Source: Ruminococcus sp. (GTDB lineage Bacteria > Bacillota > Clostridia > Oscillospirales > Ruminococcaceae). Taken from it: a stretch of DNA of 64,000 bases. How positions within the stretch are numbered: position 1 is the stretch's first letter; every line of letters begins with the position of its first letter. Positions 1 to 64,000 of the stretch are shown here, one piece after another. The notes below the pieces were generated by a model. That model saw only the letters and a program-made list of their open reading frames with translations, did no database searches and was not told the DNA's origin. The stretch lies in contig JAIDQQ010000041.1 in the NCBI GenBank assembly GCA_029062165.1, positions 4,034 to 68,033 of the forward strand. The letters run 5' to 3'. A program made the translations under genes and the position numbers.

Positions 1-1
1 C

Positions 2-430
2 AGAAACTTTTCTTACATTGTTTTCAAGTTCAGTAATGACTTCTGCAATTTTTGTTTCAAGGTTTGAAAAAGTCTGGTTAATCTCTTCCATGTCTTCACG
101 GAGAGTTTTGAAACAACCTGCAAGACCTGTCGCCTCGTCGAAAACAGAGTTGACAAAATTTGCTGACTTTTCACCAGCCCAGCCCTCACCGTCATAACCT
201 GTTTCGCCACATACACGCTGTGTTTCGGCTTTAAGGTCTGTTTCAGTACTGTTAATCTGTTCCTGAAAGTTGGTAATTTTTTCCTTGAACTCCTGTATTG
301 CTGTACTTACTGTAGTATCCTGAAATGTCTTCATAGCGGTTGCCGTATCGTTTAAATCTCCGGCTTCTGTATCGAATTTACCTTTAAGGGCTTCCATTTC
401 TGAATACACACACATAAATTTATCCGACAT
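2..430 (-). CDS. WXG100/ESAT-6-like helical protein, N-terminal 143 aa only (C-terminus lies beyond the window start); candidate T7SS substrate
   Basis: Absent from the ORF track because there is no stop in the window. ATG at 430 with GGAGGTG 8 nt upstream. I checked the frame codon by codon and it stays open to position 2. The protein is helical and Q/E/T-rich, with W-A-G (WXG) at residues 84-86. It lies 69 nt downstream of essC. Confidence 0.55.
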   Translation of the reverse strand, partial: MSDKFMCVYSEMEALKGKFDTEAGDLNDTATAMKTFQDTTVSTAIQEFKEKITNFQEQINSTETDLKAETQRVCGETGYDGEGWAGEKSANFVNSVFDEATGLAGCFKTLREDMEEINQTFSNLETKIAEVITELENNVRKVS

Positions 431-499
431 TGTTTTTTCACCTCCTTTACGGTATTATATATCTATGACAAACAAGGCATATGCCCTGTACTACATAGG

Positions 500-3400
500 C
501 TATTCCTTATGTAAAATAGTCTTTATTCTGTATACGGTTGTTTTGTTTTCTGCATTGACGTACAATGCATCTTTTTCGCCTATTTCTGTATTCATGATTT
601 TATTTCTTTCGGCAAGAGGAACACTAATGAAACCGTCAATGATATTTCCGGCACGTGCTGAACCAAACAACATAAAGTTTGCCTTGGCACTTTTTGCCCT
701 GTAAAGTTTCGGGGCTTTTACGGAAGAAATCTCATCATTATCGACATCTGAAGCCATCCATGCGAATTTATATGGCAGATAGTTAAATAAACTGTCGTCA
801 AAATCATTGAGCATTTCCTTACTGGAATCTTCATAAATCATCATAAGAAGCGGTTTGTCGTTCAGTACGGACATATCGCCGTTATTTTCAAGGACAAGTT
901 TCTTTCTTTCCTCGAGTTCTTTTTTCCAGTCACTGCAAATGCTTTTCATATTCTGCGTACTTATTTCATATCTTGTTATGCAGTTATATTTGTCTGCCAG
1001 TCCGGCGTATTTCCTTACAGTAGCCTTGTCGAAAATGACAATCTGTACTGGTGCGGATTCAATACCGGCATTGATACATGAAATCATATATTTTATAAAA
1101 TTGGTTTTATCCGGTTGAGAAGTTCCGGCAATTATCATGTTAAGTCCCGAAAGATTCATTTTTATCGGCATGAGACTGTTATAATCGAAGCCGAGAATAA
1201 AGCTGTATGGCGTGAAATATGAAAAATATTTACTTCTCACGTCGTTTTCGATAAGCGGATTAGGTATTTCAGGAATTATCATAGCTTTTCTGTCCGGATA
1301 CTGCATATTGATTTTATTGACAAAAGCTTCAATATGCTTACCTCTGTCAGTTTCCTTTTCTCCCTGAAAACTCTTGTAAATCTGACAGTCAAGGGTTTTC
1401 TTGTCGACTTCCACAAGACAGCGTCCGGCAATATCGTCAACAGATAGTCTGAACGTATTGAAAAGATTTGTATATTCATCGGTGTTGGTATGATGCAGAC
1501 CTATACGGCACGTAAAATGTGAAATTAATTTATATTCAATGCCCTTGACACTACTATTTGTAACAACAACACTTATTCCGGCAGAGAGTCCCTCTTGCAG
1601 TACCGATTTCAGAACAATCTTATCATTAAGATAAAGTTCCTTGAAAGATGTGAAGTTATCTATCATAAGGATTATCAGCGGTAAATCGGAATAACCCGAT
1701 TCCTTATATGCCGTATATGAACTTACTCCGGCTTTATTGAATTTCTTTTTTCTTTCGGAAATTTCAGTGACAAGAAGTTTAAATAAATTATTCATTTTTT
1801 CTTCTTCGTTCTGTACAACAACGCCACCGACGTGTGCAAGATTATTGAACTGTTTCAGTATCATTGAAGAATAGTCTATAATATAGAAATTAACTTCTTC
1901 GGGAGTATATTTTTCCGCAAGAGTACGTATGATAAGCTGAAGTATATTTGTTTTGCCTGTCTGTAGTTCGCCGGTTATGAACATATGTTTCAGTGACATA
2001 TCAACGATATAATTTTCCTGTCTCTGATTTGCGGGGTCATCGAATATACCTAAATCGGCGTATATGCCTGTACCTGCTCTCTTCGGATTTTCCGTATAGG
2101 CAATGACTTTTTCAAGAGGTGGCTGGCATATATTCGGAAGTTTTTTCAGATTGCTTTTTTCAAAACATTCTGTAATCCTTGCCATAATGGCTTCTTTCTG
2201 TGAAATCATTTTCTTATCGTTTCCGGAATCACTGTTTTTTCTCGAAAATGCCGGTAGTCTTCTTCCGGCAAAGTCAACCAGTGACATTGTAAATTCTTTC
2301 TGCTGTTCAAGTAAATCGGCGTCGGCAGATGCTCCGCTATATGCTGACTGAAACAACTCGAATACTTCGTTATTGCCTACCATTAAATAAGCACGTCCGG
2401 CTTCCTTTATTTCCGAAGCAAGAGGAGTTTTTATAACTTCCTGACTGTCTGACGGTGTCTGGACTTTAAGACAGATACGGAATTTTGAATTACTGTCAAT
2501 CTGTGAATCAACCTGTCCTTGAGGTTTCTGTGTGGCAAGTATAAGATGTACTCCGAATGAACGTCCCACACGAGCTATACTGTTCAGTTCTGACATGAAA
2601 TCACCGTACTGTGCTTTGAGTTCCGCAAATTCGTCGACTATTATAATCAGGTGTGGCAGAACTGTTTCAACATTATGCGATTTCAGTTCATTGATATATT
2701 TGTTTATATGGTCAACTTTGGCATCTTCAAAAAGTTTCTTACGACGTTCTATTTCCGCTTTGATTGATATAAGTGAACGGTTTATGCCTTTACCGTCAAT
2801 ATCAGTTATGACGCCTAATGTATGCGGTAATGTCTTAAACTGATTGCCCATTCCGCCACCTTTGAAATCTATGATAAGAAATGCTACTTCTTCGGGGCTG
2901 AAAAGTGTCGCAACTGAAAGTATATAGGTCATAAGGACTTCACTTTTTCCTGAACCGGTTGTACCGGCAATAAGTCCATGCGGACCGTGTGCCTTGTCGC
3001 TGTCGTGAATGTCAAGATATACTGTTTCATTACCGGAACATACGCCGATAGGAACAGCCATAGACTTCGTGACATCTGATTTATTCCAGCGTGCTTTTAT
3101 GTCAAGTTCTTCAGCGGATTTTATACCTAAAAGCTGATATAATGTTATGTTCTTCGTGAGGGTGGATTCAAGGCTTACTTCCTCGCAGTATATGGAAGCA
3201 AGTTTATATGATATACTATATAAGTCACTGTCTTCAATGCGGGTATATTTAAAGTTTACTATTTCTGTATTTTCGTTTTTGATAATACGTCCTTTTGTAT
3301 CGTCGTCGACAAGGACAAGTTGCGAACAGCCTAATGGTATATAATCGCTGTGGTTTTCAAAGAATATGAAAGTTGCACCATAAAGTGAGGCTTTTTCTAT

Positions 3401-5044
3401 GTACTTTGAAACAGGGTGTTCCTTTATGCCGAAATCATTCATGACAAATACCACTATATGCGGAAGATGTACTTTTTCATTGGAGCAGGCTCTCTTGTCA
3501 AGTTCGGAATAGAGATATTCAAAAACGGTTGCTTTACTCTGGTTATCGCATACTATATTCCGGAATTTGTCATTATTTATGTGTCTGAACCATTTTATCC
3601 AGTCATATTCTGAACATCTTTCGTTATCCGTTATAAGAAAAGTAGTAACATCATCATAGTGCTGTCTGATACATAAATCAAAGTAGATTACTTTCATAAT
3701 TTCATAAAGATGTCTGTCAGTACCTACCACGCCGATTACATTTGCTTCCTTTAATTGCAGAAGAATAGGTGCGTCAGATATTTTCCTGTATTTTTCGGAT
3801 ATATTACAAGGTAAATCAACAAGTTCGTCGTCGTCGGATTCGTATTTTTCCTGTGGTTTGTAGTCAATTTTCCGGATTGCGTCGACGTCTCCGCTACCTA
3901 TTCTTATTTCAAGGAAGTCTTCGTCTTCGGGTACTCGGTCAAAAAGACTTCCCGAAAAATTCTTTGCGAATGCGATAGTTTCATTGCAACGGTAATATAT
4001 TCTGTTGAGTATCTGCCATTCTTCCTTACGCATATCACTGATTTCTTTTTCCTTGTCTTCTATATACTTTCTGTAACCCTGTTCCCTGTCCTGAATCTGC
4101 TGGAGATATTCTTTCTTGTCGTTCATTATGGTCAGAAAAGACACTATAGCACCCATTGACATAGAGCATACACTGAATAGTATAAATGAAAGATTTGTCT
4201 TTCCGACTACTCCACGCAGAAGTATTGTAAGGGCAATCATTGCAACCGTCGGCATGAGTTTCAATAACATATTGTTTTTAGGCTTAGGCGGTTTTTCCTT
4301 AGGCAAAAGAAGTTTTATTTCCTCGTCGTTTATCTTGAGTTTAAGACGGCTGTTACGTATGAATTTAGGATAATTCATAGCACCGATACTTTCGTTTATG
4401 TCCTTGCATGAAAACCTGTTCAGGCGGATATTATATTTTCTGTCCATGTATATATTTCTGCCGTGTATGTAAAAACAGCAGTCAAAAATATTGACGAAAG
4501 TAAACGGATATAATTGCAGGGAATTGCCGTCGAAAGATATTATTTTACCGTTATATGCAATGGTAGTACCTTTTTCGGCTTGTAGAAATATTTTCCCCTC
4601 TTTGCTTATGATTTCAATTTTAACCTTGGAAGCTGAAGAAGTATCTTTCAGCAGGTCACAACCTTTATCACTGCCGATTGTTACCATTGCAGATGATGAC
4701 CAGTCAACAGCACAGTTGAAAGTTATAGCCGTGAAATCATAGTCCTTAAGATAACTGTTCCCTGAAAGACTGTAATTCCTCGGAAGAACATTTATGACGG
4801 TTCTGTTACGGAGACCGTAATCAGAAAGAAGTTTGTCACCTGTAAGAAATGCTACAGGGTTTTCCGCAAAAAGATAACAGTCTTCTTTTATGTCTGTCCT
4901 GTAGTTCAGGCTGAAAGCGTTATTTATTGCAACAAACAAATCATAGGCGGTTATATCCGAAGATACTTCTATATCATATTCAGCTTTTACAGGATAAAAC
5001 AACTTGACAGTCATAATTATCTTGTTGTTATTCAATTTCCCCAT
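500..5044 (-). CDS. essC: Type VII secretion FtsK/SpoIIIE-family ATPase EssC (YukD-like plus FHA-like N-terminus, TM segments, three P-loop domains)
   Basis: 1514 aa. Walker A motifs are GTTGSGKSE (D1) and GELQTGKTN (D2), plus a degenerate GTSQPDKTN (D3). Two hydrophobic helices sit around residues 265-310. The N-terminal beta-grasp-like and FHA-like segments are typical of T7SSb EssC. The GGGAGG RBS sits almost against the ATG, so an in-frame TTG at 5035 is an alternative start. Confidence 0.9.
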   Translation of the reverse strand: MGKLNNNKIIMTVKLFYPVKAEYDIEVSSDITAYDLFVAINNAFSLNYRTDIKEDCYLFAENPVAFLTGDKLLSDYGLRNRTVINVLPRNYSLSGNSYLKDYDFTAITFNCAVDWSSSAMVTIGSDKGCDLLKDTSSASKVKIEIISKEGKIFLQAEKGTTIAYNGKIISFDGNSLQLYPFTFVNIFDCCFYIHGRNIYMDRKYNIRLNRFSCKDINESIGAMNYPKFIRNSRLKLKINDEEIKLLLPKEKPPKPKNNMLLKLMPTVAMIALTILLRGVVGKTNLSFILFSVCSMSMGAIVSFLTIMNDKKEYLQQIQDREQGYRKYIEDKEKEISDMRKEEWQILNRIYYRCNETIAFAKNFSGSLFDRVPEDEDFLEIRIGSGDVDAIRKIDYKPQEKYESDDDELVDLPCNISEKYRKISDAPILLQLKEANVIGVVGTDRHLYEIMKVIYFDLCIRQHYDDVTTFLITDNERCSEYDWIKWFRHINNDKFRNIVCDNQSKATVFEYLYSELDKRACSNEKVHLPHIVVFVMNDFGIKEHPVSKYIEKASLYGATFIFFENHSDYIPLGCSQLVLVDDDTKGRIIKNENTEIVNFKYTRIEDSDLYSISYKLASIYCEEVSLESTLTKNITLYQLLGIKSAEELDIKARWNKSDVTKSMAVPIGVCSGNETVYLDIHDSDKAHGPHGLIAGTTGSGKSEVLMTYILSVATLFSPEEVAFLIIDFKGGGMGNQFKTLPHTLGVITDIDGKGINRSLISIKAEIERRKKLFEDAKVDHINKYINELKSHNVETVLPHLIIIVDEFAELKAQYGDFMSELNSIARVGRSFGVHLILATQKPQGQVDSQIDSNSKFRICLKVQTPSDSQEVIKTPLASEIKEAGRAYLMVGNNEVFELFQSAYSGASADADLLEQQKEFTMSLVDFAGRRLPAFSRKNSDSGNDKKMISQKEAIMARITECFEKSNLKKLPNICQPPLEKVIAYTENPKRAGTGIYADLGIFDDPANQRQENYIVDMSLKHMFITGELQTGKTNILQLIIRTLAEKYTPEEVNFYIIDYSSMILKQFNNLAHVGGVVVQNEEEKMNNLFKLLVTEISERKKKFNKAGVSSYTAYKESGYSDLPLIILMIDNFTSFKELYLNDKIVLKSVLQEGLSAGISVVVTNSSVKGIEYKLISHFTCRIGLHHTNTDEYTNLFNTFRLSVDDIAGRCLVEVDKKTLDCQIYKSFQGEKETDRGKHIEAFVNKINMQYPDRKAMIIPEIPNPLIENDVRSKYFSYFTPYSFILGFDYNSLMPIKMNLSGLNMIIAGTSQPDKTNFIKYMISCINAGIESAPVQIVIFDKATVRKYAGLADKYNCITRYEISTQNMKSICSDWKKELEERKKLVLENNGDMSVLNDKPLLMMIYEDSSKEMLNDFDDSLFNYLPYKFAWMASDVDNDEISSVKAPKLYRAKSAKANFMLFGSARAGNIIDGFISVPLAERNKIMNTEIGEKDALYVNAENKTTVYRIKTILHKE

Positions 5045-5057
5045 CCCTCCCGATATT

Positions 5058-6014
5058 TCAAGATTTTCTGTTGTTTCTTCTCTTTCCGGCTATACCGGTT
5101 ACAGTCAGTGCGAGACCTGAAACTATTCCGGCGGTTACTGTACCCATTATACCTTTGTCACCTGTCTGTGGACGTTCATTGTCATCTTTTTCTTCAGTGA
5201 CAGTTGTAGTAGTTGAATCGTCGGAAGTTGTTACAGTAGTAAATTCCGGAGCTCTTAGAACTCCGTGTTGTTCAACGGCTTTTTCTGTAGTGAAAGTATT
5301 CTGTATTGATACAGTTGTTCTGGTGGTCTTTGTGGTTACATTCGGAGAAGTATTCGTTACTATATCTGTAGTACCCTCGCCGGTAGTAGTAGTTTCAGTT
5401 GAGACTGTACCGGAAGTTTCACCTGTTCCGGTAGCTGTTTCAGTAGATGTAGCTGTAACGGTTGCAGTGGCGGAAGCTGTCGTTTCAGTCGGGACTGTTC
5501 CGGAATTTTCAGCGGTAGCGGAAGTAACTGCCGTTTCAGTAGTGGTACTTCCCTGCGTAGCTGTATCGGTGCTTATAGCCGTAACGGTATTTTCCGGAGG
5601 TGCGGTATTGGTGCTTATAGCTATTTCTGTAGCGGTACTTGCCGGAGTTTCGGCAGTAGTAGAGGTTGTTACAGTTACTGTACTTTCAACCGGTGGTGCG
5701 ACTGATACAGAAGCAGTTGTTATAACTACCGGTGGGGCTTCCGTGGGTACGGTTACTACTGGTGGTTCTGTTACAACGTCGGTTACTATCGGCGGTGCTT
5801 CAACATTACTGCTTTCGTTGCCAGAAGAATTTTCACCTGACGGTGTTTCAGTACCGGAAGTGCCGGAAGTAGTTTCGCCGGAATTGTCCGGAGTTTCAAC
5901 GGCTGAACTTTTTATTTTCTTGTCTGTTTCAACGGCATTTGTCGTAATGCCTGTAAATGCTGAACAGGTGCATATCAATGATACCAGTGCGATTATAATT
6001 TTTTTGTTTTTCAT
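5058..6014 (-). CDS. Secreted Thr/Ser/Pro-rich low-complexity surface protein with a PQTG-type C-terminal sorting signal
   Basis: Signal peptide MKNKKIIIALVSLICTCSAFTG. A long T/S/P/V-rich body. The C-terminus reads RPQTGD, then a hydrophobic helix, then KRRNNRKS, which is the sortase-substrate architecture. Confidence 0.6.
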   Translation of the reverse strand: MKNKKIIIALVSLICTCSAFTGITTNAVETDKKIKSSAVETPDNSGETTSGTSGTETPSGENSSGNESSNVEAPPIVTDVVTEPPVVTVPTEAPPVVITTASVSVAPPVESTVTVTTSTTAETPASTATEIAISTNTAPPENTVTAISTDTATQGSTTTETAVTSATAENSGTVPTETTASATATVTATSTETATGTGETSGTVSTETTTTGEGTTDIVTNTSPNVTTKTTRTTVSIQNTFTTEKAVEQHGVLRAPEFTTVTTSDDSTTTTVTEEKDDNERPQTGDKGIMGTVTAGIVSGLALTVTGIAGKRRNNRKS

Positions 6015-6046
6015 TTTAAAAATAACCTCCGTTTTGAATTATGGTT

Positions 6047-6532
6047 TTAAATATTATAGAATGCAAGTAAAAAAACCTGATGTCTGTATTTGCCTATGCC
6101 GATATACCGGCATTTTTTCAGGCATGAATCTGTGTCGGGATATTTTCCGTTCTGCATAGCCGTCAGGAAATCTGCCGTAAATTCCTTGTCTGAATCTGAA
6201 AGCAATGTATATTTGGCGACATATGAATCAGAAGAATACAGCCGGATAAAGTTTTCATTTTCGAGTATCTTTATATCGTCAGCCGTAATGTCTTCCCTGA
6301 AACATTTTTCAGCACATTCTTCGGCAATAACCGCAAGTTGCTTGTCGAATATCAGATTGGGATATCTTTCGACTATTACATTATAGATAGCTTTTTCCTG
6401 AACTTTTAAGGCTATTCCGGAAGAAACATATACATTGGCGGAAATCAGCAGTATAAGAATTATCACTTTAATGACAATTGATTTTATCAGCTTTTTTCTT
6501 TTATTCGCTAACATTTTCATGCTCCGTTTCAT
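6047..6532 (-). CDS. Small N-terminally membrane-anchored protein, function unknown
   Basis: Basic N-terminus followed by one TM helix (IKVIILILLISANVYV). GGAG lies 7 nt before an internal ATG at 6514, which makes that the more likely start. Either start overlaps the upstream gene end. Confidence 0.45.
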   Translation of the reverse strand: MKRSMKMLANKRKKLIKSIVIKVIILILLISANVYVSSGIALKVQEKAIYNVIVERYPNLIFDKQLAVIAEECAEKCFREDITADDIKILENENFIRLYSSDSYVAKYTLLSDSDKEFTADFLTAMQNGKYPDTDSCLKKCRYIGIGKYRHQVFLLAFYNI

Positions 6533-7814
6533 AGATTATTATGACAGCCCAGCCGAATACTTTGTTTTTTTCGTCATAGAATCTGCCTATTCCGGTATAA
6601 TTCCAGTTGTACTGTGAATAGAGTTCTGTTTTTTCCCTGCTCATTTCAGCGAAGTCATCTGATGTTACCGCCGTATTTGAAATAAGTACAACATTGACCT
6701 GATTTTCCTCGTCTATATCCGGAAGAAGATTCTGTACGCCTGCATCATTCCGGCACAGCGACAGTATATATGAATTATCATACTGTATAGCCGGATTCTT
6801 ACAGTAATCTTCGGCGGCGGTATCTGAACACCTGTCAATTACCTTGTTTCTGTTTTTCAGACCTAATTTCTTTTCGGCGTTTGAGATTTCACTTGCTTCG
6901 GACTTTACAGCTATTTCCTTGAGTTTTTCGCCAAGTATCTCGCTGTTTGCGTAATATTCGTCGTCAAGATAGCTGTATATCAGGTTAAAAGCTCCGGTAT
7001 CTCCGCCGGAAGAAAAATACATACCTTTTCCCATAAGGTAATCGCTCTGTGCCGAAAGACATTCAATAATTCTGTCATGGTATAACCTGTTGTATTTTTC
7101 GTCATATTCAAAGTATGAAAGACTCTCGGCGAGAATATCAATGCTTCCCTCGTAATCGTCAGCGGACATCTTTTTTTCACTTTCGGTCAGGCATGATTCC
7201 TTTATACCGGCAATGTTTTCAAGTATCTGCTGTGCCGAAAAATAATGTCCCTCGTCTTCCTCGCCTATGAGGTTACATAATTCTTCAGCCTTACGGAAGT
7301 CCTTGTTTTCAAGGGCTTCTTCAGCATCATGCAGATATATACCGTACTGGTGTATTTTTTCAATTTTTTCTTTTTCGGCTTCAGTTTTTCCGGTTATGTC
7401 GTCGTCGTCAAGGTGACCGTTTATTATACCGAAGTTTCCGAAGTCTGAAATTACATCTTCATAGCTGACGTTATAATTATAGAAGTCTTCTGCACAGCGT
7501 TCAATGAAACTGCTGTACTTTTCCTTACGTTTCTGATTGTCAAGCAAATCGGGGTATTGCCGGAAGACAGTAACCAGTTTGTCAGAATCACCGCTTTCAA
7601 TGGCATTCCGGAAAGCGTATTCCGGATAGACAAACGCAAAACATAACGCCGATATGACCGCAAGGACTATCACTGCAACTATTATCAAGGGCATTGTCAT
7701 TGAAGATTTTTTCCGGTCAATCAGTTCGCACTGACATTTCACACAGTAATCGGCGTCAGCCTTATAGACTATATTACATCTTGGACATATCCGTGATTTT
7801 ATTTTTTCTGACAT
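6501..7814 (-). CDS. Zinc-ribbon / single-pass TM / extracytoplasmic-domain protein
   Basis: The N-terminus carries CPRC-x13-CVKC, then a TM helix (PLIIVAVIVLAVISALCFAF) and a roughly 370-aa ectodomain. The track start at 7838 is a TTG. ATG at 7814 has GGAGTGA 5 nt upstream, so I use it. Confidence 0.6.
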   Translation of the reverse strand: MSEKIKSRICPRCNIVYKADADYCVKCQCELIDRKKSSMTMPLIIVAVIVLAVISALCFAFVYPEYAFRNAIESGDSDKLVTVFRQYPDLLDNQKRKEKYSSFIERCAEDFYNYNVSYEDVISDFGNFGIINGHLDDDDITGKTEAEKEKIEKIHQYGIYLHDAEEALENKDFRKAEELCNLIGEEDEGHYFSAQQILENIAGIKESCLTESEKKMSADDYEGSIDILAESLSYFEYDEKYNRLYHDRIIECLSAQSDYLMGKGMYFSSGGDTGAFNLIYSYLDDEYYANSEILGEKLKEIAVKSEASEISNAEKKLGLKNRNKVIDRCSDTAAEDYCKNPAIQYDNSYILSLCRNDAGVQNLLPDIDEENQVNVVLISNTAVTSDDFAEMSREKTELYSQYNWNYTGIGRFYDEKNKVFGWAVIIIYETEHENVSE

Positions 7815-7834
7815 TGCAATCACTCCATGATTTT

Positions 7835-9145
7835 TCAATTTCCTGCGGAAGTGTTATACTTCACGTACTGAATCATATATACATCAGGGTCATTATATTT
7901 CCGGTAGAAATAGAAATAATGCTGACCGTCGGGGGAAATCCGGACTATATCATATTTTTCACCATATCTTTTAATTATAATTTCCCCCTGACCGTCATCT
8001 ATTTCAACGGCGTTATCCCTGTAAGCCGTCTGAAGCGAAACATCTATGCGGTTGTCTTTGTACAGGTATATGGAATCCTTGCCGGTGTTGCTTATGGAAA
8101 AATCTATTCCCTCACCGGAAAAATCTGCTGTTCTCTGTACGTCGTCATAATAGAGACCGTCCAGTTTGTTACAGAGAATGACGGAATCAACATCGTTTTC
8201 TTTTTTTATCCGGAATACATAAAGCTGATTGTTCTGACCGTCAGTATTATTAAAGTTGTTGCCTTGCGTAATCTCGTTGAAGTTGAAAGTGTCAAGGAAA
8301 TTTTCGTCTATTCCGGAAAAGTCCGTGTCCTCGAAAGTAATGGTATTGTCTTCATAGGTGAAGCTGTAATCCTCGTCATTATACTCCATAGTGTTATCTT
8401 TGAGGTACATATATTCATTACATTCAACAGGTCTTGTGCCGAAAATATTTATAAAATCGCTGGCATGACTTTTACTGAAGACGGAATCGCTTATACTGTA
8501 GTACTTTCCTCTTATTGACGTCTCATGGTTATCTTCCGGAATACCGGCAGATTTAGGAGCAGGTCTTGTTGTGGTGACAGTTCCGGTAGAAGTTTTAGTA
8601 GTACCTGTAGTAGTTACGTCAGTATCGGAAGTATTTATATAAGTACCGTCCGGAGAAGCGAAAGGAGTTTCCGGAAGTGTAGCCTTTGCAACAGTAGTTA
8701 CTGTTTCGTCGGGAAGCTGTCCGGTCAGTCCGGAATTTCTGTCCGGAGCTTTTGCGATAAAAAGACATATTCCCATAACACACGCCATTCCGACTATACC
8801 CATTATAATATTACGTCGTCTCCGGAAGCCGTCGGGAACATATGCCGGAATCTTTTCCGGAAGTTTTTCAGGGGCGGAAGTTTTCGTCATTACCGGTATT
8901 TCAGTATGATTTTCTACCGGAGTTTCGGTAAATGTCATTTCTTCGGGAATTTCAGAAACTTCTTCCGGAACTTCGGGAATTTCTTCCGGAGCAGGCATTT
9001 CAGAATCTTCAAGCAACGGCATAATTTTTTCCGTTATATCGGCAAGTGTATAACTTCTGTATTCCGGCAGGAAAGGCATTTCCTCAAGACAGCTGTCGCA
9101 TTTCAGTAAGTTTTCTGTTTTGTTTCCGCAGTATCTGCATATCAT
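7835..9145 (-). CDS. Zinc-ribbon / single-pass TM / extracytoplasmic-domain protein
   Basis: The N-terminus reads CRYC-x9-CDSC. An acidic PE-rich linker and a TM helix (IIMGIVGMACVMGICLFIA) follow. Then comes a T-rich linker and a beta-rich ectodomain. GGGGTGA RBS lies 4 nt upstream of the ATG. Confidence 0.6.
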   Translation of the reverse strand: MICRYCGNKTENLLKCDSCLEEMPFLPEYRSYTLADITEKIMPLLEDSEMPAPEEIPEVPEEVSEIPEEMTFTETPVENHTEIPVMTKTSAPEKLPEKIPAYVPDGFRRRRNIIMGIVGMACVMGICLFIAKAPDRNSGLTGQLPDETVTTVAKATLPETPFASPDGTYINTSDTDVTTTGTTKTSTGTVTTTRPAPKSAGIPEDNHETSIRGKYYSISDSVFSKSHASDFINIFGTRPVECNEYMYLKDNTMEYNDEDYSFTYEDNTITFEDTDFSGIDENFLDTFNFNEITQGNNFNNTDGQNNQLYVFRIKKENDVDSVILCNKLDGLYYDDVQRTADFSGEGIDFSISNTGKDSIYLYKDNRIDVSLQTAYRDNAVEIDDGQGEIIIKRYGEKYDIVRISPDGQHYFYFYRKYNDPDVYMIQYVKYNTSAGN

Positions 9146-9155
9146 GTAATCACCC

Positions 9156-9659
9156 CTAACTGAAATAGAAGATATACAACATCAGAAGCGTGACGAAAGT
9201 CGCCGAGGAAAAAATGTCCAGAATCCTGAATGTTGTGTTTATTTTTCTTAGACCGGAAGTATTTTGTTCAACTATATCCATAGCACAATCAATGCAGAAG
9301 TCCATACCGGTTGACTTTATTTTTTCATGACATACCGGACATAGATTTATTTTATGGTATTCACAGAAGTCACTGCCGTCGGAAGCCGGACTTCCGCACC
9401 CTGAAAACTTACATTCACGTATATTAAGAGGAATGTCTTCCGGTTTTTTCCGGACTATCTTTTTAATATTATCCGGTTTGTTTCTGTCCGTACCGCATAC
9501 TATGCACTGATTATTTCCGTTATCGTTGAGAGTTTCGCACAGACGGCAACGCCACCTGTCCGATTTTGCAGGAGAATATTTTTCTGTACCGCATACTATG
9601 CACCGGTTATTTCCGTTATCGTTGAAAGTTTCGCATAGACGGCAACGCCATTTTTCCAA
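9156..9659 (-). CDS. Tail-anchored protein with two tandem RanBP2-type zinc fingers plus a further Cys/His cluster
   Basis: WRCRLCETFNDNGNNRCIVC and WRCRLCETLNDNGNNQCIVC both match W-x-C-x2-C-x3-N-x6-C-x2-C exactly. A later CKFSGC...CEYH...CPVC...CIDC cluster follows. There is a C-terminal TM helix. TTG start with GGTGGTGA 6 nt upstream. Confidence 0.65.
   Translation of the reverse strand: MEKWRCRLCETFNDNGNNRCIVCGTEKYSPAKSDRWRCRLCETLNDNGNNQCIVCGTDRNKPDNIKKIVRKKPEDIPLNIRECKFSGCGSPASDGSDFCEYHKINLCPVCHEKIKSTGMDFCIDCAMDIVEQNTSGLRKINTTFRILDIFSSATFVTLLMLYIFYFS
9491..9650 (-). repeat. Intragenic tandem duplication (96-nt period) encoding the two RanBP2-type fingers
   Basis: A 63-nt block at 9491-9553 recurs at 9587-9649 with only a few mismatches. 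The offset of 96 nt equals 32 codons. Confidence 0.8.
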
Positions 9660-9675
9660 ATCTATTCACCACCTG

Positions 9676-10602
9676 TCAGCCGAGTCTTTTTAATATATTG
9701 AAAGTCTCTTCAGCCGAGGGACGTTCAGCCGGTTCAACGGAAAGCATTTTCTTAATCAAATTAGAGTAGTTTGCGTTGAGACCGCTCCATAGCTTGACCG
9801 GACATCCATGACCTACCGCCAGCCCTATGTACTGAATATCCGGATTACTGCTTGCCGGAAGTTCTCCGGTGAGGATTTCATGGAAGATTATTCCCAGTGA
9901 AAAAATATCCGACTGTGGTGTTATATCGATTCTTTCTTCCGCCCCTTGTTCGTCCTGTGCGGTACGGATAAATACTTCCGGCGACATATAACTCTGACTT
10001 CCGCCTATGATTTCCGGATAATCTCCCTGAATGAATCCGTTGTCGAAGTCGATAATCTTCAGAGTTTTCGCACCGGTAGCCGTTTCCTTTATGCATAAAT
10101 TGTCGGGTTTGAGGTCATTATGGACTATATTGTTTCTGGCGAGACCACACAGACTATACGCCAGTACTTTCATAAGGACGTGTCTATGTGGTGGCGGAAG
10201 ATTCTTTATTTCTCCGAAACTTCCTGACTGTTCAACCCATTCAGTGATGAGATAGTAGTGACCGTCTTTCCGGATAAATTCAACAGGGGCGATAAGATTT
10301 CCGTTATCAGAATTTTTAACAAGGGCGTAAAGTTTCTTCATGCGTTCATAGAATTTCTTGCTTGCTTCCATGTCCTCACGCTGAAATACAGTCGCCTGAC
10401 TATAGGGAATATCATAATAAGTTTCTTTGAGTTGCTTTATGAAGTATTTCCTGCCGTTTTTCGTGGCTGAACCCCATACGGAGTTACCGGCATTATCTGA
10501 ACGAAGTTCACCGTTAATGCGGTAGCCGTTAATTTCAGTTGTTTCCAGAAGTCTCACTCCTTGCCTGATTGAATCTGTAATAGTTTTTTTTGTAGCTGTC
10601 AT
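9676..10602 (-). CDS. Hanks-type Ser/Thr protein kinase, soluble, catalytic motifs intact
   Basis: Lys in YFIKQLK. Catalytic loop HNDLKPDN. DFD in the DFG position (IIDFDNG). SPE in the APE position. Subdomain IX reads DIFSLG and subdomain XI carries an Arg (EPAERPS). No TM segment. Confidence 0.85.
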   Translation of the reverse strand: MTATKKTITDSIRQGVRLLETTEINGYRINGELRSDNAGNSVWGSATKNGRKYFIKQLKETYYDIPYSQATVFQREDMEASKKFYERMKKLYALVKNSDNGNLIAPVEFIRKDGHYYLITEWVEQSGSFGEIKNLPPPHRHVLMKVLAYSLCGLARNNIVHNDLKPDNLCIKETATGAKTLKIIDFDNGFIQGDYPEIIGGSQSYMSPEVFIRTAQDEQGAEERIDITPQSDIFSLGIIFHEILTGELPASSNPDIQYIGLAVGHGCPVKLWSGLNANYSNLIKKMLSVEPAERPSAEETFNILKRLG

Positions 10603-11461
10603 TCCAGTATGATTCGCTGAAAATATGCTTGTCGCCGTCGAGAGCTATGAAGCGTTCCCTAAGGAATTCCCTTATTTCCTGATAGTCGTTGAATCCATAG
10701 AAGACGGCTATAAGAGAACAGTCATCGCCTGATTTTTCGTTGAGAATTTCCAGTAATTTCCTTTCAGATTCGGTGAAACTTCCGGAAGTGAACATCATTG
10801 TAATCAGGAAAAATTCAAAGACCATAGGACTATTAAAATAGTCGTAACAACCGTCAGTGGCACATATGATGATACATTTTCCGTTGTGCCGTACTTTTGC
10901 GGAATGAATGGTAAAAAGTTCCTTGTCGGGATTACCGTGTAGCCGGTTGGTCATTACGGAATCATCAAACAAATTTCGGTAGGCATCTTCTGAAACAACG
11001 TCATCTTCCGTGACCTGTCCGAGACCGTCGGCGTCAATTATGTAACCTCTCGAATCGCCAGCCCATATGAAGTCAATGTCAAGGAAGTCGCCGTCATTCC
11101 GGATAAAAGTTCCGCTTATAGTCGTCGGGAGAATGTCAACCAGTGTACTTCTTGAAGTTTCCATAGGATAGACTTCATTAATTTTCTTAAGGAACGAAAA
11201 GAAAGTTTTTTCCGGATTATCGGGAAATTCAAGGGATTCACTGCATAGCTTGTCCAGTAACATGGCACAACTCCGTGAAGCGACGTACGCACTTTTATGA
11301 CCGTCAAGACCGGAATGTTTTTCCGAACCTGCACCACCGCAACCGTCGAATACAAACATATAACCGTTGCCGTCATTGTCGAAACGGTAGGTCAGGGAAT
11401 CTTCGCCCTTATCCTGAATCTTTTCGGCATCAAGATATAAAATTCCGCTTAATTCCGCCAT
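10535..11461 (-). CDS. PP2C-family Ser/Thr phosphatase
   Basis: Motifs FVFDGCGGAG, WAGDSRGY and ICATDGCYDY. ATG at 11461 has GAGGTGAG 6 nt upstream; the track's GTG at 11470 is less likely. The 3' end overlaps the kinase ORF by 68 nt. Confidence 0.85.
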   Translation of the reverse strand: MAELSGILYLDAEKIQDKGEDSLTYRFDNDGNGYMFVFDGCGGAGSEKHSGLDGHKSAYVASRSCAMLLDKLCSESLEFPDNPEKTFFSFLKKINEVYPMETSRSTLVDILPTTISGTFIRNDGDFLDIDFIWAGDSRGYIIDADGLGQVTEDDVVSEDAYRNLFDDSVMTNRLHGNPDKELFTIHSAKVRHNGKCIIICATDGCYDYFNSPMVFEFFLITMMFTSGSFTESERKLLEILNEKSGDDCSLIAVFYGFNDYQEIREFLRERFIALDGDKHIFSESYWNDSYKKNYYRFNQARSETSGNN

Positions 11462-11471
11462 AAATCTCACC

Positions 11472-12290
11472 TCAGACAGAATTTACTATGCGGTCAAGAA
11501 TCCTTGTAAAATCTATTTCTTTTGCCATGTCATTCGGATTAATCTGCACAATATCGAGGTTTTCCCAAGGTTTTTCAATAATATTTCCTCTTGCGTCCTT
11601 GCGACCCTCTACTATACGTTTCCAGCCGTCATCTTGCGGAAGTTCCTTTACTTCCGGAATGAACAGTATAAGGCGTTTTGTCTGATACTCCATAGTACCG
11701 GCGTGCCTTACCTGATTACCCCACATATAAGTAAGTTCGCCGAAATCAGCAGGCATATTAGAGGGGTATAAATCGCAGTCCTTGCCGTAACCGAGTTCGT
11801 GAGTGGGTGCGTCAGTGAAGAGTACTATTATATGACGTCGCTTGTGATTGTCCGAGGGCTGACACCAATCGGACTGCATAGCAAGGGCGAGAGCCTCAAG
11901 ACCATCTTCGGGAATGTCACCGCCCCCGACAGCCTCAATGGAATTAATGCTCCGGAGGAGCAGGGAACTCTGGTCATTGGCGGTATCAGAAAGAATATAG
12001 AAATCGGTGTACATAAGAGGAACGCATCTGTCTTTCTTGTATTCGAGGAAATCACGGAAAAAAATGATTTTCGCCCTAAGGACGTCAACGTGTTTGTGTT
12101 TCTGATTGAGGGCATTGACGACTTCCCTATAGAAATCGGGAATCATCTTCTTGACAATCCGGATAAGATTTTCCATACCCATACTGCCGGTGGCGTCTAT
12201 GACAAAAACAACGTCGACATTATATTTCATGTCAATGCTGTTTTCCCTGAAATAAGAGCTTACGTAATTGCTTTTGAAGTAACCGTCCAT
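11472..12290 (-). CDS. von Willebrand factor A (vWA) domain protein, TerY-like
   Basis: MIDAS-type motif VVFVIDATGSMG. Downstream GGGDIPEDGLEAL and IIVLFTDAPTH. No signal peptide or TM segment. Confidence 0.85.
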   Translation of the reverse strand: MDGYFKSNYVSSYFRENSIDMKYNVDVVFVIDATGSMGMENLIRIVKKMIPDFYREVVNALNQKHKHVDVLRAKIIFFRDFLEYKKDRCVPLMYTDFYILSDTANDQSSLLLRSINSIEAVGGGDIPEDGLEALALAMQSDWCQPSDNHKRRHIIVLFTDAPTHELGYGKDCDLYPSNMPADFGELTYMWGNQVRHAGTMEYQTKRLILFIPEVKELPQDDGWKRIVEGRKDARGNIIEKPWENLDIVQINPNDMAKEIDFTRILDRIVNSV

Positions 12291-12320
12291 AATGAAAAAA
12301 ACTCCTTTAATTAAAATAAT

Positions 12321-12926
12321 TTATCTTGGAATCATGAAGCCCTCGCCCATACCCCGAAGCTGTTTCTTACTTATGCAGTCAGGGCAGACCTCTCCGAAGC
12401 GTGAGACCGTCCTTACCTTGCATTCCGGACACAGACATTTTTTCTGACTTGCTTTGTTCCGGCATGAATCGCACATTTCGTCTGGACCGGAGACTTTCCG
12501 GAGATTGCAGACAGAGCAGTAAAAAATATGGGAAATGGGTAGCGGTTTAGAGATTCTTGGATTTGCCCTGAAGTCGCAACCGCAATCGCAGAAGATGTCG
12601 TCGGGATTGCTTGGAAGACCGCAGACAGGGCAGAAAATACCGTTATCTCCGGAAATATCGGGTGAATCGTCGGGAACAGGCGGATTTTTGGCATAATCGT
12701 TCCGGCATTGAGGGCAGAAAAGACTTCCCTCGGCATAAGGAAAACGACATTTCTTGTTAGGGCAGAAAAGCGGTATATCGGGTGTTTTCGGCGTTTCAGG
12801 ATTTTCCGGAGCAGGTGTATTTTCTGCCCACATTGACGAGATGTCACGACCGCACTTGTTGCAGATATTTATATACTTGTTTATTTTTTTATCACAGTAA
12901 ATGCATTTAACTTTTTTGTCAAACAT
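12321..12926 (-). CDS. Soluble protein made of five CxxC...CxxC zinc-ribbon units
   Basis: The five units are CIYC..CNKC, CPNKKC..CPQC, CPVC..CDCGC, CSVC..CDSC and CPEC..CPDC. P-rich linkers join them. This is the first gene of the operon. Confidence 0.7.
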   Translation of the reverse strand: MFDKKVKCIYCDKKINKYINICNKCGRDISSMWAENTPAPENPETPKTPDIPLFCPNKKCRFPYAEGSLFCPQCRNDYAKNPPVPDDSPDISGDNGIFCPVCGLPSNPDDIFCDCGCDFRANPRISKPLPISHIFYCSVCNLRKVSGPDEMCDSCRNKASQKKCLCPECKVRTVSRFGEVCPDCISKKQLRGMGEGFMIPR

Positions 12927-12959
12927 AGCAAAAAAACTTCTTTCGTGTTATTTAAATAA

Positions 12960-12988
12960 AGTATAATACTTTTCAGTAAAAAAGTCAA
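12960..12988 (-). promoter_or_regulatory. Sigma-70/SigA-type promoter for the zinc-ribbon/vWA/PP2C/kinase/EssC operon
   Basis: On the minus strand, TTGACT (12988-12983), a 17-nt spacer, then TATACT (12965-12960). It lies about 34 nt upstream of the ATG at 12926. Confidence 0.5.
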
Positions 12989-13099
12989 GTATTTCCGTTA
13001 TAAAAGTTCTGAAATACCTGCTCACAAAGATATTAATTTATAATTCAATATATTTTGTCATAGCTTGTTTCAGGCTATATATAGAAAAAATTTCCTGAT

Positions 13100-13126
13100 A
13101 AAAAACCGTATCTTTTTCAGATACGG
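13100..13126 (-). terminator. Rho-independent terminator after the LPXTG gene
   Basis: Stem CCGTATCT/AGATACGG with a 5-nt loop, followed on the minus strand by a T6 run. Confidence 0.6.
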
Positions 13127-13131
13127 CTTTT

Positions 13132-15620
<2,489 letters not shown>

Positions 15621-15828
15621 AAGAATTCTCCTCTCCGTGAATTTCGGTATTTATTATTGTTAATTAATATCCAGAACCAGTTTTTAATTTGTTTTGTTCT
15701 GTTCCATTTCTATGATTATATTCTATCATTATTTCAGTGATTTTTGCACTCTGAAAAAAAGAGATTTTCCATAAAAAATCAGATACAAAAACCGTAAATT
15801 ACCGGACATATACGGAGAGGGTATATAT

Positions 15829-15866
15829 AAAAAGCAATCCCACCGGTATTTTCATACCAGTGGGAT
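15829..15866 (-). terminator. Rho-independent terminator after the M60-like peptidase gene
   Basis: A 13-bp stem ATCCCACCGGTAT/ATACCAGTGGGAT with one mismatch and a 4-nt loop. A T-run follows on the minus strand. Confidence 0.55.
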
Positions 15867-15877
15867 ATATCTTTTAA

Positions 15878-18800
15878 TTATTCATCGGAACCATCAGAGG
15901 GTTCTTTCGGATTTGATGTTTCTTTGTCAGGATTTTCTTCTGCCCCTTTTTCTGTATCAGTAGTTCCATTGTCTGAACCGCCAACTATTTCGCCAGGATT
16001 CTGATTGTCGTCACTAAGTGTTATGCGTGGCATTTCATTCTTTTTAGGAACTGGTTCAAGGAGTGAGTCACTTACTATACGCTGACCTTCACTTGTGAGA
16101 GCGTTGTTTACTCTGTAGAGTTCTACACGGACTTTTTCAGGCCATTCCATTTTTTCAGCTTCTTCAGGAGTTATCCAGTAAATGAATGTACCTTTAGAAA
16201 TTTCTGTTATAAGTGAACCTTCAGGAACAGGAGGTGCCATGAGAACCTGATGTACCTGAACCTTTGTTTTATTGGCTTCTTCGAGAGCAGCTCTGACTTC
16301 TTCTTCGGTGAGACCTGTAAAATCTTGTTCAGGAGGCTGACCGACAACTCTTCCTTTCTCATTGAAGAGGATAACTGCATTGTAAGACGGATTACCCTTG
16401 TAGTTGCCTATGAATACATAAGAATCTTTCGGGATAAAGATGTTATTTTCCTTGTCGAGTAAGTAATCGTTAGCAAGCTGACCGAATAAAGTAGCATCTT
16501 CTTTTTCGGAATCTGTTGATTTGGTGAAGTAAACGTTGTCACCTGTTACGCCAAGTACGTCAAATTCAGAGATGTAAATTTTTTCGTCGTTCTTATCTAA
16601 AATCTGTATTTTGATTTCAGAAGTTTCAAAAGTAGCTATATAATTGCTTGAAGGTTTTGAGAAGTAAATAATGCCGTCTTCGTTAAATGTAACAAATGTT
16701 TTCTCTTCAGCTTTTTCGCTTTCAGCGTTTTCTTCTAATATATTCTTCCAGTTACCTTCTTCGTCTTTTACGAATACAGCACATTTCTTAATAGCTGAAT
16801 CTTTGAATTGTTCAGGTGTTGAAAGCTTGATACCGCATATTGTCTGTGGCTCATTGAAGTTTACATAGATATTGGGTTCACCCTTAACTGTTGCTTCAAA
16901 ATATGTGCCTACGTTATCGTCGAATGCGTTTATAACGGGGTCAACTTTTACAGGATGACAGTCCATGGTTTCGTCGTTAGGTTCATTTTTAGTGATTTTG
17001 GAATTGAAGTATTCACTTGGTTCGGTGCTATTATCAGAAGTTTCTTCGTAATAGTCAGAAGTGATAGTCCAGTTTGTCTTTGCAAGACTTCCGTCGTGTT
17101 CAATTTTGGTTCTTATTGTTTCAACTGTATTTGAGTAGTTAAGATACTGGTCAACTGCAACAACCTTGTAAAATACAGTACGGTTATTGAAAGCTGTAAC
17201 GGTATCAACATAAGTTTTCTTGCCCTGTAAGAATGTTACCGGAGTTTCTTTAATGTCACCGCCGGATATAGTGCAACGTCTGATTTCATATCCGAGGATA
17301 TCAGAATCACTGTAGTTACTGTTAGTATTGATTGTGAGTGTAACTATGTTAGACTTACTGCCTTTTCCTGTCTCGATACCTACGCTGTTTATGATAGTAT
17401 CTGTTGTTTTGTCTTCTTTTAAGAAGCTCTTTGCTGAACCGTTCTTAGCGATAATACGTGAGTTTTCGTTAGCATACTGAATAGCTCTTGTTTCATCCGG
17501 AAACTGTGAAGCATATAATTCTGTTGTGAAGTTCGGAGTTTTACCCCAGCGTCTGAAGAATTCGAGAACGTTTTTGCCGGAAGCTGCACAAGCAAGTCTC
17601 ATAAGATTCTGGTCAGTACCGTCATTGAGTTCAAGATTAAGTTTTAAATCTGTTTCCTTTTTAACATTATTAGCTTTTGAAGGATTTCTTGAATACTGGT
17701 CCATTTTTGCATAGAAGAGATTATCTATAATTTCTTTGTGTGTGCCGTAAGTCTTGAAGTTGTAGTCTTTATCGAAAGCAAGGTGTAACTGCCAGTACAT
17801 ACCAAGCTGTGTACCCTGGTCAGCCTGACCGCTTGTGTTTGAAGTAACTTTCTTGTAAATGTTCGTGTAGTTCAGTCTTGAACCTTCGTTCTTATCCTGA
17901 GCCTGTGCAAGCATTGAGAAGTAGTTATTTGTGATTTCAGGTACAGCATAGCTTGAGTCATTGAGGCAGTGACCGATTTCGTGTGCGATACCCCATCCGA
18001 AGTAGCTACCGCTCTGGTATTTGCCGTTTTCGTCAGCCCGAACGCCTTCGCACCTTACCATATCCGGTACTGAACCATACTGGATACCGATATGATTTCC
18101 GGCAGCGTACATGAACGCACCCTGGAACATTCTCTGATAGCGGATATTGAGATGCTGATTAGGTATACGGTCAACAACGGCTGTAGCGTCGTCACTCATG
18201 CCCTTGTGCTGATAGAAGAACTTAACCATTTTTTCCATAGCGTCCATTGAATTTATGAGTTTTTCAGCACGGTCTGTAGTTGAGCCATTGCCTAAGCCTG
18301 CGAGTATCTGAGTTGCAGGAAGTGAATACATCATTGTATCGTCAAGAATATCCGTTGCACCTAAGATACAGAGTTGTTCATTGTAATCCATATCAAGATA
18401 AGAATTCTTTTGGTTGTTCGCATCCTTTGCACCCTTATGAATTTCATTGTGCAGTTCAGGCATCTTTGCAACGTAAGCATCAAGTGCTTCAATATATTCA
18501 ACAGCTTTTGCTACTTTTTTGTCATGGTCATTCATTTGATAGATGTCAAGGAACGGAACTTCTGTACCACCATTAACACGTACAGAATACTGTTCTTTTG
18601 ATGTAGTAGTGTTTTGATATTGTACATAGAGTGCACCGCCACCCTCTGCACTTGCAAGCTGAGGAGTAGGAATTGTGAATGTATTAGCACCTATGTTAAG
18701 ATTCTGCGCATTGAGAAGTGTCAGACCACCGGATTCGGAGTTATACTGTGTTGCAATGAGTTTAATATTTGTGCCTTCGCCGGTTTTCATAATGTTGCCG

Positions 18801-21800
18801 TATGAGTTTTTACCGCCGACATAAACTGTAATTTTTGTATTTGAACCAGCAGTAACGCCGAGAGGTTGCCAGGCATTAAGACCATTATATCTACGGCTTG
18901 TGCCTGCTTCAATCGGGTCATTAGTTGTAATGCCATTGTGAACAACAACCGGAGGTGGCATTTTACCTTCCTTAAGTATTTTTTCTGCTGTTTTGAGTTC
19001 GTTTTCGAGCATAGTTCTTTCAGGGTTAAGTTCACCGTTTCTTGGGTCTGGCTCGTTGATTTTTGTACGGAGTTCATCAATATCTTTCTGCGTAATACCG
19101 TCTTTAAGAACTGTATGGAGGTCATCTTCATAGAGAGCCATTATCTCATCATATACTGGGTTGTATTCATAGAAAAGAATTTCTGAATAAGTAACTTCAT
19201 TATTGCCTGCTTCACGCCAGTTGTCGAACCAGATTTTAACTTTTTTAGCCTTAAAGTGCGGGAATGACCTGAGGTAGTATATTTTATTGTTTTTGTCTTT
19301 TAATTTACCGTCGCTGAAGTATCCTGATACTGCACGCTCCCACTGTTCTGTTTCTTCGTTCCATACGTCAGCATATACGTAACATACGTCTGCCTTAACC
19401 GGTATTGTCAGAGCAAAAGAACTAATGTCATATTCTTTATCAAATTCAAATATAAGACCTGCGTCAGACCAACCTTTATGTGTGTAATATGTTTCCTGAT
19501 CGCCGTCAACAACACTCCATGCTGTCATATCATTTGTAGTACCTGCTTCGATTGCTTTGGCGTTATTAGCATCTTTTGTGTTGTTGCCTATTATATTGCC
19601 GCCTAATCTTGTAACAGAAACGATATGTGAACTGCCAGGATTGTTGTTTTCGTCTACGTTTATAGCGTTATACTGACGCATTATAATAGGGTCAAGAGTA
19701 GTTGTTTTTGCCTGAGTGTGAACGGATTCTCCACTATCGCCTTTACGGTTAGTGCTTTTTACGTAAATTTCGTATTCATGACGGTCTTCAAGGTCTGTAA
19801 GGGTACAACTTGTTTGGGCACCATATGGAGAAATATATTCCGTGTATTCAGTTTCTTCATTTGTGAGGTCTTTGTAGTAAATTTTATAACCTGTAGTGCT
19901 GTTTGTGTTATCGCCGTTCCATGTGAGTTTAATTTGTCTGTAGTCAGCGACAGCACGTACATTATCGGGCTTATCAGGTAAGCTGTTGGAAACTGTAGTA
20001 ACTTTCTGTACTTCAGACCATGCACTTCTGTAATCTTCGCCTACTACACGGACGTGTACATAATAAGTTGTATTTATCTTGATAAGTTTGAAGTTACCGT
20101 GTTCAGACTGAAGTGAATAAGTATTTGTATCATAAACGATTGAATTCTGTACACCTGGAATAGTTGAAGCGAAACTGCCGTCAGATTTTGTATTCGGACT
20201 TGTGGAAACTTCAATTTCAAATCTTTTCTCAACGTTTAAAGGAATATCCCATGTAACAGTAATTTTTGCGTCCTTGTCAGCAACGCCCATATCCTGAGCG
20301 ATTTTAACATTAGTCGGGTAGTCAATAGCCGGTGGTGCCATATGTTTTTCCATACCGTTAAGCATCTGAACTTTACCTATCTGAGCAAGGCTTGTGCTCT
20401 TAACGGCGGTAAGTGTAAGAGTAATCATTTTAACAGCAACCTGTTTACCGAGGTTTACTGAAAGATTACCACTTTCGTCAACATTAGCTGACATACTTAC
20501 ATTGGCAAAATTGCCATTCTTTTCATCTTCGCCCATAGGATATGTACCCTCCGGAGCAATGGTCTGGCTTATAATTGTATTATCTGCTAATACAATTTCA
20601 ACTGAACCTGAATCAATGTTTGCAGGAATTGTAAATTTCTCAAGTGGTGTATTGCCGAGAGGAATCGGAATATCTAAAGGGTCATCTATTGAAGGTGCAA
20701 CCGGTACTTTTTCTTCGTTACCATTTTCGTCAGTAACAGTTTTATATCTGCCTATTTGTATCATATTCGGTGGTGGTGCTTCTTCACCGTCACCGGAATT
20801 TTCATTTTCCACGGAACTATTATCTGAACTGAACAGGGCTGAAATATCACCTGTAATTTCTACATCGTCGGGGAGTAACTCTTCTATAGAATTCATAGCA
20901 GTCTCGCTCAAATTCTCTGCCACCACAGTTTCCATTACTGTTGCATCAGTACTCCAGTTTCTTGTTTTAAGATAGTTCTTTGCAAAAAATGTGAAGTCAG
21001 TGAGGTCTATTTTACCGTCATGGTTAAGGTCACTGTCGTTATCGCTTTTTTCTTTTCCATTTCTTGCAGAAGCGTCAAGGTCAGAGAGCATGATATTTAA
21101 ATCACGTTCGTCAAGACTGCCGTCGTCGTTTACATCGCCTACTGCCAAAGTACCAGGGTGGTTTTCTGGTACGGCTACAGTTTTGCCGTTTACCTCTTTA
21201 GTAGTAGTTTCATAAGTATATATGTTCTCATTGAAGCCGAGATTAACTATCGCATTACAGGTCGAATCCTTGAGTTCTTCTGTTTCCTGGCTATATTTCT
21301 TTAATCCGGGAGCATTTACTTCAATACGATACTTACCATTTTGAAGATTACTTGGTGTTCTTAAGTATACTGAAGTGTTAGATTTCTTGCTTATCGGAAC
21401 AGTATCGTTTTTCACCGTCTCATATTTCTCTGTTTCTTTACCGTCTTCTGTAGATTCTATAACCTTACGTTGCAGTTCAATAGGTTTCTGCTCCGGGTCA
21501 TCAACATTGTAAATTTTTACTGTACAGTTAAAATCGTCTTTAAATTCAAGGTAATTTGTAATCTGAAGATTAATTGTAGTGTAGCCAGCCTTAGCCATTA
21601 TATCGGCTTTTGCTAATGTAGCTTCTCTTAGTCTTTTTATTTCTTCTTCCCTTTTTTGTTTAGCTATTTCTTCTTCAGTTAATTCAGGTTTTTTAGTTTC
21701 TTCTTCACCATCTGGCGTGCCACCATTGTTTCCATTTCCATTATTGCCTTCACCCTCTGCACTAGCTGAAATGACATTGTATGAAAGAATTTCCGATGCG

Positions 21801-21901
21801 CCTGACACATTCGATAAGCTTCCCATCATAGCTAATGTTGATACTAAAGCAAGTGCTTTCTTCAGGTAACGTTTTCTCATTGAACCTTTCATAATATTCA
21901 T
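15878..21901 (-). CDS. Giant secreted M60-like (enhancin-type) zinc metallopeptidase with dockerin, FN3 and discoidin/CBM32-like modules
   Basis: HEIGHCLNDSSYAVPEITNNYF fits the M60 HExxH...E/NN signature. A dockerin duplicated Ca-loop is present (DVNDDGSLDERD and DLNHDGKIDLTD). There is an FN3-like segment (PDKPDNVRAV...YKIYYKD). The signal peptide begins at MNIMKGSMRKRYLKKALALV. The track's start at 22123 was rejected; the start is ATG 21901 or 21892. Confidence 0.85.
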   Translation of the reverse strand: MNIMKGSMRKRYLKKALALVSTLAMMGSLSNVSGASEILSYNVISASAEGEGNNGNGNNGGTPDGEEETKKPELTEEEIAKQKREEEIKRLREATLAKADIMAKAGYTTINLQITNYLEFKDDFNCTVKIYNVDDPEQKPIELQRKVIESTEDGKETEKYETVKNDTVPISKKSNTSVYLRTPSNLQNGKYRIEVNAPGLKKYSQETEELKDSTCNAIVNLGFNENIYTYETTTKEVNGKTVAVPENHPGTLAVGDVNDDGSLDERDLNIMLSDLDASARNGKEKSDNDSDLNHDGKIDLTDFTFFAKNYLKTRNWSTDATVMETVVAENLSETAMNSIEELLPDDVEITGDISALFSSDNSSVENENSGDGEEAPPPNMIQIGRYKTVTDENGNEEKVPVAPSIDDPLDIPIPLGNTPLEKFTIPANIDSGSVEIVLADNTIISQTIAPEGTYPMGEDEKNGNFANVSMSANVDESGNLSVNLGKQVAVKMITLTLTAVKSTSLAQIGKVQMLNGMEKHMAPPAIDYPTNVKIAQDMGVADKDAKITVTWDIPLNVEKRFEIEVSTSPNTKSDGSFASTIPGVQNSIVYDTNTYSLQSEHGNFKLIKINTTYYVHVRVVGEDYRSAWSEVQKVTTVSNSLPDKPDNVRAVADYRQIKLTWNGDNTNSTTGYKIYYKDLTNEETEYTEYISPYGAQTSCTLTDLEDRHEYEIYVKSTNRKGDSGESVHTQAKTTTLDPIIMRQYNAINVDENNNPGSSHIVSVTRLGGNIIGNNTKDANNAKAIEAGTTNDMTAWSVVDGDQETYYTHKGWSDAGLIFEFDKEYDISSFALTIPVKADVCYVYADVWNEETEQWERAVSGYFSDGKLKDKNNKIYYLRSFPHFKAKKVKIWFDNWREAGNNEVTYSEILFYEYNPVYDEIMALYEDDLHTVLKDGITQKDIDELRTKINEPDPRNGELNPERTMLENELKTAEKILKEGKMPPPVVVHNGITTNDPIEAGTSRRYNGLNAWQPLGVTAGSNTKITVYVGGKNSYGNIMKTGEGTNIKLIATQYNSESGGLTLLNAQNLNIGANTFTIPTPQLASAEGGGALYVQYQNTTTSKEQYSVRVNGGTEVPFLDIYQMNDHDKKVAKAVEYIEALDAYVAKMPELHNEIHKGAKDANNQKNSYLDMDYNEQLCILGATDILDDTMMYSLPATQILAGLGNGSTTDRAEKLINSMDAMEKMVKFFYQHKGMSDDATAVVDRIPNQHLNIRYQRMFQGAFMYAAGNHIGIQYGSVPDMVRCEGVRADENGKYQSGSYFGWGIAHEIGHCLNDSSYAVPEITNNYFSMLAQAQDKNEGSRLNYTNIYKKVTSNTSGQADQGTQLGMYWQLHLAFDKDYNFKTYGTHKEIIDNLFYAKMDQYSRNPSKANNVKKETDLKLNLELNDGTDQNLMRLACAASGKNVLEFFRRWGKTPNFTTELYASQFPDETRAIQYANENSRIIAKNGSAKSFLKEDKTTDTIINSVGIETGKGSKSNIVTLTINTNSNYSDSDILGYEIRRCTISGGDIKETPVTFLQGKKTYVDTVTAFNNRTVFYKVVAVDQYLNYSNTVETIRTKIEHDGSLAKTNWTITSDYYEETSDNSTEPSEYFNSKITKNEPNDETMDCHPVKVDPVINAFDDNVGTYFEATVKGEPNIYVNFNEPQTICGIKLSTPEQFKDSAIKKCAVFVKDEEGNWKNILEENAESEKAEEKTFVTFNEDGIIYFSKPSSNYIATFETSEIKIQILDKNDEKIYISEFDVLGVTGDNVYFTKSTDSEKEDATLFGQLANDYLLDKENNIFIPKDSYVFIGNYKGNPSYNAVILFNEKGRVVGQPPEQDFTGLTEEEVRAALEEANKTKVQVHQVLMAPPVPEGSLITEISKGTFIYWITPEEAEKMEWPEKVRVELYRVNNALTSEGQRIVSDSLLEPVPKKNEMPRITLSDDNQNPGEIVGGSDNGTTDTEKGAEENPDKETSNPKEPSDGSDE

Positions 21902-22190
21902 CCTTTCTGAATAAGGCAACTTATTATTAAATACTGAAAATGAAATCAATAAGCTTGCCAGATAAAATTTCTTTACCGGAGATACCATATTGTTTTTCGC
22001 TCCGTCTGTGTTGATTATATTATACGCTATCTGAAAAAAAAAATCAATACTTTTTTTCAATTTCAGCTGATTTGTACAGTAAATTGTCTTGTTTTTATAT
22101 AAATCCGTTAAAAAACAGGGCAAAAAAAAGCGGGAATATCATATGAAATCACTGCCGTAGAGACAGGCGAATATCTTTCAACAAAGTATA

Positions 22191-22223
22191 TATAAAAATA
22201 CCTGTATACTGAAATATACAGGT
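22191..22223 (-). terminator. Rho-independent terminator ending the XRE-associated cassette
   Basis: Perfect 9-bp stem ACCTGTATA/TATACAGGT with a 6-nt loop, followed on the minus strand by ATTTTTAT. Confidence 0.6.
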
Positions 22224-22232
22224 AAATATGAT

Positions 22233-22763
22233 TCATTCAAGATATTTTGTCTGACCGGACGATATTCTGCCGGAAATATTCTGACCGGTAGTATTATTCA
22301 TATACTGAAGCATAAACTCTGAACGTATCTGTGACATTTCTGTATGGGTTTTCATAATATCAATAAGTCCGGAGAAGTCTTTAGTTTCACGTGCGATTTC
22401 CGTTGCCGTTCTGACAGCATCAAGAGCAGTTTCCAGTTCACGTATCATAATATTATAGTAGTTCTTGACGTGTAACATTTTAAGTTCATGTTCCTGATTC
22501 ATCTGTGTAAGAATGATTTCTTTTTTCGTCTGAATTTCCGCAAGTCCGAGTTTAAGACGTGCTTTTATTTCAGAACGTTTTGTTTCTTCCTGCTGTTTAC
22601 AGATATTATATTCCTTTACGGAGTTAGTTATATTATTGAAAACTCCACAGATATTTGAAACTGCTATAGAAATCGGGTCAGTACAGATATTAATGTTTTT
22701 GTCAGCGGTCTTAGATTTGTCATTGCAATCAGTCCATTCAACGTCAATGTATTCGTTTTCCAT
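22233..22763 (-). CDS. Hypothetical coiled-coil protein (176 aa)
   Basis: ATG at 22763 with GGTGA 5 nt upstream, 10 nt after the stop of the preceding gene. The protein is helical and charged, with no motif I recognise. Confidence 0.45.
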   Translation of the reverse strand: MENEYIDVEWTDCNDKSKTADKNINICTDPISIAVSNICGVFNNITNSVKEYNICKQQEETKRSEIKARLKLGLAEIQTKKEIILTQMNQEHELKMLHVKNYYNIMIRELETALDAVRTATEIARETKDFSGLIDIMKTHTEMSQIRSEFMLQYMNNTTGQNISGRISSGQTKYLE

Positions 22764-22773
22764 AATTTTCACC

Positions 22774-23106
22774 TTATCTTCCGAACAGTTGTTTAACATA
22801 TGATTTATAGAATTTCGGGTATGTGTCTTTCATAGCGTTGACGGTCTGCAAGGCACATTCAGCAAGCGGAACATTGGCTTCCTGAATTGCAAGGTCAAGA
22901 ATTTCCATAGCATTCTGAAATATCATGTCATTTGCTTCACGGAATATATTAAGATATAAATAAGCGAGTTCCCTGTTTTGTCTTAGATAATTCCGGTATA
23001 ACTCCGCCTGTACGCAATACGCCTCGCATATAAAAATATTCTGAACACTTTCCAGTACGCTTTTACCACTGGAAACGGTATTCTGCTGAATTAACTGAAA
23101 GTCCAT
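22774..23106 (-). CDS. Hypothetical helical protein (110 aa)
   Basis: ATG at 23106 lies 4 nt after the upstream stop, with GGGGTGA as RBS. No recognised motif. Confidence 0.45.
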   Translation of the reverse strand: MDFQLIQQNTVSSGKSVLESVQNIFICEAYCVQAELYRNYLRQNRELAYLYLNIFREANDMIFQNAMEILDLAIQEANVPLAECALQTVNAMKDTYPKFYKSYVKQLFGR

Positions 23107-23110
23107 AACA

Positions 23111-23860
23111 TCACCCCATAAGCCATAAAGCACCGGCGAGTGATTCATTAGTCATAGCGATATGACGGTGAATATCCTGATACTGTTCTGTTATCTGATA
23201 CTGATTGTCAATGAACTTTGTAGTAAGAGAATCGGCAATCAGTTTTGCAATCTGCTGAAGACTTTCTATGCGTTCTTCGGTATTGCTCTGACTTATATTT
23301 TCAGCAGTTTTGCGGAATTTGTCCATAAGCTGTTCAATCTGATTTTTTTCGTCGCTTATGAAATTAGGAATTTCCTGTACAGCATACTTAGCTTGTTTTA
23401 ATTCGTCACGCTTTGCCCTCATCTGATACTTGAACATTTTCGCCTGTTGCATATTCTGTTTGGCTTCATAGTATTCTTCTGAAGATACATTATGAAACAG
23501 GTCTGAAATAGACGGTACAACCCATGTAGCTAAAGCACGGTCAACACAATCAAGCTGTTCGTTCTGTGTGACGGCACAGGTTTCCAGATTAATGAAATCT
23601 ACTTTCAATGAAAGTTTCAGGTCACTGTGCTGTGAATCAATAGTCTTGAGAGTATTATTTATTTCGTTTAAAACTTTCTGCTTCCAGCGTACAAAATCCT
23701 GCATTTTGTATTCGACTTTTGAACACGCATATGCAAGATTGCCATAGGCTTCCTCGTAGACACGCTGACCTTCGCTTATATACTCACGTGCCTGATAGTT
23801 CCATTCTGCAATTTTCTGACGCTTTTCGTAATTATCCTTAGCCTTGTCAAATAATCCCAT
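23111..23860 (-). CDS. Hypothetical helical protein (249 aa)
   Basis: The ORF begins MGLFDKAKDNYEK and is predicted mostly helical or coiled coil. First of three tightly coupled genes. Confidence 0.5.
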   Translation of the reverse strand: MGLFDKAKDNYEKRQKIAEWNYQAREYISEGQRVYEEAYGNLAYACSKVEYKMQDFVRWKQKVLNEINNTLKTIDSQHSDLKLSLKVDFINLETCAVTQNEQLDCVDRALATWVVPSISDLFHNVSSEEYYEAKQNMQQAKMFKYQMRAKRDELKQAKYAVQEIPNFISDEKNQIEQLMDKFRKTAENISQSNTEERIESLQQIAKLIADSLTTKFIDNQYQITEQYQDIHRHIAMTNESLAGALWLMG

Positions 23861-24002
23861 AATTAATTAACCCTCCGAAAAATATGGACAGGCGAGTGAA
23901 ACAATGTCAACAACTTTCTTTTTTCTGCCTGAAAGTGTCGTTGCCGTCCACTCTTCTGCCTGTCTTGTTGCACCTTTATATAGATGGTGCTAATCTTTTG
24001 TT

Positions 24003-24266
24003 TTAGTCCTCAACGAAACTTGAACATACATAACTTCCGGGGCTTGAAATCTTCTTGCTGTGATAAGTACATTTTCCGCCGGAAATCAGACCTGAATTGA
24101 AGTAAGTACAGTTATAGCAACAGTCGCTGGAATCTTCCTTGAAATAAGCACAGGCAGGTCTGTCAAAATCAACATCAATGTTCTGTTTGTTGCAGTGTTC
24201 GGAATTTTGCCATGCCCAGCCGTTAGCAGTACCGCAATAAACGCAATCGCCACAGGTTTTTCCCAT
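24003..24266 (-). CDS. Small Cys-rich protein (87 aa, 11 Cys)
   Basis: ATG at 24266 with AGGAG 9 nt upstream. Cys motifs are CGDCVYC, C..C, CC.NC and C. A consensus promoter lies immediately upstream. Confidence 0.5.
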   Translation of the reverse strand: MGKTCGDCVYCGTANGWAWQNSEHCNKQNIDVDFDRPACAYFKEDSSDCCYNCTYFNSGLISGGKCTYHSKKISSPGSYVCSSFVED

Positions 24267-24327
24267 AATTAACATCTCCTTTCCATGTTATAATACTGTA
24301 ATTCTGAAGCGGATAACTTCCTGATTT

Positions 24328-24356
24328 ATTATATCACGATAAATATTATCTGTCAA
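24328..24356 (-). promoter_or_regulatory. Consensus promoter for the Cys-rich gene and downstream cassette
   Basis: On the minus strand, TTGACA (24356-24351), a 17-nt spacer, then TATAAT (24333-24328). Confidence 0.6.
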
Positions 24357-24369
24357 TACTTTAAAGTAT
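24356..24369. promoter_or_regulatory. Perfect 14-nt palindrome ATACTTTAAAGTAT abutting the -35; candidate XRE operator
   Basis: The sequence is its own reverse complement. It touches the TTGACA box and has the same half-sites as the 24853-24866 site. Confidence 0.45.
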
Positions 24370-24437
24370 TTTTTGTGACATATTACAGAAAGCAGGATTA
24401 TTTTTCAGCTTTTTGACTAAACATCAGGAACAATAAA

Positions 24438-24770
24438 TTATTCTGTTATGTCAGTAATCTTCATGACTATTTCCGCCACTGCCTTGAGTTTGTCGTCCGG
24501 AAGACGCTTTATACAGCTGAAAATCATATCAGTATAGAATTTTCTGCTTTCCGTATCTTCGGTGTTTATGCGGTCGTCAAAAAATTCGCTGTAACTCAAC
24601 CCGAGAGCTTCAACAATCTTGTCAAGAGTAGTTATAGTAGGACTTTTCAGCCCACGCTCAAGATGTCCGAGGAATGCCGGATTGATACCGGCAATCAATG
24701 CAAGTTTTTCCTGACTCATTCCGCACTGTAAGCGGTAGTAACGTATTCTTTCGCCGACTTTATTATTCAT
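24438..24770 (-). CDS. XRE/Cro-CI family helix-turn-helix transcriptional regulator
   Basis: The N-terminal HTH_3 pattern is IRYYRLQCGMSQEKLALIAGINPAFLGHLERGLKSPTITTLDKIVEAL. AGGAGG RBS. Confidence 0.85.
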   Translation of the reverse strand: MNNKVGERIRYYRLQCGMSQEKLALIAGINPAFLGHLERGLKSPTITTLDKIVEALGLSYSEFFDDRINTEDTESRKFYTDMIFSCIKRLPDDKLKAVAEIVMKITDITE

Positions 24771-24852
24771 AAGAAAATACCTCCTGTATCTTTTAGTATT
24801 ATCTTATGATTTCCGCCTGACAAGTTCAATATGTAAAAGATATTCACATACA

Positions 24853-24866
24853 ATACTTTTCAGTAT
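24853..24866. promoter_or_regulatory. Second ATACT-N4-AGTAT inverted repeat, upstream of the XRE gene
   Basis: ATACTTTTCAGTAT has the same 5-nt half-sites and spacing as the 24356 site. It overlaps the stop of the 80-aa gene. Confidence 0.4.
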
Positions 24867-25102
24867 AAATTTCTTATATCTTCTTCGGGAATATCCGGAT
24901 TAAGTCCGAATAGTCTGTAGAGTTCTGTCAGTAAGTAGCCGTTATGCGTAATATAATCAAGTTTTTCTGCCTTTTCGTGTTCTCCGATACTGTTCAGAAA
25001 TACAGCAAGTTCACCGCTGTAATAGCTGTAAATAAGTTCGTCAATGCTGAAACTGTGCATAAGGTCAGTAAGGCTGTTAAGTTTATTGCCGAGCATCTGC
25101 AT
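24860..25102 (-). CDS. Hypothetical 80-aa protein
   Basis: ORF in the same orientation within the cassette. No recognised motif. Confidence 0.4.
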   Translation of the reverse strand: MQMLGNKLNSLTDLMHSFSIDELIYSYYSGELAVFLNSIGEHEKAEKLDYITHNGYLLTELYRLFGLNPDIPEEDIRNLY

Positions 25103-25235
25103 AAAATTCCTTCCTTTCTGTCGTCAGACTATTACATAAGCTGTAAGTTTTTTCCTTACACGTTTATCATATCATATTCACGTAAAAAATAATAGCCCAA
25201 ACAGTTACCGGATTTTATTTTTTTCCGGAACTGTT

Positions 25236-26426
25236 TTACAGAAAATTTTTATAACCGTCCATCATGATACAGCGGTTTATATCTTCCATGAAGAAAGTAA
25301 GATATAATTCAGCATAATTCAAAGCTGTTTTCCTGTCTCTGCATACCTTCGCACCGCCAGCCATTCTGTACAGTTTTTCGCAGTAGTCCGAAATGTCCGC
25401 ACCGTTCTGAACGTCACGTATCATATCAGTCCATTCAGTTTCATTCAGCAGGATATTATGATATTTTATTTCAAGTACCGGTTGTTTTTTAGCGATATAT
25501 TCAATATTTTTAAGAATGATACTTGTTGTATACCGTTCTGCCATAAGTTCAAGTGTCATGGGAATTTCTTCATTCGGTTCACAGTTTTCGTAGTACCATT
25601 CACTAAGGTTATTGAGATGCGAAAAACAGTAATCGGAAAAACCAATGTCGGATTTGTTCTGATAGCTTCGCTGGAGCTGGTCATATAATTCAATATAAGA
25701 CTGATAAGTATCAAAATTCTTGCCGTTATCAGTTTTTATCCTGTAATCCGTTCTTTTAAAGATATTCGCAAAATTAGGGCTGTAATTTTTTCTGTTAATC
25801 ATAAGATTATGCTTCCGGCTAAGTACAGCATTGTAAACATACGGCTTTATGACTTTCAGTACCGGTATAGCATTTACTTTCCGGACAAGTTCGCCGATAT
25901 TTTCCATAAAGAATTTACTTTTTCTTCCCTTATAAAGAAAACCATGCTCCAGTGACATCTGATACAATAAAAAATGTTCTTCGGGGTCTGTTTCGTCCGA
26001 ATCCGGATTTTCAGAAAATTCTTTCATACTTTCGAGACGTTTTTTATAGATATTCTCATTTCTGATAGCATCAGAAAATTTCCTTGCATTTTCTGACTGT
26101 TTAAGCCAGTAGAATATTTTCTGTTCTTCGTCTTCGGGTTCACCGAATAACAAGCCTTTTTCAGTTGCCATAGCGGTATAGAGGAAAAGTAAATCTTCAT
26201 TCTGATTTTTATGTATAAGCCTGTCGAGTTCTGTGACAATAACGCTTATATTGTCAGTAAGTATTTCGTATTTCCGCAGTAAAGTAAAAAATTTTTCCCT
26301 GAATACGTCAGCCTGCTCCGAAGCACTTTTCATTGTAAGTCCGTATTCCTGAAGAAGTTCTTCCATTGGAATGTAGTTATCTGCTTGTTCGTCAAGCCAG
26401 CGTTGCAATTCTTCATATTCATTCAT
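25236..26426 (-). CDS. Hypothetical 396-aa soluble protein
   Basis: Long ORF with a GGAG-type RBS (AAAGGAGTG). No recognised catalytic motif. Confidence 0.5.
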   Translation of the reverse strand: MNEYEELQRWLDEQADNYIPMEELLQEYGLTMKSASEQADVFREKFFTLLRKYEILTDNISVIVTELDRLIHKNQNEDLLFLYTAMATEKGLLFGEPEDEEQKIFYWLKQSENARKFSDAIRNENIYKKRLESMKEFSENPDSDETDPEEHFLLYQMSLEHGFLYKGRKSKFFMENIGELVRKVNAIPVLKVIKPYVYNAVLSRKHNLMINRKNYSPNFANIFKRTDYRIKTDNGKNFDTYQSYIELYDQLQRSYQNKSDIGFSDYCFSHLNNLSEWYYENCEPNEEIPMTLELMAERYTTSIILKNIEYIAKKQPVLEIKYHNILLNETEWTDMIRDVQNGADISDYCEKLYRMAGGAKVCRDRKTALNYAELYLTFFMEDINRCIMMDGYKNFL

Positions 26427-26524
26427 ACTAAAACACTCCTTTATTTTTATATATTATCACATAATCGCAATTTTGTAAACTAAAAACAATTCCTTTTTAT
26501 GTATTTATTACGGAACTGTTTCAT

Positions 26525-26563
26525 AAAAAAATCCCCGAAACTGTCTGCGGAGATAGTCTCGGG
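26525..26563 (-). terminator. Rho-independent terminator after the ABC transporter operon
   Basis: A 13-bp imperfect stem CCCGAAACTGTCT/AGATAGTCTCGGG with a 4-nt loop. A T7 run follows on the minus strand. Confidence 0.55.
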
Positions 26564-26570
26564 TAAAATA

Positions 26571-27188
26571 TTATTTATCAGATTTTCTTAATATAACGAA
26601 TACCGCTGAAATTATTATGAAAGATATTAAAATCAGTAAATATTTATCGGAAAATTTTTCACCGCTGTACATTGAAAACAGATAGCATATACCTAATTTG
26701 TCTTTAAGTCCGATATTTGAAGCATAATATACCATAGATGCCATATATCCGGCAGAAACACTTTTACTTAATCCGGCAACCGTGAAACCTACCGTCCCCA
26801 TAAAAAGAGACGACGCAAAACTTCCGATAAAATGTTTGTAAGTAACGTCACATTCGTTATGCCTCATGACAAGTACGAATATTCCGGTAATAAGCATGAT
26901 TGCCACTACAGAATATATAACCCTTATAATACATACAGTCAGATAACTGGTTTTCTTTGAGCGTATAACATCACGGATTTCAGGATTCTGTTCCGGAAGA
27001 AATACCGGCGTAAGTATAATCGTACCGATAAACGACAGTAACATTTCAAGGGGTTGTGCAGACGCTCTTGAATCAAGTGCGTTGATACTGAATACAACCG
27101 GCGTCAGAAATGCCACCGCTATCGCCAGTATAAAGTGTATCAGAAAATTATGTTTTAGATTTACCGATAATATTTTTCCGAATGACAT
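26571..27188 (-). CDS. Polytopic membrane protein, probable second permease subunit of the ABC transporter
   Basis: Six predicted hydrophobic helices. GGGTGG RBS. It overlaps the upstream permease gene by 41 nt. Confidence 0.5.
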   Translation of the reverse strand: MSFGKILSVNLKHNFLIHFILAIAVAFLTPVVFSINALDSRASAQPLEMLLSFIGTIILTPVFLPEQNPEIRDVIRSKKTSYLTVCIIRVIYSVVAIMLITGIFVLVMRHNECDVTYKHFIGSFASSLFMGTVGFTVAGLSKSVSAGYMASMVYYASNIGLKDKLGICYLFSMYSGEKFSDKYLLILISFIIISAVFVILRKSDK

Positions 27189-28404
27189 TTAATCCACCCT
27201 TTCTTTTTTCGGAGTAAGCCCATATTGTCAACGCTATAATCGCAAGGGCAAAGACAGTATAGAAAATTCTGCTGAATACAAAATTATTCATATTTGATAT
27301 AAAGACATCTCTTTGATACAGCGAATTATGACGGCATACAAGTGTGAATTGTCTGATACCTCCGGTGAGTTCAATATCACACATTACGCTTGCAAACCAC
27401 ATAACACCTTGTGCGAATACCGCTATTAACTGTGATGTCATTTCAGTAACCGCCATTCCGAGAGCCGTCGAAAAAAGAATATTCGGTAACAACCAGTATA
27501 CTGACATCTTCGGTATCGCAAGGAAGTCTGTATCATATTCCGGATAAAGTCCCGAAACTTTATAAGATGCGATAAATGCAAGTATCATGACCGGTACGAA
27601 CATAAGCGTTATAAGTGCGAAAAATCTTGTAAGTACCAGTTTCGAGGACGATATTTTTCTTGAGTAAATAAGATGTTCCATACGTGATTTTTTATCGGCA
27701 TTGGCGAGGCTTGCCGAAAGAAATACAGGTAGTACAGCTACAATAATTCCGATATAGTCACAGAAAAGTCGGGCGTATGCACCAGTAATCTTATCTTTGT
27801 CGATAATCGCATTGTATTCCGCTAAAGCGTCTTCGTAAGTTTTCGGTACTTGCGAAAAAGTACCTACAATATAGTTATCTGAATAATCCGAACCACCACC
27901 GATAATTTTATCGGCTTTCCGCATGAGTTCACGGAAATGTTCGTAAGTCATAGTATCGGGGATATTTATTTCCGGTAAATTTGCCGACTGCATGACCGGT
28001 ACAAAACCACCATTACCATCAGGTTGCATGACCATAGCACCCTCACTGAAATCTGAAAAATTATCGAGTTCCTGTTTTGTGATACCGGATATTTCAGTAA
28101 TTATTTCCGCAATCTGTGCGGATTTTTTTTCTGAAAGTTTAACCTCTTTATAGAATCCGATAGGATAGGCTTTATAATATCCACGGAGATACTCCTTTAC
28201 CAGACCTTTCGTAGCTTCCGGCATAAGAATTTCCGGTACTTCCTTTGCAATCGTTCCATAGTCGGCGAGATTCGGAGCAGGTTTTTCAATTTTTCTGTCT
28301 GCATCCGGACAGAATTGTGTAAAATTGAAACCTACTACAGCGACGATATATATAATAAACGTCAGCGAAAACAGAATTTTTTTGCACTCCTTGAAAAACA
28401 ACAT
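27148..28404 (-). CDS. ABC-2-type transporter permease with a large extracytoplasmic loop
   Basis: An N-terminal TM helix, a roughly 190-aa loop, then a cluster of five TM helices. ATG at 28404 forms a TAATG overlap with the ATPase stop and has GGAGGTG upstream. Confidence 0.6.
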   Translation of the reverse strand: MLFFKECKKILFSLTFIIYIVAVVGFNFTQFCPDADRKIEKPAPNLADYGTIAKEVPEILMPEATKGLVKEYLRGYYKAYPIGFYKEVKLSEKKSAQIAEIITEISGITKQELDNFSDFSEGAMVMQPDGNGGFVPVMQSANLPEINIPDTMTYEHFRELMRKADKIIGGGSDYSDNYIVGTFSQVPKTYEDALAEYNAIIDKDKITGAYARLFCDYIGIIVAVLPVFLSASLANADKKSRMEHLIYSRKISSSKLVLTRFFALITLMFVPVMILAFIASYKVSGLYPEYDTDFLAIPKMSVYWLLPNILFSTALGMAVTEMTSQLIAVFAQGVMWFASVMCDIELTGGIRQFTLVCRHNSLYQRDVFISNMNNFVFSRIFYTVFALAIIALTIWAYSEKRKGGLNVIRKNIIGKSKT

Positions 28405-29297
28405 TATTCCACACCTCCGTAAACGTCGCAACCGTTCTTATAGAGACAGTACATATAAGCGTCTTCGCAGTTAGGCTCGTCGGGAACGGCGTTCTGTAAA
28501 TCGGGTACGGTATCGGAAATTATACGTACTGTATTATATTCCCCTTGTATCAGCATTCCGGTTACGATATAATTTTTCTTAATCTGCGTGAGATATTTTT
28601 TCTGTATGCTGACTGTAAAAACTTTTCCCCTTGCATTGTCAATGAGTTTCGTTACAGTACCTTGCCATAGTATTCTGCCGTCGTTCATAATGGCTATATC
28701 TTCGCAGGAAGCCTCAATATCGCCGACAATATGTGTAGAAAGTATTACAATACGTTCTTCGGAAGCGTCAGTAAGCAGATTCCGGAAGCGTATACGTTCT
28801 TCGGGGTCAAGTCCGGCAGTGGGTTCGTCGACTATAAGTACTTTCGGGTCATGAAGTAATGCCTGTGCGATACCTAACCGGCGTTTCATACCGCCCGAAA
28901 GTGCCTTGACTTTTTTGTGTCGGTGTTCCGTGAGATTTACTTTCTTAAGAAGTATTTCAATCTGTTTCTGCCGTTCAGACTTCGGCATACCCGAAAGCGT
29001 ACCGAGATAGTCGAGAGCCTCATATACGTTCATGTTAGGGTACATGGAGAAGTCCTGCGGAAGATAACCCGTTATACTACGGATTTCCTTAGTGTTTTCA
29101 ATCGGTATTCCGCAGACAGTTATATTACCGCTTTTTTTCTGATGCAGTCCGGCGAGGGTTTTCATGAGAGTAGTTTTACCTGCTCCGTTACGTCCGAGAA
29201 GTCCGAACATTCCCTGATTGATAGTCAGATTGATGTCTTTAAGAGCGTGTTTCTTACCGTAGAACTTATTGACATTCTGAATTTCGATTTTTTTCAT
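28404..29297 (-). CDS. ABC transporter ATP-binding protein
   Basis: Walker A GRNGAGKTT, Q-loop, signature LSGGMKRRL, Walker B LIVDEPTAGLD and an H-loop. Confidence 0.9.
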   Translation of the reverse strand: MKKIEIQNVNKFYGKKHALKDINLTINQGMFGLLGRNGAGKTTLMKTLAGLHQKKSGNITVCGIPIENTKEIRSITGYLPQDFSMYPNMNVYEALDYLGTLSGMPKSERQKQIEILLKKVNLTEHRHKKVKALSGGMKRRLGIAQALLHDPKVLIVDEPTAGLDPEERIRFRNLLTDASEERIVILSTHIVGDIEASCEDIAIMNDGRILWQGTVTKLIDNARGKVFTVSIQKKYLTQIKKNYIVTGMLIQGEYNTVRIISDTVPDLQNAVPDEPNCEDAYMYCLYKNGCDVYGGVE

Positions 29298-29376
29298 AAG
29301 AAAAAATCAGTCCTTTCATAAAAAATAGCATGGAAACTCTTCCATGCTTTTATTATAAAATGTAATTATCAACTTT

Positions 29377-30573
29377 TTATCTGATTTTCAAAAAAAATTC
29401 TGCGGTGACTTTTCCGCCGTTTCCGGTATTGGATATATCGATACTACCACCACACTTTTCGCACAGTATTTTACATATATAAAGTCCGAGACCAAAATGT
29501 GAACTGTTTTGTTCCCTGTCGTCACGATAGAACGGTTCTTTAGCGAGTTTAAGGGCTTTTTCGGAAAAACCTTTGCCGTCGTCAATTACAGTTATTTTCA
29601 TACAGTCATCTGATACAGAAATATCTGCTGAAATCTTATTATCCGCATATCTTACGGCATTGGACATTATATTCTCGTATACTTCCATGATAAGCTGACA
29701 ATCAATAAACAGAATATCCGTATCGCTCTGGAAACTGAATGAAAATTTTTTATCCTTACAGATATACTTTCCGGACTCCGAAAAATTTTCCCTTAAAGTA
29801 CCGGAATTTACTTCGGTGGGAGCAGGTACAATGTCTTCGAGTTTCTGGACGGCACTCATTTTATAGGTATAACTTTCAAGGCGGTTTATCTGACCATTCA
29901 TTTTTGAAAGAATTTCAGATAATTTTTCCGGAGATATATTTTCACTGTACTTTGTCAGAAATTCATTATAGCCCTTTAGTACCGTGAGGGGCGTTCTCAA
30001 ATCGTGCGAAAATGCTGAATTTAAACGTTTTCGCTCTTCGAGTGACCGCCACATATTGCGGTTGTTTTCGTCGAGAGCCTGACGCATATTGTCAAAAGCC
30101 GTGCATAATTGTCCGAGTTCGTTATTTTTCGGGTACTCTATCCGGAAGTCAAGTTGATTGCCGGAAATTTTCTGTGAACCGTCAAGCAGAATTTCAATAG
30201 GTTTCTGAAGTTCTCGCTTATAGAAAATAATTCCTGTAACCGCCACACACGATATTATAAATGACGGTATCACTAAAAACTGTGAATATACAATTATACA
30301 ATATATTATCATATATTTTCTGTCTGCAAAGGGTCTCTTGTCGGTTACAACATATTTGTCAATAAACTGTTTGTCATCGAAAAGTACTTCCATTTTTTCG
30401 TCACGACTTGGAATAAGTCTAACATCTTTGTGAAGTGTTTCGTAATAGTCCTGTAGATAGTTCGTGCCTATTCCGATACCCATTGAACCGGAAAAAGCTA
30501 CGAAAAAACATACTGACAGATAAACCGCAAAACGCCATTTCAGCGAGGCAAAACTTTTTTTCACTTTACCCAT
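29377..30573 (-). CDS. Sensor histidine kinase (HisKA plus HATPase_c)
   Basis: Two TM helices. H-box FSHDLRTPL. N-box SNAVRY. G-boxes DDGKGF and GLGLYI. Confidence 0.85.
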   Translation of the reverse strand: MGKVKKSFASLKWRFAVYLSVCFFVAFSGSMGIGIGTNYLQDYYETLHKDVRLIPSRDEKMEVLFDDKQFIDKYVVTDKRPFADRKYMIIYCIIVYSQFLVIPSFIISCVAVTGIIFYKRELQKPIEILLDGSQKISGNQLDFRIEYPKNNELGQLCTAFDNMRQALDENNRNMWRSLEERKRLNSAFSHDLRTPLTVLKGYNEFLTKYSENISPEKLSEILSKMNGQINRLESYTYKMSAVQKLEDIVPAPTEVNSGTLRENFSESGKYICKDKKFSFSFQSDTDILFIDCQLIMEVYENIMSNAVRYADNKISADISVSDDCMKITVIDDGKGFSEKALKLAKEPFYRDDREQNSSHFGLGLYICKILCEKCGGSIDISNTGNGGKVTAEFFLKIR

Positions 30574-31226
30574 TTATAACCTATCCCCCATACCGTTTCA
30601 ATATGATACGCTTCGTCGGCGAGTTTAGCACGTATACGGCGGATATGTTCGGCGACTACGGTTGAATTACCGTCGGCATCATAACCCCATATTTTTTCGT
30701 AGATTCTTTCCTTGTCGAATACCTGACCGCTGTTCATGGAAAGAAGTTCGATAATTTCAAACTCCTTACGGGCGAATTTAATTCTGATACCGTTTACCGA
30801 TACCGTTTTAGCGGAATAGTCAATACTTACTCCACCATAAAAGCGTACGTTTGAAACGGCTTCGGAACGGCGTTCACGTCTGATATGTGCCATAACTCTC
30901 GCCCCGAGTTCTTCAATGGAAAACGGTTTTATGATGTAGTCGTCGCCACCGGATGCGAAACCGTTTATTTTGTCGCTGTCCTCAACCCTCGCCGTAAGAA
31001 ACAATATCGGGCATGAAACATAGTCACGTATTTTACGGCATACGGAAATACCGTCCATATCGGGCATATTTATATCAAGAAGTATTATATCCGGATTCAT
31101 TTTTATTCTGTCAAGTACCGCCGTACCGTTTTCAGCCGTAATGACTTCATAGCCGTTTATCTCGAAATAGTCTCTTAGCAGACTTAATACGTCGGGTTCG
31201 TCGTCCGCTACAAGTATTCTGTACAT
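30561..31226 (-). CDS. OmpR/PhoB-family response regulator
   Basis: The receiver domain carries DD and D (ILLDINMPDMDG) and K (IIKPF). The winged-helix C-terminus ends in VWGIGYKW. Confidence 0.9.
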   Translation of the reverse strand: MYRILVADDEPDVLSLLRDYFEINGYEVITAENGTAVLDRIKMNPDIILLDINMPDMDGISVCRKIRDYVSCPILFLTARVEDSDKINGFASGGDDYIIKPFSIEELGARVMAHIRRERRSEAVSNVRFYGGVSIDYSAKTVSVNGIRIKFARKEFEIIELLSMNSGQVFDKERIYEKIWGYDADGNSTVVAEHIRRIRAKLADEAYHIETVWGIGYKWVK

Positions 31227-31366
31227 AAAAAATCACCTCTTTGTTATTATAACATATAATTATCAACTTTTCATCAACTTATTTCATAATATCGCATTAC
31301 TGACATTATGCATTGACTTCCTTTTTACTAAAGCACAAAATATCAGTAAATCAGTACTAAATATCA

Positions 31367-31395
31367 TTACATTTTCCGGAAAGCCGTGCTATAAT
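31367..31395 (+). promoter_or_regulatory. Promoter (extended -10) for the lectin/beta-helix gene
   Basis: TTACAT, a 17-nt spacer, then TGcTATAAT. A roughly 125-nt A-rich leader follows. Confidence 0.45.
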
Positions 31396-31526
31396 ATAAT
31401 CAGAAAAACAAATACAGAACACAAACAACGTACAGAAAAGTGCGTTAAACAAGAAAAAGAAATCTGAAATAAACAAAAATCAATCCGAAAAAAACAAATA
31501 CACGTAATCAGAAAGAGGTAATTACA

Positions 31527-33044
31527 ATGAGCAAAGTAAGTAAGAAAATCGCAACAGTTGTTGCATCAATGTGCATCATGGCTACAGCAGTAGCTTCCAA
31601 CATAAGCGTTATGACAGCAGGTGCTGCTTCAGACTACATTTCAGACGGCTGGTACTACATCAAGAACATCAACAGCCAGAAGTACATTGACGTTGCAGGC
31701 GGTAAGGGCGTAAACGGTTCAAACGTTATTCAGTATCAGGGTAACGGCGGAGCTAATCAGAAATGGTACGTCAAGAACCTCGGTAACAACGTTATCACAC
31801 TCCAGTCAGGTGTAGGAAGTAATCTCATGCTTGACATCGCCAACGGTGCTAACGAAGACGGTGCAAACGTTCAGCTCTGGGAAGCTAATGGTGCAACAGC
31901 ACAGCAGTTCAAGGTTGTAAAGAACTCCGATAATGTTTACTGCTTACTTACTGAAAATTCCGGCGAAAGCAAAGCAGTTGACGTTTATGGTTGGTCAGCA
32001 GAAAACAACGGTAATATCAATCAGTGGTCATATAACGGTCTTGCTTGTCAGCAGTTCAAGTTTGAGGCTACTTCAAACGGTTCTGCACCGGCTTCAAGTT
32101 CTTCAAGTAGTTCCTCATCTTCAAGCAATTCCGGAAATACTATCGAAGTCAAGAACGGCGGTACTTCACTTTCAGACGCTATAAAGAAAGCTAAATCCGG
32201 TACAACAATTGTTATCAATGGTACTGTTAAGTCAGGTGCTGTAAAAGTTCCGGCAGGCGTAAACATCTCCGGTAAGAACAACGCTACTATTGACTTCTCT
32301 TCAACATCAGGCTCAAATGGCAGAGGTCTTTCATTCTACGAAAACGGCTCAAGAGTAGAAAACGTTACAATTATAAACGCTTCCGATAACGGTATCTACA
32401 TTGAGGGTTCTAACAATACTTTTGACCACGTTACAACAGCTTACAATGAAGACGCAGGTTTTCAGGTATGTAACGGCGGTTCAGATAACAAATTCCTTAA
32501 CTGCTACTCACACCACAATGCAGACGCTAAGGGCGAAAATGCTGACGGTTTCGCAAACAAACTCCATTCCGGTACAGGCAACTACTATGAAAACTGTATC
32601 GCTGAATACAACAGTGACGACGGTTGGGACTGTTACGCCGCACACGGTGCTGTAACTCTCGTAAACTGTCAGGCTAACTACAACGGCTACTGCGATGGTA
32701 TCTACGGTGACGGTAACGGATTCAAAATGGGTGGCGTTGATAACAAGACCGACGGCGTAAAGGCTCACCTTGACCCACTCAACCACGTACTTAAAGGCTG
32801 TACTGCTAAAGGAAATCTCGCTTCCGGTTTCGACAGAAACAATCAGAGCGGTGTCGTAACTATGGAAAACTGTACTGCTGACGGTAACAAGAAAAACAAC
32901 TACAACTGGCCCGCTAATGGTACACCTTCCGCACTCGGATATAAGGTAACATTCGGTAAAGCTAAGATTATAAACTCAACTTCAAAGAACGGCAAGAACA
33001 ATATCACAGGTGCAACACTCTCCGGAAATTGCAGTGGTTTCTGA
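31527..33044 (+). CDS. Secreted ricin-B lectin (CBM13-like) plus right-handed beta-helix polysaccharide lyase/pectate-lyase-like protein
   Basis: A signal peptide. Three QxW/QxF beta-trefoil repeats (NQKWY, AQQFK, CQQFK). A poly-Ser linker. Beta-helix repeats with NADGF, DDGWD and GNGFKMGG motifs. Confidence 0.7.
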   Translation: MSKVSKKIATVVASMCIMATAVASNISVMTAGAASDYISDGWYYIKNINSQKYIDVAGGKGVNGSNVIQYQGNGGANQKWYVKNLGNNVITLQSGVGSNLMLDIANGANEDGANVQLWEANGATAQQFKVVKNSDNVYCLLTENSGESKAVDVYGWSAENNGNINQWSYNGLACQQFKFEATSNGSAPASSSSSSSSSSSNSGNTIEVKNGGTSLSDAIKKAKSGTTIVINGTVKSGAVKVPAGVNISGKNNATIDFSSTSGSNGRGLSFYENGSRVENVTIINASDNGIYIEGSNNTFDHVTTAYNEDAGFQVCNGGSDNKFLNCYSHHNADAKGENADGFANKLHSGTGNYYENCIAEYNSDDGWDCYAAHGAVTLVNCQANYNGYCDGIYGDGNGFKMGGVDNKTDGVKAHLDPLNHVLKGCTAKGNLASGFDRNNQSGVVTMENCTADGNKKNNYNWPANGTPSALGYKVTFGKAKIINSTSKNGKNNITGATLSGNCSGF

Positions 33045-33088
33045 TTAATTGAAAAGTGACTTCTCTTAAATAAATATGCTTATTACAG

Positions 33089-33124
33089 GACTGTACGGAA
33101 CATATATTCTGTACAGTCTTTGTA
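33089..33124 (+). terminator. Hairpin terminator after the lyase gene
   Basis: A 12-bp stem GACTGTACGGAA/TTCTGTACAGTC (one G-U pair) with a 6-nt loop, then TTTGTATT. Confidence 0.5.
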
Positions 33125-33166
33125 TTCCGTAAAAAAAATGACATACTTTTCTGTACGCCATTAATT

Positions 33167-33901
33167 TCAGACAAATTTACTGAAATGTAGTTTTTCAATG
33201 AACTGTTTGTTTTCCTTGATATAAAATATAATGCTTATCCATTTACCTTTTTTATCGGATTTTCCCATTTTGTACGTATATAATATATCGGTATTTTCAG
33301 ATAATGATTTCTGACAGGCATCAAGAACACGTATTCTGAAACTGTCAAAACGTCGGTATTCTTCCGGACGTAAGCCGAGTAAACTTTTAAGTTCGGCAAC
33401 ATCAATTTCAAGCATTCCGATATTGAGATAACGTTTCATTAATTTGTACATACGTATCTGATTTTCTGATTTAAGAAAAAAATAATTCCAGAAATGATTT
33501 TTGAAATAATATTCACTGAAATCAGTAAGAAGCGGTAAAATGTTATTATTTGAATTAAATGAAAGAAATAATTTATTATTCTGATTTCTGTAAATTCCGC
33601 AGTCACTGAAGATGTGTGCCGTCCGGTTATAATTGTTTTCTTCCGGTATTTCTACAATCTTGTTCAGTAGTATGTTTATCGTCCGGCGGAAATAATTATT
33701 GTTTTCTTTTTCTATATCCATAATTTCACAGAAATCCTCAAATGAAAATTCAATATTTCCGTCGGAATTTTTTTCAGAATTTATTTTCGCAAGATATACG
33801 GTAAAAAAACGTTTTTCCGAAATAGTCATATCATTTATCAGATTTTCAAGGACTTTTATTTTTTCGGATAAACTTTTATCTTTTTTTCTTTTTTTCTTCA
33901 C
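33167..33901 (-). CDS. Rep_3/RepB-like plasmid replication initiator homologue (chromosomal orphan)
   Basis: The pattern is typical of Rep_3 initiators: an N-terminal segment (EKRFFTVYLAKI, FSFEDFCEIM) and a C-terminal segment (LKSLLGL..EEYRRFDSFRIRVLDACQKSL.ENTDI...Y...K...KWISIIFYI). Confidence 0.55.
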   Translation of the reverse strand: MKKKRKKDKSLSEKIKVLENLINDMTISEKRFFTVYLAKINSEKNSDGNIEFSFEDFCEIMDIEKENNNYFRRTINILLNKIVEIPEENNYNRTAHIFSDCGIYRNQNNKLFLSFNSNNNILPLLTDFSEYYFKNHFWNYFFLKSENQIRMYKLMKRYLNIGMLEIDVAELKSLLGLRPEEYRRFDSFRIRVLDACQKSLSENTDILYTYKMGKSDKKGKWISIIFYIKENKQFIEKLHFSKFV

Positions 33902-33920
33902 GGAAACACCTCCGGAGATG

Positions 33921-35195
33921 TCAATTGAGGTATTTTCTGTAATTATCCGCCGATTTTTCAGTAAGTCTGTAACCGCTCCTGAGACGTTCAGAAGCGATTT
34001 CCGATTTTATTCTTTTCGGTATATCCTGCTCCAGTATGTGACTGTCGTAAAAATTTAAGTCAAGAAATTTACCGTCCTTATCGTTGACGAAACAATTTTC
34101 ATAAAATTCAAGAAGTTCAGAATCTATTATATCTTCGTATGTTGAGTAAGGCACGTAAGGAATCCAGAATAAAATTTCCGCATAAACTTCATTGAAATCG
34201 AATATTATTCTGAAACGTCGGTTATAGTTGCTAAAATTCCAACTGAATTTATGGAAAATATTTTCGGACTTTTCGATTGTGAAAGTATCGTTCCGGAAAA
34301 TGTTTACTTTAGCATCGCCGAATATGCTTATATGTTTGATATATTCCAGTCTTTCGGGGAAAATCTGCTTTTCACGAAGTCTTAACGGATTCCACAGATA
34401 AACGTCACGGGTGGCGATACAGCTTACATTTTCGTATATAAGAACGTCATCATCAGAATTTTCATAAAGTTGTGTATCGTTTATCACAGGATGTTTTTTG
34501 TTCATACTGGAAAGATAAGTCCAGTTTTTACGCCGTGCGAAATCTTCCGGAAGTCTTATTTTTTCGAGATTATCGCAACAACTTAAAGAAGTTCCGTAAA
34601 ATTCGGTTACACTGTCGGGGATATAGATTTCACGTATAGATGAATTATGAAACGCAAGACTATCAATTTTTTCGAGATTTTCAGGAAGTATTATTTTTTT
34701 CGCCACAGAATCCTTAAAAGCATTGTAACCTATTGTTTTAACGTAATCCGGTACGTGTATAACGTCAGATTTTTCCCGACACCATACTAATTTATCGCCG
34801 ATAATAAGCGTTTCGGTATTTTCATAGAACGGCGTATCGGAAAAACTTCTTTCGCTACAACCGATAAGATATTCAGTTCCTACTACTTCTTCAATTGCGG
34901 AATCACAAAATGCGTAAAAACAATAATCTATTCTTCCCTGAAACGTTATCTTTTTAAGTTTTTCACACTTTGAAAAAACAAGCGATGATATATAACGTAC
35001 TCCGTCAGGTATGATTATTTCAGTTATTTCAGATTGTGCAAAGGCAAACAATTCTATTTTTGTTACCGGAAATTCGCCTATAAATTGTGGTACTTCTACT
35101 TTCCCACCGTTTCCGATATATTTTTTTATATGTATTTTTCCGTGTTTCCGCCGGAATACGTATTCTTTCAAAGCGTTTTCGTATGATATTTTCAT
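33921..35195 (-). CDS. BspA-type leucine-rich-repeat (LRR_5) protein, no signal peptide
   Basis: Repeats of the form I.IPD.V..I...AF..C..L..I are present, for example IIIPDGVRYISSLVFSKCEKLKKITF and IYIPDSVTEFYGTSLSCCDNLEKIRLP. Confidence 0.65.
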   Translation of the reverse strand: MKISYENALKEYVFRRKHGKIHIKKYIGNGGKVEVPQFIGEFPVTKIELFAFAQSEITEIIIPDGVRYISSLVFSKCEKLKKITFQGRIDYCFYAFCDSAIEEVVGTEYLIGCSERSFSDTPFYENTETLIIGDKLVWCREKSDVIHVPDYVKTIGYNAFKDSVAKKIILPENLEKIDSLAFHNSSIREIYIPDSVTEFYGTSLSCCDNLEKIRLPEDFARRKNWTYLSSMNKKHPVINDTQLYENSDDDVLIYENVSCIATRDVYLWNPLRLREKQIFPERLEYIKHISIFGDAKVNIFRNDTFTIEKSENIFHKFSWNFSNYNRRFRIIFDFNEVYAEILFWIPYVPYSTYEDIIDSELLEFYENCFVNDKDGKFLDLNFYDSHILEQDIPKRIKSEIASERLRSGYRLTEKSADNYRKYLN

Positions 35196-35205
35196 TTTAT
35201 CCCTC

Positions 35206-35234
35206 TTGACTTTTCGATATTTTTATGATATAAT
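35206..35234 (+). promoter_or_regulatory. Near-consensus promoter driving the tRNA-like RNA
   Basis: TTGACT (35206-35211), a 17-nt spacer, then TATAAT (35229-35234). Confidence 0.6.
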
Positions 35235-35280
35235 ACAAACGTGAAGCCGAATCCGTGTGGTGAGGTTTCACCGTGGAAAA

Positions 35281-35377
35281 ATTTATATAGTTCAGTGGCA
35301 GAACGTAAGCTCACCTGTGGTACTCCTACCACGACAAGAGCCGTGCAGTTACAGCGGTTCGATTCCGTTTGTAAATT
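35281..35377 (+). ncRNA. tRNA-like small RNA with non-canonical tRNA architecture
   Basis: The D-arm reads TA-GTTC-AGTGGCA-GAAC. The T-arm reads AGCGG-TTCGATT-CCGTT. A 7-bp all-A/T acceptor-like helix pairs ATTTATA with TGTAAAT and can extend to 11 bp. Between the D and T arms lie 47 nt instead of about 22, and no 5-bp/7-nt anticodon arm is present. That stretch contains the hairpin GTGGTA-CTCC-TACCAC. No CCA is encoded. Confidence 0.5.
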
Positions 35378-35383
35378 TTTCGT

Positions 35384-35417
35384 ATGCTTTCGCCTTTCGG
35401 TGAAGGCATATTTTTTT
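35384..35417 (+). terminator. Rho-independent terminator of the tRNA-like RNA
   Basis: An 11-bp stem ATGCTTTCGCC/GGTGAAGGCAT (two G-U pairs) with a TTTC loop, followed by A-T7. Confidence 0.65.
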
Positions 35418-35458
35418 ATTATTTTAACATATATCAGATGATATGTCAAGAGTTTTCC

Positions 35459-35487
35459 TTGACAAAACCTACAAAACAGGATAGAAT
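35459..35487 (+). promoter_or_regulatory. Promoter of the GH9 gene
   Basis: TTGACA, a 17-nt spacer, then TAGAAT. The GGAGG RBS sits before the ATG at 35520. Confidence 0.55.
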
Positions 35488-35519
35488 AATTATATATATG
35501 AATAAAAACGGAGGTCATT

Positions 35520-37964
35520 ATGAATCTGAAAAAACGTCTTATAGCCGGTGCAATGTGTACCGCTACCGCCTTATGTCAGCTTACAGCGAATCTGCCTGTA
35601 GCTTATTCCGCTGAAGAACTCGCTGAATCAATCGCAAACGATTCCGGACTTGATTACGATTTTGCACGTGCTTTACAGTATTCCATATATTTCTACGATG
35701 CCAATATGTGTGGTACGGAAGTTGAAGAAAACAATCGCTATTCATGGCGTGGGAACTGTCATACATATGATGCTGAAATACCACTCATACCTATGCCTGA
35801 CAGTAAAAGTTCCGGTACAAATCTTACACAGGAATTTATCGACAAATACAGGGATATTCTTGACCCTGACGGTGACGGTCTCATAGATGTCGCCGGTGGT
35901 TTCCATGACGCCGGTGACCATGTTAAATTCGGTATGCCCGAAAACTATGCCGCTTCTACAGTCGGCTGGGGTTATTATGAATTTCGTGATTCGTATGTGA
36001 AAACCGGTCAGCAGGAACACATTGAAACAATTCTCCGCTATTTCAATGACTATCTCATGAAATGTACTTTCCGTGACAAAGACGGTACAGTAATAGCACA
36101 CTGCTATCAGGTAGGCGACGGCGATATTGACCATGCTTACTGGAACTCACCGGAAGTAGACAGTATGGTACGTCCGGCATTTTTCCTTACTGCCGACAAA
36201 CCACAAACTGACTACGTAGCATCAGCGGCGGCGTCACTGGCGATAAACTACCTCAATTTCAAGGATACTGACCCTGAATACGCTGAAAAATCCCTCGATT
36301 ACGCAAAGGCTCTGTTTAAATTCGCTATGGATAATCCGAAAGAACTTAGCGACAATGAAGACGGTCCGAAAGGTTATTACCGGTCAAGCAAGTGGGAAGA
36401 CGATTACTGTTGGGCGGCTGCATGGCTTTACAAGATAACCGGCGAACACAAATATCTTGAAGAAATATATCCTAATTACGACTACTACGCCGCACCTTGT
36501 TATGTACACTGCTGGAATGATGTATGGGGTGGTGTTCAATGCGTACTGGGTGAAATATGTATGGAAAAACCTCTTAAAGACGGCGAACACGTCTATCCGG
36601 ATTTCATAGACGAGTTTAAAGAAGTAGCCGGTAAAAGTCCGTACGAGGAAATGAACTGCTGGGAATCCGTCGCAAAAGCTATTGAAACTTATATGTCCGG
36701 CGGTATCGGAACAGTTACACCGGCTGGCTACTGGTGGTTAGATACGTGGGGTTCTGCACGATATAATACAGCCGGACAGTTAATGGCACTCGTACACGAC
36801 AAGTACGTAAACGGCGGAAAAGCCGGTAAATACGGCGAATGGGCAAAAAGTCAGATGGAATATATTATGGGAAATAATCCGCTGAAACGTTCGTATATAG
36901 TCGGATATAACGAAAACTCGGTAAAATATCCGCATCACAGGGCGTGTTCCGGACTTACCAAATGCGAAGACCTCGACGAACACAGATACGTTCTGTACGG
37001 AGCTTTGGCAGGTGGTCCTGATAATGAAGACGGTCATAACGATACTACAGCCGACTGGATTTACAACGAAGTAACCATTGACTACAATGCGGCATTCGTC
37101 GGAGCGTGTGCCGGTCTGTATGAATTTTTCGGTACGGAAGATATGAAACCTACTAAAGATTTCCCACCTGCTCCGAAGTACAGCGGTGGTGCAAGCGGTG
37201 GTAATAATTACTGGGTCAATGCCTGCGGTATAGATGACCTCAAGGCTGACGGTTGCGGTGTTACTAAAATATCGCTTATGGTTATGACCGATTCTACCAA
37301 AATAAACAACGATATTTCAGTAAGATATTATTTCAACAGTTCGGAAATATCCGACGTGAACACCGTCACGGCAAGCAAACTCTATGACCAGTCGGAAGTA
37401 GAAGCCGGTGCGACAAGTTCCATAAGCGGTGTACAGAAATACGATAAATTACCCGATACTTATTACGTAGAAATAAAGTGGAAAGACTATAACATAGCAA
37501 ATTCCGGTAAAAAGTATCAGTTTACGCTAGGAATGTACTATGGCGACAAGTGGAATCCTGAAAACGACTGGAGTTATCAGGAACTTGAAATTTTCAAGGA
37601 CGATACTGCTTTTTTCGGTACGGGAAATGAAGTCCGTAATGATAATATATGTGTTTATTCCGACGGCATACTTGTCGGCGGTATCGAACCCGACGGAAGC
37701 AAACCGGAAACTTCTACAGCGGAAACTGATAAAATTCTTTACGGAGACTCAAATTGTGATAATGAAGTAAGTCTTTCTGATGCGGTATTTATAATGCAGT
37801 CGCTTGCAAATCCGGATGAGTTTAAACTTTCGGAGCAGGGTATGAAAAATGCTGATGTAGTCGGTAATGACGGCGTTACAAGCAATGACGCTCTTGCAAT
37901 ACAGATGGTAGGTATAAATCTTCTGAAACAAACCGATTTCCCACTTAATGAACTAATTGTATAA
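35520..37964 (+). CDS. Cellulosomal GH9 endoglucanase with a CBM3-like module and C-terminal type I dockerin
   Basis: A signal peptide. GH9 signatures GGFHDAGDHVKFGMP, YPHHRA and NEVTIDYNAAF. The dockerin carries a duplicated Ca-loop (GDSNCDNEVSLSD and VVGNDGVTSND). Confidence 0.9.
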   Translation: MNLKKRLIAGAMCTATALCQLTANLPVAYSAEELAESIANDSGLDYDFARALQYSIYFYDANMCGTEVEENNRYSWRGNCHTYDAEIPLIPMPDSKSSGTNLTQEFIDKYRDILDPDGDGLIDVAGGFHDAGDHVKFGMPENYAASTVGWGYYEFRDSYVKTGQQEHIETILRYFNDYLMKCTFRDKDGTVIAHCYQVGDGDIDHAYWNSPEVDSMVRPAFFLTADKPQTDYVASAAASLAINYLNFKDTDPEYAEKSLDYAKALFKFAMDNPKELSDNEDGPKGYYRSSKWEDDYCWAAAWLYKITGEHKYLEEIYPNYDYYAAPCYVHCWNDVWGGVQCVLGEICMEKPLKDGEHVYPDFIDEFKEVAGKSPYEEMNCWESVAKAIETYMSGGIGTVTPAGYWWLDTWGSARYNTAGQLMALVHDKYVNGGKAGKYGEWAKSQMEYIMGNNPLKRSYIVGYNENSVKYPHHRACSGLTKCEDLDEHRYVLYGALAGGPDNEDGHNDTTADWIYNEVTIDYNAAFVGACAGLYEFFGTEDMKPTKDFPPAPKYSGGASGGNNYWVNACGIDDLKADGCGVTKISLMVMTDSTKINNDISVRYYFNSSEISDVNTVTASKLYDQSEVEAGATSSISGVQKYDKLPDTYYVEIKWKDYNIANSGKKYQFTLGMYYGDKWNPENDWSYQELEIFKDDTAFFGTGNEVRNDNICVYSDGILVGGIEPDGSKPETSTAETDKILYGDSNCDNEVSLSDAVFIMQSLANPDEFKLSEQGMKNADVVGNDGVTSNDALAIQMVGINLLKQTDFPLNELIV

Positions 37965-37972
37965 AAACATAC

Positions 37973-38001
37973 TTGACAAATTATAGAACGCATGATATAA
38001 T
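37973..38001 (+). promoter_or_regulatory. Consensus promoter of the hydrolase gene
   Basis: TTGACA, a 17-nt spacer, then TATAAT. Confidence 0.55.
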
Positions 38002-38033
38002 TGCTTTATATTTTTTGATATGGAGGTTTTTAC

Positions 38034-39005
38034 ATGGAAAATCTGATTTTAACAGAAGAATGGGATAAAACTTTCCCGAAAAGCGATAAGGTTATTCATA
38101 AGAAAGTTACATTTCATAACCGTTATGGCATTACTCTTGCCGGTGACCTTTATGTACCGGAAAATGCATCGGGAAAACTTCCGGCAATAGCTGTATGCGG
38201 ACCTTTCGGGGCAGTCAAGGAACAGTCTTCCGGACTTTATGCCCAGACCCTTGCAGAACGTGGATTTATTACGATTGCTTTTGACTCGTCATTTACCGGT
38301 GAAAGTGGTGGTCAGCCACGTTACGTCGCCTCACCGGATATAAACACGGAAGATTTCTGTTCCGCTGTTGATTTTCTTTCCGTACAGGAAAATGTTGACC
38401 CTCAAAAAATAGGTATTCTCGGTATATGTGGCTGGGGTGGTATGGCTATAAATGCCACCGCTATGGATACAAGAATAAAAGCGACTGTTTCTTCCACAAT
38501 GTACGATATGACAAGAGTTAATGCAAAGGGATATTTTGACGAGGCAGACAGTCCGGAAGCACGTTATGAAACCCGCAAGGCTCTTAACGAACAGCGTATT
38601 AAGGACTATAAAGCCGGTGAATACGAACTGGGTGGCGGTGTCGTTGACCCTTTACCTGAAGACGCTCCGTTTTTTGTGAAGGATTATTACGACTACTATA
38701 AAACAGAACGTGGTTATCATAAGCGTTCACTTAATTCAAACGGTGGCTGGAATAAAACTTCTGCATTGTCGTTCATGAATATGCCGATTTTACAGTATGC
38801 CGGTGAAATAAAATCCGCTGTACTGCTTATTCACGGCGAAAAGGCACATTCATGTTATTTCAGCAGAGATGCCTATAAACTCCTTAACGGCGATAACAAG
38901 GAACTCATGATTATTCCGGAAGCTGTCCATACAGACCTCTATGACAGAACTGACATTATACCTTTTGACAAAATTGTATCTTTCTATAATGAATATCTGA
39001 AATAA
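38034..39005 (+). CDS. Alpha/beta hydrolase (dienelactone-hydrolase-like, Cys nucleophile)
   Basis: The nucleophile elbow is GICGWGG (G-x-C-x-G). A late HTD/His lies in IPEAVHTDLYD. The length and the order of secondary-structure-like segments fit an alpha/beta fold. Confidence 0.65.
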   Translation: MENLILTEEWDKTFPKSDKVIHKKVTFHNRYGITLAGDLYVPENASGKLPAIAVCGPFGAVKEQSSGLYAQTLAERGFITIAFDSSFTGESGGQPRYVASPDINTEDFCSAVDFLSVQENVDPQKIGILGICGWGGMAINATAMDTRIKATVSSTMYDMTRVNAKGYFDEADSPEARYETRKALNEQRIKDYKAGEYELGGGVVDPLPEDAPFFVKDYYDYYKTERGYHKRSLNSNGGWNKTSALSFMNMPILQYAGEIKSAVLLIHGEKAHSCYFSRDAYKLLNGDNKELMIIPEAVHTDLYDRTDIIPFDKIVSFYNEYLK

Positions 39006-39013
39006 AATATAAA

Positions 39014-39044
39014 ATCCGTATATTTCAAATATACGGATTTTTTG
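39014..39044 (+). terminator. Rho-independent terminator
   Basis: Stem ATCCGTATATTT/AAATATACGGAT followed by T6. Confidence 0.6.
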
Positions 39045-39133
39045 TTAAAAGAAAAAAATATTGTTTTTTACCGCACATTATAGCATTAGGAAACGTCAAT
39101 AAATATAGGAATATATTTACAGGAGGTTCACTT

Positions 39134-40255
39134 ATGAAAAGAAAATTAATCGCTATGATGTCGGCACTGGTTATGTGCTTTTCCGCCGTACCATATACCG
39201 CAAATGCCGAAGAAGTTCCGGAAAATATGCCGGAATGGATTCCACAGAATTTTACAGAGGCACTTCAATTTGATAACGAATACGGTATAACCCATATCGA
39301 AGACGGTCTTATATGCTGTGTCCGCAAGCAGTATGTTTACGCCGATGACAGTAATGAATATCTTACGGAATATTCCGGTGACGATTCAATGGGACTGCTT
39401 ACACTCTCCAGTGAGACATATAATTTCGTAATGCCTGAAAAGCCGGACGAATCCGACGAAGAAGCCTATCAGAAATATCTTGATTTTCTGCATAGCAACG
39501 GCATAAGTGAATTTTTTGCGGATAATGACCTTGTTTACGTTGATTATAATTATGAAGTAACTGTTTATACAATGAATCCGTCAAGCAGTGTTGAAATCAA
39601 CTGGATTGAAAAACACCCACAGACTAAAGAAATTGTAAATACTACAACATTGTCATTTGAATCGTCAGCGGAGGGAGTTGTTACCGAAACTGATTTATAC
39701 GGCTGGTTTCCGGACACTATGGGAGAATGTTATTCCTATACAAAAAATAACGGTGAAATTTCCATACATGACGGATACATTGTAGTATGTGACGAAGTAT
39801 GCTGGGACGGCGGTTACAGTATGATTGTTGAATCAATCGGCACGACAGACCTTGAATTAGTAAAAAAACAATCATCTTCTATGAGTTATATTGTTCCGCT
39901 TGATGGTGGTTCTTCAACACAAGTACGGCTTTATAAGCCGGTTACTTCCGGACAGGTAAAAGTTACTTTCAAACACGCAAGAGAGTGGGAAAAAAACGGT
40001 AAAGAAATAAAGAAAGTTATTAAATATTTCAACGTCGACGACAACGGTAATATATCTGAAATCGACGGTATAAACGACGGTGACTGCAATGGTGACGGAC
40101 AGTTTACTATATCCGACGTGGTAATGTTTCAGAAATGGTTATCCGGTACAGGTGAACTCACTGACTGGAAAAACGCTGATTTGACATTTGACAATAATCT
40201 TGATGTTTTCGATTTGGTACTCATGAAACAATTAATTATAAACGGAGGTATTTAA
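39134..40255 (+). CDS. Secreted dockerin-containing protein, unknown N-terminal domain (paralogue A)
   Basis: A signal peptide ending ANA-EE. The C-terminal dockerin reads GDCNGDGQFTISDVVMFQKWL...ADLTFDNNLDVFDLVLMKQ. Confidence 0.7.
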   Translation: MKRKLIAMMSALVMCFSAVPYTANAEEVPENMPEWIPQNFTEALQFDNEYGITHIEDGLICCVRKQYVYADDSNEYLTEYSGDDSMGLLTLSSETYNFVMPEKPDESDEEAYQKYLDFLHSNGISEFFADNDLVYVDYNYEVTVYTMNPSSSVEINWIEKHPQTKEIVNTTTLSFESSAEGVVTETDLYGWFPDTMGECYSYTKNNGEISIHDGYIVVCDEVCWDGGYSMIVESIGTTDLELVKKQSSSMSYIVPLDGGSSTQVRLYKPVTSGQVKVTFKHAREWEKNGKEIKKVIKYFNVDDNGNISEIDGINDGDCNGDGQFTISDVVMFQKWLSGTGELTDWKNADLTFDNNLDVFDLVLMKQLIINGGI

Positions 40256-40256
40256 C

Positions 40257-41867
40257 ATGAAAAGAAAATTAATAGCTATGATGTCCGCACTGGCAATATG
40301 TCTGCCGGTAATGCCGTATAACGTCAGTGCGATGGACGTTCCGGAAAAAATGCCGGAATGGATTCCGCAGAATTTTACAGAGGCACTCCATTTTGATAAC
40401 CAATATGGCAGAATACATATCGAAGACGATTTAATCTGTTGTGTATGGCAGATATACGATGATAAATGTCAGTATACTACAGGAATTTCCGGCATAACGG
40501 AAGTATTTTCCGATACGTTAGTATTCGAGATGCCACCTGAACCTGACAAATCCGACGAACAGGCATATCAGGAATACCTTGATTTTATACGTGAAAATAA
40601 TCTGACAGACTATGTTAATTATTTTAAACATTACGGCGAGGAAGTAAATATAAAATCCCCTTTCAAGTACGAAGTGGCAGTTTATAAAATGAATCCGTCC
40701 GGAAGTGCTGATATTCAACGCATATCAAAAGACGGTGACCGCATTGTAAGTGATACTACTTTTTCGTTTGAATCTTCAGCAGACGGCGAAATTACTGAAA
40801 CGGATATATACGGCTGGTTTCCTGATTGTATAAGCGAGTGTAACTTTGATACAGTTTCAGTAGTCAATGGACACATTGTTTTCTGTGATGATGTATGTTA
40901 TGACGGCGGATTTAGTCTGATGTTTGAACAGACCGGAACAGCAGAACTTGAATATGTTGCAGGCGGTAGTTTTTATTTAGAATCTATTGCACCGTCAGCA
41001 CCGGGAACAAGTCCTGTAGTAGTAAAAGCATATAAGCCTCTCAATGCCGGACAGGTTAAAGTTACTTTCAGACAGGCACAGGATTGGGAAGGTGGATATG
41101 TCGGCGAAACAGTTGTTAAGTATTATAACGTCGACGACAACGGTAATATAACTGAAGCAGATTGTAATATAACCGACGGTGACTGCAATGGTGACGGACA
41201 GTTTACTATATCGGACGTGGTAATGTTTCAGAAATGGCTTTCCGGTACAGGTGAGCTTACCAACTGGCAGAACGCTGATTTGACATTTGACAATAAACTT
41301 GATGTTTTCGATTTGGTACTTATGAAACAGGCTGTCATTGAAAATATGCCGACAATAGATTACGATTATAAGGAAGTTTCCAAAGACGATATAACCATAC
41401 TTAAACAGGAAATACTGTCAAGATACCCCGATACAGATATGAAAGACTTTACTTTTGTATACAATCCTGACCACCCACAAACATATAGTAAGCGTAAAGC
41501 CTTTGACATTTATTATAAAGGTGTAAAGTTAAAAGGCGACGAGCGTCACAATATATGTGCAAGTGTCTATACACGCCCAGACGGTTTAAGGGAAGTAGAC
41601 ATGAATCTCGTAAAAACTCCGGAAGAAATAATGGAAGTTGATACCAGTGTGAAATGTATTGACCGTTATGAAATGAAAAAACTTCTTAACAGTGAAGAAT
41701 ATCCGGAACTTACAATATATGTTAATTACTGGGATAAACCGGTACTCGCCTACAGACTGGAAGATGAAAACGGTTTCGGTGCAACTATATATGATGCGGT
41801 GACAGGCGAAGAAATAGAATATATCCCGTATCTTGTATGTGCTCTGCCGACGGATGATTTGCAATGA
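40257..41867 (+). CDS. Secreted dockerin-containing protein (paralogue B) with an extra roughly 190-aa C-terminal domain
   Basis: It shares the signal peptide, the MPEWIPQNFTEAL block, the WFPD block and the dockerin with paralogue A. It continues past the dockerin. Confidence 0.7.
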   Translation: MKRKLIAMMSALAICLPVMPYNVSAMDVPEKMPEWIPQNFTEALHFDNQYGRIHIEDDLICCVWQIYDDKCQYTTGISGITEVFSDTLVFEMPPEPDKSDEQAYQEYLDFIRENNLTDYVNYFKHYGEEVNIKSPFKYEVAVYKMNPSGSADIQRISKDGDRIVSDTTFSFESSADGEITETDIYGWFPDCISECNFDTVSVVNGHIVFCDDVCYDGGFSLMFEQTGTAELEYVAGGSFYLESIAPSAPGTSPVVVKAYKPLNAGQVKVTFRQAQDWEGGYVGETVVKYYNVDDNGNITEADCNITDGDCNGDGQFTISDVVMFQKWLSGTGELTNWQNADLTFDNKLDVFDLVLMKQAVIENMPTIDYDYKEVSKDDITILKQEILSRYPDTDMKDFTFVYNPDHPQTYSKRKAFDIYYKGVKLKGDERHNICASVYTRPDGLREVDMNLVKTPEEIMEVDTSVKCIDRYEMKKLLNSEEYPELTIYVNYWDKPVLAYRLEDENGFGATIYDAVTGEEIEYIPYLVCALPTDDLQ

Positions 41868-42379
41868 TTAGCGACGAATTACTTGAAAATATGTCACGGG
41901 AAGAACTTATACAGCTTATACGGATTTACTCTAAAAACTGGCTCGCTATGGACGGTGCATGGTTTCAGGCAGTAGAAAAAAGTCGTGGTATGGACGAGGC
42001 TATGTTAATGGATTCTGAAGCGTGGAAAGTATTTACAGTTGCGGAGGCTCGTAGGATTAAAAAATTCCTGAATCTTCCGGAGCAGGCAGGGCTTGACGGT
42101 CTCGCAAAGGCACTAAAAATACGTTTCTATGGAAATATAAATACCGGTGAAATAATTACGGAAAACAATACTCTTATATACAAAAATACTGAATGTTTCG
42201 TACAGACCGCAAGAAAACGTAAAAATATGGAGTATCACCCTTGTAAGACGGTAGGTATTATAGAGTATTCGGAATTTGCAAAAGTAATTGACAATCGCAT
42301 TTACTGCGAGTGCATAAGCTGTTATCCCGATATTACGGATAATTCCTGTTGTTGTGCGTGGAAGTTCATACTTGAATGA
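41864..42379 (+). CDS. Hypothetical cytosolic Cys-containing protein (171 aa)
   Basis: An ATGA start/stop overlap with the upstream gene. No motif I can name with confidence. Confidence 0.45.
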   Translation: MISDELLENMSREELIQLIRIYSKNWLAMDGAWFQAVEKSRGMDEAMLMDSEAWKVFTVAEARRIKKFLNLPEQAGLDGLAKALKIRFYGNINTGEIITENNTLIYKNTECFVQTARKRKNMEYHPCKTVGIIEYSEFAKVIDNRIYCECISCYPDITDNSCCCAWKFILE

Positions 42380-42429
42380 AATCAGACAGACTGTATTTTT
42401 ATACAGTCTGTTTTTTTTGATAAAAATGC

Positions 42430-42458
42430 TTGCAATTTTCTGTAATATATAGTATAAT
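42430..42458 (+). promoter_or_regulatory. Promoter copy 1 (TTGCAA-17-TATAAT)
   Basis: cttgcaattttctgtaatatatagtataat. A nearly identical 30-mer recurs at 42783. Confidence 0.5.
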
Positions 42459-42488
42459 TTAGACAGATAATAGAAAGGTGGATTTGAT

Positions 42489-42746
42489 ATGTCTGAAAAC
42501 AGGGGAAGGGCTTATACACGTTATCAGCGTAACAGTCACATAAACAGAAAAAAACGTATAATTCATGATATGTATGATTACTGGTACTATCCTTATGAGG
42601 GGAAACTTTCCAAAGGGAAAATACATTGTTCATGTTCAATGTGTCGTCTGAAATATTGGGAATATATCCCGAAACGTGATAAAAGCCGTCTTATTGCAAT
42701 GGATTACTCACTTGATATGGCATTGAAACAATTTCCGGTTGAATAA
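42489..42746 (+). CDS. Hypothetical small basic protein (85 aa)
   Basis: AAAGGTGG RBS. R/K/Y-rich with a CSCSMC motif. Confidence 0.4.
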   Translation: MSENRGRAYTRYQRNSHINRKKRIIHDMYDYWYYPYEGKLSKGKIHCSCSMCRLKYWEYIPKRDKSRLIAMDYSLDMALKQFPVE

Positions 42747-42783
42747 TGATTCTATGTTTTTTGACTGAAACTATTATTTGTAC

Positions 42784-42812
42784 TTGCAATTTTCTGTATA
42801 ATATGGTATAAT
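42784..42812 (+). promoter_or_regulatory. Promoter copy 2 (TTGCAA-17-TATAAT)
   Basis: cttgcaattttctgtataatatggtataat, followed by a GAGGTGA RBS and the ATG at 42830. Confidence 0.5.
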
Positions 42813-42829
42813 ATCACAGAGGTGATACT

Positions 42830-43327
42830 ATGTGGAGCAAAACAAAAAAAGCCCTTGAAAGTCGGCTTGCTGACTGTCTTAGAGACAGGGTATATTATAC
42901 TTTCGCAAGGCATATTTATTATGATAACTGCTGGGATTATCAGTTTCCGATATTTTATATTCGTGTAGACAAGGAAACGTGGTTTGCTACTAATCCACAG
43001 TGGACTTATAAAGTTAAGGAATATAATAGGATAACAAGGAACTATCAGAAAGCTGTCGACATGGCAACCAAGGAAATGGGTACGCTAGATATGTTCGGAT
43101 ATACTGAACACGAAGATTATTTAATGGAAATGGTACATAATTATCTGAATGTATATACAATTGAAGAGTGCATGAATCACGATAATTATTTCTACAGAAT
43201 ACTTGCCGTCCTTGACCGGCGGACAGGTAAACGTAAAATAAAAGCACTTCTTGACAATATCGACAATGAACCCGAATGGTTCAGGAAATACATTACTTTA
43301 CGTGCTACAGCACAGAATATAATCTAA
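42830..43327 (+). CDS. Hypothetical protein (165 aa)
   Basis: ORF with a good RBS. No recognised motif. Confidence 0.45.
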   Translation: MWSKTKKALESRLADCLRDRVYYTFARHIYYDNCWDYQFPIFYIRVDKETWFATNPQWTYKVKEYNRITRNYQKAVDMATKEMGTLDMFGYTEHEDYLMEMVHNYLNVYTIEECMNHDNYFYRILAVLDRRTGKRKIKALLDNIDNEPEWFRKYITLRATAQNII

Positions 43328-43345
43328 TCATATGGAGGTAATTTA

Positions 43346-43963
43346 ATGAAAGTTCTTCTTATTAACGGAAGTCCGCACGCACAAGGTAATACATACATTG
43401 CACTTGCGGAAATGCAGAAAATTTTCCATGAAAACGACATCGAGACGGAAATAATTCACGTCGGTAACAAGGACGTAAGAGGTTGTATAGCCTGTAATAC
43501 GTGCGTCGAAAACGGAAAATGTGTCTTCAATGACATAGTAAACGATACCGCACAGAAATTTCAGGAGTGCGATGGGCTTGTAGTCGGAACGCCGGTATAT
43601 TATGCCTCGGCAAATTCAACCCTGATTTCTTTCCTGACACGTCTTTTTTACAGTACGCACTTCGATAAGACCATGAAAGTCGGAGCAGGTGTGGCAGTCG
43701 CAAGACGTGGTGGACTTTCTGCAACTTTCGACGAACTCAACAAATTCTTTACAATTTCCGGTATGCCGATTGCGTCAAGCCAGTACTGGAACAGCGTACA
43801 CGGAAGATTACAGGGTGAAGCCTCACAGGACGAAGAGGGTTTACAGACTATGCGTACACTTGCAAGAAATATGTCTTTCCTCATGAAAAGCATAGCACTC
43901 GGCAAGGAAAAATACGGTCTGCCCGAAAAAGAACCGTTTCAGCGTACAAATTTCATAAGATAA
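43346..43963 (+). CDS. Flavodoxin-fold NAD(P)H-dependent FMN reductase / iron-sulfur flavoprotein family
   Basis: MKVLLINGSPHAQGNT, a Cys cluster GCIACNTCVENGKC and the VVGTPVYY motif. Confidence 0.8.
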   Translation: MKVLLINGSPHAQGNTYIALAEMQKIFHENDIETEIIHVGNKDVRGCIACNTCVENGKCVFNDIVNDTAQKFQECDGLVVGTPVYYASANSTLISFLTRLFYSTHFDKTMKVGAGVAVARRGGLSATFDELNKFFTISGMPIASSQYWNSVHGRLQGEASQDEEGLQTMRTLARNMSFLMKSIALGKEKYGLPEKEPFQRTNFIR

Positions 43964-43978
43964 CAGGAGGTCTTTAAA

Positions 43979-44512
43979 ATGAAAATACTCGTAATTACAG
44001 GAAGTCCACACAAACACGGTACTACAAATGTACTTGCCGAAAACTTCATAAGAGGTGCTGAAGAAGCCGGTCATGAAGTCTGTCGTTTTGATTCAGCATT
44101 CATGAATGTTCACCCATGTATCGCTTGCGAAAAGTGTCATAATACCGATACCGGTTGTGCTTTTAAGGACGATATGGAAAAAATAAATCCGGAAATACTT
44201 TCGGCAGATATGATTGTTTTCGTAACCCCTATTTACTATTACGGCATGACTTCACAGATTCGTGCGGTTATCGACAGATTCTATGCCAATGACGCTCTTA
44301 TTCACGGCAACAAGAAAACTGCTCTCATGGTGACTATGGCTGACGACGTCAAAAAGACTGCTACCGGTGCGGTTGCCTCATTCGAGGGTATGGCGGATTA
44401 TCTCGGCTGGGAAATAGTCGGTACAATAGTAGGCGTCGACTGTGGTGATGTTTCCGCACTCGAAAAAACAGACTATCCGGAAAAAGCCTATCAGTTCGGC
44501 AGAAATATATAA
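43979..44512 (+). CDS. Second flavodoxin-fold FMN reductase family protein
   Basis: MKILVITGSPHKHGTT, PCIACEKC and VFVTPIYYYGMT. It is a paralogue of the preceding gene. Confidence 0.8.
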   Translation: MKILVITGSPHKHGTTNVLAENFIRGAEEAGHEVCRFDSAFMNVHPCIACEKCHNTDTGCAFKDDMEKINPEILSADMIVFVTPIYYYGMTSQIRAVIDRFYANDALIHGNKKTALMVTMADDVKKTATGAVASFEGMADYLGWEIVGTIVGVDCGDVSALEKTDYPEKAYQFGRNI

Positions 44513-44579
44513 AAATAATGTCCTGTAGTGCATATCGCATTACAGGACGTTTTACAAAAAAACGAAAGGACTTTTAAAA

Positions 44580-45128
44580 ATGTACGAAATGAAAGACGAT
44601 ATTTTTTACGAGTACGTGAAAAAATACGATAAACTTTTACTTGATTATGTTCTGTTATCGGCTGATGATGGCGAAATTTCGCATAAAAAAGCCGTTATAA
44701 ATGCAATATCTGTAATTAATTCAAGGGAACGGATTGGTAATCAGTATTATAAAAAAAGTCCGGAATTTTATGTTGATGAAAATAAAATGATTTGCCGAAA
44801 ATGCAGTACAGAAAATTTCTTTACTGTTGATACAGTAAAAAAGTATGGTAATTGTATGTGTGTTGAAGAATCATGTTATTGGACTTATCGTGATGCATTT
44901 CTTTACTATACGCCATATCCTGTACCGTATACGGAAAAGGATTTTCAGAAAGTAAATTATGTGCTTTTTCCGGAGTGTTACCGTAAAGACCTTGAAATTT
45001 ATCAATGGAATGATGAGTTTTCGGACTATTTCAACGACGGAAAAGAAGGTTTCGGTGCGACAATGTGGAGTATTTACGATAAAAATATGTGCAGATTTGT
45101 CATTATTGGTACATCTATGACAGATTGA
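44580..45128 (+). CDS. Hypothetical protein (182 aa)
   Basis: ORF that follows a hairpin terminator at about 44519-44552. No confident motif. Confidence 0.4.
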   Translation: MYEMKDDIFYEYVKKYDKLLLDYVLLSADDGEISHKKAVINAISVINSRERIGNQYYKKSPEFYVDENKMICRKCSTENFFTVDTVKKYGNCMCVEESCYWTYRDAFLYYTPYPVPYTEKDFQKVNYVLFPECYRKDLEIYQWNDEFSDYFNDGKEGFGATMWSIYDKNMCRFVIIGTSMTD

Positions 45129-45142
45129 AAAGGGAGTTTTTT

Positions 45143-45991
45143 ATGAAAATTATCGAAAATATGAATTTTGAAGAGGAAAGAGCTTTATATAACAGTAACG
45201 GAATTATTCTGAAAAACTGTTCGTTTGACGGGCAGGCGGATGGCGAAAGTGCTTTGAAAGAAAGTCGGAATATAGAGGTTTATGACAGTTATTTCAATCT
45301 GCGATACCCTTTATGGCACGATACCGGCGTAAAAATTTCCGGTTCTGAAATGACTGAATTATGTCGGGCGTCATTGTGGTACTCGCACGGTATCGAGATA
45401 GAAAATTCTAAAATGTACGGTATAAAGGCACTCCGTGAATGTTCCGATATATCGATAAAAAACTGCGATATTATTTCCCCTGAATTTGGTTGGTTTGTGA
45501 AAAATGTAAAAATGTACGAATGTACGATAAAAAGCGAGTACTTTATGATGCGTTCCGATAAACTCGATTTCAGAAAAGTAGATTTCTGTGGGAAGTATTC
45601 GTTTCAGTACATAAAAAATTCCGTATTTGAAAACTGTAACTTCGATACTAAAGATGCTTTCTGGAACGCACAAAATGTGACAGTCCGTAACAGTATCGTA
45701 AAAGGTGAGTATCTCGCATGGTACTCCGAAAACCTTACGTTTGAAAACTGCATAATTACCGGTACACAACCTTTATGTTACTGCAAAAATCTGCGACTTA
45801 TCAACTGTGAAATGCATGATACTGACTTATCTTTTGAAAAATCTGACGTCTATGCGGAAATAATAACGCCGGTCATAAGTATAAAAAATGTACATTCCGG
45901 AAAAATTTACGTGCCGGAAGTCAGCGAGATTATCAGCGATGACCCATCTGCAACCGGTGAAATTATAATAAGAGGTTCGGAAAATGGCTGA
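45143..45991 (+). CDS. Beta-helix repeat protein (DUF3737-like)
   Basis: ATG at 45143 with AAGGGAG upstream. A repetitive pattern of ...N/C.F...Y... segments is present. EERALYNS...C.F..GESALKES resembles the DUF3737 N-terminus as I remember it. Confidence 0.5.
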   Translation: MKIIENMNFEEERALYNSNGIILKNCSFDGQADGESALKESRNIEVYDSYFNLRYPLWHDTGVKISGSEMTELCRASLWYSHGIEIENSKMYGIKALRECSDISIKNCDIISPEFGWFVKNVKMYECTIKSEYFMMRSDKLDFRKVDFCGKYSFQYIKNSVFENCNFDTKDAFWNAQNVTVRNSIVKGEYLAWYSENLTFENCIITGTQPLCYCKNLRLINCEMHDTDLSFEKSDVYAEIITPVISIKNVHSGKIYVPEVSEIISDDPSATGEIIIRGSENG

Positions 45992-46796
45992 AATAATTGA
46001 AATACAAAATCTGTCGATACCGGAAATTTTACCGTATACAATCACTTCGGAAATACAGTTGAAACGCTGGTTTGAACCCGATTCCTGTGGAATTTTTATC
46101 GCAGAAAGTCCGAAAGTTATAAGGCTTGCTCTCGATTCTGATTACAAACCTCTTTCGATTCTCGCCGAAAAAAAATATATCTCCGGACAGGCAAGCGATA
46201 TTATCAGACGTTGCGGAGACATCAAAATTTATACCGCAGATAGCGACGTACTGACTAAAATTACCGGCTTTAAACTCACACAGGGTATACTATGTGCAAT
46301 GCGTAGGAAAAAATTACCGGAATTATCGGAAATACTCGAAAAATGTAAGAGAATAGCTGTTCTTGAAGACGTCATGAATCAGACTAATATAGGTGCGGTA
46401 ATACGTTCTGCGATTGCAATGAATTTTGAGGCGGTACTTCTTACACCCGCAAGCAGTGACCCTTTATATCGCCGTGCTGTACGTGTGAGTATGGGAAATG
46501 TTTTCCGTATTCCGTGGACTTACTTTCCCGACGAAAATTACATAGAAACTCTTAAAAATTCCGGATTCAGTACGCTTGCTATGGCACTCCATGACAATAC
46601 GGTTAATATAGATAATCCGGTTCTGAAGTCTCTTGAAAAAATAGCAGTGATACTCGGTACGGAGGGTGAGGGGCTGAAACAGTCTACTATTGAAAGTTGC
46701 GATTTTACCGTAAAAATTCCCATGGCGGAGGGCGTAGATTCTCTTAACGTCGCCTCCGCAAGTGCCGTGGCATTCTGGGAACTCTCAAAGAAATAA
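45984..46796 (+). CDS. SpoU/TrmH-family RNA 2'-O-methyltransferase
   Basis: Motifs LEDVMNQTNIGAVIRSA, VILGTEGEGL and IPMAEGVDSLNVASASAVAFWEL. Confidence 0.8.
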   Translation: MAEIIEIQNLSIPEILPYTITSEIQLKRWFEPDSCGIFIAESPKVIRLALDSDYKPLSILAEKKYISGQASDIIRRCGDIKIYTADSDVLTKITGFKLTQGILCAMRRKKLPELSEILEKCKRIAVLEDVMNQTNIGAVIRSAIAMNFEAVLLTPASSDPLYRRAVRVSMGNVFRIPWTYFPDENYIETLKNSGFSTLAMALHDNTVNIDNPVLKSLEKIAVILGTEGEGLKQSTIESCDFTVKIPMAEGVDSLNVASASAVAFWELSKK

Positions 46797-46797
46797 G

Positions 46798-48111
46798 TTA
46801 TTCCGTTTCGCTTAGATAGATTGAAATACGATTATTTAAATTATCAACGCATTTCTGTGGCGTTATCTCTCCTGACAAAAATTTATGATATTCTTCTAAA
46901 ACGATTCTTTCCACTTCTTCGGAAGTATACGGTTCAAATTCAACATTGCGGAGATATTCAACAGCCTGTTCTATAGCCTCTTCTGTAATCTCTATCTGTT
47001 CGTTACCGTCGGGAAGATTCTGCGGACAGTGTACGGACATACTGTTATATTTACTTTCTTTCAGCTGGTCGTTAAGATTTTTTTCAGTGACCGGCATACT
47101 GAATATCATGCCTTTGTTTATTGATTTATCATTTAACATGAGTTCTATAAATTCATAACCCTCCTGTTTTTCGGAACTTGTTTCAAGGATTCCTAACATT
47201 GAAAAAGCATCTGTAATATAACCCTTACCGGTTTCCGACGGATAGCCGATAAAAGTTACATCAGCACCGCCGAACCATGCGTAAGTCTGTTGTGTCAATG
47301 AGGCGTTTATTCCGAAAAGATCCACGTCGCTGACAAGTGAACGGTTTTTTATAAGATTGTCATTTCCGACAGGGTCATATGGCTGAAATGCAGGCAGATT
47401 ATTAATACTTTCAAGCATATCCTTAAATGCTCCTCCGAAATCGCAGGTATTATTTTTGTAGTCGACGGCATCCACAGCAACACGTTTTATTAAATAGTTC
47501 GGTATGTCGTATTCCATCCACGCATAGTTAAGGAAATTCTCCATACCGTCCGGCATATTATAGAACGCATTAAAAGCCTGCTCCGGAGTCCAGTTTTCCA
47601 TATTTTCGCCGACGTTTTCAGTCTTTGCAACGGCTGTATATAAAATCCAGTTATCACATATTGCCGGAAGTTTTCCGTCAACTTCGAGACCTGCTAAGAC
47701 ATTCGGCAGAAAATCATCTTTTTTAAGAGTTTCCGACTGTTCCATAAGCGGATAGAGGTCTGTTAAATAACCTCTTTTTATGAACTGTGTGAAATCATCA
47801 GCACCGGTGTATACAACGTCAATATCTTCACCGGAAATTATATCGAGATTAAGAAGTTCAAAAGGGTCTGAATTGTCGCCCCCTGGGTAGAATTTTATAT
47901 TTACGTCGCAATCCATTTTGTTGATAATCTGACGTTCTACTTGTGTCAGTTCCTTTAAAATAGTGGCGACGTTCAATGTTTTTTTGTCGGTAGTTTCCGA
48001 CGTTTCTTCCTCAACGGGCGGAGCAGGTGGGTTGACGTCCTCGATTTTTTTACCGCATGAACACGTATTCAGTATCGCAAGCAATGCAATTATCATTGAT
48101 ATTTTTTTCAT
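46798..48111 (-). CDS. Lipoprotein, ABC-type extracellular solute-binding protein (orphan; no permease adjacent)
   Basis: A lipobox-like LAILNTCSC. The size and alternating pattern fit family-1 SBPs. Confidence 0.6.
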   Translation of the reverse strand: MKKISMIIALLAILNTCSCGKKIEDVNPPAPPVEEETSETTDKKTLNVATILKELTQVERQIINKMDCDVNIKFYPGGDNSDPFELLNLDIISGEDIDVVYTGADDFTQFIKRGYLTDLYPLMEQSETLKKDDFLPNVLAGLEVDGKLPAICDNWILYTAVAKTENVGENMENWTPEQAFNAFYNMPDGMENFLNYAWMEYDIPNYLIKRVAVDAVDYKNNTCDFGGAFKDMLESINNLPAFQPYDPVGNDNLIKNRSLVSDVDLFGINASLTQQTYAWFGGADVTFIGYPSETGKGYITDAFSMLGILETSSEKQEGYEFIELMLNDKSINKGMIFSMPVTEKNLNDQLKESKYNSMSVHCPQNLPDGNEQIEITEEAIEQAVEYLRNVEFEPYTSEEVERIVLEEYHKFLSGEITPQKCVDNLNNRISIYLSETE

Positions 48112-48213
48112 GTGTTTTGTCCTTTCGTATTATTTCTGAAAAGCGTCCGGAAAAGCCTTTCATATATAAGTGATTCGAGAGGGCAAAAAAGACGAAAAAA
48201 ATATATATTTTTT

Positions 48214-49380
48214 TCATTTAATTAAAATCTCTTTCTGTTCGCAGATGTCGCCTTCAAGTTTGTATGTTACTATGTATTCAAGGGAATCTTCTTTTTTTTC
48301 GGTCTTGATGTCTCTTTCGAGGATTTTAATATCATCGTCAAGGAAATTTTTTTCGTAAAGATATATTTTTTCCATAATTTTTTCCGAAAGTTCCTCTTCC
48401 GTGTAGGTAGTTTCGGAAAGTTCAGTTTCTGTGTACCTGTTTTTTACTATCCCTACAGGAATTGTTTTCCCTAAGACTTTTAAATATTTTTCGTTTTCCT
48501 CGGTAGTAAAATTTGTAAATTTATTTTTCCCGAAAGAAACCGGTATTTCAAAACTGAAAAGTTTAAGTGTTTTCTGACTGAATGTTTCGCCGGTAGGGTT
48601 GTACTGTCTGCTTTTATAACTTCCCTCGAAAGTAACTGTTTCCTCGTAAGTACCGATAATTTTTCCCATAGCGTGATGCAGATTTACGTGACCGGTCTCA
48701 TCTTTGGTCACGCCGTTTATCAGCATTGTTCCACGTGGAACATAATCGCCGACTTTGTGCATTAACTGACCGTCATAAATTGAAGTGTAAGTTATATAGG
48801 CGTCCTGTGATGATACCACATTACAGGGTATGCGGTCATTAATCATTTCCGGCTTCTCGACGATTTCAGTTACTTCCACGACTACCCGATTACCTGTAAT
48901 GTGCATACCAGCCCATGCGACATCATCAATCATAAGACGGAGTTCGTTTTCACAGTACGGAAAATTAATGTCCTTAATCGGCGTACCTTGTTTTATGTTA
49001 AGCTGTTCGAGTGCTGTAATTATAGTCGAGTCGCTGACTTTTGAATTTCCCTGTATTTCTATGGTCATTATTATTCCCGAAAAATAAAGCGAAATTGCAG
49101 TAACAAAAATTATACCGGCTATTATCCCGAAACGCTTTTTATGTCGGATAACCGTTGAAGAAATTGTATCGTATTCAAAACTGGTCAGGTCTATGTTCAG
49201 ATTCTCGGCAATTTCCTGTACTTCTTTTAAGTCACGACGATATATTTCAGCATAAAAAACATCATTCCGGCAGTACTGTGCGAAACAGTCAACATCACTG
49301 TCATGTAGGGCATTTATAAATTTATACAGATTTTTTCCGCTTGCATTAATCCTCACGCAACCCTTTATCTGATTCTTCAT
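48214..49380 (-). CDS. yqfD: Sporulation protein YqfD
   Basis: 388 aa with a single central TM helix. The N-terminal segment G.VRI.ASG.N..KFIN and the position downstream of, and overlapping, yqfC are both characteristic. Confidence 0.65.
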   Translation of the reverse strand: MKNQIKGCVRINASGKNLYKFINALHDSDVDCFAQYCRNDVFYAEIYRRDLKEVQEIAENLNIDLTSFEYDTISSTVIRHKKRFGIIAGIIFVTAISLYFSGIIMTIEIQGNSKVSDSTIITALEQLNIKQGTPIKDINFPYCENELRLMIDDVAWAGMHITGNRVVVEVTEIVEKPEMINDRIPCNVVSSQDAYITYTSIYDGQLMHKVGDYVPRGTMLINGVTKDETGHVNLHHAMGKIIGTYEETVTFEGSYKSRQYNPTGETFSQKTLKLFSFEIPVSFGKNKFTNFTTEENEKYLKVLGKTIPVGIVKNRYTETELSETTYTEEELSEKIMEKIYLYEKNFLDDDIKILERDIKTEKKEDSLEYIVTYKLEGDICEQKEILIK

Positions 49381-49642
49381 TGTTTCCGGAGTTCCTTTCT
49401 GTAAATTCGATATGTGAAATTTTTCCGCTTATCATCAGACCGTTTTTATTGAAATCGCAAGCCCGCAGGTTATCACCCCAGATATTTATGCACAGTCTTC
49501 CGGATATGACACTCATGAAAATTTCGCTGTATTCCTCGATTCTTTTACAGTTTTCTATCAGTATTTCCTTGTTGCCGTCCATATGGATAAGCGGTGTGAG
49601 ATAGAAAGTTTCAAGTGTTTTGTCCGCAATTTTTCTGAACAT
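49346..49642 (-). CDS. yqfC: Sporulation protein YqfC (YabP family)
   Basis: 98 aa. YabP-like beta pattern (ILIENCKRIEEYSE..I....G.L.I.G..L.......GLMISGKI..IEF). It overlaps yqfD by 35 nt. Confidence 0.6.
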   Translation of the reverse strand: MFRKIADKTLETFYLTPLIHMDGNKEILIENCKRIEEYSEIFMSVISGRLCINIWGDNLRACDFNKNGLMISGKISHIEFTERNSGNNEESDKGLRED

Positions 49643-49648
49643 AAATTA

Positions 49649-50743
49649 TCACTCCTTTTTGAAAAGTCGTATTTTTTCGTATTCGGATAATAGAAAAAAT
49701 GTCATGATTATAAGCATTACCGACGGTACAGGCGAGTGTGCCTGATGTGTCCGGACGTTCACCGACGACGTGAAAACAGTTTCGCCGGAAAGTATAACCG
49801 GTGAAAGAATCCGGCATACTATGAAACTTATTACCGATATTATAAGTCTTTCGATTATCAGAGGTTTAAGGGAAAGTCCGCCGGAAACTGCTGAAATCTG
49901 AAATATTACGCATATTCCCCCGAAAGAAATCAATGCACTTAAGTAAGGAAGTAATTTGTAATTTCCGTGTGAAAATCCGGTCACTGCCGTAACGTCCGTT
50001 ACAGCTTTTACAATCTGTCCGGAATCTTCAGCGGAAATTCCTGTTATTCCTGAAATGAATTTCCCGATTACTGAAATTATACCGGTATAGTCAAGAATCG
50101 CCGTAATTACCGCAAAAATCATCACCATAAAGCATATATTTATTATAGAGTTCCCACCGTTTGCGACGCATTCCGTAAGCATACCGGAAGTTATTTTTAT
50201 ATCATTTTTCTGATTTTTAAGAGTACAGTTTTTCCGCATGAAAAATGAAATCATAAAGGCAAATACGATATTTGCACTTACTGTTGAAATAAGTATCAGA
50301 TTTCCGGCTGAATTGTTTCCGTAAAGCTGTGACGTCACACAACCTGATATGAAAGCCGTACCTGCTCCGAAACATACTCCGCTGAATATTTCCGCACGTT
50401 TTTTGTCAATAAGCCCCTTTTCGTAGGCGGAACTCAACATCTTGACACCGGTAGGATATCCGGCAATCATACTGAACACGAATACCGGAAAAACTATATT
50501 GTCCATACCGAAAAGAAATTTTCCGATTTTACCAGTAAACCGTGAAATACCGTCGATAATACCGCTTTTTATAAGTAATGGTGCTAATATCATCATTGCA
50601 TAAAGCGACGGTATTATTATATTGAGACATCTTCCGACGGCATCATATACTGAACTGTTTATTATGTCAGGCTTTACAAGGCAGAATACAGACATAAATA
50701 TTAATGTAACAATTTTAATATAAAAAATCAATTTTTTTCCCAT
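49649..50743 (-). CDS. Nucleoside-recognition-domain integral membrane protein, YlbJ-like
   Basis: About 10 TM helices. The MIAGYPTGVKML...G.I....AE motif resembles YlbJ. Confidence 0.5.
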   Translation of the reverse strand: MGKKLIFYIKIVTLIFMSVFCLVKPDIINSSVYDAVGRCLNIIIPSLYAMMILAPLLIKSGIIDGISRFTGKIGKFLFGMDNIVFPVFVFSMIAGYPTGVKMLSSAYEKGLIDKKRAEIFSGVCFGAGTAFISGCVTSQLYGNNSAGNLILISTVSANIVFAFMISFFMRKNCTLKNQKNDIKITSGMLTECVANGGNSIINICFMVMIFAVITAILDYTGIISVIGKFISGITGISAEDSGQIVKAVTDVTAVTGFSHGNYKLLPYLSALISFGGICVIFQISAVSGGLSLKPLIIERLIISVISFIVCRILSPVILSGETVFTSSVNVRTHQAHSPVPSVMLIIMTFFLLSEYEKIRLFKKE

Positions 50744-50822
50744 AACATCACCTTATTAATTTTATTACGGTACTTCCGGAATTATGTTGAAATGAAAAAA
50801 TTGTAAAATTTCGGGAAATGCC

Positions 50823-50851
50823 TTGACATATCTGAAGATATATTATATAAT
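50823..50851 (+). promoter_or_regulatory. Consensus promoter of pspA
   Basis: TTGACA, a 17-nt spacer, then TATAAT. Confidence 0.55.
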
Positions 50852-50907
50852 TATTGTAACAACAGTTTGCCATGTTGTAATGTTTTTCTTGAAACGGGGG
50901 AATTTTT

Positions 50908-51519
50908 ATGGATATATTCAGCAGATTAAGTGATTTACTGAAATCCAATCTTAATGACCTTATCGACAGGGCAGAAGACCCTGAAAAAATGGTCAGGCAG
51001 ATTATCGCCGATATGCAGAACGAACTTAATAAATCCGTACAGAATTACGGAAAAATAAAGTCGGAATGCATTCTTAATGAAAAAAAGTATCAGGACGCTT
51101 TGAAAAACTCTCATCAGTGGGAGGAAAAAGCTAAAAACGCTCTCTTACAAGGTGACAGGTATCTTGCAGGACAGGCTGTAATGAAAAAAGTACAGTCCGA
51201 CGAAGAAGCGGTATCCTATAAGGAATTGCTTGATAACTTGAAAGTTAAGGAAGAAACTATGAAAGCTCAGGTTGAAACCCTCCGGCTGAAAATTGAAGAA
51301 GCTAAAAGCCGTCAGGAAATACTTATAGTCCGTAAAAAAATGGCTGATACCCAGAAACGACTTTCTGAAATATCCGGAAATCTTGACAGCGTAAAGGAAA
51401 ATACCGCTTCAGTTACGGAAGAAGAAAACGCTCTGAAAAAAGAATTGTCTTCTAAGGTCAGTTCAGAACTCGCAAGGCTTATGTCAGAAATGAATATTGA
51501 CGATTCCGGTGAGGAATAA
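50908..51519 (+). CDS. pspA: PspA/IM30 family membrane-stress protein
   Basis: The N-terminus FSRLSDLLKSNLNDLIDRAEDPEKMVRQIIADMQ is the canonical PspA signature. The body is a long coiled coil. Confidence 0.85.
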   Translation: MDIFSRLSDLLKSNLNDLIDRAEDPEKMVRQIIADMQNELNKSVQNYGKIKSECILNEKKYQDALKNSHQWEEKAKNALLQGDRYLAGQAVMKKVQSDEEAVSYKELLDNLKVKEETMKAQVETLRLKIEEAKSRQEILIVRKKMADTQKRLSEISGNLDSVKENTASVTEEENALKKELSSKVSSELARLMSEMNIDDSGEE

Positions 51520-51547
51520 TAATCTCAAAAAAAGGAAATATTTTATT

Positions 51548-51712
51548 ATGAGTAAAAAAAATAATTATCCACGTAAGGTCTTTGCAACCAGTCTGGCAGT
51601 GCTTAGTGCATTGTTTATAGCAATAACTTCTATTCTTTACATTCTCTATAAGGGCTGGAGTGCCAAACTCGACTTTGAAAAATGGAAAGATTACGACGAA
51701 TGCGGGATATAA
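51548..51712 (+). CDS. Small single-TM protein (54 aa)
   Basis: ATG at 51548 after AAAGGA. One TM helix (VFATSLAVLSALFIAITSILYILY). Confidence 0.35.
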   Translation: MSKKNNYPRKVFATSLAVLSALFIAITSILYILYKGWSAKLDFEKWKDYDECGI

Positions 51713-51786
51713 TCAAATAAATTAAAAGAATAATCAATAATAGGACGGATTTTTTCCGTCCTGTTTTAGTAAAGGGAGTTTTAAAA

Positions 51787-53718
51787 ATGCTTGTTTCGTT
51801 AAATAATATAAATAAATTCTATAATGGAAATCAGTTACTTGATAATATATCTCTCACGATTGACGAGACCGACAAAATAGGATTAGTCGGGAATAACGGT
51901 TGCGGAAAGTCAACGCTTCTGAAAATAATAACCGGTACTGTAGAGCCTGACCGCTTCACCGAAAAGGATGGTATCATTTCATTTGCCGGAAAGACTACAA
52001 TAGGCTATCTCGAACAAATGGGCGGACTTGATTCTGAAAAAACTGTCATGTCGGAAATGCAGGGTGTTTTTTACGATATGCATAAAGCTATTGAACGTCT
52101 TCGTGAAATAGAAATAGAAATTGAAATGGGTAATAATTCGTCAGTTGACGAGTATCAGCGATTATCTTCGTGGGTTGAGGCTAATGACGGTTACAACACC
52201 GACGTTAAAATAAGAACAATCCTGAATGGTATGGGATTTTCTGAAAATGAACTTAACCGGACTGTTTCGGGATTCAGCGGTGGCGAAAAAACACGTCTGT
52301 GTATAGCGAAACTTCTTCTTGAAGAACCTAATCTTCTGATACTTGACGAACCTACAAACCACCTCGATTTCAAGACTATCATGTGGCTTGAAGACTATCT
52401 CCGCACATACAGGGGTGCGGTACTGATAGTATCGCATGACAGATATTTTCTTGATAAACTATGTACTTCTATATGTGAAATCGAAAGAGGTACGCTTACA
52501 CGCTATAAGGGAAATTATTCAGCGTTTGTGCGTCAGCGTGAGGAAAATAATGTGCGTCGTGAAAAAGAGTACGAAATGCAACAGAAACAAATCGCTAAAC
52601 TTGAAGACTATGTAGCTAAAAATCTCGTGCGTGCCTCTACTACGAAAATGGCACAAAGTCGTCGCAGACAGTTAGAAAAAATAGAACGCATTGAAAAACC
52701 TTTCCATGAGACGAAAACAGCCAAAATCCATTTCACATACACCATAGAACCGCCTATAGATGTACTTAAAGTCAAGGGCGTTGATATTTCAGTAGGTGAG
52801 GGAAATTCACGGAAAACTCTTGTAGACGAGGTAAATTTTGAAGTCCGTCGGGGTGAAAAAATAGGTATCATTGGCGATAACGGTATTGGAAAATCAACGC
52901 TTCTGAAAATTATTCAGGAAAAACTTTCGCATAAGGGAATTGTCCGCTGGAACAGTAATATAAAAATATCCTACTTTGAACAGGAAAGCACCAACTTAAA
53001 CCGTGAACTGTCCGTAATGGAAGAGATACACAGCCGATATCCGTCTATGTCAGATTTGGAAGTGCGTAGTCTGTTGGCACAGGTCAGACTGACCGGCGAA
53101 AACGTCTTCAAACAGACAGGAGTTATCAGCGGTGGCGAACGTGCTAAATTATGTTTCGCAATCATGATGCAGGAACACGGAAATGTCCTGATACTCGACG
53201 AACCTACAAACCATCTTGACTTGTTGTCAAAAGAAGCCATTGAAGAAGCACTTGAAGAATACACCGGTACTGTAATATTTGTATCGCATGACAGGTATCT
53301 TTTAAGTAAAATTGCAGACCGTCTGATTGAACTTACTGCCGGAAAATATCGTCTGCATGACTACGGATTTGAAAAATATCTTGATGTACTCCGTGAGGAA
53401 CAGGCGGAACAGAAAAGAATTTCCGACGCTGAAAAATTCGCAAAAAATGCTGAAATCGCTAAGGAAAAATCCGTAAAGGCTTACCGTAGCAAGCAACAAC
53501 GTAGTGCAGACGTAGCAAGGAAAAATGAAATGAAACGTCTTGAAAAGAAAATAGACGAATTTCAGGCGGAAATTGATTCCCTTACGGAAGAAATCTCACA
53601 TGAAGAAGTCTATAGCGATTACGAACTTATGAACAAAAAATGTACGGAAATTGAAGAACTCAAACAGCGTATAGAAGAAAATTTTGAAAAAATGATTGAA
53701 CTTGAAGAACAATTATAA
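51787..53718 (+). CDS. ABC-F family ATPase (two NBDs, linker, C-terminal coiled coil)
   Basis: Two Walker A motifs (GNNGCGKST and GDNGIGKST). Two signature motifs (FSGGEKTRL and ISGGERAKL). No TM domain. Confidence 0.9.
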   Translation: MLVSLNNINKFYNGNQLLDNISLTIDETDKIGLVGNNGCGKSTLLKIITGTVEPDRFTEKDGIISFAGKTTIGYLEQMGGLDSEKTVMSEMQGVFYDMHKAIERLREIEIEIEMGNNSSVDEYQRLSSWVEANDGYNTDVKIRTILNGMGFSENELNRTVSGFSGGEKTRLCIAKLLLEEPNLLILDEPTNHLDFKTIMWLEDYLRTYRGAVLIVSHDRYFLDKLCTSICEIERGTLTRYKGNYSAFVRQREENNVRREKEYEMQQKQIAKLEDYVAKNLVRASTTKMAQSRRRQLEKIERIEKPFHETKTAKIHFTYTIEPPIDVLKVKGVDISVGEGNSRKTLVDEVNFEVRRGEKIGIIGDNGIGKSTLLKIIQEKLSHKGIVRWNSNIKISYFEQESTNLNRELSVMEEIHSRYPSMSDLEVRSLLAQVRLTGENVFKQTGVISGGERAKLCFAIMMQEHGNVLILDEPTNHLDLLSKEAIEEALEEYTGTVIFVSHDRYLLSKIADRLIELTAGKYRLHDYGFEKYLDVLREEQAEQKRISDAEKFAKNAEIAKEKSVKAYRSKQQRSADVARKNEMKRLEKKIDEFQAEIDSLTEEISHEEVYSDYELMNKKCTEIEELKQRIEENFEKMIELEEQL

Positions 53719-53776
53719 TTTTTCACATATTTTGATACGTTGTATTGTCGAAAATTAACAAATTTTAAAAAATATA

Positions 53777-53805
53777 TTGAAAACTGCCTTTTAATATGTT
53801 ATAAT
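53777..53805 (+). promoter_or_regulatory. Promoter of the SCIFF locus
   Basis: TTGAAA, a 17-nt spacer, then TATAAT. Confidence 0.55.
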
Positions 53806-53860
53806 TAAATCCAACACGCACGGTTATATGTCGTGTAAAAAATTATGGAGGTTTATGATT

Positions 53861-53998
53861 ATGAAGCACATTCAGACAATCAACAAGGCTAATCTTAAAG
53901 AGTCTGCTAAAAAAGGTGGCTGTGGCAAATGTCAGGCATCATGCCAGTCAGCTTGCAAGACTTCCTGTACAGTCGCTAACCAGAAGTGCGAAAGATAA
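53861..53998 (+). CDS. scfA: SCIFF (six cysteines in forty-five residues) ranthipeptide precursor
   Basis: Absent from the ORF track because it is shorter than 60 aa. It encodes MKHIQTINKANLKESAKKGGCGKCQASCQSACKTSCTVANQKCER. That is 45 aa with exactly 6 Cys and the conserved GGCG.CQ.SCQSACKTSCTV core. GGAGG lies 9 nt upstream. Confidence 0.85.
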   Translation: MKHIQTINKANLKESAKKGGCGKCQASCQSACKTSCTVANQKCER

Positions 53999-54014
53999 GA
54001 CTTGCATTTCACCG

Positions 54015-54051
54015 GAGGCAGTGTTTGTAAAAAAATACTGCCTCTGTTTTT
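54015..54051 (+). terminator. Hairpin plus T-run after scfA (probable attenuating terminator)
   Basis: Stem GAGGCAGT/ACTGCCTC with a 14-nt loop, followed by TGTTTTT. Confidence 0.45.
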
Positions 54052-54068
54052 AGTTATGAGGTGATATT

Positions 54069-55661
54069 ATGGTTTTTAACTGCAAAATGTGCGGAGCTAA
54101 TTTAAATGTGCGAGCCGGTATGCGTATATGTAAGTGCGAATACTGCGATTCCGTACAGACTATTCCGGATTTAACTAGTGAAAAGAAGTTACAGCTTTTC
54201 AATAAGGCGAATGCTTTACGTTTTGCGTGTGATTTTGATAGGGCAGGCGACGTTTATAGGGATATTGTGACAGATTTTCCGGAAGAAGCCGAAGCGTACT
54301 GGGGATTGTGTCTCTGTAAGTATGGCATAGAGTACGTCGTTGACCCTGAAACACAGAACAGAGTGCCGACTTGTCACCGTACATCTTTTGAAAAGATTCA
54401 GGATATACCGGAGTTTCGGAAAGTCCTTGAATATTCCGACGTGAATTTAAGAAATATATACATACAGCTTGCGGAAGTAATCGACGGTATACAGCAGAAT
54501 ATACTTGAAATTGCCATGAAAGAAAAGCCGTTCGATGTGTTTATATGTTACAAGGAAACTGCTGAATCTGGTTTTCGTACTGCTGATGCGTTACTTGCGG
54601 AAAAAATTTATTCCGTACTCACAAAGCAGAATATAAAAGTATTTTTCGCACCGGTGACGCTTAAGGACAAGTTAGGCACGGAATTTGAACCCTATATATA
54701 TTCAGCGATAAATTCCGCCCAGATTATGTTATGCGTCGGGACGTCTCCGGAACATTTTGATTCCGTATGGGTACGGAACGAATGGAGCAGGTTTATCGAA
54801 CTCATGAAGAAAGACAAGTCTAAAATACTCATACCGTGTTATGCGGAAATGTCAGTAGGACAGTTGCCGATGGAGTTCAGAGGGTTTCAGGCACAAGACC
54901 TCACGGAAACAGATTCGCTTGAAAATATCGTGAAAAACGTCGGCGACATCATGAAAGCAAGCGAGGGGGCAAAATCGCAGTTAAATATACTTATGGAACA
55001 GTTTGAGGGACAGTTAAGAAATGAACGGTCTAAACTCCGTATGCTTGAAAACGTACATCATCAACAAATGATTTACGAAAAGCAGAACGCTAAAAAGATG
55101 TTCAAAAAGGAGTATACACCACTTTCAGCACTTGCTTTTCTTGAAATTATGATTGTTGGCATAGTTTCGTTTATACTTACCATGCTTTATGCTACTTTTG
55201 ATTTTGACATAATGCTTGTACCCATAGGAGTCTTGATTTTTTCGGTACTACCGGCTTGTATAGCCTTGCCACGCATAAACAGACGCAACAAAAAAGCCCG
55301 TGAAAATCTTGCCCGACGACTTGCATACGACGAAAACGCACCCGATTTTGATTATGGCAGTCAGGACAATGAAGTAGTACAGCTTCGGGAAATTGCTATG
55401 AAAAATTACGAAAAACAACATTTTTCAATAGGAAAAATATTCGGTCTGTATTGGCTTTGGAATTGGTTTTCATTTCTTCCTAAAAGTTTCATAGAGGGAA
55501 TATTAGATAATAGTTATGATAAAATTGCCCCTGTTTTTACAGCAATTTTCAATGTGATAATACCTGTTATCGCTCTTGCTTTTATACTCCGGCGTAATGT
55601 AAGACTGAAAAAAGAACTCAACGAAAAGTTAGACGAGATAAACAAGAAAAATAAAATCTGA
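54069..55661 (+). CDS. Zinc-ribbon / helical / TIR-domain protein with a coiled coil and C-terminal TM helices
   Basis: The N-terminus carries CKMC..CKCEYC. The AEAYWGLCLCKYGIEYVVDP...PTCHR module follows. The TIR-like core spans FDVFICYKE...VFFAPV...SAQIMLCVGTS.....SVWVRNEWSRF and has a conserved Glu. Four hydrophobic helices lie in the last 190 aa. GAGGTGA RBS. Confidence 0.7.
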   Translation: MVFNCKMCGANLNVRAGMRICKCEYCDSVQTIPDLTSEKKLQLFNKANALRFACDFDRAGDVYRDIVTDFPEEAEAYWGLCLCKYGIEYVVDPETQNRVPTCHRTSFEKIQDIPEFRKVLEYSDVNLRNIYIQLAEVIDGIQQNILEIAMKEKPFDVFICYKETAESGFRTADALLAEKIYSVLTKQNIKVFFAPVTLKDKLGTEFEPYIYSAINSAQIMLCVGTSPEHFDSVWVRNEWSRFIELMKKDKSKILIPCYAEMSVGQLPMEFRGFQAQDLTETDSLENIVKNVGDIMKASEGAKSQLNILMEQFEGQLRNERSKLRMLENVHHQQMIYEKQNAKKMFKKEYTPLSALAFLEIMIVGIVSFILTMLYATFDFDIMLVPIGVLIFSVLPACIALPRINRRNKKARENLARRLAYDENAPDFDYGSQDNEVVQLREIAMKNYEKQHFSIGKIFGLYWLWNWFSFLPKSFIEGILDNSYDKIAPVFTAIFNVIIPVIALAFILRRNVRLKKELNEKLDEINKKNKI

Positions 55662-55676
55662 AAGGAAATTTTTAAA

Positions 55677-57047
55677 ATGATACATAAATATAAACTTAAC
55701 GGATTCAATATAGTTCTCGACGTCAACAGCGGTGGTGTGCATATCGTCGACGAACTGACATACGATTTACTCGACAACATAAAGCCACCGTTTGAGCCGG
55801 AATGTCGTCCGGATATTATAGAAAAACTTTCCAAGGTTTATCCGGCAGAAGAGATTAAAACCTGTTACGCTGAAATAGTCGAGTTATACAACGAAAAAAT
55901 ACTTTTTTCCGAGGACGATTACGAAAAATACGCACAGTATTCAGTAGCGTCACCGGTAAAGGCAATGTGTCTTAATATCGCACATGACTGTAATCTTCGC
56001 TGTAAGTACTGTTTCGCATCTACCGGCGACTTCGGCAAAGGCAGGAAATTAATGTCTTTCGAGACCGGCAAACACGCTATTGATTTTCTGCTTGAAAAAT
56101 CCGGAGACCGTCAGAATCTCGAATTAGACTTCTTCGGCGGTGAGCCTCTTATGAATTTCGACGTCGTAAAGCAGATTGTAAAATACGCAAGAAGTCGGGA
56201 AGCCGAATTTAATAAGAAATTCCGCTTTACGATAACTACAAACGGCATACTTCTTGACGACGATAAAATTGATTTTATAAATAAAGAGATGTCAAATGTC
56301 GTATTGTCGATTGACGGCAGAAAAGAAGTCAATGATTTTATGCGTCCGAGGGTGGACGGTTCAGGCAGTTACGATAAAATTTTACCGATGTTCAGAAAAC
56401 TTGTCGAAACCCGAGGTGATAAGGAGTACTATGTAAGAGGTACATTTACAAATCATAATCTCGATTTCGCCGACGACGTTTTTGCACTTTACGACGCCGG
56501 TTTTGACCAGATTTCCATTGAACCTGTTGTAGGAGATTCCGACGAGTACGCACTTACGGAAAAGGATTTACCGGAAGTTTTCAGCGAATACGAAAGACTT
56601 GCTAAAAGAATTATCGAAAATGAAAAATCCGGTAAGAAATTTAACTTTTTCCACTTCATGATAGACTTAGACCAAGGACCTTGTGCGATAAAAAGACTTC
56701 GTGGATGTGGTTGCGGAAATGATTACGTCGCAATAACTCCGGACGGCGATATTTTCCCATGTCACCAGTTTGTAGGGATAGACGAGTATAAAATGGGTAA
56801 TATCGATGAGGGTACATTCAATCAGGAAATGAAATCGGATTTTGCTAAGGCACACGTCTACACAAAACCGGAATGTACTAAATGCTGGGCAAAATTCTAT
56901 TGTAGCGGAGGTTGTAACGCCAATAATTATCAGTATATGGGCGATATCAGGACGGCTCATAAACTTTCGTGTCAGCTTGAAAAGAAACGTCTTGAATGTG
57001 CGATAATGCTGAAAGCTATACGAATTTTCGGGGAGCAGGAACAGTAA
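55677..57047 (+). CDS. scfB: Radical SAM/SPASM thioether-forming SCIFF maturase
   Basis: A CNLRCKYC (CxxxCxxC) cluster. The SPASM Cys motifs are CGCGNDYVAITPDGDIFPC and CTKCWAKFYCSGGC. At 456 aa it matches the size of known SCIFF maturases. Confidence 0.85.
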   Translation: MIHKYKLNGFNIVLDVNSGGVHIVDELTYDLLDNIKPPFEPECRPDIIEKLSKVYPAEEIKTCYAEIVELYNEKILFSEDDYEKYAQYSVASPVKAMCLNIAHDCNLRCKYCFASTGDFGKGRKLMSFETGKHAIDFLLEKSGDRQNLELDFFGGEPLMNFDVVKQIVKYARSREAEFNKKFRFTITTNGILLDDDKIDFINKEMSNVVLSIDGRKEVNDFMRPRVDGSGSYDKILPMFRKLVETRGDKEYYVRGTFTNHNLDFADDVFALYDAGFDQISIEPVVGDSDEYALTEKDLPEVFSEYERLAKRIIENEKSGKKFNFFHFMIDLDQGPCAIKRLRGCGCGNDYVAITPDGDIFPCHQFVGIDEYKMGNIDEGTFNQEMKSDFAKAHVYTKPECTKCWAKFYCSGGCNANNYQYMGDIRTAHKLSCQLEKKRLECAIMLKAIRIFGEQEQ

Positions 57048-57436
57048 TGGATATATGGGAAAAACTTTATATTTCTGCAAAATCCGTACAGAATGAACGT
57101 AAAATATCCGCTTATGTATCGGGTGGGGAAGTTTCAGCGTCGATACTTTCAGTATCGGGTAAAATATATACCGGCGTATGCATAGATACGTGTTCTACAC
57201 TCGGAATATGTGCGGAACGTAATGCGATATTCAACATGATTACCAACGGCGAACACGTAATAGACAAAGTACTTGCAATTATGCCCGACGGTAAAACCGG
57301 TACACCTTGCGGTGCGTGTCGGGAATTAATGGTACAGCTTATGCCGGACAGTTATAAAAATATAGAAATCATGCTTGACTATGAAACTCGAAAAACTGTA
57401 AAATTAGGCGATATTACGCCGGAATGGTGGCTATAG
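57047..57436 (+). CDS. Cytidine/deoxycytidylate deaminase-fold zinc enzyme (Cdd / blasticidin-S-deaminase-like)
   Basis: CAERNAIF (C/H-A-E) and PCGACRELM (PCxxC) zinc motifs. The ATG at 57047 shares its A with the scfB TAA stop (TAATG). Confidence 0.7.
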   Translation: MDIWEKLYISAKSVQNERKISAYVSGGEVSASILSVSGKIYTGVCIDTCSTLGICAERNAIFNMITNGEHVIDKVLAIMPDGKTGTPCGACRELMVQLMPDSYKNIEIMLDYETRKTVKLGDITPEWWL

Positions 57437-57443
57437 GAGGAGT

Positions 57444-57824
57444 ATGAAAAACAGGGTCAGACTAAGAGTTATGGACGTCGACGGCGAAAAATATCTGTGG
57501 TCATATAACTACGATGACATGGATTTTTACAATTATCCTTATTCTTATTATCTTTTTGTACCGGAAAACAATAAAAAATTAAAAGTAAGAGTTTATTTTA
57601 CTCGATATAGTCCGAATATGAATATAGACGCTTATTCCGACGAGGGAACACCTTGTTTTTACGGAGAAGAAAAAATTATCCTTAATCTGTGCCGACCGTT
57701 TTTCGCCCGACAGATTCTTGATTACGTTTTTAATAATCTGTGCAGTAAATCCGACGTCGGAGAGATTAACATTAAAGACGGTGATAATATTCTGTATGAA
57801 CTGGGCTACAGAGATTTTGACTGA
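57444..57824 (+). CDS. Hypothetical protein (126 aa), paralogue of the next gene
   Basis: GGAGGAG RBS. It shares the pattern V.G.KY.W ... L.V.V.F ... I.DG..IL..LGY with the 57842 gene. Confidence 0.4.
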   Translation: MKNRVRLRVMDVDGEKYLWSYNYDDMDFYNYPYSYYLFVPENNKKLKVRVYFTRYSPNMNIDAYSDEGTPCFYGEEKIILNLCRPFFARQILDYVFNNLCSKSDVGEINIKDGDNILYELGYRDFD

Positions 57825-57841
57825 TAAAGTCAGGTGATACA

Positions 57842-58201
57842 ATGAAAAGAAAAACACGTACAATAACAGTAAACGGTAAAAAATACGTCTGGTGGTGGGG
57901 AGTATATTACGATTCAACTGAATTGTATCTTTCACCGGAGGACGATAAAACTTCTGTCATAAGAGTGGATTTTACAGATAAAAATATCAGTGGTCAGTTC
58001 AATATGAGCGTTATTATCCGTAAAGACGGTACGGAAAAAACTGTAAAAATAATAGAACCGGCAATGTCCGGACTGCTTTTACCGTACTTACAGGAGCAGG
58101 AAATGTTTATTACACGTAAAAATATATTCATAGACGGTTGTGACCTGCTTAGAAAAATGGGTTATGAAGTTATCGGGATAAAGAAAGGTCTGTGTTGGTG
58201 A
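57842..58201 (+). CDS. Hypothetical protein (119 aa), paralogue of the previous gene
   Basis: It shares the N-terminal TVNGKKYVWWW block and the C-terminal IDGCDLLRKMGY block with its neighbour. Confidence 0.4.
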   Translation: MKRKTRTITVNGKKYVWWWGVYYDSTELYLSPEDDKTSVIRVDFTDKNISGQFNMSVIIRKDGTEKTVKIIEPAMSGLLLPYLQEQEMFITRKNIFIDGCDLLRKMGYEVIGIKKGLCW

Positions 58202-58207
58202 TAAGTC

Positions 58208-58348
58208 ATGAAAAAACAAGTATTATGTTTTTTTGCTGTAATATCTGCAATAGTTTTGACGGCAGTAATTTACGGTTGTTATATGGATAAACGCTTGTAT
58301 AAAGAAGAAATCGAAAACACCAAGAGAGACGCTCGTATATATATATGA
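58208..58348 (+). CDS. Possible 46-aa single-TM peptide
   Basis: Encodes MKKQVLCFFAVISAIVLTAVIYGCYMDKRLYKEEIENTKRDARIYI. Its stop overlaps the ATG at 58345 (ATGA). No strong RBS. Confidence 0.3.
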   Translation: MKKQVLCFFAVISAIVLTAVIYGCYMDKRLYKEEIENTKRDARIYI

Positions 58349-59190
58349 AACAAAAGTACGGAATAGATGTTGAAGTAGTTGATGTAGATATTAATGGTCA
58401 GGGGTTGGCATATGTGACTGTAAATGACGGCGAAAATGATTTTCATGTCAATATTTTCCCTGGCTCTCGAAGCGACGACTATCAGGCGGAAGAAATAGAA
58501 AACGCACTTCTTGATATGATAAAAGCTGATATTCCGACGGCTTTTAAATGCGAATTTGATTATAAAAGAAGGCGTGGTATGTACTATAACGGTGAAAATC
58601 TTGATGCAGTTCTTGACGAAAATGACACACTGTACGTATATTGCGTGAATACGGATTTTAAGGAAGTACCTGTCTTTGAATTTCTGCGTAATAATATCAG
58701 CAAATGCAGACTTTATTCTTTTTCGTCGGAAGAAATGCTGAATGATTTCATTGAATATCGCGAGGCAATTATTCATTATGCACCGTATATAGACAGTTAT
58801 TGTATAGTTAACAGTTCCGACAGCGATTTAATAACAGAAACTTATAATATCCAGAAATACAATGATTTTATGTATTGTCTGCCTTACACAAAAGATGATA
58901 TAGAACCGGAAACGATTTTTGAAGAAATGCCCGAATCATATTTTGACTGGGCAAACAGCGAATATGAATTTATATCAGCGTATGGTCTCAAAGAAAATTA
59001 TGATTTATGTATATGGTTGCCGATTCCCGAAGATAACAAAAACAAGGATTTTTATTGGTCTATTGAATATTATGATGGTGATAAAAAAGTTCGGAAAACA
59101 GAAAAATGTCATATAATAGACGGCTATGCGGTTAATAATTTTCTTAGTCTTCTTGAAAATGATGTAAAATTTGCACTTGTATGTAAATAA
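58345..59190 (+). CDS. Hypothetical protein (281 aa)
   Basis: Long ORF ending at a strong bidirectional terminator. No recognised motif. Confidence 0.45.
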   Translation: MKQKYGIDVEVVDVDINGQGLAYVTVNDGENDFHVNIFPGSRSDDYQAEEIENALLDMIKADIPTAFKCEFDYKRRRGMYYNGENLDAVLDENDTLYVYCVNTDFKEVPVFEFLRNNISKCRLYSFSSEEMLNDFIEYREAIIHYAPYIDSYCIVNSSDSDLITETYNIQKYNDFMYCLPYTKDDIEPETIFEEMPESYFDWANSEYEFISAYGLKENYDLCIWLPIPEDNKNKDFYWSIEYYDGDKKVRKTEKCHIIDGYAVNNFLSLLENDVKFALVCK

Positions 59191-59215
59191 ATTAACACTC
59201 GAAACGCAAAAAAAA

Positions 59216-59246
59216 TCCCCTCCGTAATTACCGGAGGGGTGATTTT
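59216..59246. terminator. Bidirectional rho-independent terminator (convergent 58345 gene and rpoC)
   Basis: Stem CCCCTCCG/CGGAGGGG with a 7-nt loop. A-runs and T-runs flank it on both sides. Confidence 0.75.
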
Positions 59247-62200
59247 TTATACTATAGGGGCAATTGGTTGTGTATTGTGTTCAACGTATGATTCGTTTTT
59301 TACGACTTTAACGTGTCCGTAACAGTCCATACCAGTACCGGCAGGAATAAGTTTACCAATAATAACGTTCTCTTTAAGTCCGAGAAGTCTGTCGCTCTTA
59401 CCTCTTATGGCTGCGTCTGTGAGTGCCTTTGTAGTCTCCTGGAATGACGCTGCCGACATAAAGCTGTCGGAATTTGACGACGCTTTTGTAATACCTTGTA
59501 ATACCGGACTTGTCTGTACGAGTTGTAAACCGATTTCACCATTGTCAATGCGAGCCTGTATTTCACTGTTGATGATGTCAATTTCTTTTCTGTCGACGAG
59601 CGTACCAGGGAGCAGGTAACTACTTCCGGTTTCTTCGACTTTGATTTTACGGAGCATCTGACGGACTATTACTTCAATGTGTTTGTCGTTGATGTCAACA
59701 CCCTGAAGTCGATATACTTTCTGTACTTCATTTATGATATAGTTCTGTACGTCAAGTGTACCGAGTATATTAAGAATATCAGCCGGATAAACGTTACCTT
59801 CAGTGAGACGTTTGCCCTTTTCGATAACTTCGCCCTCGGAAACTCTGATTTTAAGATTATACGGTATCATATAATTTTCAGATTCGCCTGTTTCCTCGTT
59901 GGTTACTATGATATTCTGTGTTGTTTTTACTTCTTCAATGTGGATAGTACCGGAAATTCTCGAAAGAATAGCCGCACCTTTCGGACGTCTGCTTTCAAAG
60001 AGTTCCTCAACACGTGGAAGACCTTGTGTAATGTCTTCGGCGTCGGCGGAGGCAACACCACCTGTGTGGAAAGTTCTCATAGTAAGCTGTGTACCTGGTT
60101 CGCCGATTGACTGGGCGGCGATTACTCCGACAGCCTCACCAACCGCAACGACATTATTATTTGCGAGGTTTGCTCCGTAACATTTTGCACATACACCTGT
60201 ACGGGCTTTACACTGGAGTACGGAACGGATTTTTATTTTTTCAATACCGGCGTCGATAATCTTCTTTGCGTCAGCGTCAGTGATAAGTTTATTGCGTGAT
60301 ATAATGAGTTCGCCGGATTCGTCCTTGAGGTCTTCAGACAGGTATCTTCCGACAAGTCTTTCAATAAACGGTTCAACTATTTCATTACCGTTCTTGATTT
60401 CGTAAACTTCTATACCCTCTGTAGTACCGCAGTCTTCCTCACGAATGATAACGTCCTGTGAAACGTCAACAAGACGACGTGTAAGGTAACCTGAATCGGC
60501 GGTACGTAATGCTGTATCGGCAAGACCTTTTCTGGCACCTCGTGAGGCTATGAAGTATTCGAGAATGTTAAGACCTTCACGGTAATTAGCACGGATTGGA
60601 ATTTCAATAACCGTACCGGAAGTATTTGCGATAAGTCCACGCATACCGGCAAGCTGTCTAATCTGTGAAATAGAACCTCTCGCACCGGAATCCGCCATCA
60701 TCCATATAGGATTGTATGGGTCAAAATTTTCCTTGAGTTTCTTTGTTACTTCGTCGGTAGTGTTCGTCCAGAGGGAAATTATTTTCTTGGTTTTTTCCTG
60801 TGCGGAAATATAACCAAATTCGTATTCATTGGTAATCTGTTCTACTTCTGCGTCGGCATTTGCGAGTATCTGTTTCTTTTCCGGTGGGATAGAAGCATCA
60901 CATACCGCAACGGTCAGGGCTGCCCTTGTGGAGTACTTATAACCGAGAGCCTTAATTCTGTCGAGAACTTCGGAAGTAGTAGTAGTACCGTGAATCTTTA
61001 TACATCGTTCTATTATATTCGATAACTGTTTTTTACCTACAAGGAATGCTATTTCAAGGTCAAACTGCTTGTCTGAATTGGTTCTGTCGACATAGCCGAG
61101 ATTCTGTGGGATATTTTCATTGAAAATAAGTCTTCCTACAGTAGCATCAATAATTTTTGATACTTTCTTGTCGCCGATGTCTTTGGTGATTTTTACCTTG
61201 ATATTCGCATGAAGTGAAACGTCGTGTTCCTGATATGCCATAAGTGCTTCGTTGACATCACGGAAAACTTTTCCCTCACCTATTTCACCAGGTTTAGCCA
61301 TTGTAAGATAGTAAGAACCAAGTACCATATCCTGTGACGGTACTGCAACCGGTTTACCGTCCGAGGGCTTTAAGAGGTTATTTGCGGCAAGCATAAGGAA
61401 TCTTGCTTCTGCCTGTGCCTCTGCTGACAGTGGTAAGTGTACAGCCATCTGGTCACCGTCGAAGTCAGCGTTAAATGCCGAACATACAAGCGGGTGGAGT
61501 TTTATTGCACGTCCTTCAACAAGAATCGGTTCAAATGCCTGTATACCAAGTCTGTGAAGTGTGGGAGCTCTGTTCAGCATTACAGGGTGGTCTTTTATGA
61601 CGTCTTCGAGAGCGTCCCATACCTTATTGTCGGCACGGTCTATGAGTTTTCTTGCACTCTTTATATTTGCGATTGCCTTTTTATCGACAAGTCTTTTCAG
61701 TACGAACGGTTTGAAAAGTTCGAGAGCCATTTCTTTCGGAAGTCCGCACTGATACATTTTAAGTTCAGGACCTACTACAATAACGGAACGTCCGGAATAG
61801 TCAACACGTTTTCCGAGAAGATTCTGTCTGAAACGTCCCTGTTTACCTTTAAGCATATCGGAAAGCGATTTCAATGCACGGTTATTAGGTCCGGTGACTG
61901 GTCTTCCGTGTCTGCCATTGTCAATGAGAGCGTCAACGGCTTCCTGTAACATTCTCTTCTCGTTTCTTACGATAATGTCCGGAGCGTCAAGTTCCAACAT
62001 TCTTTTCAGACGGTTATTTCTGTTGATAACACGTCTGTAGAGGTCATTGAGGTCAGAAGTTGCATAACGTCCGCCGTCAAGCATAATCATAGGTCTAAGG
62101 TCAGGCGGTATAACCGGCACAGCGTCGAGTATCATCCATTCGGGCTTGTTGCCGGAAAGTCTGAATGCTTCAATAATCTGCAATCTTTTCAGGAGTTTTA

Positions 62201-62966
62201 CTTTTTTCTGTCCGGACGGCAGACCGATTAATTCGGCTTTGAGGTCATCTGCAACGAGTTCAATATTATTTTTCCATTCAACGTCAATAAGGCTTGCGAA
62301 TTTCATACACTCATCGCAGGCACATTCAGCAGGCTTGTTTGTACAGTGTACTTTTTTAGTACCTATATAGATTTTGCCCATATCGACGAGACGTGTTTTA
62401 TGTGCGTCGTATCTTTCGGGGTCGTATTCGTGGAGAAGTTTTTTAATAGCTTCCGCACCCATTTCGGCTTTAAAGTCGTCGCCGTATTTTTCGAGATATG
62501 AAAGATACTCTTTTTCGGAGAGCATCTGTTTTTTGACGAGTTCTGTATTACCAGGTTCAGTAACAATATATTTTGTGAAATAAAGGACTTCTTCAAGGCG
62601 TTTCTGTGAGACTTCAAGTACCTGTCCGATTCTTGAAGGCGTACCCTTGAAATACCAGATATGTGAAACGGGGGCGGCAAGTTCAATATGACCCATTCTT
62701 TCACGACGTACTCTTGCCCTTGTTACTTCAACACCACAGCGGTCACAAATTTTGCCTTTAAAGCGTATTTTCTTGAATTTACCGCAGTGACATTCCCAGT
62801 CTTTAGTAGGTCCGAAAATTCTTTCACAGAAAAGACCGTCTCTTTCAGGTTTTTGAGTTCTGTAGTTAATGGTTTCGGGTCTTTCAACAATGCCATAAGA
62901 CCAGCTTCTGATTTGTTCAGGTGAAGCAAGACCGATTTTTATTGATTCAAAAGTATTAAATTCCAA
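59247..62966 (-). CDS. rpoC: DNA-directed RNA polymerase subunit beta'
   Basis: 1239 aa. It contains the NADFDGDQM catalytic motif, a zinc-binding CHCGK...C..CGVEV segment and a conserved N-terminus [17 protein letters not shown]. Confidence 0.97.
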
Positions 62967-63057
62967 ACTGCTACCTCCTGCAAAATAAAGGTAATCCGCA
63001 ATACAGAACCGCCGGTTGTGACGATTCTGTATACGGTATCATGATACGTATGAAATA

Positions 63058-64000
<943 letters not shown>

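What the first reader, a model, noticed from the sequence alone, without database searches (positions are those of the whole stretch)
35206..35417. Stand-alone tRNA-like small RNA lacking an anticodon arm, with its own consensus promoter and terminator
Seen in sequence:
- A TTGACT-17-TATAAT promoter and an 11-bp-stem/T7 terminator bracket a transcript of about 175 nt.
- The core (35281-35377) has a textbook D-arm (TAGTTCAGTGGCAGAAC) and T-arm (AGCGG-TTCGATT-CCGTT).
- The flanks form an all-A/T acceptor-like helix of 7 bp, extendable to 11 bp.
- The 47 nt between the arms contain no 5-bp/7-nt anticodon stem-loop; I tested every register. Instead they hold a 6-bp/4-nt hairpin (GTGGTA-CTCC-TACCAC).
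- No CCA is encoded, and a 40-nt structured leader precedes the core.

The element is not a standard tRNA, tmRNA or T-box leader. Candidate interpretations are a tRNA mimic (decoy for tRNA-binding enzymes, YrlA-like), a degenerate tRNA kept as an att site for the neighbouring Rep/LRR element, or a novel regulatory sRNA upstream of the GH9 cellulase.
Basis: seen in the sequence. Interest (0 to 1): 0.65.

Follow-up and report, generated by a model that had tools for sequence, protein, structure and literature searches.

The report
tRNA-shaped small RNA paired with LRR gene
This is a real, conserved small RNA of about 175 nt that keeps a tRNA's upper half but has a long conserved hairpin where the anticodon arm should be. 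In every relative examined it sits head-to-head with one cytoplasmic leucine-rich-repeat protein gene, forming a two-gene module that I could not find described.

Summary
A consensus promoter (35206-35234) and a terminator (35382-35418) bracket a ~177-nt transcript. It has a structured leader, a 12-bp acceptor-like helix, a canonical D-arm and T-arm, and a 43-nt irregular arm in place of the anticodon stem-loop.

- **Detectors:** ARAGORN finds no tRNA. Rfam 15 matches only RF00005 (37 bits), through the acceptor, D and T parts.
- **Family:** I found 18 homologues in Ruminococcus/Oscillospiraceae metagenomic contigs. On the alignment fitted to my model, 95.8% of pair cells are standard pairs and 25 of 42 pairs carry compensatory changes. 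The tertiary Levitt pair also covaries (G15:C48 to A15:U48). G-U pairs outnumber A-C 60 to 8, so the + strand is the folded one.
- **Linkage:** Every locus places the RNA gene head-to-head with a 420-470-aa cytoplasmic BspA-type LRR protein that has an orphan C-terminal domain. All other neighbours differ, so GH9 and Rep3 are incidental.
- **Antisense geometry:** The RNA's -35 overlaps the LRR ribosome-binding site. In about half the loci a strong LRR-strand promoter lies just beyond the RNA terminator, so the LRR 5' UTR would be fully antisense to the RNA.
- **Best reading:** it is a tRNA-derived sRNA dedicated to the LRR gene, acting as an antisense repressor and probably as a ligand of the protein.

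Transcription and function remain unproven.

The parts
35206..35234 (+). Sigma-70-type promoter of the small RNA: TTGACT, 17-nt spacer, TG-extended TATAAT. The -35 hexamer overlaps the LRR gene's Shine-Dalgarno sequence on the other strand.
   Evidence: A promoter is conserved at the same place in all homologues.
35241..35271 (+). Leader hairpin (P0), containing a conserved symmetric CGAG/CGAG tandem G.A internal loop.
   Evidence: All nine pairs of helices 1-3 show changes on both sides and are 95-100% paired. The GA/GA columns are listed.
35276..35287 (+). 5' strand of P1, the acceptor-like helix. It is an A-run followed by AUUUAUA.
   Evidence: Pairs with 35370-35381. Eleven pairs are modelled, six of them with compensatory changes. 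Most relatives carry a bulge or mismatch on the 3' strand.
35288..35304 (+). U8-A9 linker and D-arm: GUUC-AGUGGCA-GAAC, with A14, G15, G18 and G19.
35305..35346 (+). Central arm that replaces the anticodon stem-loop.
- Helix GUA/UGC, a bulged A, then GCUC/GAGC with a CG bulge.
- Conserved internal loop ACCU / (N)AACA.
- Variable hairpin P4 at 35317-35332.
   Evidence: - GUA/UGC is invariant.
- GCUC/GAGC covaries (U-A to C-G in 3 sequences).
- All six P4 pairs covary, and P4 length ranges from 15 to 32 nt.
35347..35352 (+). Variable-loop-like linker AGUUAC, ending in the C48 equivalent.
   Evidence: C48 occurs with G15 in 17 sequences. U48 occurs with A15 in L117 and L123.
35353..35369 (+). T-arm: AGCGG-UUCGAUU-CCGUU.
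   Evidence: Two of the five pairs show compensatory changes.
35370..35381 (+). 3' strand of P1: UGUAAAU followed by a U-run and C.
35382..35418 (+). Intrinsic terminator: a hairpin followed by T7.
   Evidence: The stem covaries across loci.
35421..35449 (-). Likely promoter of the LRR mRNA: TTGACA, 17-nt spacer, TG-extended TAAAAT. Transcription from here would run antisense through the whole RNA gene.
   Evidence: An equivalent promoter (10-12 of 12 matches plus TG) lies at -246 to -272 from the ATG in win, L047, L059, L104, L112, L121 and L126.
33921..35195 (-). Partner gene, 424 aa, cytoplasmic (no N-terminal signal peptide evident in the translation). It has a BspA-type LRR_5 solenoid and an orphan C-terminal alpha/beta domain (about residues 236-424).
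   Evidence: It is present next to the RNA in every locus.

Best explanation
**What it is (shown).** The element is one member of an undescribed family of structured small RNAs of about 140-180 nt. The family is found in Ruminococcus/Oscillospiraceae from gut and rumen samples.
- The RNA keeps the upper half of a tRNA: an acceptor-like helix, a D-arm, a T-arm and the tertiary-pair nucleotides of the elbow.
- Its anticodon arm is replaced by a long helix with invariant bulges and internal loops (ACGUAAGC..ACC / AACAG.GCCGUGCA) and a variable tip.
- A conserved leader hairpin with tandem G.A pairs precedes it.
- It forms a compact two-gene module with a cytoplasmic LRR_5 protein. The genes are head-to-head, and the RNA's -35 lies on the LRR ribosome-binding site.

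**How it most likely works (inferred).**
- The LRR mRNA starts at a promoter just beyond the RNA's terminator, so its ~220-nt 5' UTR is perfectly complementary to the RNA.
- The abundant, stable tRNA-shaped RNA therefore holds LRR expression down, through face-to-face transcriptional interference and antisense pairing.
- Its invariant unpaired nucleotides are the recognition surface for a specific partner. The LRR protein is the most plausible partner, because it is the only other conserved component.
- The pair would then behave like an RNA-antitoxin/protein or sensor-ribonucleoprotein module.
- The RNA is not expected to be aminoacylated or to decode.
For: **A real, conserved, folded RNA**
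- My covariance model scores 19 loci at 104-155 bits. Unrelated odd tRNAs score at most 39 bits, and the window holds a single copy.
- 95.8% of pair cells are standard pairs against 84.5% in shuffles (0 of 500 shuffles reach it). 25 of 42 pairs change on both sides (0 of 500). Slid registers give only 40-54% paired.
- G-U cells outnumber A-C cells 60 to 8, so the + strand is the functional one.
- The Levitt pair covaries: G15:C48 becomes A15:U48.
- Promoter and terminator are conserved in all loci.

**Linkage to the LRR gene**
- All 6 loci found starting from the RNA carry the LRR gene.
- All 12 LRR homologues looked up (38-75% identical to the window protein) carry the RNA at the same spacing.
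- The other neighbouring genes are unrelated between loci.

**Antisense geometry**
- The LRR start codon is about 10 nt from the RNA's -35, and its RBS overlaps that hexamer.
- A strong LRR-strand promoter lies just outside the RNA terminator in at least 7 distinct loci. No strong LRR-strand promoter lies inside the RNA gene.

**A specific partner**
- Unpaired core nucleotides stay invariant while the protein diverges to 38% identity.
- The tRNA score decays across the family (RF00005: 37.2 bits, then 19.5, then none) while the family-specific core is kept.
Against: - **No transcript evidence.** No RNA-seq run holds the window sequence. Metatranscriptome contigs cover the L106 LRR ORF at low depth but not its RNA gene or 5' UTR. 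That result is inconclusive for a small structured RNA.
- **The distal promoter is not universal.** My scan found no good LRR-strand promoter in 6 of 16 loci scanned, so full antisense overlap may not hold everywhere.
- **No sign of RNA binding in the protein.** The pI ranges from 5.3 to 8.8. The C-terminal domain has no Pfam, PDB-sequence or PDB-fold match. PADLOC and NCBIfam give no functional family.
- **An awkward fit for an antitoxin.** A very stable tRNA-like fold is unusual for a labile antitoxin RNA.
Confidence: 0.5

Rival explanations
1. It is a pure cis-antisense regulator. The RNA only represses the LRR mRNA, by transcriptional interference and RNase III-type cleavage of the duplex. 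The tRNA-like fold serves only to make it nuclease-resistant and to offer loops for initiating pairing. The LRR protein never touches it.
For: - The face-to-face promoter geometry and the complete nesting of the RNA within the putative 5' UTR.
- The constant spacing between the RNA promoter and the LRR RBS.
- The protein shows no RNA-binding signature.
Against: - An antisense RNA is complementary to its target by construction. It therefore needs no invariant unpaired nucleotides, no tRNA tertiary pairs and no Levitt-pair covariation.
- The distal LRR promoter was not detectable in 6 loci.
Confidence: 0.25
2. It is a trans-acting tRNA decoy. The tRNA-shaped upper half titrates or baits enzymes that recognise the tRNA elbow and acceptor (RNase P or Z, the CCA-adding enzyme, modification enzymes, or phage or toxin tRNA-targeting enzymes). 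The LRR protein reads out the state of the bait.
For: - The canonical elbow nucleotides U8, A14, G18, G19, U54-U55-C56 and A58 are kept in 17 of 19 sequences.
- RF00005 scores above the gathering threshold in the window.
- Several loci have accessory or mobile neighbours: relaxase with restriction-type genes, an Imm26-domain protein, a Y-family polymerase cassette, Rep3.
Against: - L117 and L123 have lost the GG of the D-loop and have a 5-nt T-loop, yet keep the core and the LRR partner.
- P1 extends well beyond 7 bp and usually carries a bulge.
- No CCA is encoded.
- PADLOC gives no hit.
Confidence: 0.12
3. It is an unusual but genuine tRNA. It would be processed, given a CCA end and aminoacylated by a synthetase that ignores the anticodon, then used as an amino-acid donor by the LRR protein.
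For: - A full RF00005 alignment apart from the anticodon arm.
- A 7-bp acceptor register with U at position 73 can be drawn in the window sequence.
Against: - There is no anticodon loop in any of the 19 sequences.
- Leader and trailer pair to extend the acceptor helix to 11-12 bp.
- Most members carry a bulge or mismatch within the first seven pairs.
- There is no G3:U70 pair and no long variable arm in the class II position.
- The structured leader is conserved, which would be unexpected if it were simply removed.
Confidence: 0.05
4. It is a decaying tRNA pseudogene, an integration (att) remnant, or a cis-regulatory leader of the downstream GH9 gene.
For: - It lies next to a Rep3 gene in the window.
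- It lies upstream of GH9 in the window and in L047.
Against: - Strong purifying selection and compensatory changes are seen across 19 loci.
- It has its own conserved promoter and terminator.
- Rep3 and GH9 are absent from most loci.
Confidence: 0.02

Closest known systems
Bacterial Y RNA YrlA (Ro60/Rsr-associated tRNA mimic)
   Same: - Both are stand-alone ncRNAs with D-arm, T-arm and acceptor-like elements that mimic the tRNA elbow.
- Both are encoded next to the gene of a repeat-protein partner.
- Neither is a decoding tRNA (PMC4201824).
   Different: - In YrlA the acceptor-like stem is a closed stem-loop and the 5'/3' ends form the Ro-binding stem. Here the ends form the acceptor-like helix and the 'anticodon' arm is closed.
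- No TROVE/Ro60 gene occurs in any of the 19 loci. The partner is an LRR_5 protein.
- No Rfam family other than tRNA matches.
yjdF riboswitch (tRNA-Lys-derived aptamer)
   Same: It is a precedent for a bacterial regulatory RNA that descends from a tRNA, keeps a D-loop/T-loop elbow and has acquired a new function (PMC9142559).
   Different: - yjdF is a cis-acting 5' leader of the gene it controls and binds azaaromatic compounds.
- This RNA has its own promoter and terminator and lies on the opposite strand from its partner gene.
- RF01764 does not match.
tmRNA tRNA-like domain
   Same: Both have an acceptor and T-arm mimic and lack an anticodon (PMC3985003 abstract; the remaining details are from my own knowledge).
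   Different: - tmRNA lacks a true D-arm, has a G3:U70 pair, ends in CCA after processing, and carries pseudoknots and a tag reading frame.
- ARAGORN finds no tmRNA here.
Cis-encoded antisense RNAs of type I toxin-antitoxin and plasmid or transposon control systems (for example SymR/symE, Sok/hok, RNA-OUT/RNA-IN; cited from my own knowledge)
   Same: - A small stable RNA is transcribed opposite the 5' untranslated region of a single protein gene.
- The module is compact and found in scattered genomic contexts.
   Different: - Those RNAs are simple stem-loops without tRNA-like tertiary structure or invariant internal loops.
- Their targets are mostly small toxins.
- Here the RNA ends about 46 nt upstream of the start codon and does not cover the RBS.
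Type III toxin-antitoxin RNAs (ToxI and similar; cited from my own knowledge)
   Same: They illustrate the idea of a structured RNA that binds and neutralises the protein encoded beside it.
   Different: - ToxI-type antitoxins are tandem repeats placed upstream of, and co-directional with, an endoribonuclease toxin that processes them.
- This RNA is a single copy with no repeats, lies in divergent orientation, and has an LRR partner.

Membership tests
Canonical tRNA (Rfam RF00005) | An anticodon stem-loop (5-bp stem, 7-nt loop) between the D-arm and the variable region | tested here: not met
   - ARAGORN finds no gene.
- The RF00005 alignment places 43 nt where the 17-nt arm belongs.
- All 19 family members have a 40-72-nt irregular arm there instead.
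Canonical tRNA (Rfam RF00005) | A D-arm and T-arm with the conserved elbow nucleotides | tested here: met
   - A14, G15, G18, G19, U54-U55-C56 and A58 are present.
- The Levitt pair 15:48 covaries.
- The elbow is degenerate in L117 and L123.
Canonical tRNA (Rfam RF00005) | A 7-bp acceptor stem with a free 3' end (encoded or added CCA), and aminoacylation | tested here: inconclusive
   - A 7-bp register exists in the window, but the helix continues to 12 bp with the leader and trailer.
- No CCA is encoded.
- Most relatives have a bulge or mismatch in the helix.
- Processing and charging cannot be tested with these tools.
Canonical tRNA (Rfam RF00005) | A score above the family's gathering threshold | tested here: inconclusive
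   - Window: 37.2 bits (gathering score 29), but only with lax filters.
- L106: 19.5 bits.
- L117: no hit.
tmRNA | A tRNA-like domain without a D-arm, a G3:U70 pair, pseudoknots and a tag reading frame | tested here: not met
   - ARAGORN finds no tmRNA.
- No Rfam tmRNA family matches.
- Pair 3:70 is U-A in the window.
YrlA / bacterial Y RNA | Encoded adjacent to a Ro60 (rsr, TROVE) gene | tested here: not met
   No TROVE domain appears among the neighbours in any locus.
YrlA / bacterial Y RNA | [quoted passage not shown] | tested here: not met
   The topology here is that of a tRNA: the ends lie in P1 and the central arm is closed. The YrlA topology is taken from PMC4201824.
T-box leader | Stem I with a specifier loop, the T-box sequence and antiterminator, located upstream of an amino-acid-related gene on the same strand | tested here: not met
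   - No Rfam T-box hit up to E = 10.
- The RNA is followed by a constitutive-looking terminator.
- The downstream genes vary between loci.
Cis-antisense RNA of a type I toxin-antitoxin pair | The RNA is transcribed opposite the toxin mRNA and overlaps it | tested here: inconclusive
   The geometry fits in at least 7 loci, judged from predicted promoters. No transcript data are available.
Cis-antisense RNA of a type I toxin-antitoxin pair | The toxin is a small, usually hydrophobic peptide | tested here: not met
   The partner is a soluble LRR protein of 420-470 aa.
Type III toxin-antitoxin RNA | Tandem repeats upstream of, and co-directional with, an endoribonuclease toxin gene | tested here: not met
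   - The structured RNA is a single copy.
- It lies in divergent orientation to its partner.
- The partner has no nuclease family match.

The most novel reading that the evidence does not exclude
The pair is a new kind of prokaryotic ribonucleoprotein: a cytoplasmic LRR 'receptor' that holds a tRNA-shaped bait RNA. Cleavage, modification or sequestration of the bait would be sensed by the LRR protein and relayed through its orphan C-terminal domain. Candidate triggers are phage or toxin enzymes that target tRNAs, or changes in the cell's tRNA-processing machinery. This would be a guard/decoy logic like that of plant LRR immune receptors, but with an RNA decoy.
Probability: 0.1. Interest if true: 0.9.

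Novelty: new variant of a known kind. Interest (0 to 1): 0.68.

Why it matters
**If the RNA is expressed**
- It adds a new family to the short list of bacterial tRNA-derived non-decoding RNAs (tmRNA, YrlA, yjdF).
- It shows a different way of re-using the tRNA scaffold: the elbow and acceptor are kept and the anticodon arm is swapped for a conserved protein- or ligand-type module.

**The linkage to the LRR protein**
- It is strict: 18 of 18 homologous loci plus the window.
- BspA-type LRR proteins are abundant in gut bacteria and are normally regarded as surface adhesins. Here a signal-less subfamily appears to be tied to an RNA.
- This gives that protein class its first functional handle and offers a compact two-gene system that can be tested directly.

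**Annotation**
- Sensitive tRNA searches can call this element a tRNA, since RF00005 scores above its gathering threshold.

Tried and rejected
**Searches that found nothing**
- blastn of the element against the plasmid and phage collections.
- tblastn of the C-terminal domain against the same collections.
- Viral-contig scans with the core DNA pattern and with the protein profile.
- I conclude that the module is not evidently plasmid- or phage-borne.

**Intron-containing tRNA: rejected**
- ARAGORN, which allows introns, finds nothing.
- The genome scan for D-arm/T-arm pairs with a long spacer mostly returned archaeal intron tRNAs and unrelated odd tRNAs. These score at most 39 bits with the family model.

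**Folded RNA on the minus strand (a leader of the LRR gene): rejected**
- G-U pairs outnumber A-C pairs 60 to 8 on the + strand.

**A third conserved gene: rejected**
- Rep3 follows the LRR gene only in the window and L047.
- The genes after LRR in L108 and L124 share no similarity with Rep3 or with each other.

**Function of the LRR protein: no result**
- The full-length AlphaFold model matches only BspA-type surface LRR structures.
- The C-terminal domain has no fold match in the PDB (best E = 2.3), no Pfam match and no PDB sequence match.
- A profile search of 1.84 billion representative proteins finds the domain; every full-length hit examined also carries LRR_5 repeats.

**Expression: inconclusive**
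- No RNA run holds the window sequence.
- Contigs from four metatranscriptomes cover the L106 LRR ORF only.
Full report
**1. The observation**

- The consensus scan finds TTGACT-17-TATAAT with an extended TG at 35206-35234.
- It also finds a terminator hairpin at 35382-35411 followed by seven T.
- A transcript from about 35241 to about 35417 is 177 nt long. It folds to -62.7 kcal/mol, with z = -5.0 against dinucleotide shuffles.
- ARAGORN reports no tRNA or tmRNA anywhere in the window.
- Rfam 15 at gathering thresholds with default filters reports nothing.
- When only 35100-35520 is searched with lax filters, RF00005 (tRNA) aligns end to end at 35281-35377. The score is 37.2 bits (gathering score 29). 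The alignment uses the acceptor, D-arm and T-arm and places 43 nt where the 17-nt anticodon arm belongs.
- No other Rfam family comes close.

The description 'tRNA-like without an anticodon arm, with its own promoter and terminator' is therefore correct.

**2. Relatives**

I found homologues by two independent routes.
- *Starting from the RNA.* A pattern scan of one genome per species, looking for this D-arm and T-arm separated by 42-60 nt, returned mostly archaeal intron-bearing tRNAs and assorted odd tRNAs. It also returned four true homologues in Ruminococcus-type MAGs: L047, L059, L098 and L104. A core-pattern scan of JGI metagenomes added the more divergent L106.
- *Starting from the protein.* In all of these loci the gene lying divergently beside the RNA is a BspA-type LRR_5 protein, while the gene on the other side differs. 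I therefore searched for homologues of the window's LRR protein (33921-35195, minus strand). This gave 35 full-length relatives of 407-469 aa at 38-100% identity, all from Ruminococcus/Oscillospiraceae-type sources. I looked up the contigs for twelve of them. Every one carries the RNA gene in the same head-to-head position.
- Counting the window, that makes 19 loci. After collapsing near-identical copies, 17 distinct sequences remain.
- The rest of each neighbourhood is unrelated: GH9 cellulase, PAP2, an Imm26-domain protein, an aminoglycoside acetyltransferase, a relaxase with restriction-type genes, a Y-family polymerase, folate genes, deformylase and others.
- Rep3 follows the LRR gene only in the window and L047. 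It is missing from the close relative L104.
- The genes after LRR in other loci are not homologous to it or to each other.

The conserved unit is therefore RNA plus LRR gene, and nothing else.

**3. Structure**

RNAalifold on the 17 distinct transcripts predicts these elements:
- a leader hairpin;
- the acceptor-like helix;
- the D-arm;
- a helix formed by GUA with UGC and GCUC with GAGC;
- a variable hairpin;
- the T-arm;
- the terminator.

23 of the 39 predicted pairs show compensatory changes.

I built a covariance model of the transcript without the terminator (R1).
- It scores the 19 loci at 104-155 bits.
- Unrelated odd tRNAs from the scans score at most 39 bits.
- The window holds exactly one copy, at 35241-35382.

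Pair counts on the model-based alignment:
- 95.8% of pair cells are standard pairs, against 84.5% in column shuffles (0 of 500 shuffles reach the observed value).
- 25 of 42 pairs change on both sides (0 of 500).
- Sliding the 3' partners by 1-3 columns drops pairing to 40-54%.

This alignment was fitted to the structure, so the numbers lean towards it. The MAFFT/RNAalifold result, which was not fitted, tells the same story.

G-U cells outnumber A-C cells 60 to 8. The folded molecule is therefore the + strand RNA and not its complement.

**4. How tRNA-like it is**

- Seventeen of the 19 sequences keep U8, A14, G15, G18, G19, a 7-nt T-loop (UUCGAUU or UCCGAUY) and a C at the position equivalent to 48.
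- L117 and L123 have a D-loop of AAUUA and a 5-nt T-loop. They carry U at position 48. The Levitt pair thus switches from G15:C48 to A15:U48. This is the classic tertiary covariation of tRNAs.

The molecule nevertheless departs from a tRNA in several ways.
- The acceptor-like helix continues into an A-run/U-run, reaching 11-12 bp.
- In most members it has a bulged or mismatched nucleotide on the 3' strand.
- No CCA is encoded.
- A conserved leader hairpin with a symmetric CGAG/CGAG tandem G.A loop precedes it.
- The 'anticodon arm' is a 40-72-nt helix. Its stem-proximal part is almost invariant in sequence (ACGUAAGCUC ACCU ... AACAGAGCCGUGCA), including bulges and an internal loop. Its tip varies freely in length and sequence while keeping its pairing.
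- The RF00005 score falls from 37.2 bits in the window to 19.5 in L106 and to nothing in L117. The family-specific model stays above 100 bits throughout.

The family thus conserves its own core more strictly than its resemblance to tRNA.

**5. Relation to the LRR gene**

- The LRR start codon (35195, minus strand) lies about 10 nt from the RNA's -35 hexamer.
- The LRR Shine-Dalgarno sequence (AGAGGGA, about 35200-35206) abuts the -35 hexamer and overlaps it by 1 nt.
- This spacing is the same in all loci.
- The LRR promoter must therefore lie inside or beyond the RNA gene.
- The scan finds no good LRR-strand promoter inside the RNA gene.
- It does find TTGACA-17-TAAAAT with an extended TG at 35449-35421, just beyond the RNA's terminator.
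- My own scan finds an equivalent promoter (10-12 of 12 matches plus TG) at -246 to -272 from the ATG in the window, L047, L059, L104, L112, L121 and L126. L113 has a weaker one. Six loci have none above my threshold, and some of those have a co-directional upstream gene that could read through.

Where this promoter is used, the LRR mRNA carries a 5' UTR of about 220 nt that is perfectly complementary to the whole small RNA. The two promoters then fire face to face.

**6. The protein**

- No N-terminal signal peptide or hydrophobic segment is evident in the translation.
- Pfam sees only LRR_5.
- NCBIfam and PADLOC give nothing informative.
- The AlphaFold model is confident (pLDDT 93.5). It shows an LRR solenoid followed by an alpha/beta domain from about residue 236.
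- Foldseek matches only BspA-type LRR proteins.
- The C-terminal domain modelled alone (pLDDT 85.7) has no fold match in the PDB, no Pfam match and no PDB sequence match.
- A profile of this domain searched against 1.84 billion representative proteins finds 35 proteins. The ten more distant hits that I scanned are longer LRR_5 proteins in nine cases and have no Pfam match in one.
- The pI is not consistently basic.

The protein offers no independent clue to its function.

**7. Expression**

- No public RNA run holds the window sequence.
- For L106, contigs from four metatranscriptomes match the LRR ORF exactly, at depth 2-4. They do not cover the RNA gene or the region between it and the ORF.
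- Contigs drop short and rare species, so this neither confirms nor refutes the small RNA.

**8. Interpretation**

*Shown:*
- a conserved, structured, tRNA-derived small-RNA gene family that is absent from Rfam 15;
- its strict linkage to one cytoplasmic LRR protein family;
- overlapping expression signals.

*Inferred:*
- The RNA represses the LRR gene through antisense pairing and promoter interference.
- Its invariant unpaired nucleotides are read by a specific partner, most plausibly the LRR protein.

The scattered, non-syntenic, partly mobile contexts resemble those of toxin-antitoxin or defence modules, but no database supports that label.

*Rival readings, ranked in the dedicated field:* pure antisense control, a tRNA decoy, a chargeable tRNA, and a pseudogene, att site or leader.

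**9. Comparison with known systems**

- *YrlA* is the nearest in spirit: a tRNA mimic encoded beside a repeat-protein partner. Its topology is inverted relative to this RNA and its partner is Ro60.
- *yjdF* shows that tRNA-derived regulatory RNAs exist in Firmicutes, but it is a cis-acting leader.
- *tmRNA, T-box leaders, and type I and type III toxin-antitoxin RNAs* each fail at least one defining feature (see the membership table).
- Literature searches for a tRNA-like RNA linked to LRR proteins, or for such a motif in Clostridia, returned nothing relevant.

**10. Verdict**

The GH9, Rep3 and att-site ideas are wrong. The LRR linkage is the key. I rate it a new variant of a known kind (tRNA-like non-decoding RNA). 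Function is unproven and interest is moderately high.

Noticed in passing
L016 7193-7274, L045 1814-1896, L068 (rc) 1890-1971, L097 (rc) 3039-3120: Cytophagales/Microscillaceae genomes share a different conserved tRNA-like sequence. It has a normal D-arm and T-arm, with about 55 nt between them that show no obvious anticodon arm. It is unrelated in sequence to the family studied here.
   Followed up: no
L026, L042, L054, L085 (Bradymonadales); L057, L058, L089, L102 (Hyphomicrobiales); L084 = viral L002: The same scan returned further groups of conserved 'tRNA with a long insert' sequences. The family model scores them at most 39 bits, so they are separate entities. Some may be intron-bearing or otherwise unusual tRNAs.
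   Followed up: partly
window 33167-33901 (-); L047 6633-7505: A Rep3-type replication initiator gene sits directly after the LRR gene in the window and in L047. It is absent at the same place in the close relative L104, where the LRR gene is followed directly by the ricin-lectin/pectate-lyase-like gene. This looks like an insertion or a deletion.
   Followed up: partly
L098 4054-4204 (-), L104 6767-6916 (+): An 8-nt tandem duplication (GTGGTACT) lies inside the variable hairpin of the RNA in two otherwise near-identical relatives. It shows that the hairpin tip tolerates length change.
   Followed up: yes
L059 43-597 (-): In this Ruminococcus MAG the LRR reading frame beside an intact RNA gene is only 184 aa long. 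It may be a truncated or frameshifted partner gene.
   Followed up: no
L106 4076-4107: A ~32-nt element just downstream of the RNA's terminator appears at depth 150-220 in metatranscriptome contigs. It is embedded in many different contigs, so it is a short dispersed repeat of unknown nature.
   Followed up: no
L113 4000-4566 (-), L115 1063-1539 (-): A second, short LRR_5 gene (188 and 158 aa) lies immediately downstream of the RNA gene, in the RNA's direction. It occurs only in this sub-lineage.
   Followed up: no
window 29377-31226 (-), 31527-33044 (+), 35520-41867 (+): The surroundings encode a two-component system, a ricin-lectin/beta-helix protein, a GH9-CBM3-dockerin cellulase, an alpha/beta hydrolase and two more dockerin proteins. 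The host is therefore a cellulosome-producing Ruminococcus-like bacterium.
   Followed up: partly

Follow-up and report, generated by a model that had tools for sequence, protein, structure and literature searches.

In the stretch of Ruminococcus sp. DNA analysed here (the window, 64,000 nucleotides), the genes for the SCIFF ranthipeptide precursor (scfA) and its radical SAM maturase (scfB) are separated by a gene encoding a 530-aa TIR protein with four transmembrane helices, referred to below as the TIR-TM gene. We consider it somewhat better than an even chance that this gene encodes an ancient accessory TIR effector, anchored in the membrane, which is made from transcripts that pass the scfA terminator and does not depend on SCIFF. 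The three genes lie head to tail on the (+) strand and all score above curated HMM cut-offs, so that searches with TIGR03973, TIGR03974 and TIR_2 bear out the first-pass annotation, which had described a SCIFF pair split by a zinc ribbon–TIR–transmembrane gene. A single promoter-like site lies 5' of them, and the unit contains one terminator-like hairpin. The features, in window coordinates, are the following:

53777..53805, + strand: promoter-like site upstream of scfA (TTGAAA, 17-nt spacer, TATAAT, extended -10 TG)
53861..53998, + strand: scfA, SCIFF ranthipeptide precursor (PF13165, TIGR03973)
54013..54051, + strand: intrinsic-terminator-like hairpin with TTTTT (terminator scan, folding, comparison of relatives)
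54058..54064, + strand: ribosome binding site (RBS) of the TIR-TM gene, GAGGTGA (direct reading)
54069..55661, + strand: TIR-TM gene, 530 aa, with zinc-ribbon, helical, TIR, coiled-coil and 4-TM parts
54069..54158, + strand: residues 1-30, CxxC...CxxC zinc ribbon (C5, C8, C23, C26), predicted beta strands
54159..54518, + strand: residues 31-150, helical module (alignments, AlphaFold2 model)
54519..54923, + strand: residues 151-285, TIR domain (TIR_2, Foldseek), with the codon of E238, in WVRNEW, at 54780-54782
54924..55103, + strand: residues 286-345, long single helix or coiled-coil stalk (AlphaFold2 helix 283-339, pLDDT 78-88)
55104..55661, + strand: residues 346-530 and stop, two TM hairpins (hydropathy, K/R distribution, model helices)
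55662..55668, + strand: RBS of scfB, AAGGAAA, immediately 3' of the TIR-TM stop codon (direct reading)
55677..57047, + strand: scfB, radical SAM/SPASM SCIFF maturase (TIGR03974; Radical_SAM, Fer4_12 and SPASM domains)

The scfA product (MKHIQTINKANLKESAKKGGCGKCQASCQSACKTSCTVANQKCER) is, as first annotated, a 45-aa peptide with six Cys residues and a hairpin behind its gene. Direct reading places these residues at positions 21, 24, 28, 32, 36 and 43, and the peptide scores 85.7 bits against PF13165 (cut-off 27) and 82 bits against TIGR03973 (cut-off 50). No exporter, protease or receptor dedicated to SCIFF is known. A maturase gene immediately downstream is one of the marks of a SCIFF gene; here scfB shares the strand and the apparent operon, and lies at a distance of 1,678 nt that includes the TIR-TM gene, compared with the usual spacer of 64-165 nt. 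The maturase assignment is clear, since ScfB reaches 722.8 bits against TIGR03974 (cut-off 425) and stays, with 586.7 bits, under the cut-off of 855 of the not_ScfB exception model NF040492. Moreover, it contains the PF04055, PF13186 and TIGR04085 domains (60.9, 31.3 and 71.3 bits, respectively), and its translation carries the radical SAM CxxxCxxC motif as CNLRCKYC.

The hairpin behind scfA consists of a 14-pair stem (54013-54046) with a 6-nt loop, followed by TTTTT. The 80-nt spacer between scfA and the TIR-TM gene, which contains it, folds with -27.3 kcal/mol (z = -5.0), a value equalled by 0 of 200 shuffles, while the terminator scan by itself returned no more sites than in shuffled sequences. 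This hairpin is not peculiar to the window locus: a GC-rich one is present in 83/83 distinct spacers downstream of scfA, in loci with and without the TIR-TM gene. In 60 of these 83 spacers it is followed by at least five U residues within the next 9 nt (an undercount), and the changes in the stem are compensatory (GAGGCAGT/ACTGCCTC, GAGGCGGT/ACCGCCTC, GGGACA/TGTCCC and GAGCCTGT/ACGGCTC). We read it as a putative leaky attenuator that separates scfA from the genes behind it. An extension of the hairpin sequestering the TIR-TM RBS, by pairing of CACC with GGTG, was rejected because it is missing in orthologs, e.g., in locus L002.

The promoter-like site upstream of scfA matches the consensus at 11 of 12 positions, has the top score of the region and is a putative promoter. 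As the first-pass annotation had it, the inserted reading frame has its own GAGGTGA site, which is kept in orthologous loci, and scfB starts exactly 15 nt past its stop codon (at 55677), with a GAAAGG-type RBS that is also present in the spacers of TIR-less loci. Only about 20 nt separate the terminator T-run from the TIR-TM start; these two gaps leave no space for a promoter or terminator of the TIR-TM gene itself, and its membership of the scfA/scfB transcription unit is thus supported by the sequence layout. The locus is chromosomal, near the housekeeping genes for ABC-F, PspA and RpoC (rpoC), and lacks signs of mobile elements. No direct or inverted repeats or other insertion scars were found flanking the insert, the GC profile around it shows no anomaly or foreign composition, and neither Rfam at gathering thresholds nor tRNA scans gave matches in the whole window.

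The window copy of the TIR-TM gene is a full-length open reading frame with all family-invariant residues, and its product has the domain order first proposed, namely a CxxC..CxxC ribbon and a helical module, a TIR-like domain with a conserved Glu, a coiled coil and four C-terminal TM helices. The four ribbon residues C5, C8, C23 and C26 are invariant among 43 orthologs and 213 paralogs. In residues 31-150, a TPR-like hairpin of helices is followed by a beta-hairpin, which carries the invariant motifs EAYW..C.YG.EY and PTCHR, and by a long helix. This module is a family-specific, uncharacterised domain: its TPR_14 match is sub-threshold, it has no solved relative by sequence, and the ortholog profile, run against PDB sequences, retrieved just sub-threshold TPR, syntaxin and TIR matches, with nothing for the N-terminal module. 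The AlphaFold2 model of the protein has a pLDDT of 76.7, mostly 70-89 within domains, and a whole-model pTM of just 0.36. Its TM helices are located at about 349-372, 383-401, 452-470 and 490-510, three of them strongly hydrophobic and one rich in aromatic residues. Between the two hairpins lies a conserved basic loop, NKKARENLxRRLAYDENAP, predicted to be cytoplasmic, and the tail of the protein is also basic; these charges are consistent with an N-in, C-in topology with four TM segments. The TM helices are hypervariable across orthologs, while the loop motif is kept. As regards known membrane domains, the DUF2207 C-terminal domain PF20990 gave 21.8 bits, under its gathering cut-off of 33, and the C-terminal 230 aa used as query returned only fragments of split copies and no separate TM-domain family.

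Residues 157-283 match PF13676 (TIR_2) with 47.7 bits (cut-off 28; E 2.6e-12), and a Foldseek search with the AlphaFold2 model returned the TIR domains of SARM1, MyD88, TcpB, TIRAP and SPARTA. E238, within WVRNEW, is invariant in 256/256 family members (the same orthologs and paralogs) and aligns with the Glu of the SxWxxxE-type motif of L6 (SKWCLMEL), an alignment that is weak alone (E 1.2). An invariant Glu at the catalytic position and the WVxNEW motif argue for an enzyme and, by analogy with other TIR domains, the protein is probably NAD-cleaving. Known defence systems gave no assignment. The PADLOC profiles yielded only a CorA-like match in the coiled-coil/TM region (E 0.0055) and left the N-terminal 300 aa unmatched; NCBIfam gave no defence-system membership (top model NF058526, ThcB4, 15.2 bits against a cut-off of 220); the operon contains no SIR2, SLOG or Macro gene, as would be expected for Thoeris (ThsB and ThsA); and none of 50,697 phage records searched by tblastn matched the N-terminal module.

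Over its N-terminal 295 residues, the protein is a member of a large family of uncharacterised proteins (3,708 clusters at 50% identity, E <= 1e-30) from Oscillospiraceae, Ruminococcaceae and other Clostridia, whose members are labelled "TIR domain-containing protein" in databases and have no PADLOC entry. The paralogs are about 45-57% identical to the window protein over this region and share all of its invariant residues, whereas their C-termini vary (TPR, LRR, RCC1, DUF6273 or none), the coiled coil with the 4-TM tail and the position in the SCIFF operon being restricted to the subfamily described here. Both inspected paralog neighbourhoods (L092 and L097) are of mobile or defence type, with PycTM, Band_7, nSTAND, relaxase/MobC and serine recombinase genes and no SCIFF context, and L092 has four paralogs in tandem. 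The zinc ribbon–helical–TIR family looks like a family of single-chain immune receptors.

The distribution of the insert was surveyed in 80 species-representative genomes with a ScfB at least 80% identical to that of the window. The TIR-TM gene is present in 10 of these species, the canonical 64-165-nt spacer in 68, an unrelated gene (277 aa, in L027) in one, and one locus is ended by a contig edge; precursor and maturase genes are therefore normally adjacent, as the first-pass annotation had stated. The carriers are Ruminococcus species of rumen and gut that belong to one group. All located copies of the TM-tailed gene, intact or decayed, sit between scfA and scfB; this holds for 10/10 TIR-positive species representatives and for 7/7 of the intact orthologs sampled (43-75% identity), irrespective of differences in the flanking genes. 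Pairwise identities of the TIR protein and ScfB correlate (r = 0.80). In a bootstrapped ScfB tree from codon positions 1+2, used instead of a neighbour-joining tree from raw nucleotide identity that was too saturated, TIR-positive lineages are interspersed among TIR-less ones, with a weakly supported backbone that makes the numbers of gains and losses uncertain. Frameshifted copies occur in at least five lineages (L012, L014, L071, L093/L094 and L095/L096), all with intact scfA and scfB; some of these frameshifts are possibly MAG assembly errors, although several were seen again in samples assembled independently. Purifying selection acts on the intact copies, as judged from substitution patterns, with dN/dS values of 0.03-0.15 in the zinc-ribbon/helical and TIR parts (the N-terminal 285 residues, compared with close relatives) and 0.28-0.51 in the TM region; the parts able to face outwards (TM helices and outer loops) are the least conserved of the protein. 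SCIFF itself is 93-100% identical with the insert present or absent, and neither SCIFF nor ScfB shows a sequence shift between TIR-positive and TIR-negative lineages.

On these data, the gene is more plausibly an accessory passenger of long standing, lost on several occasions, than a functional partner of SCIFF. Its insertion between scfA and scfB would date back to the radiation of the Ruminococcus flavefaciens group, and it would have been inherited with the operon since, probably without functional dependence on SCIFF. Judging from the order of signals, transcription would begin at the promoter-like site of scfA, most transcripts would end at the conserved terminator, leaving the precursor in excess, and read-through transcripts would include the TIR-TM gene and scfB, so that the TIR protein would be made at the low level of the maturase. 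By analogy with other TIR effectors, the protein may insert N-in/C-in through its two TM hairpins, with the zinc-ribbon/helical/TIR head held in the cytoplasm on the coiled-coil stalk. A trigger at the membrane, e.g., phage or envelope perturbation, might then cluster the TIR domains, whose Glu238 would deplete NAD+ by cleavage or generate an ADPR-type signal, with growth arrest of an abortive-infection-like kind as the outcome.

However, the gene has stayed at a single site while ScfB diverged to as little as 77% identity, and has done so under purifying selection, which is equally what a true functional tie to the operon would produce. According to this alternative, to which we attach a rather low probability, the three genes form a module in which SCIFF (mature or unmodified) or ScfB regulates the TIR protein as activator, antitoxin-like inhibitor or cargo, which in this clade would couple the ranthipeptide pathway to a TIR-driven NAD+ response. 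Its attractions are the obligate co-transcription of a gene without signals of its own, only 15 nt from scfB, the exclusive position of the TM-tailed subfamily in all lineages sampled, the constraint maintained across a long divergence, and the fact that SCIFF lacks a known receptor, exporter or settled function; a quorum-sensing role has been proposed for it, together with open questions (PMC8326336). Nevertheless, SCIFF and ScfB are unshifted where the insert is absent, scfA and scfB have outlasted repeated losses and frameshifts of the insert, its conserved parts are common to thousands of paralogs (the two inspected neighbourhoods lacking SCIFF), its subfamily-specific TM part is poorly conserved, and one ancient insertion followed by vertical descent accounts for the exclusive position with no need of coupling. 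A stricter version, in which SCIFF, acting intracellularly or at the membrane, gates a membrane-anchored TIR NADase within a real three-component module, is less probable again, although it would provide the first concrete molecular target of SCIFF and a suicide or stress switch in which a RiPP controls a TIR protein. As for the TM domain acting as an extracellular SCIFF receptor, this is unlikely given very short, hypervariable outward loops and a nearly invariant SCIFF. Of the two readings initially offered, that of a resident gene in an expressed operon is favoured, and that of a SCIFF–TIR link is less so, because SCIFF is equally conserved without the insert, the insert is repeatedly lost and an unrelated gene fills the same spacer in L027. 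With a significant TIR profile, an insert confined to one clade and no expression signals specific to it, none of the outcomes named beforehand as refuting the initial proposal was observed.

About as improbable as the regulated module is a non-defence membrane TIR protein, i.e., a scaffold or a component of envelope-stress or NAD-derived signalling in normal physiology, to which the operon gives only expression. Some TIR domains do serve as protein-interaction scaffolds, no known defence-system profile matches, a phage-borne homolog was not found, and the gene lies beside ABC-F, PspA and rpoC without mobile-element signs; however, the invariant Glu and WVxNEW suggest an enzyme, patchiness and pseudogenes are typical of dispensable conflict genes and not of core physiology, and both inspected paralog neighbourhoods are mobile or defence-type. 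Finally, we regard as quite unlikely a functionless passenger decaying in this genome and kept because its deletion endangers scfB expression, for although five lineages carry frameshifted copies still in place and constraint on the TM region is relaxed, the window copy is full-length with every invariant residue, its N-terminal 285 residues are strongly constrained, and the clean TIR-less spacers of 68 species mean that loss is evidently possible.

Few RiPP systems of Clostridia are as widespread as SCIFF, whose function is unsettled. A clade with a TIR effector on the SCIFF transcript offers a natural comparison, with and without the effector, as to whether SCIFF bears on NAD+ or stress biology. 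The literature searched contained no paper naming SCIFF together with a TIR domain, and searches on TIR proteins with a zinc ribbon in Firmicutes and on TIR NADases of the gut turned up no account of the arrangement or the family. The gene leads to a very large uncharacterised zinc-ribbon/helical/TIR family of gut and rumen Clostridia. A slot behind a leaky terminator in a conserved operon may be a route to low, steady expression of a potentially toxic accessory gene and the unrelated gene in the scfA-scfB spacer of another species suggests that insertions may favour this spacer, as a minor hotspot.

The top structural match of the TIR domain is that of human SARM1 (PDB 7cm7, 8d0g), with the TIR fold in common (E 2e-4; TM-score of 0.59 when normalised to the 139 residues of the target) and a shared WV(H/R)(K/N)E motif around the catalytic Glu; at about 19% identity, in an unrelated domain context and in another kingdom, it is a relative at the fold level only. 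SpbK of B. subtilis, a single-protein bacterial TIR NADase for defence (PMC12847820), likewise has a TIR_2-type domain with a conserved Glu and is a single gene with no obvious partner. The TIR effectors of Pycsar, CBASS and SPARTA share this domain and Glu, the SPARTA TIR being among the structural matches. Unlike all four, whose profiles remain unmatched, the TIR-TM protein has a unique zinc-ribbon/helical N-terminal module and a 4-TM C-terminus, and no cyclase, Argonaute, SIR2 or SLOG partner lies near its gene. With canonical two-gene scfA-scfB loci, e.g., those of R. flavefaciens FD-1 (L063) and ATCC 19208 (L075), the window locus shares a precursor 93-100% and a maturase 80-98% identical, the terminator-like hairpin after scfA and the GAAAGG-type scfB RBS, and it differs from them in the 1.6-kb gene placed between that hairpin and that RBS.

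The arrangement scfA, TIR-TM gene, scfB is real, and as a variant of the SCIFF locus it has not been described before. All three genes lie on the same strand and are identified by curated profiles, the searches proposed in the first-pass annotation (TIGR03973, TIGR03974 and TIR_2) all scoring above their cut-offs. SCIFF matches PF13165 at 85.7 bits and TIGR03973 at 82 bits (cut-off 50), ScfB matches TIGR03974 at 722.8 bits (cut-off 425, the score lying under the not_ScfB exception cut-off), and residues 157-283 of the TIR-TM protein match TIR_2 at 47.7 bits (cut-off 28). Broken adjacency aside, scfA and scfB are ordinary members of their own families.

Features of the scfA-TIR-TM-scfB locus in the window
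53777-53805, strong sigma-70-like site (TTGAAA, 17 nt, TG-TATAAT)
53861-53998, + strand, scfA, 45 aa with six Cys (ORF listing and direct reading)
54013-54046 plus TTTTT, terminator-like site between scfA and the TIR-TM gene
54058-64, + strand, GAGGTGA 5' of the TIR-TM ORF (direct reading)
54069-55661, + strand, TIR-TM ORF, 530 aa (ORF listing and direct reading)
abutting the TIR-TM stop codon, + strand, AAGGAAA ribosome-binding site of scfB (direct reading)
55677-57047, + strand, scfB, starting 15 nt past the TIR-TM stop codon (direct reading)

Direct reading thus bears out the layout first proposed, namely a six-Cys scfA followed by a hairpin, an inserted ORF with its own GAGGTGA, and scfB 15 nt past its stop. 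The 54013-54046 site is the only terminator-like one in the region, and the 80-nt scfA-TIR spacer containing the hairpin folds at -27.3 kcal/mol (z = -5.0; 0/200 shuffles fold as well). A GC-rich hairpin occurs 3' of scfA in 83/83 distinct spacers, with or without insert, and its stem changes are compensatory across spacers; at least 5 U follow within the next 9 nt in 60/83, an undercount because extended stems took in some U-runs. The hairpin is generic to scfA and not tied to the insert. In loci lacking the TIR-TM gene, the scfB ribosome-binding site lies about 20-30 nt past the U-run and, therefore, scfB is presumably expressed by terminator read-through at all loci. The TIR-TM gene is placed exactly between the scfA terminator and the scfB ribosome-binding site, which leaves it no space for its own promoter or terminator.

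Just 5' of scfA, the window carries a PspA/IM30 gene (50908-51519) and an ABC-F ATPase gene (51787-53718), the latter also lying next to scfA on its upstream side in most TIR-TM-containing loci with gene tables, L004 and L090 being the exceptions. Further downstream, past scfB and a cytidine-deaminase gene, two adjacent small ORFs (57444-57824, 126 aa; 57842-58201, 119 aa) are weak paralogs of one another (24% identity, E 5e-6) and have no match in Pfam. Elsewhere, genes for a 1,514-aa FtsK/SpoIIIE-family ATPase (500-5044, - strand), a 2,081-aa protein with M60-like peptidase, fn3 and F5/8 type C domains (15878-22123, - strand) and a GH9 cellulase (35520-37964) fit a fibre-degrading Ruminococcus.

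A protein search recovered full-length TIR-TM orthologs down to 43% identity, and the order scfA, TIR-TM, scfB was found at 7/7 of those looked up (P0010, P0019, P0033, P0034, P0037, P0041, P0042), even where flanking genes differ. Moreover, 80 loci (80-98% identity) of at least 570 scfB relatives were examined in a ScfB scan of species-representative genomes, all from the Ruminococcus flavefaciens group and its relatives, and were sorted by tblastn. The TIR-TM gene is present in 10/80, and the genomes found to carry it are all MAGs. The usual 64-165-nt spacer occurs in 68/80, including all cultured R. flavefaciens strains, which upholds, within this one clade, the premise that the SCIFF pair is normally adjacent. 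One locus is ended by a contig end, and one (L027) has an unrelated 277-aa gene in the spacer. The arrangement is, thus, conserved in a clade and no one-off. The L027 gene (L027:3144-3977; Ruminococcus sp. Tb.RUG.452, JAEEVL010000003.1) lies past the terminator, 23 nt 5' of scfB, and its product carries an HHID motif and, at sub-threshold score, a PcrA/UvrD-tudor-like C-terminus; the spacers of its nearest relatives on the ScfB tree (L028, L032) are clean. Its presence at the same site suggests that the scfA-scfB spacer is a small insertion hotspot.

The architecture of the TIR-TM protein was derived by aligning 42 full-length orthologs and from its AlphaFold2 model (pLDDT 76.7, pTM 0.36).

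Domain layout of the TIR-TM protein
residues 1-30, zinc ribbon (C5, C8, C23, C26)
residues about 38-85, TPR-like helices
residues 87-102, beta-hairpin with invariant motifs EAYW..C.YG.EY and PTCHR
residues 114-151, long helix
residues about 151-285, TIR domain
residues 283-339, long single helix
residues 346-530, two TM hairpins with a basic loop between them

This layout agrees with the CxxC..CxxC ribbon, helical module, TIR-like domain, coiled coil and four C-terminal TM helices of the first-pass annotation; by hydropathy, three TM segments are strongly hydrophobic and one helix is aromatic-rich. The best Foldseek matches in the PDB are TIR domains (SARM1, MyD88, TRIF, TcpB, TIRAP, SPARTA), and a weak sequence alignment with flax L6 sets DSVWVRNEW over DSKWCLMEL, placing E238 on the L6 glutamate, the catalytic residue in plant TIRs. 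By profile and fold, the domain is a bona fide TIR_2 with a catalytic-type Glu and putative enzyme activity. K and R together number 5 ahead of TM1 (residues 325-352), 11 in the middle loop and 7 in the tail, against 0 in loop 1 and 2 in loop 3. This distribution fits an N-in, C-in topology, which by the positive-inside rule places the TIR head on the cytoplasmic side. Among orthologs, the TM helices and short outward loops are hypervariable, and conservation is seen in the middle loop on the cytoplasmic side (NKKARENLxRRLAYDENAP).

At E <= 1e-3, the N-terminal 300 residues match 6,694 cluster representatives, of which 3,708 reach E <= 1e-30, and nearly all of the matches listed begin at residues 1-5. 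The TIR-TM gene points to a TIR family (ZnR-TIR) that is very large and unstudied; its members range from 293 to 1,383 aa and end in TPR, LRR, RCC1, DUF6273 or nothing further. Across 256 members (43 orthologs and 213 paralogs), the four zinc-ribbon Cys, P100, T101 and H103 of PTCHR and the TIR residues CYK160-162, W234, N237, E238, W239 and R241 are invariant, with C102 and R104 each retained in 255/256. C83 is also invariant and C81 often kept (window 54309-54380), and C81, C83, C102 and H103 could jointly form a candidate second metal site in the N-terminal module. The gene neighbourhoods of paralogs were inspected in two independent cases. L092:478-13725 holds four family members in tandem, adjoining a NikA/MobC gene and genes for PycTM and Band_7 proteins. 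L097:741-8155 holds two copies, whose neighbours encode Band_7 proteins, an nSTAND6 ATPase, relaxase/NikA and a serine recombinase. Band_7_1 proteins are common to both, and the repeated TIR and Band_7 pairing in these two regions looks like an undescribed conflict-system neighbourhood. No carrier of the module was found in phage records, and PADLOC has no model for it.

Pairwise identities of the TIR N-terminal region and ScfB correlate among 13 TIR-TM-containing loci (r = 0.80), and their deep groupings agree (a main clade; L004 and L090 with L055, L071 and L073; L091 with L006). The bootstrapped ScfB tree gives 100% support to the main clade and to the L055/L071/L073 clade, and pairs L091 with one TIR-less species (94%); L006 is a deep branch and the backbone is weak. 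Neither flanking repeats nor compositional anomaly were found around the insert. Taken together, these observations fit a single insertion long ago and several later losses. Frameshifted or split copies occur in five lineages (L012, L014, L071, L093/L094, L095/L096), that of L071 being seen also in L007 and L009, and these broken copies still sit between intact scfA and scfB. Since several frameshifts recur in independently assembled samples, assembly error cannot explain them all. Intact copies are under purifying selection, with dN/dS of 0.03-0.05 in the ZnR/helical region, 0.05-0.15 in the TIR region and 0.28-0.51 in the TM region (scfB, 0.02-0.03). Between the two closest genomes (window 54069-55661 and L010:1957-3546), dS drops along the TIR-TM gene from 0.70 over the first 150 codons to 0.29 for the TIR domain and 0.13 for the TM region (scfB, 0.46), a marked unevenness that hints at recombination mosaics inside the gene.

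The TIR-TM protein is, with modest confidence, probably an accessory TIR effector independent of SCIFF. In such a scheme, scfA would be transcribed in excess, and read-through transcripts would yield TIR-TM and ScfB at low level. The TIR head would be tethered to the membrane via its coiled-coil stalk, and a membrane-proximal trigger would cause it to oligomerise, a requirement of TIR NADases, and cleave NAD+. Gut bacterial TIR_2 domains make ADPR or cADPR variants (PMC9092222). That SCIFF and the TIR protein act together, one of the two readings first proposed, is unlikely despite obligate co-transcription and the exclusive position of the gene: neither SCIFF (93-100% identical across all loci, insert or none) nor ScfB co-varies with it, the gene has been lost repeatedly, and the variable TM region, the sole subfamily-specific one, is poorly conserved. 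A membrane TIR role other than defence also seems improbable. A functionless relic in the window's genome is very doubtful, given the intact ORF and low dN/dS.

Concerning known systems, the TIR-TM protein belongs to none of the defence systems catalogued in PADLOC, and a literature search found no paper linking SCIFF with a TIR domain. In working mode, TIR-TM may come closest to single-chain TIR NADase defence proteins such as SpbK (PMC12847820), from which it differs in domain context and whose profiles it does not match.
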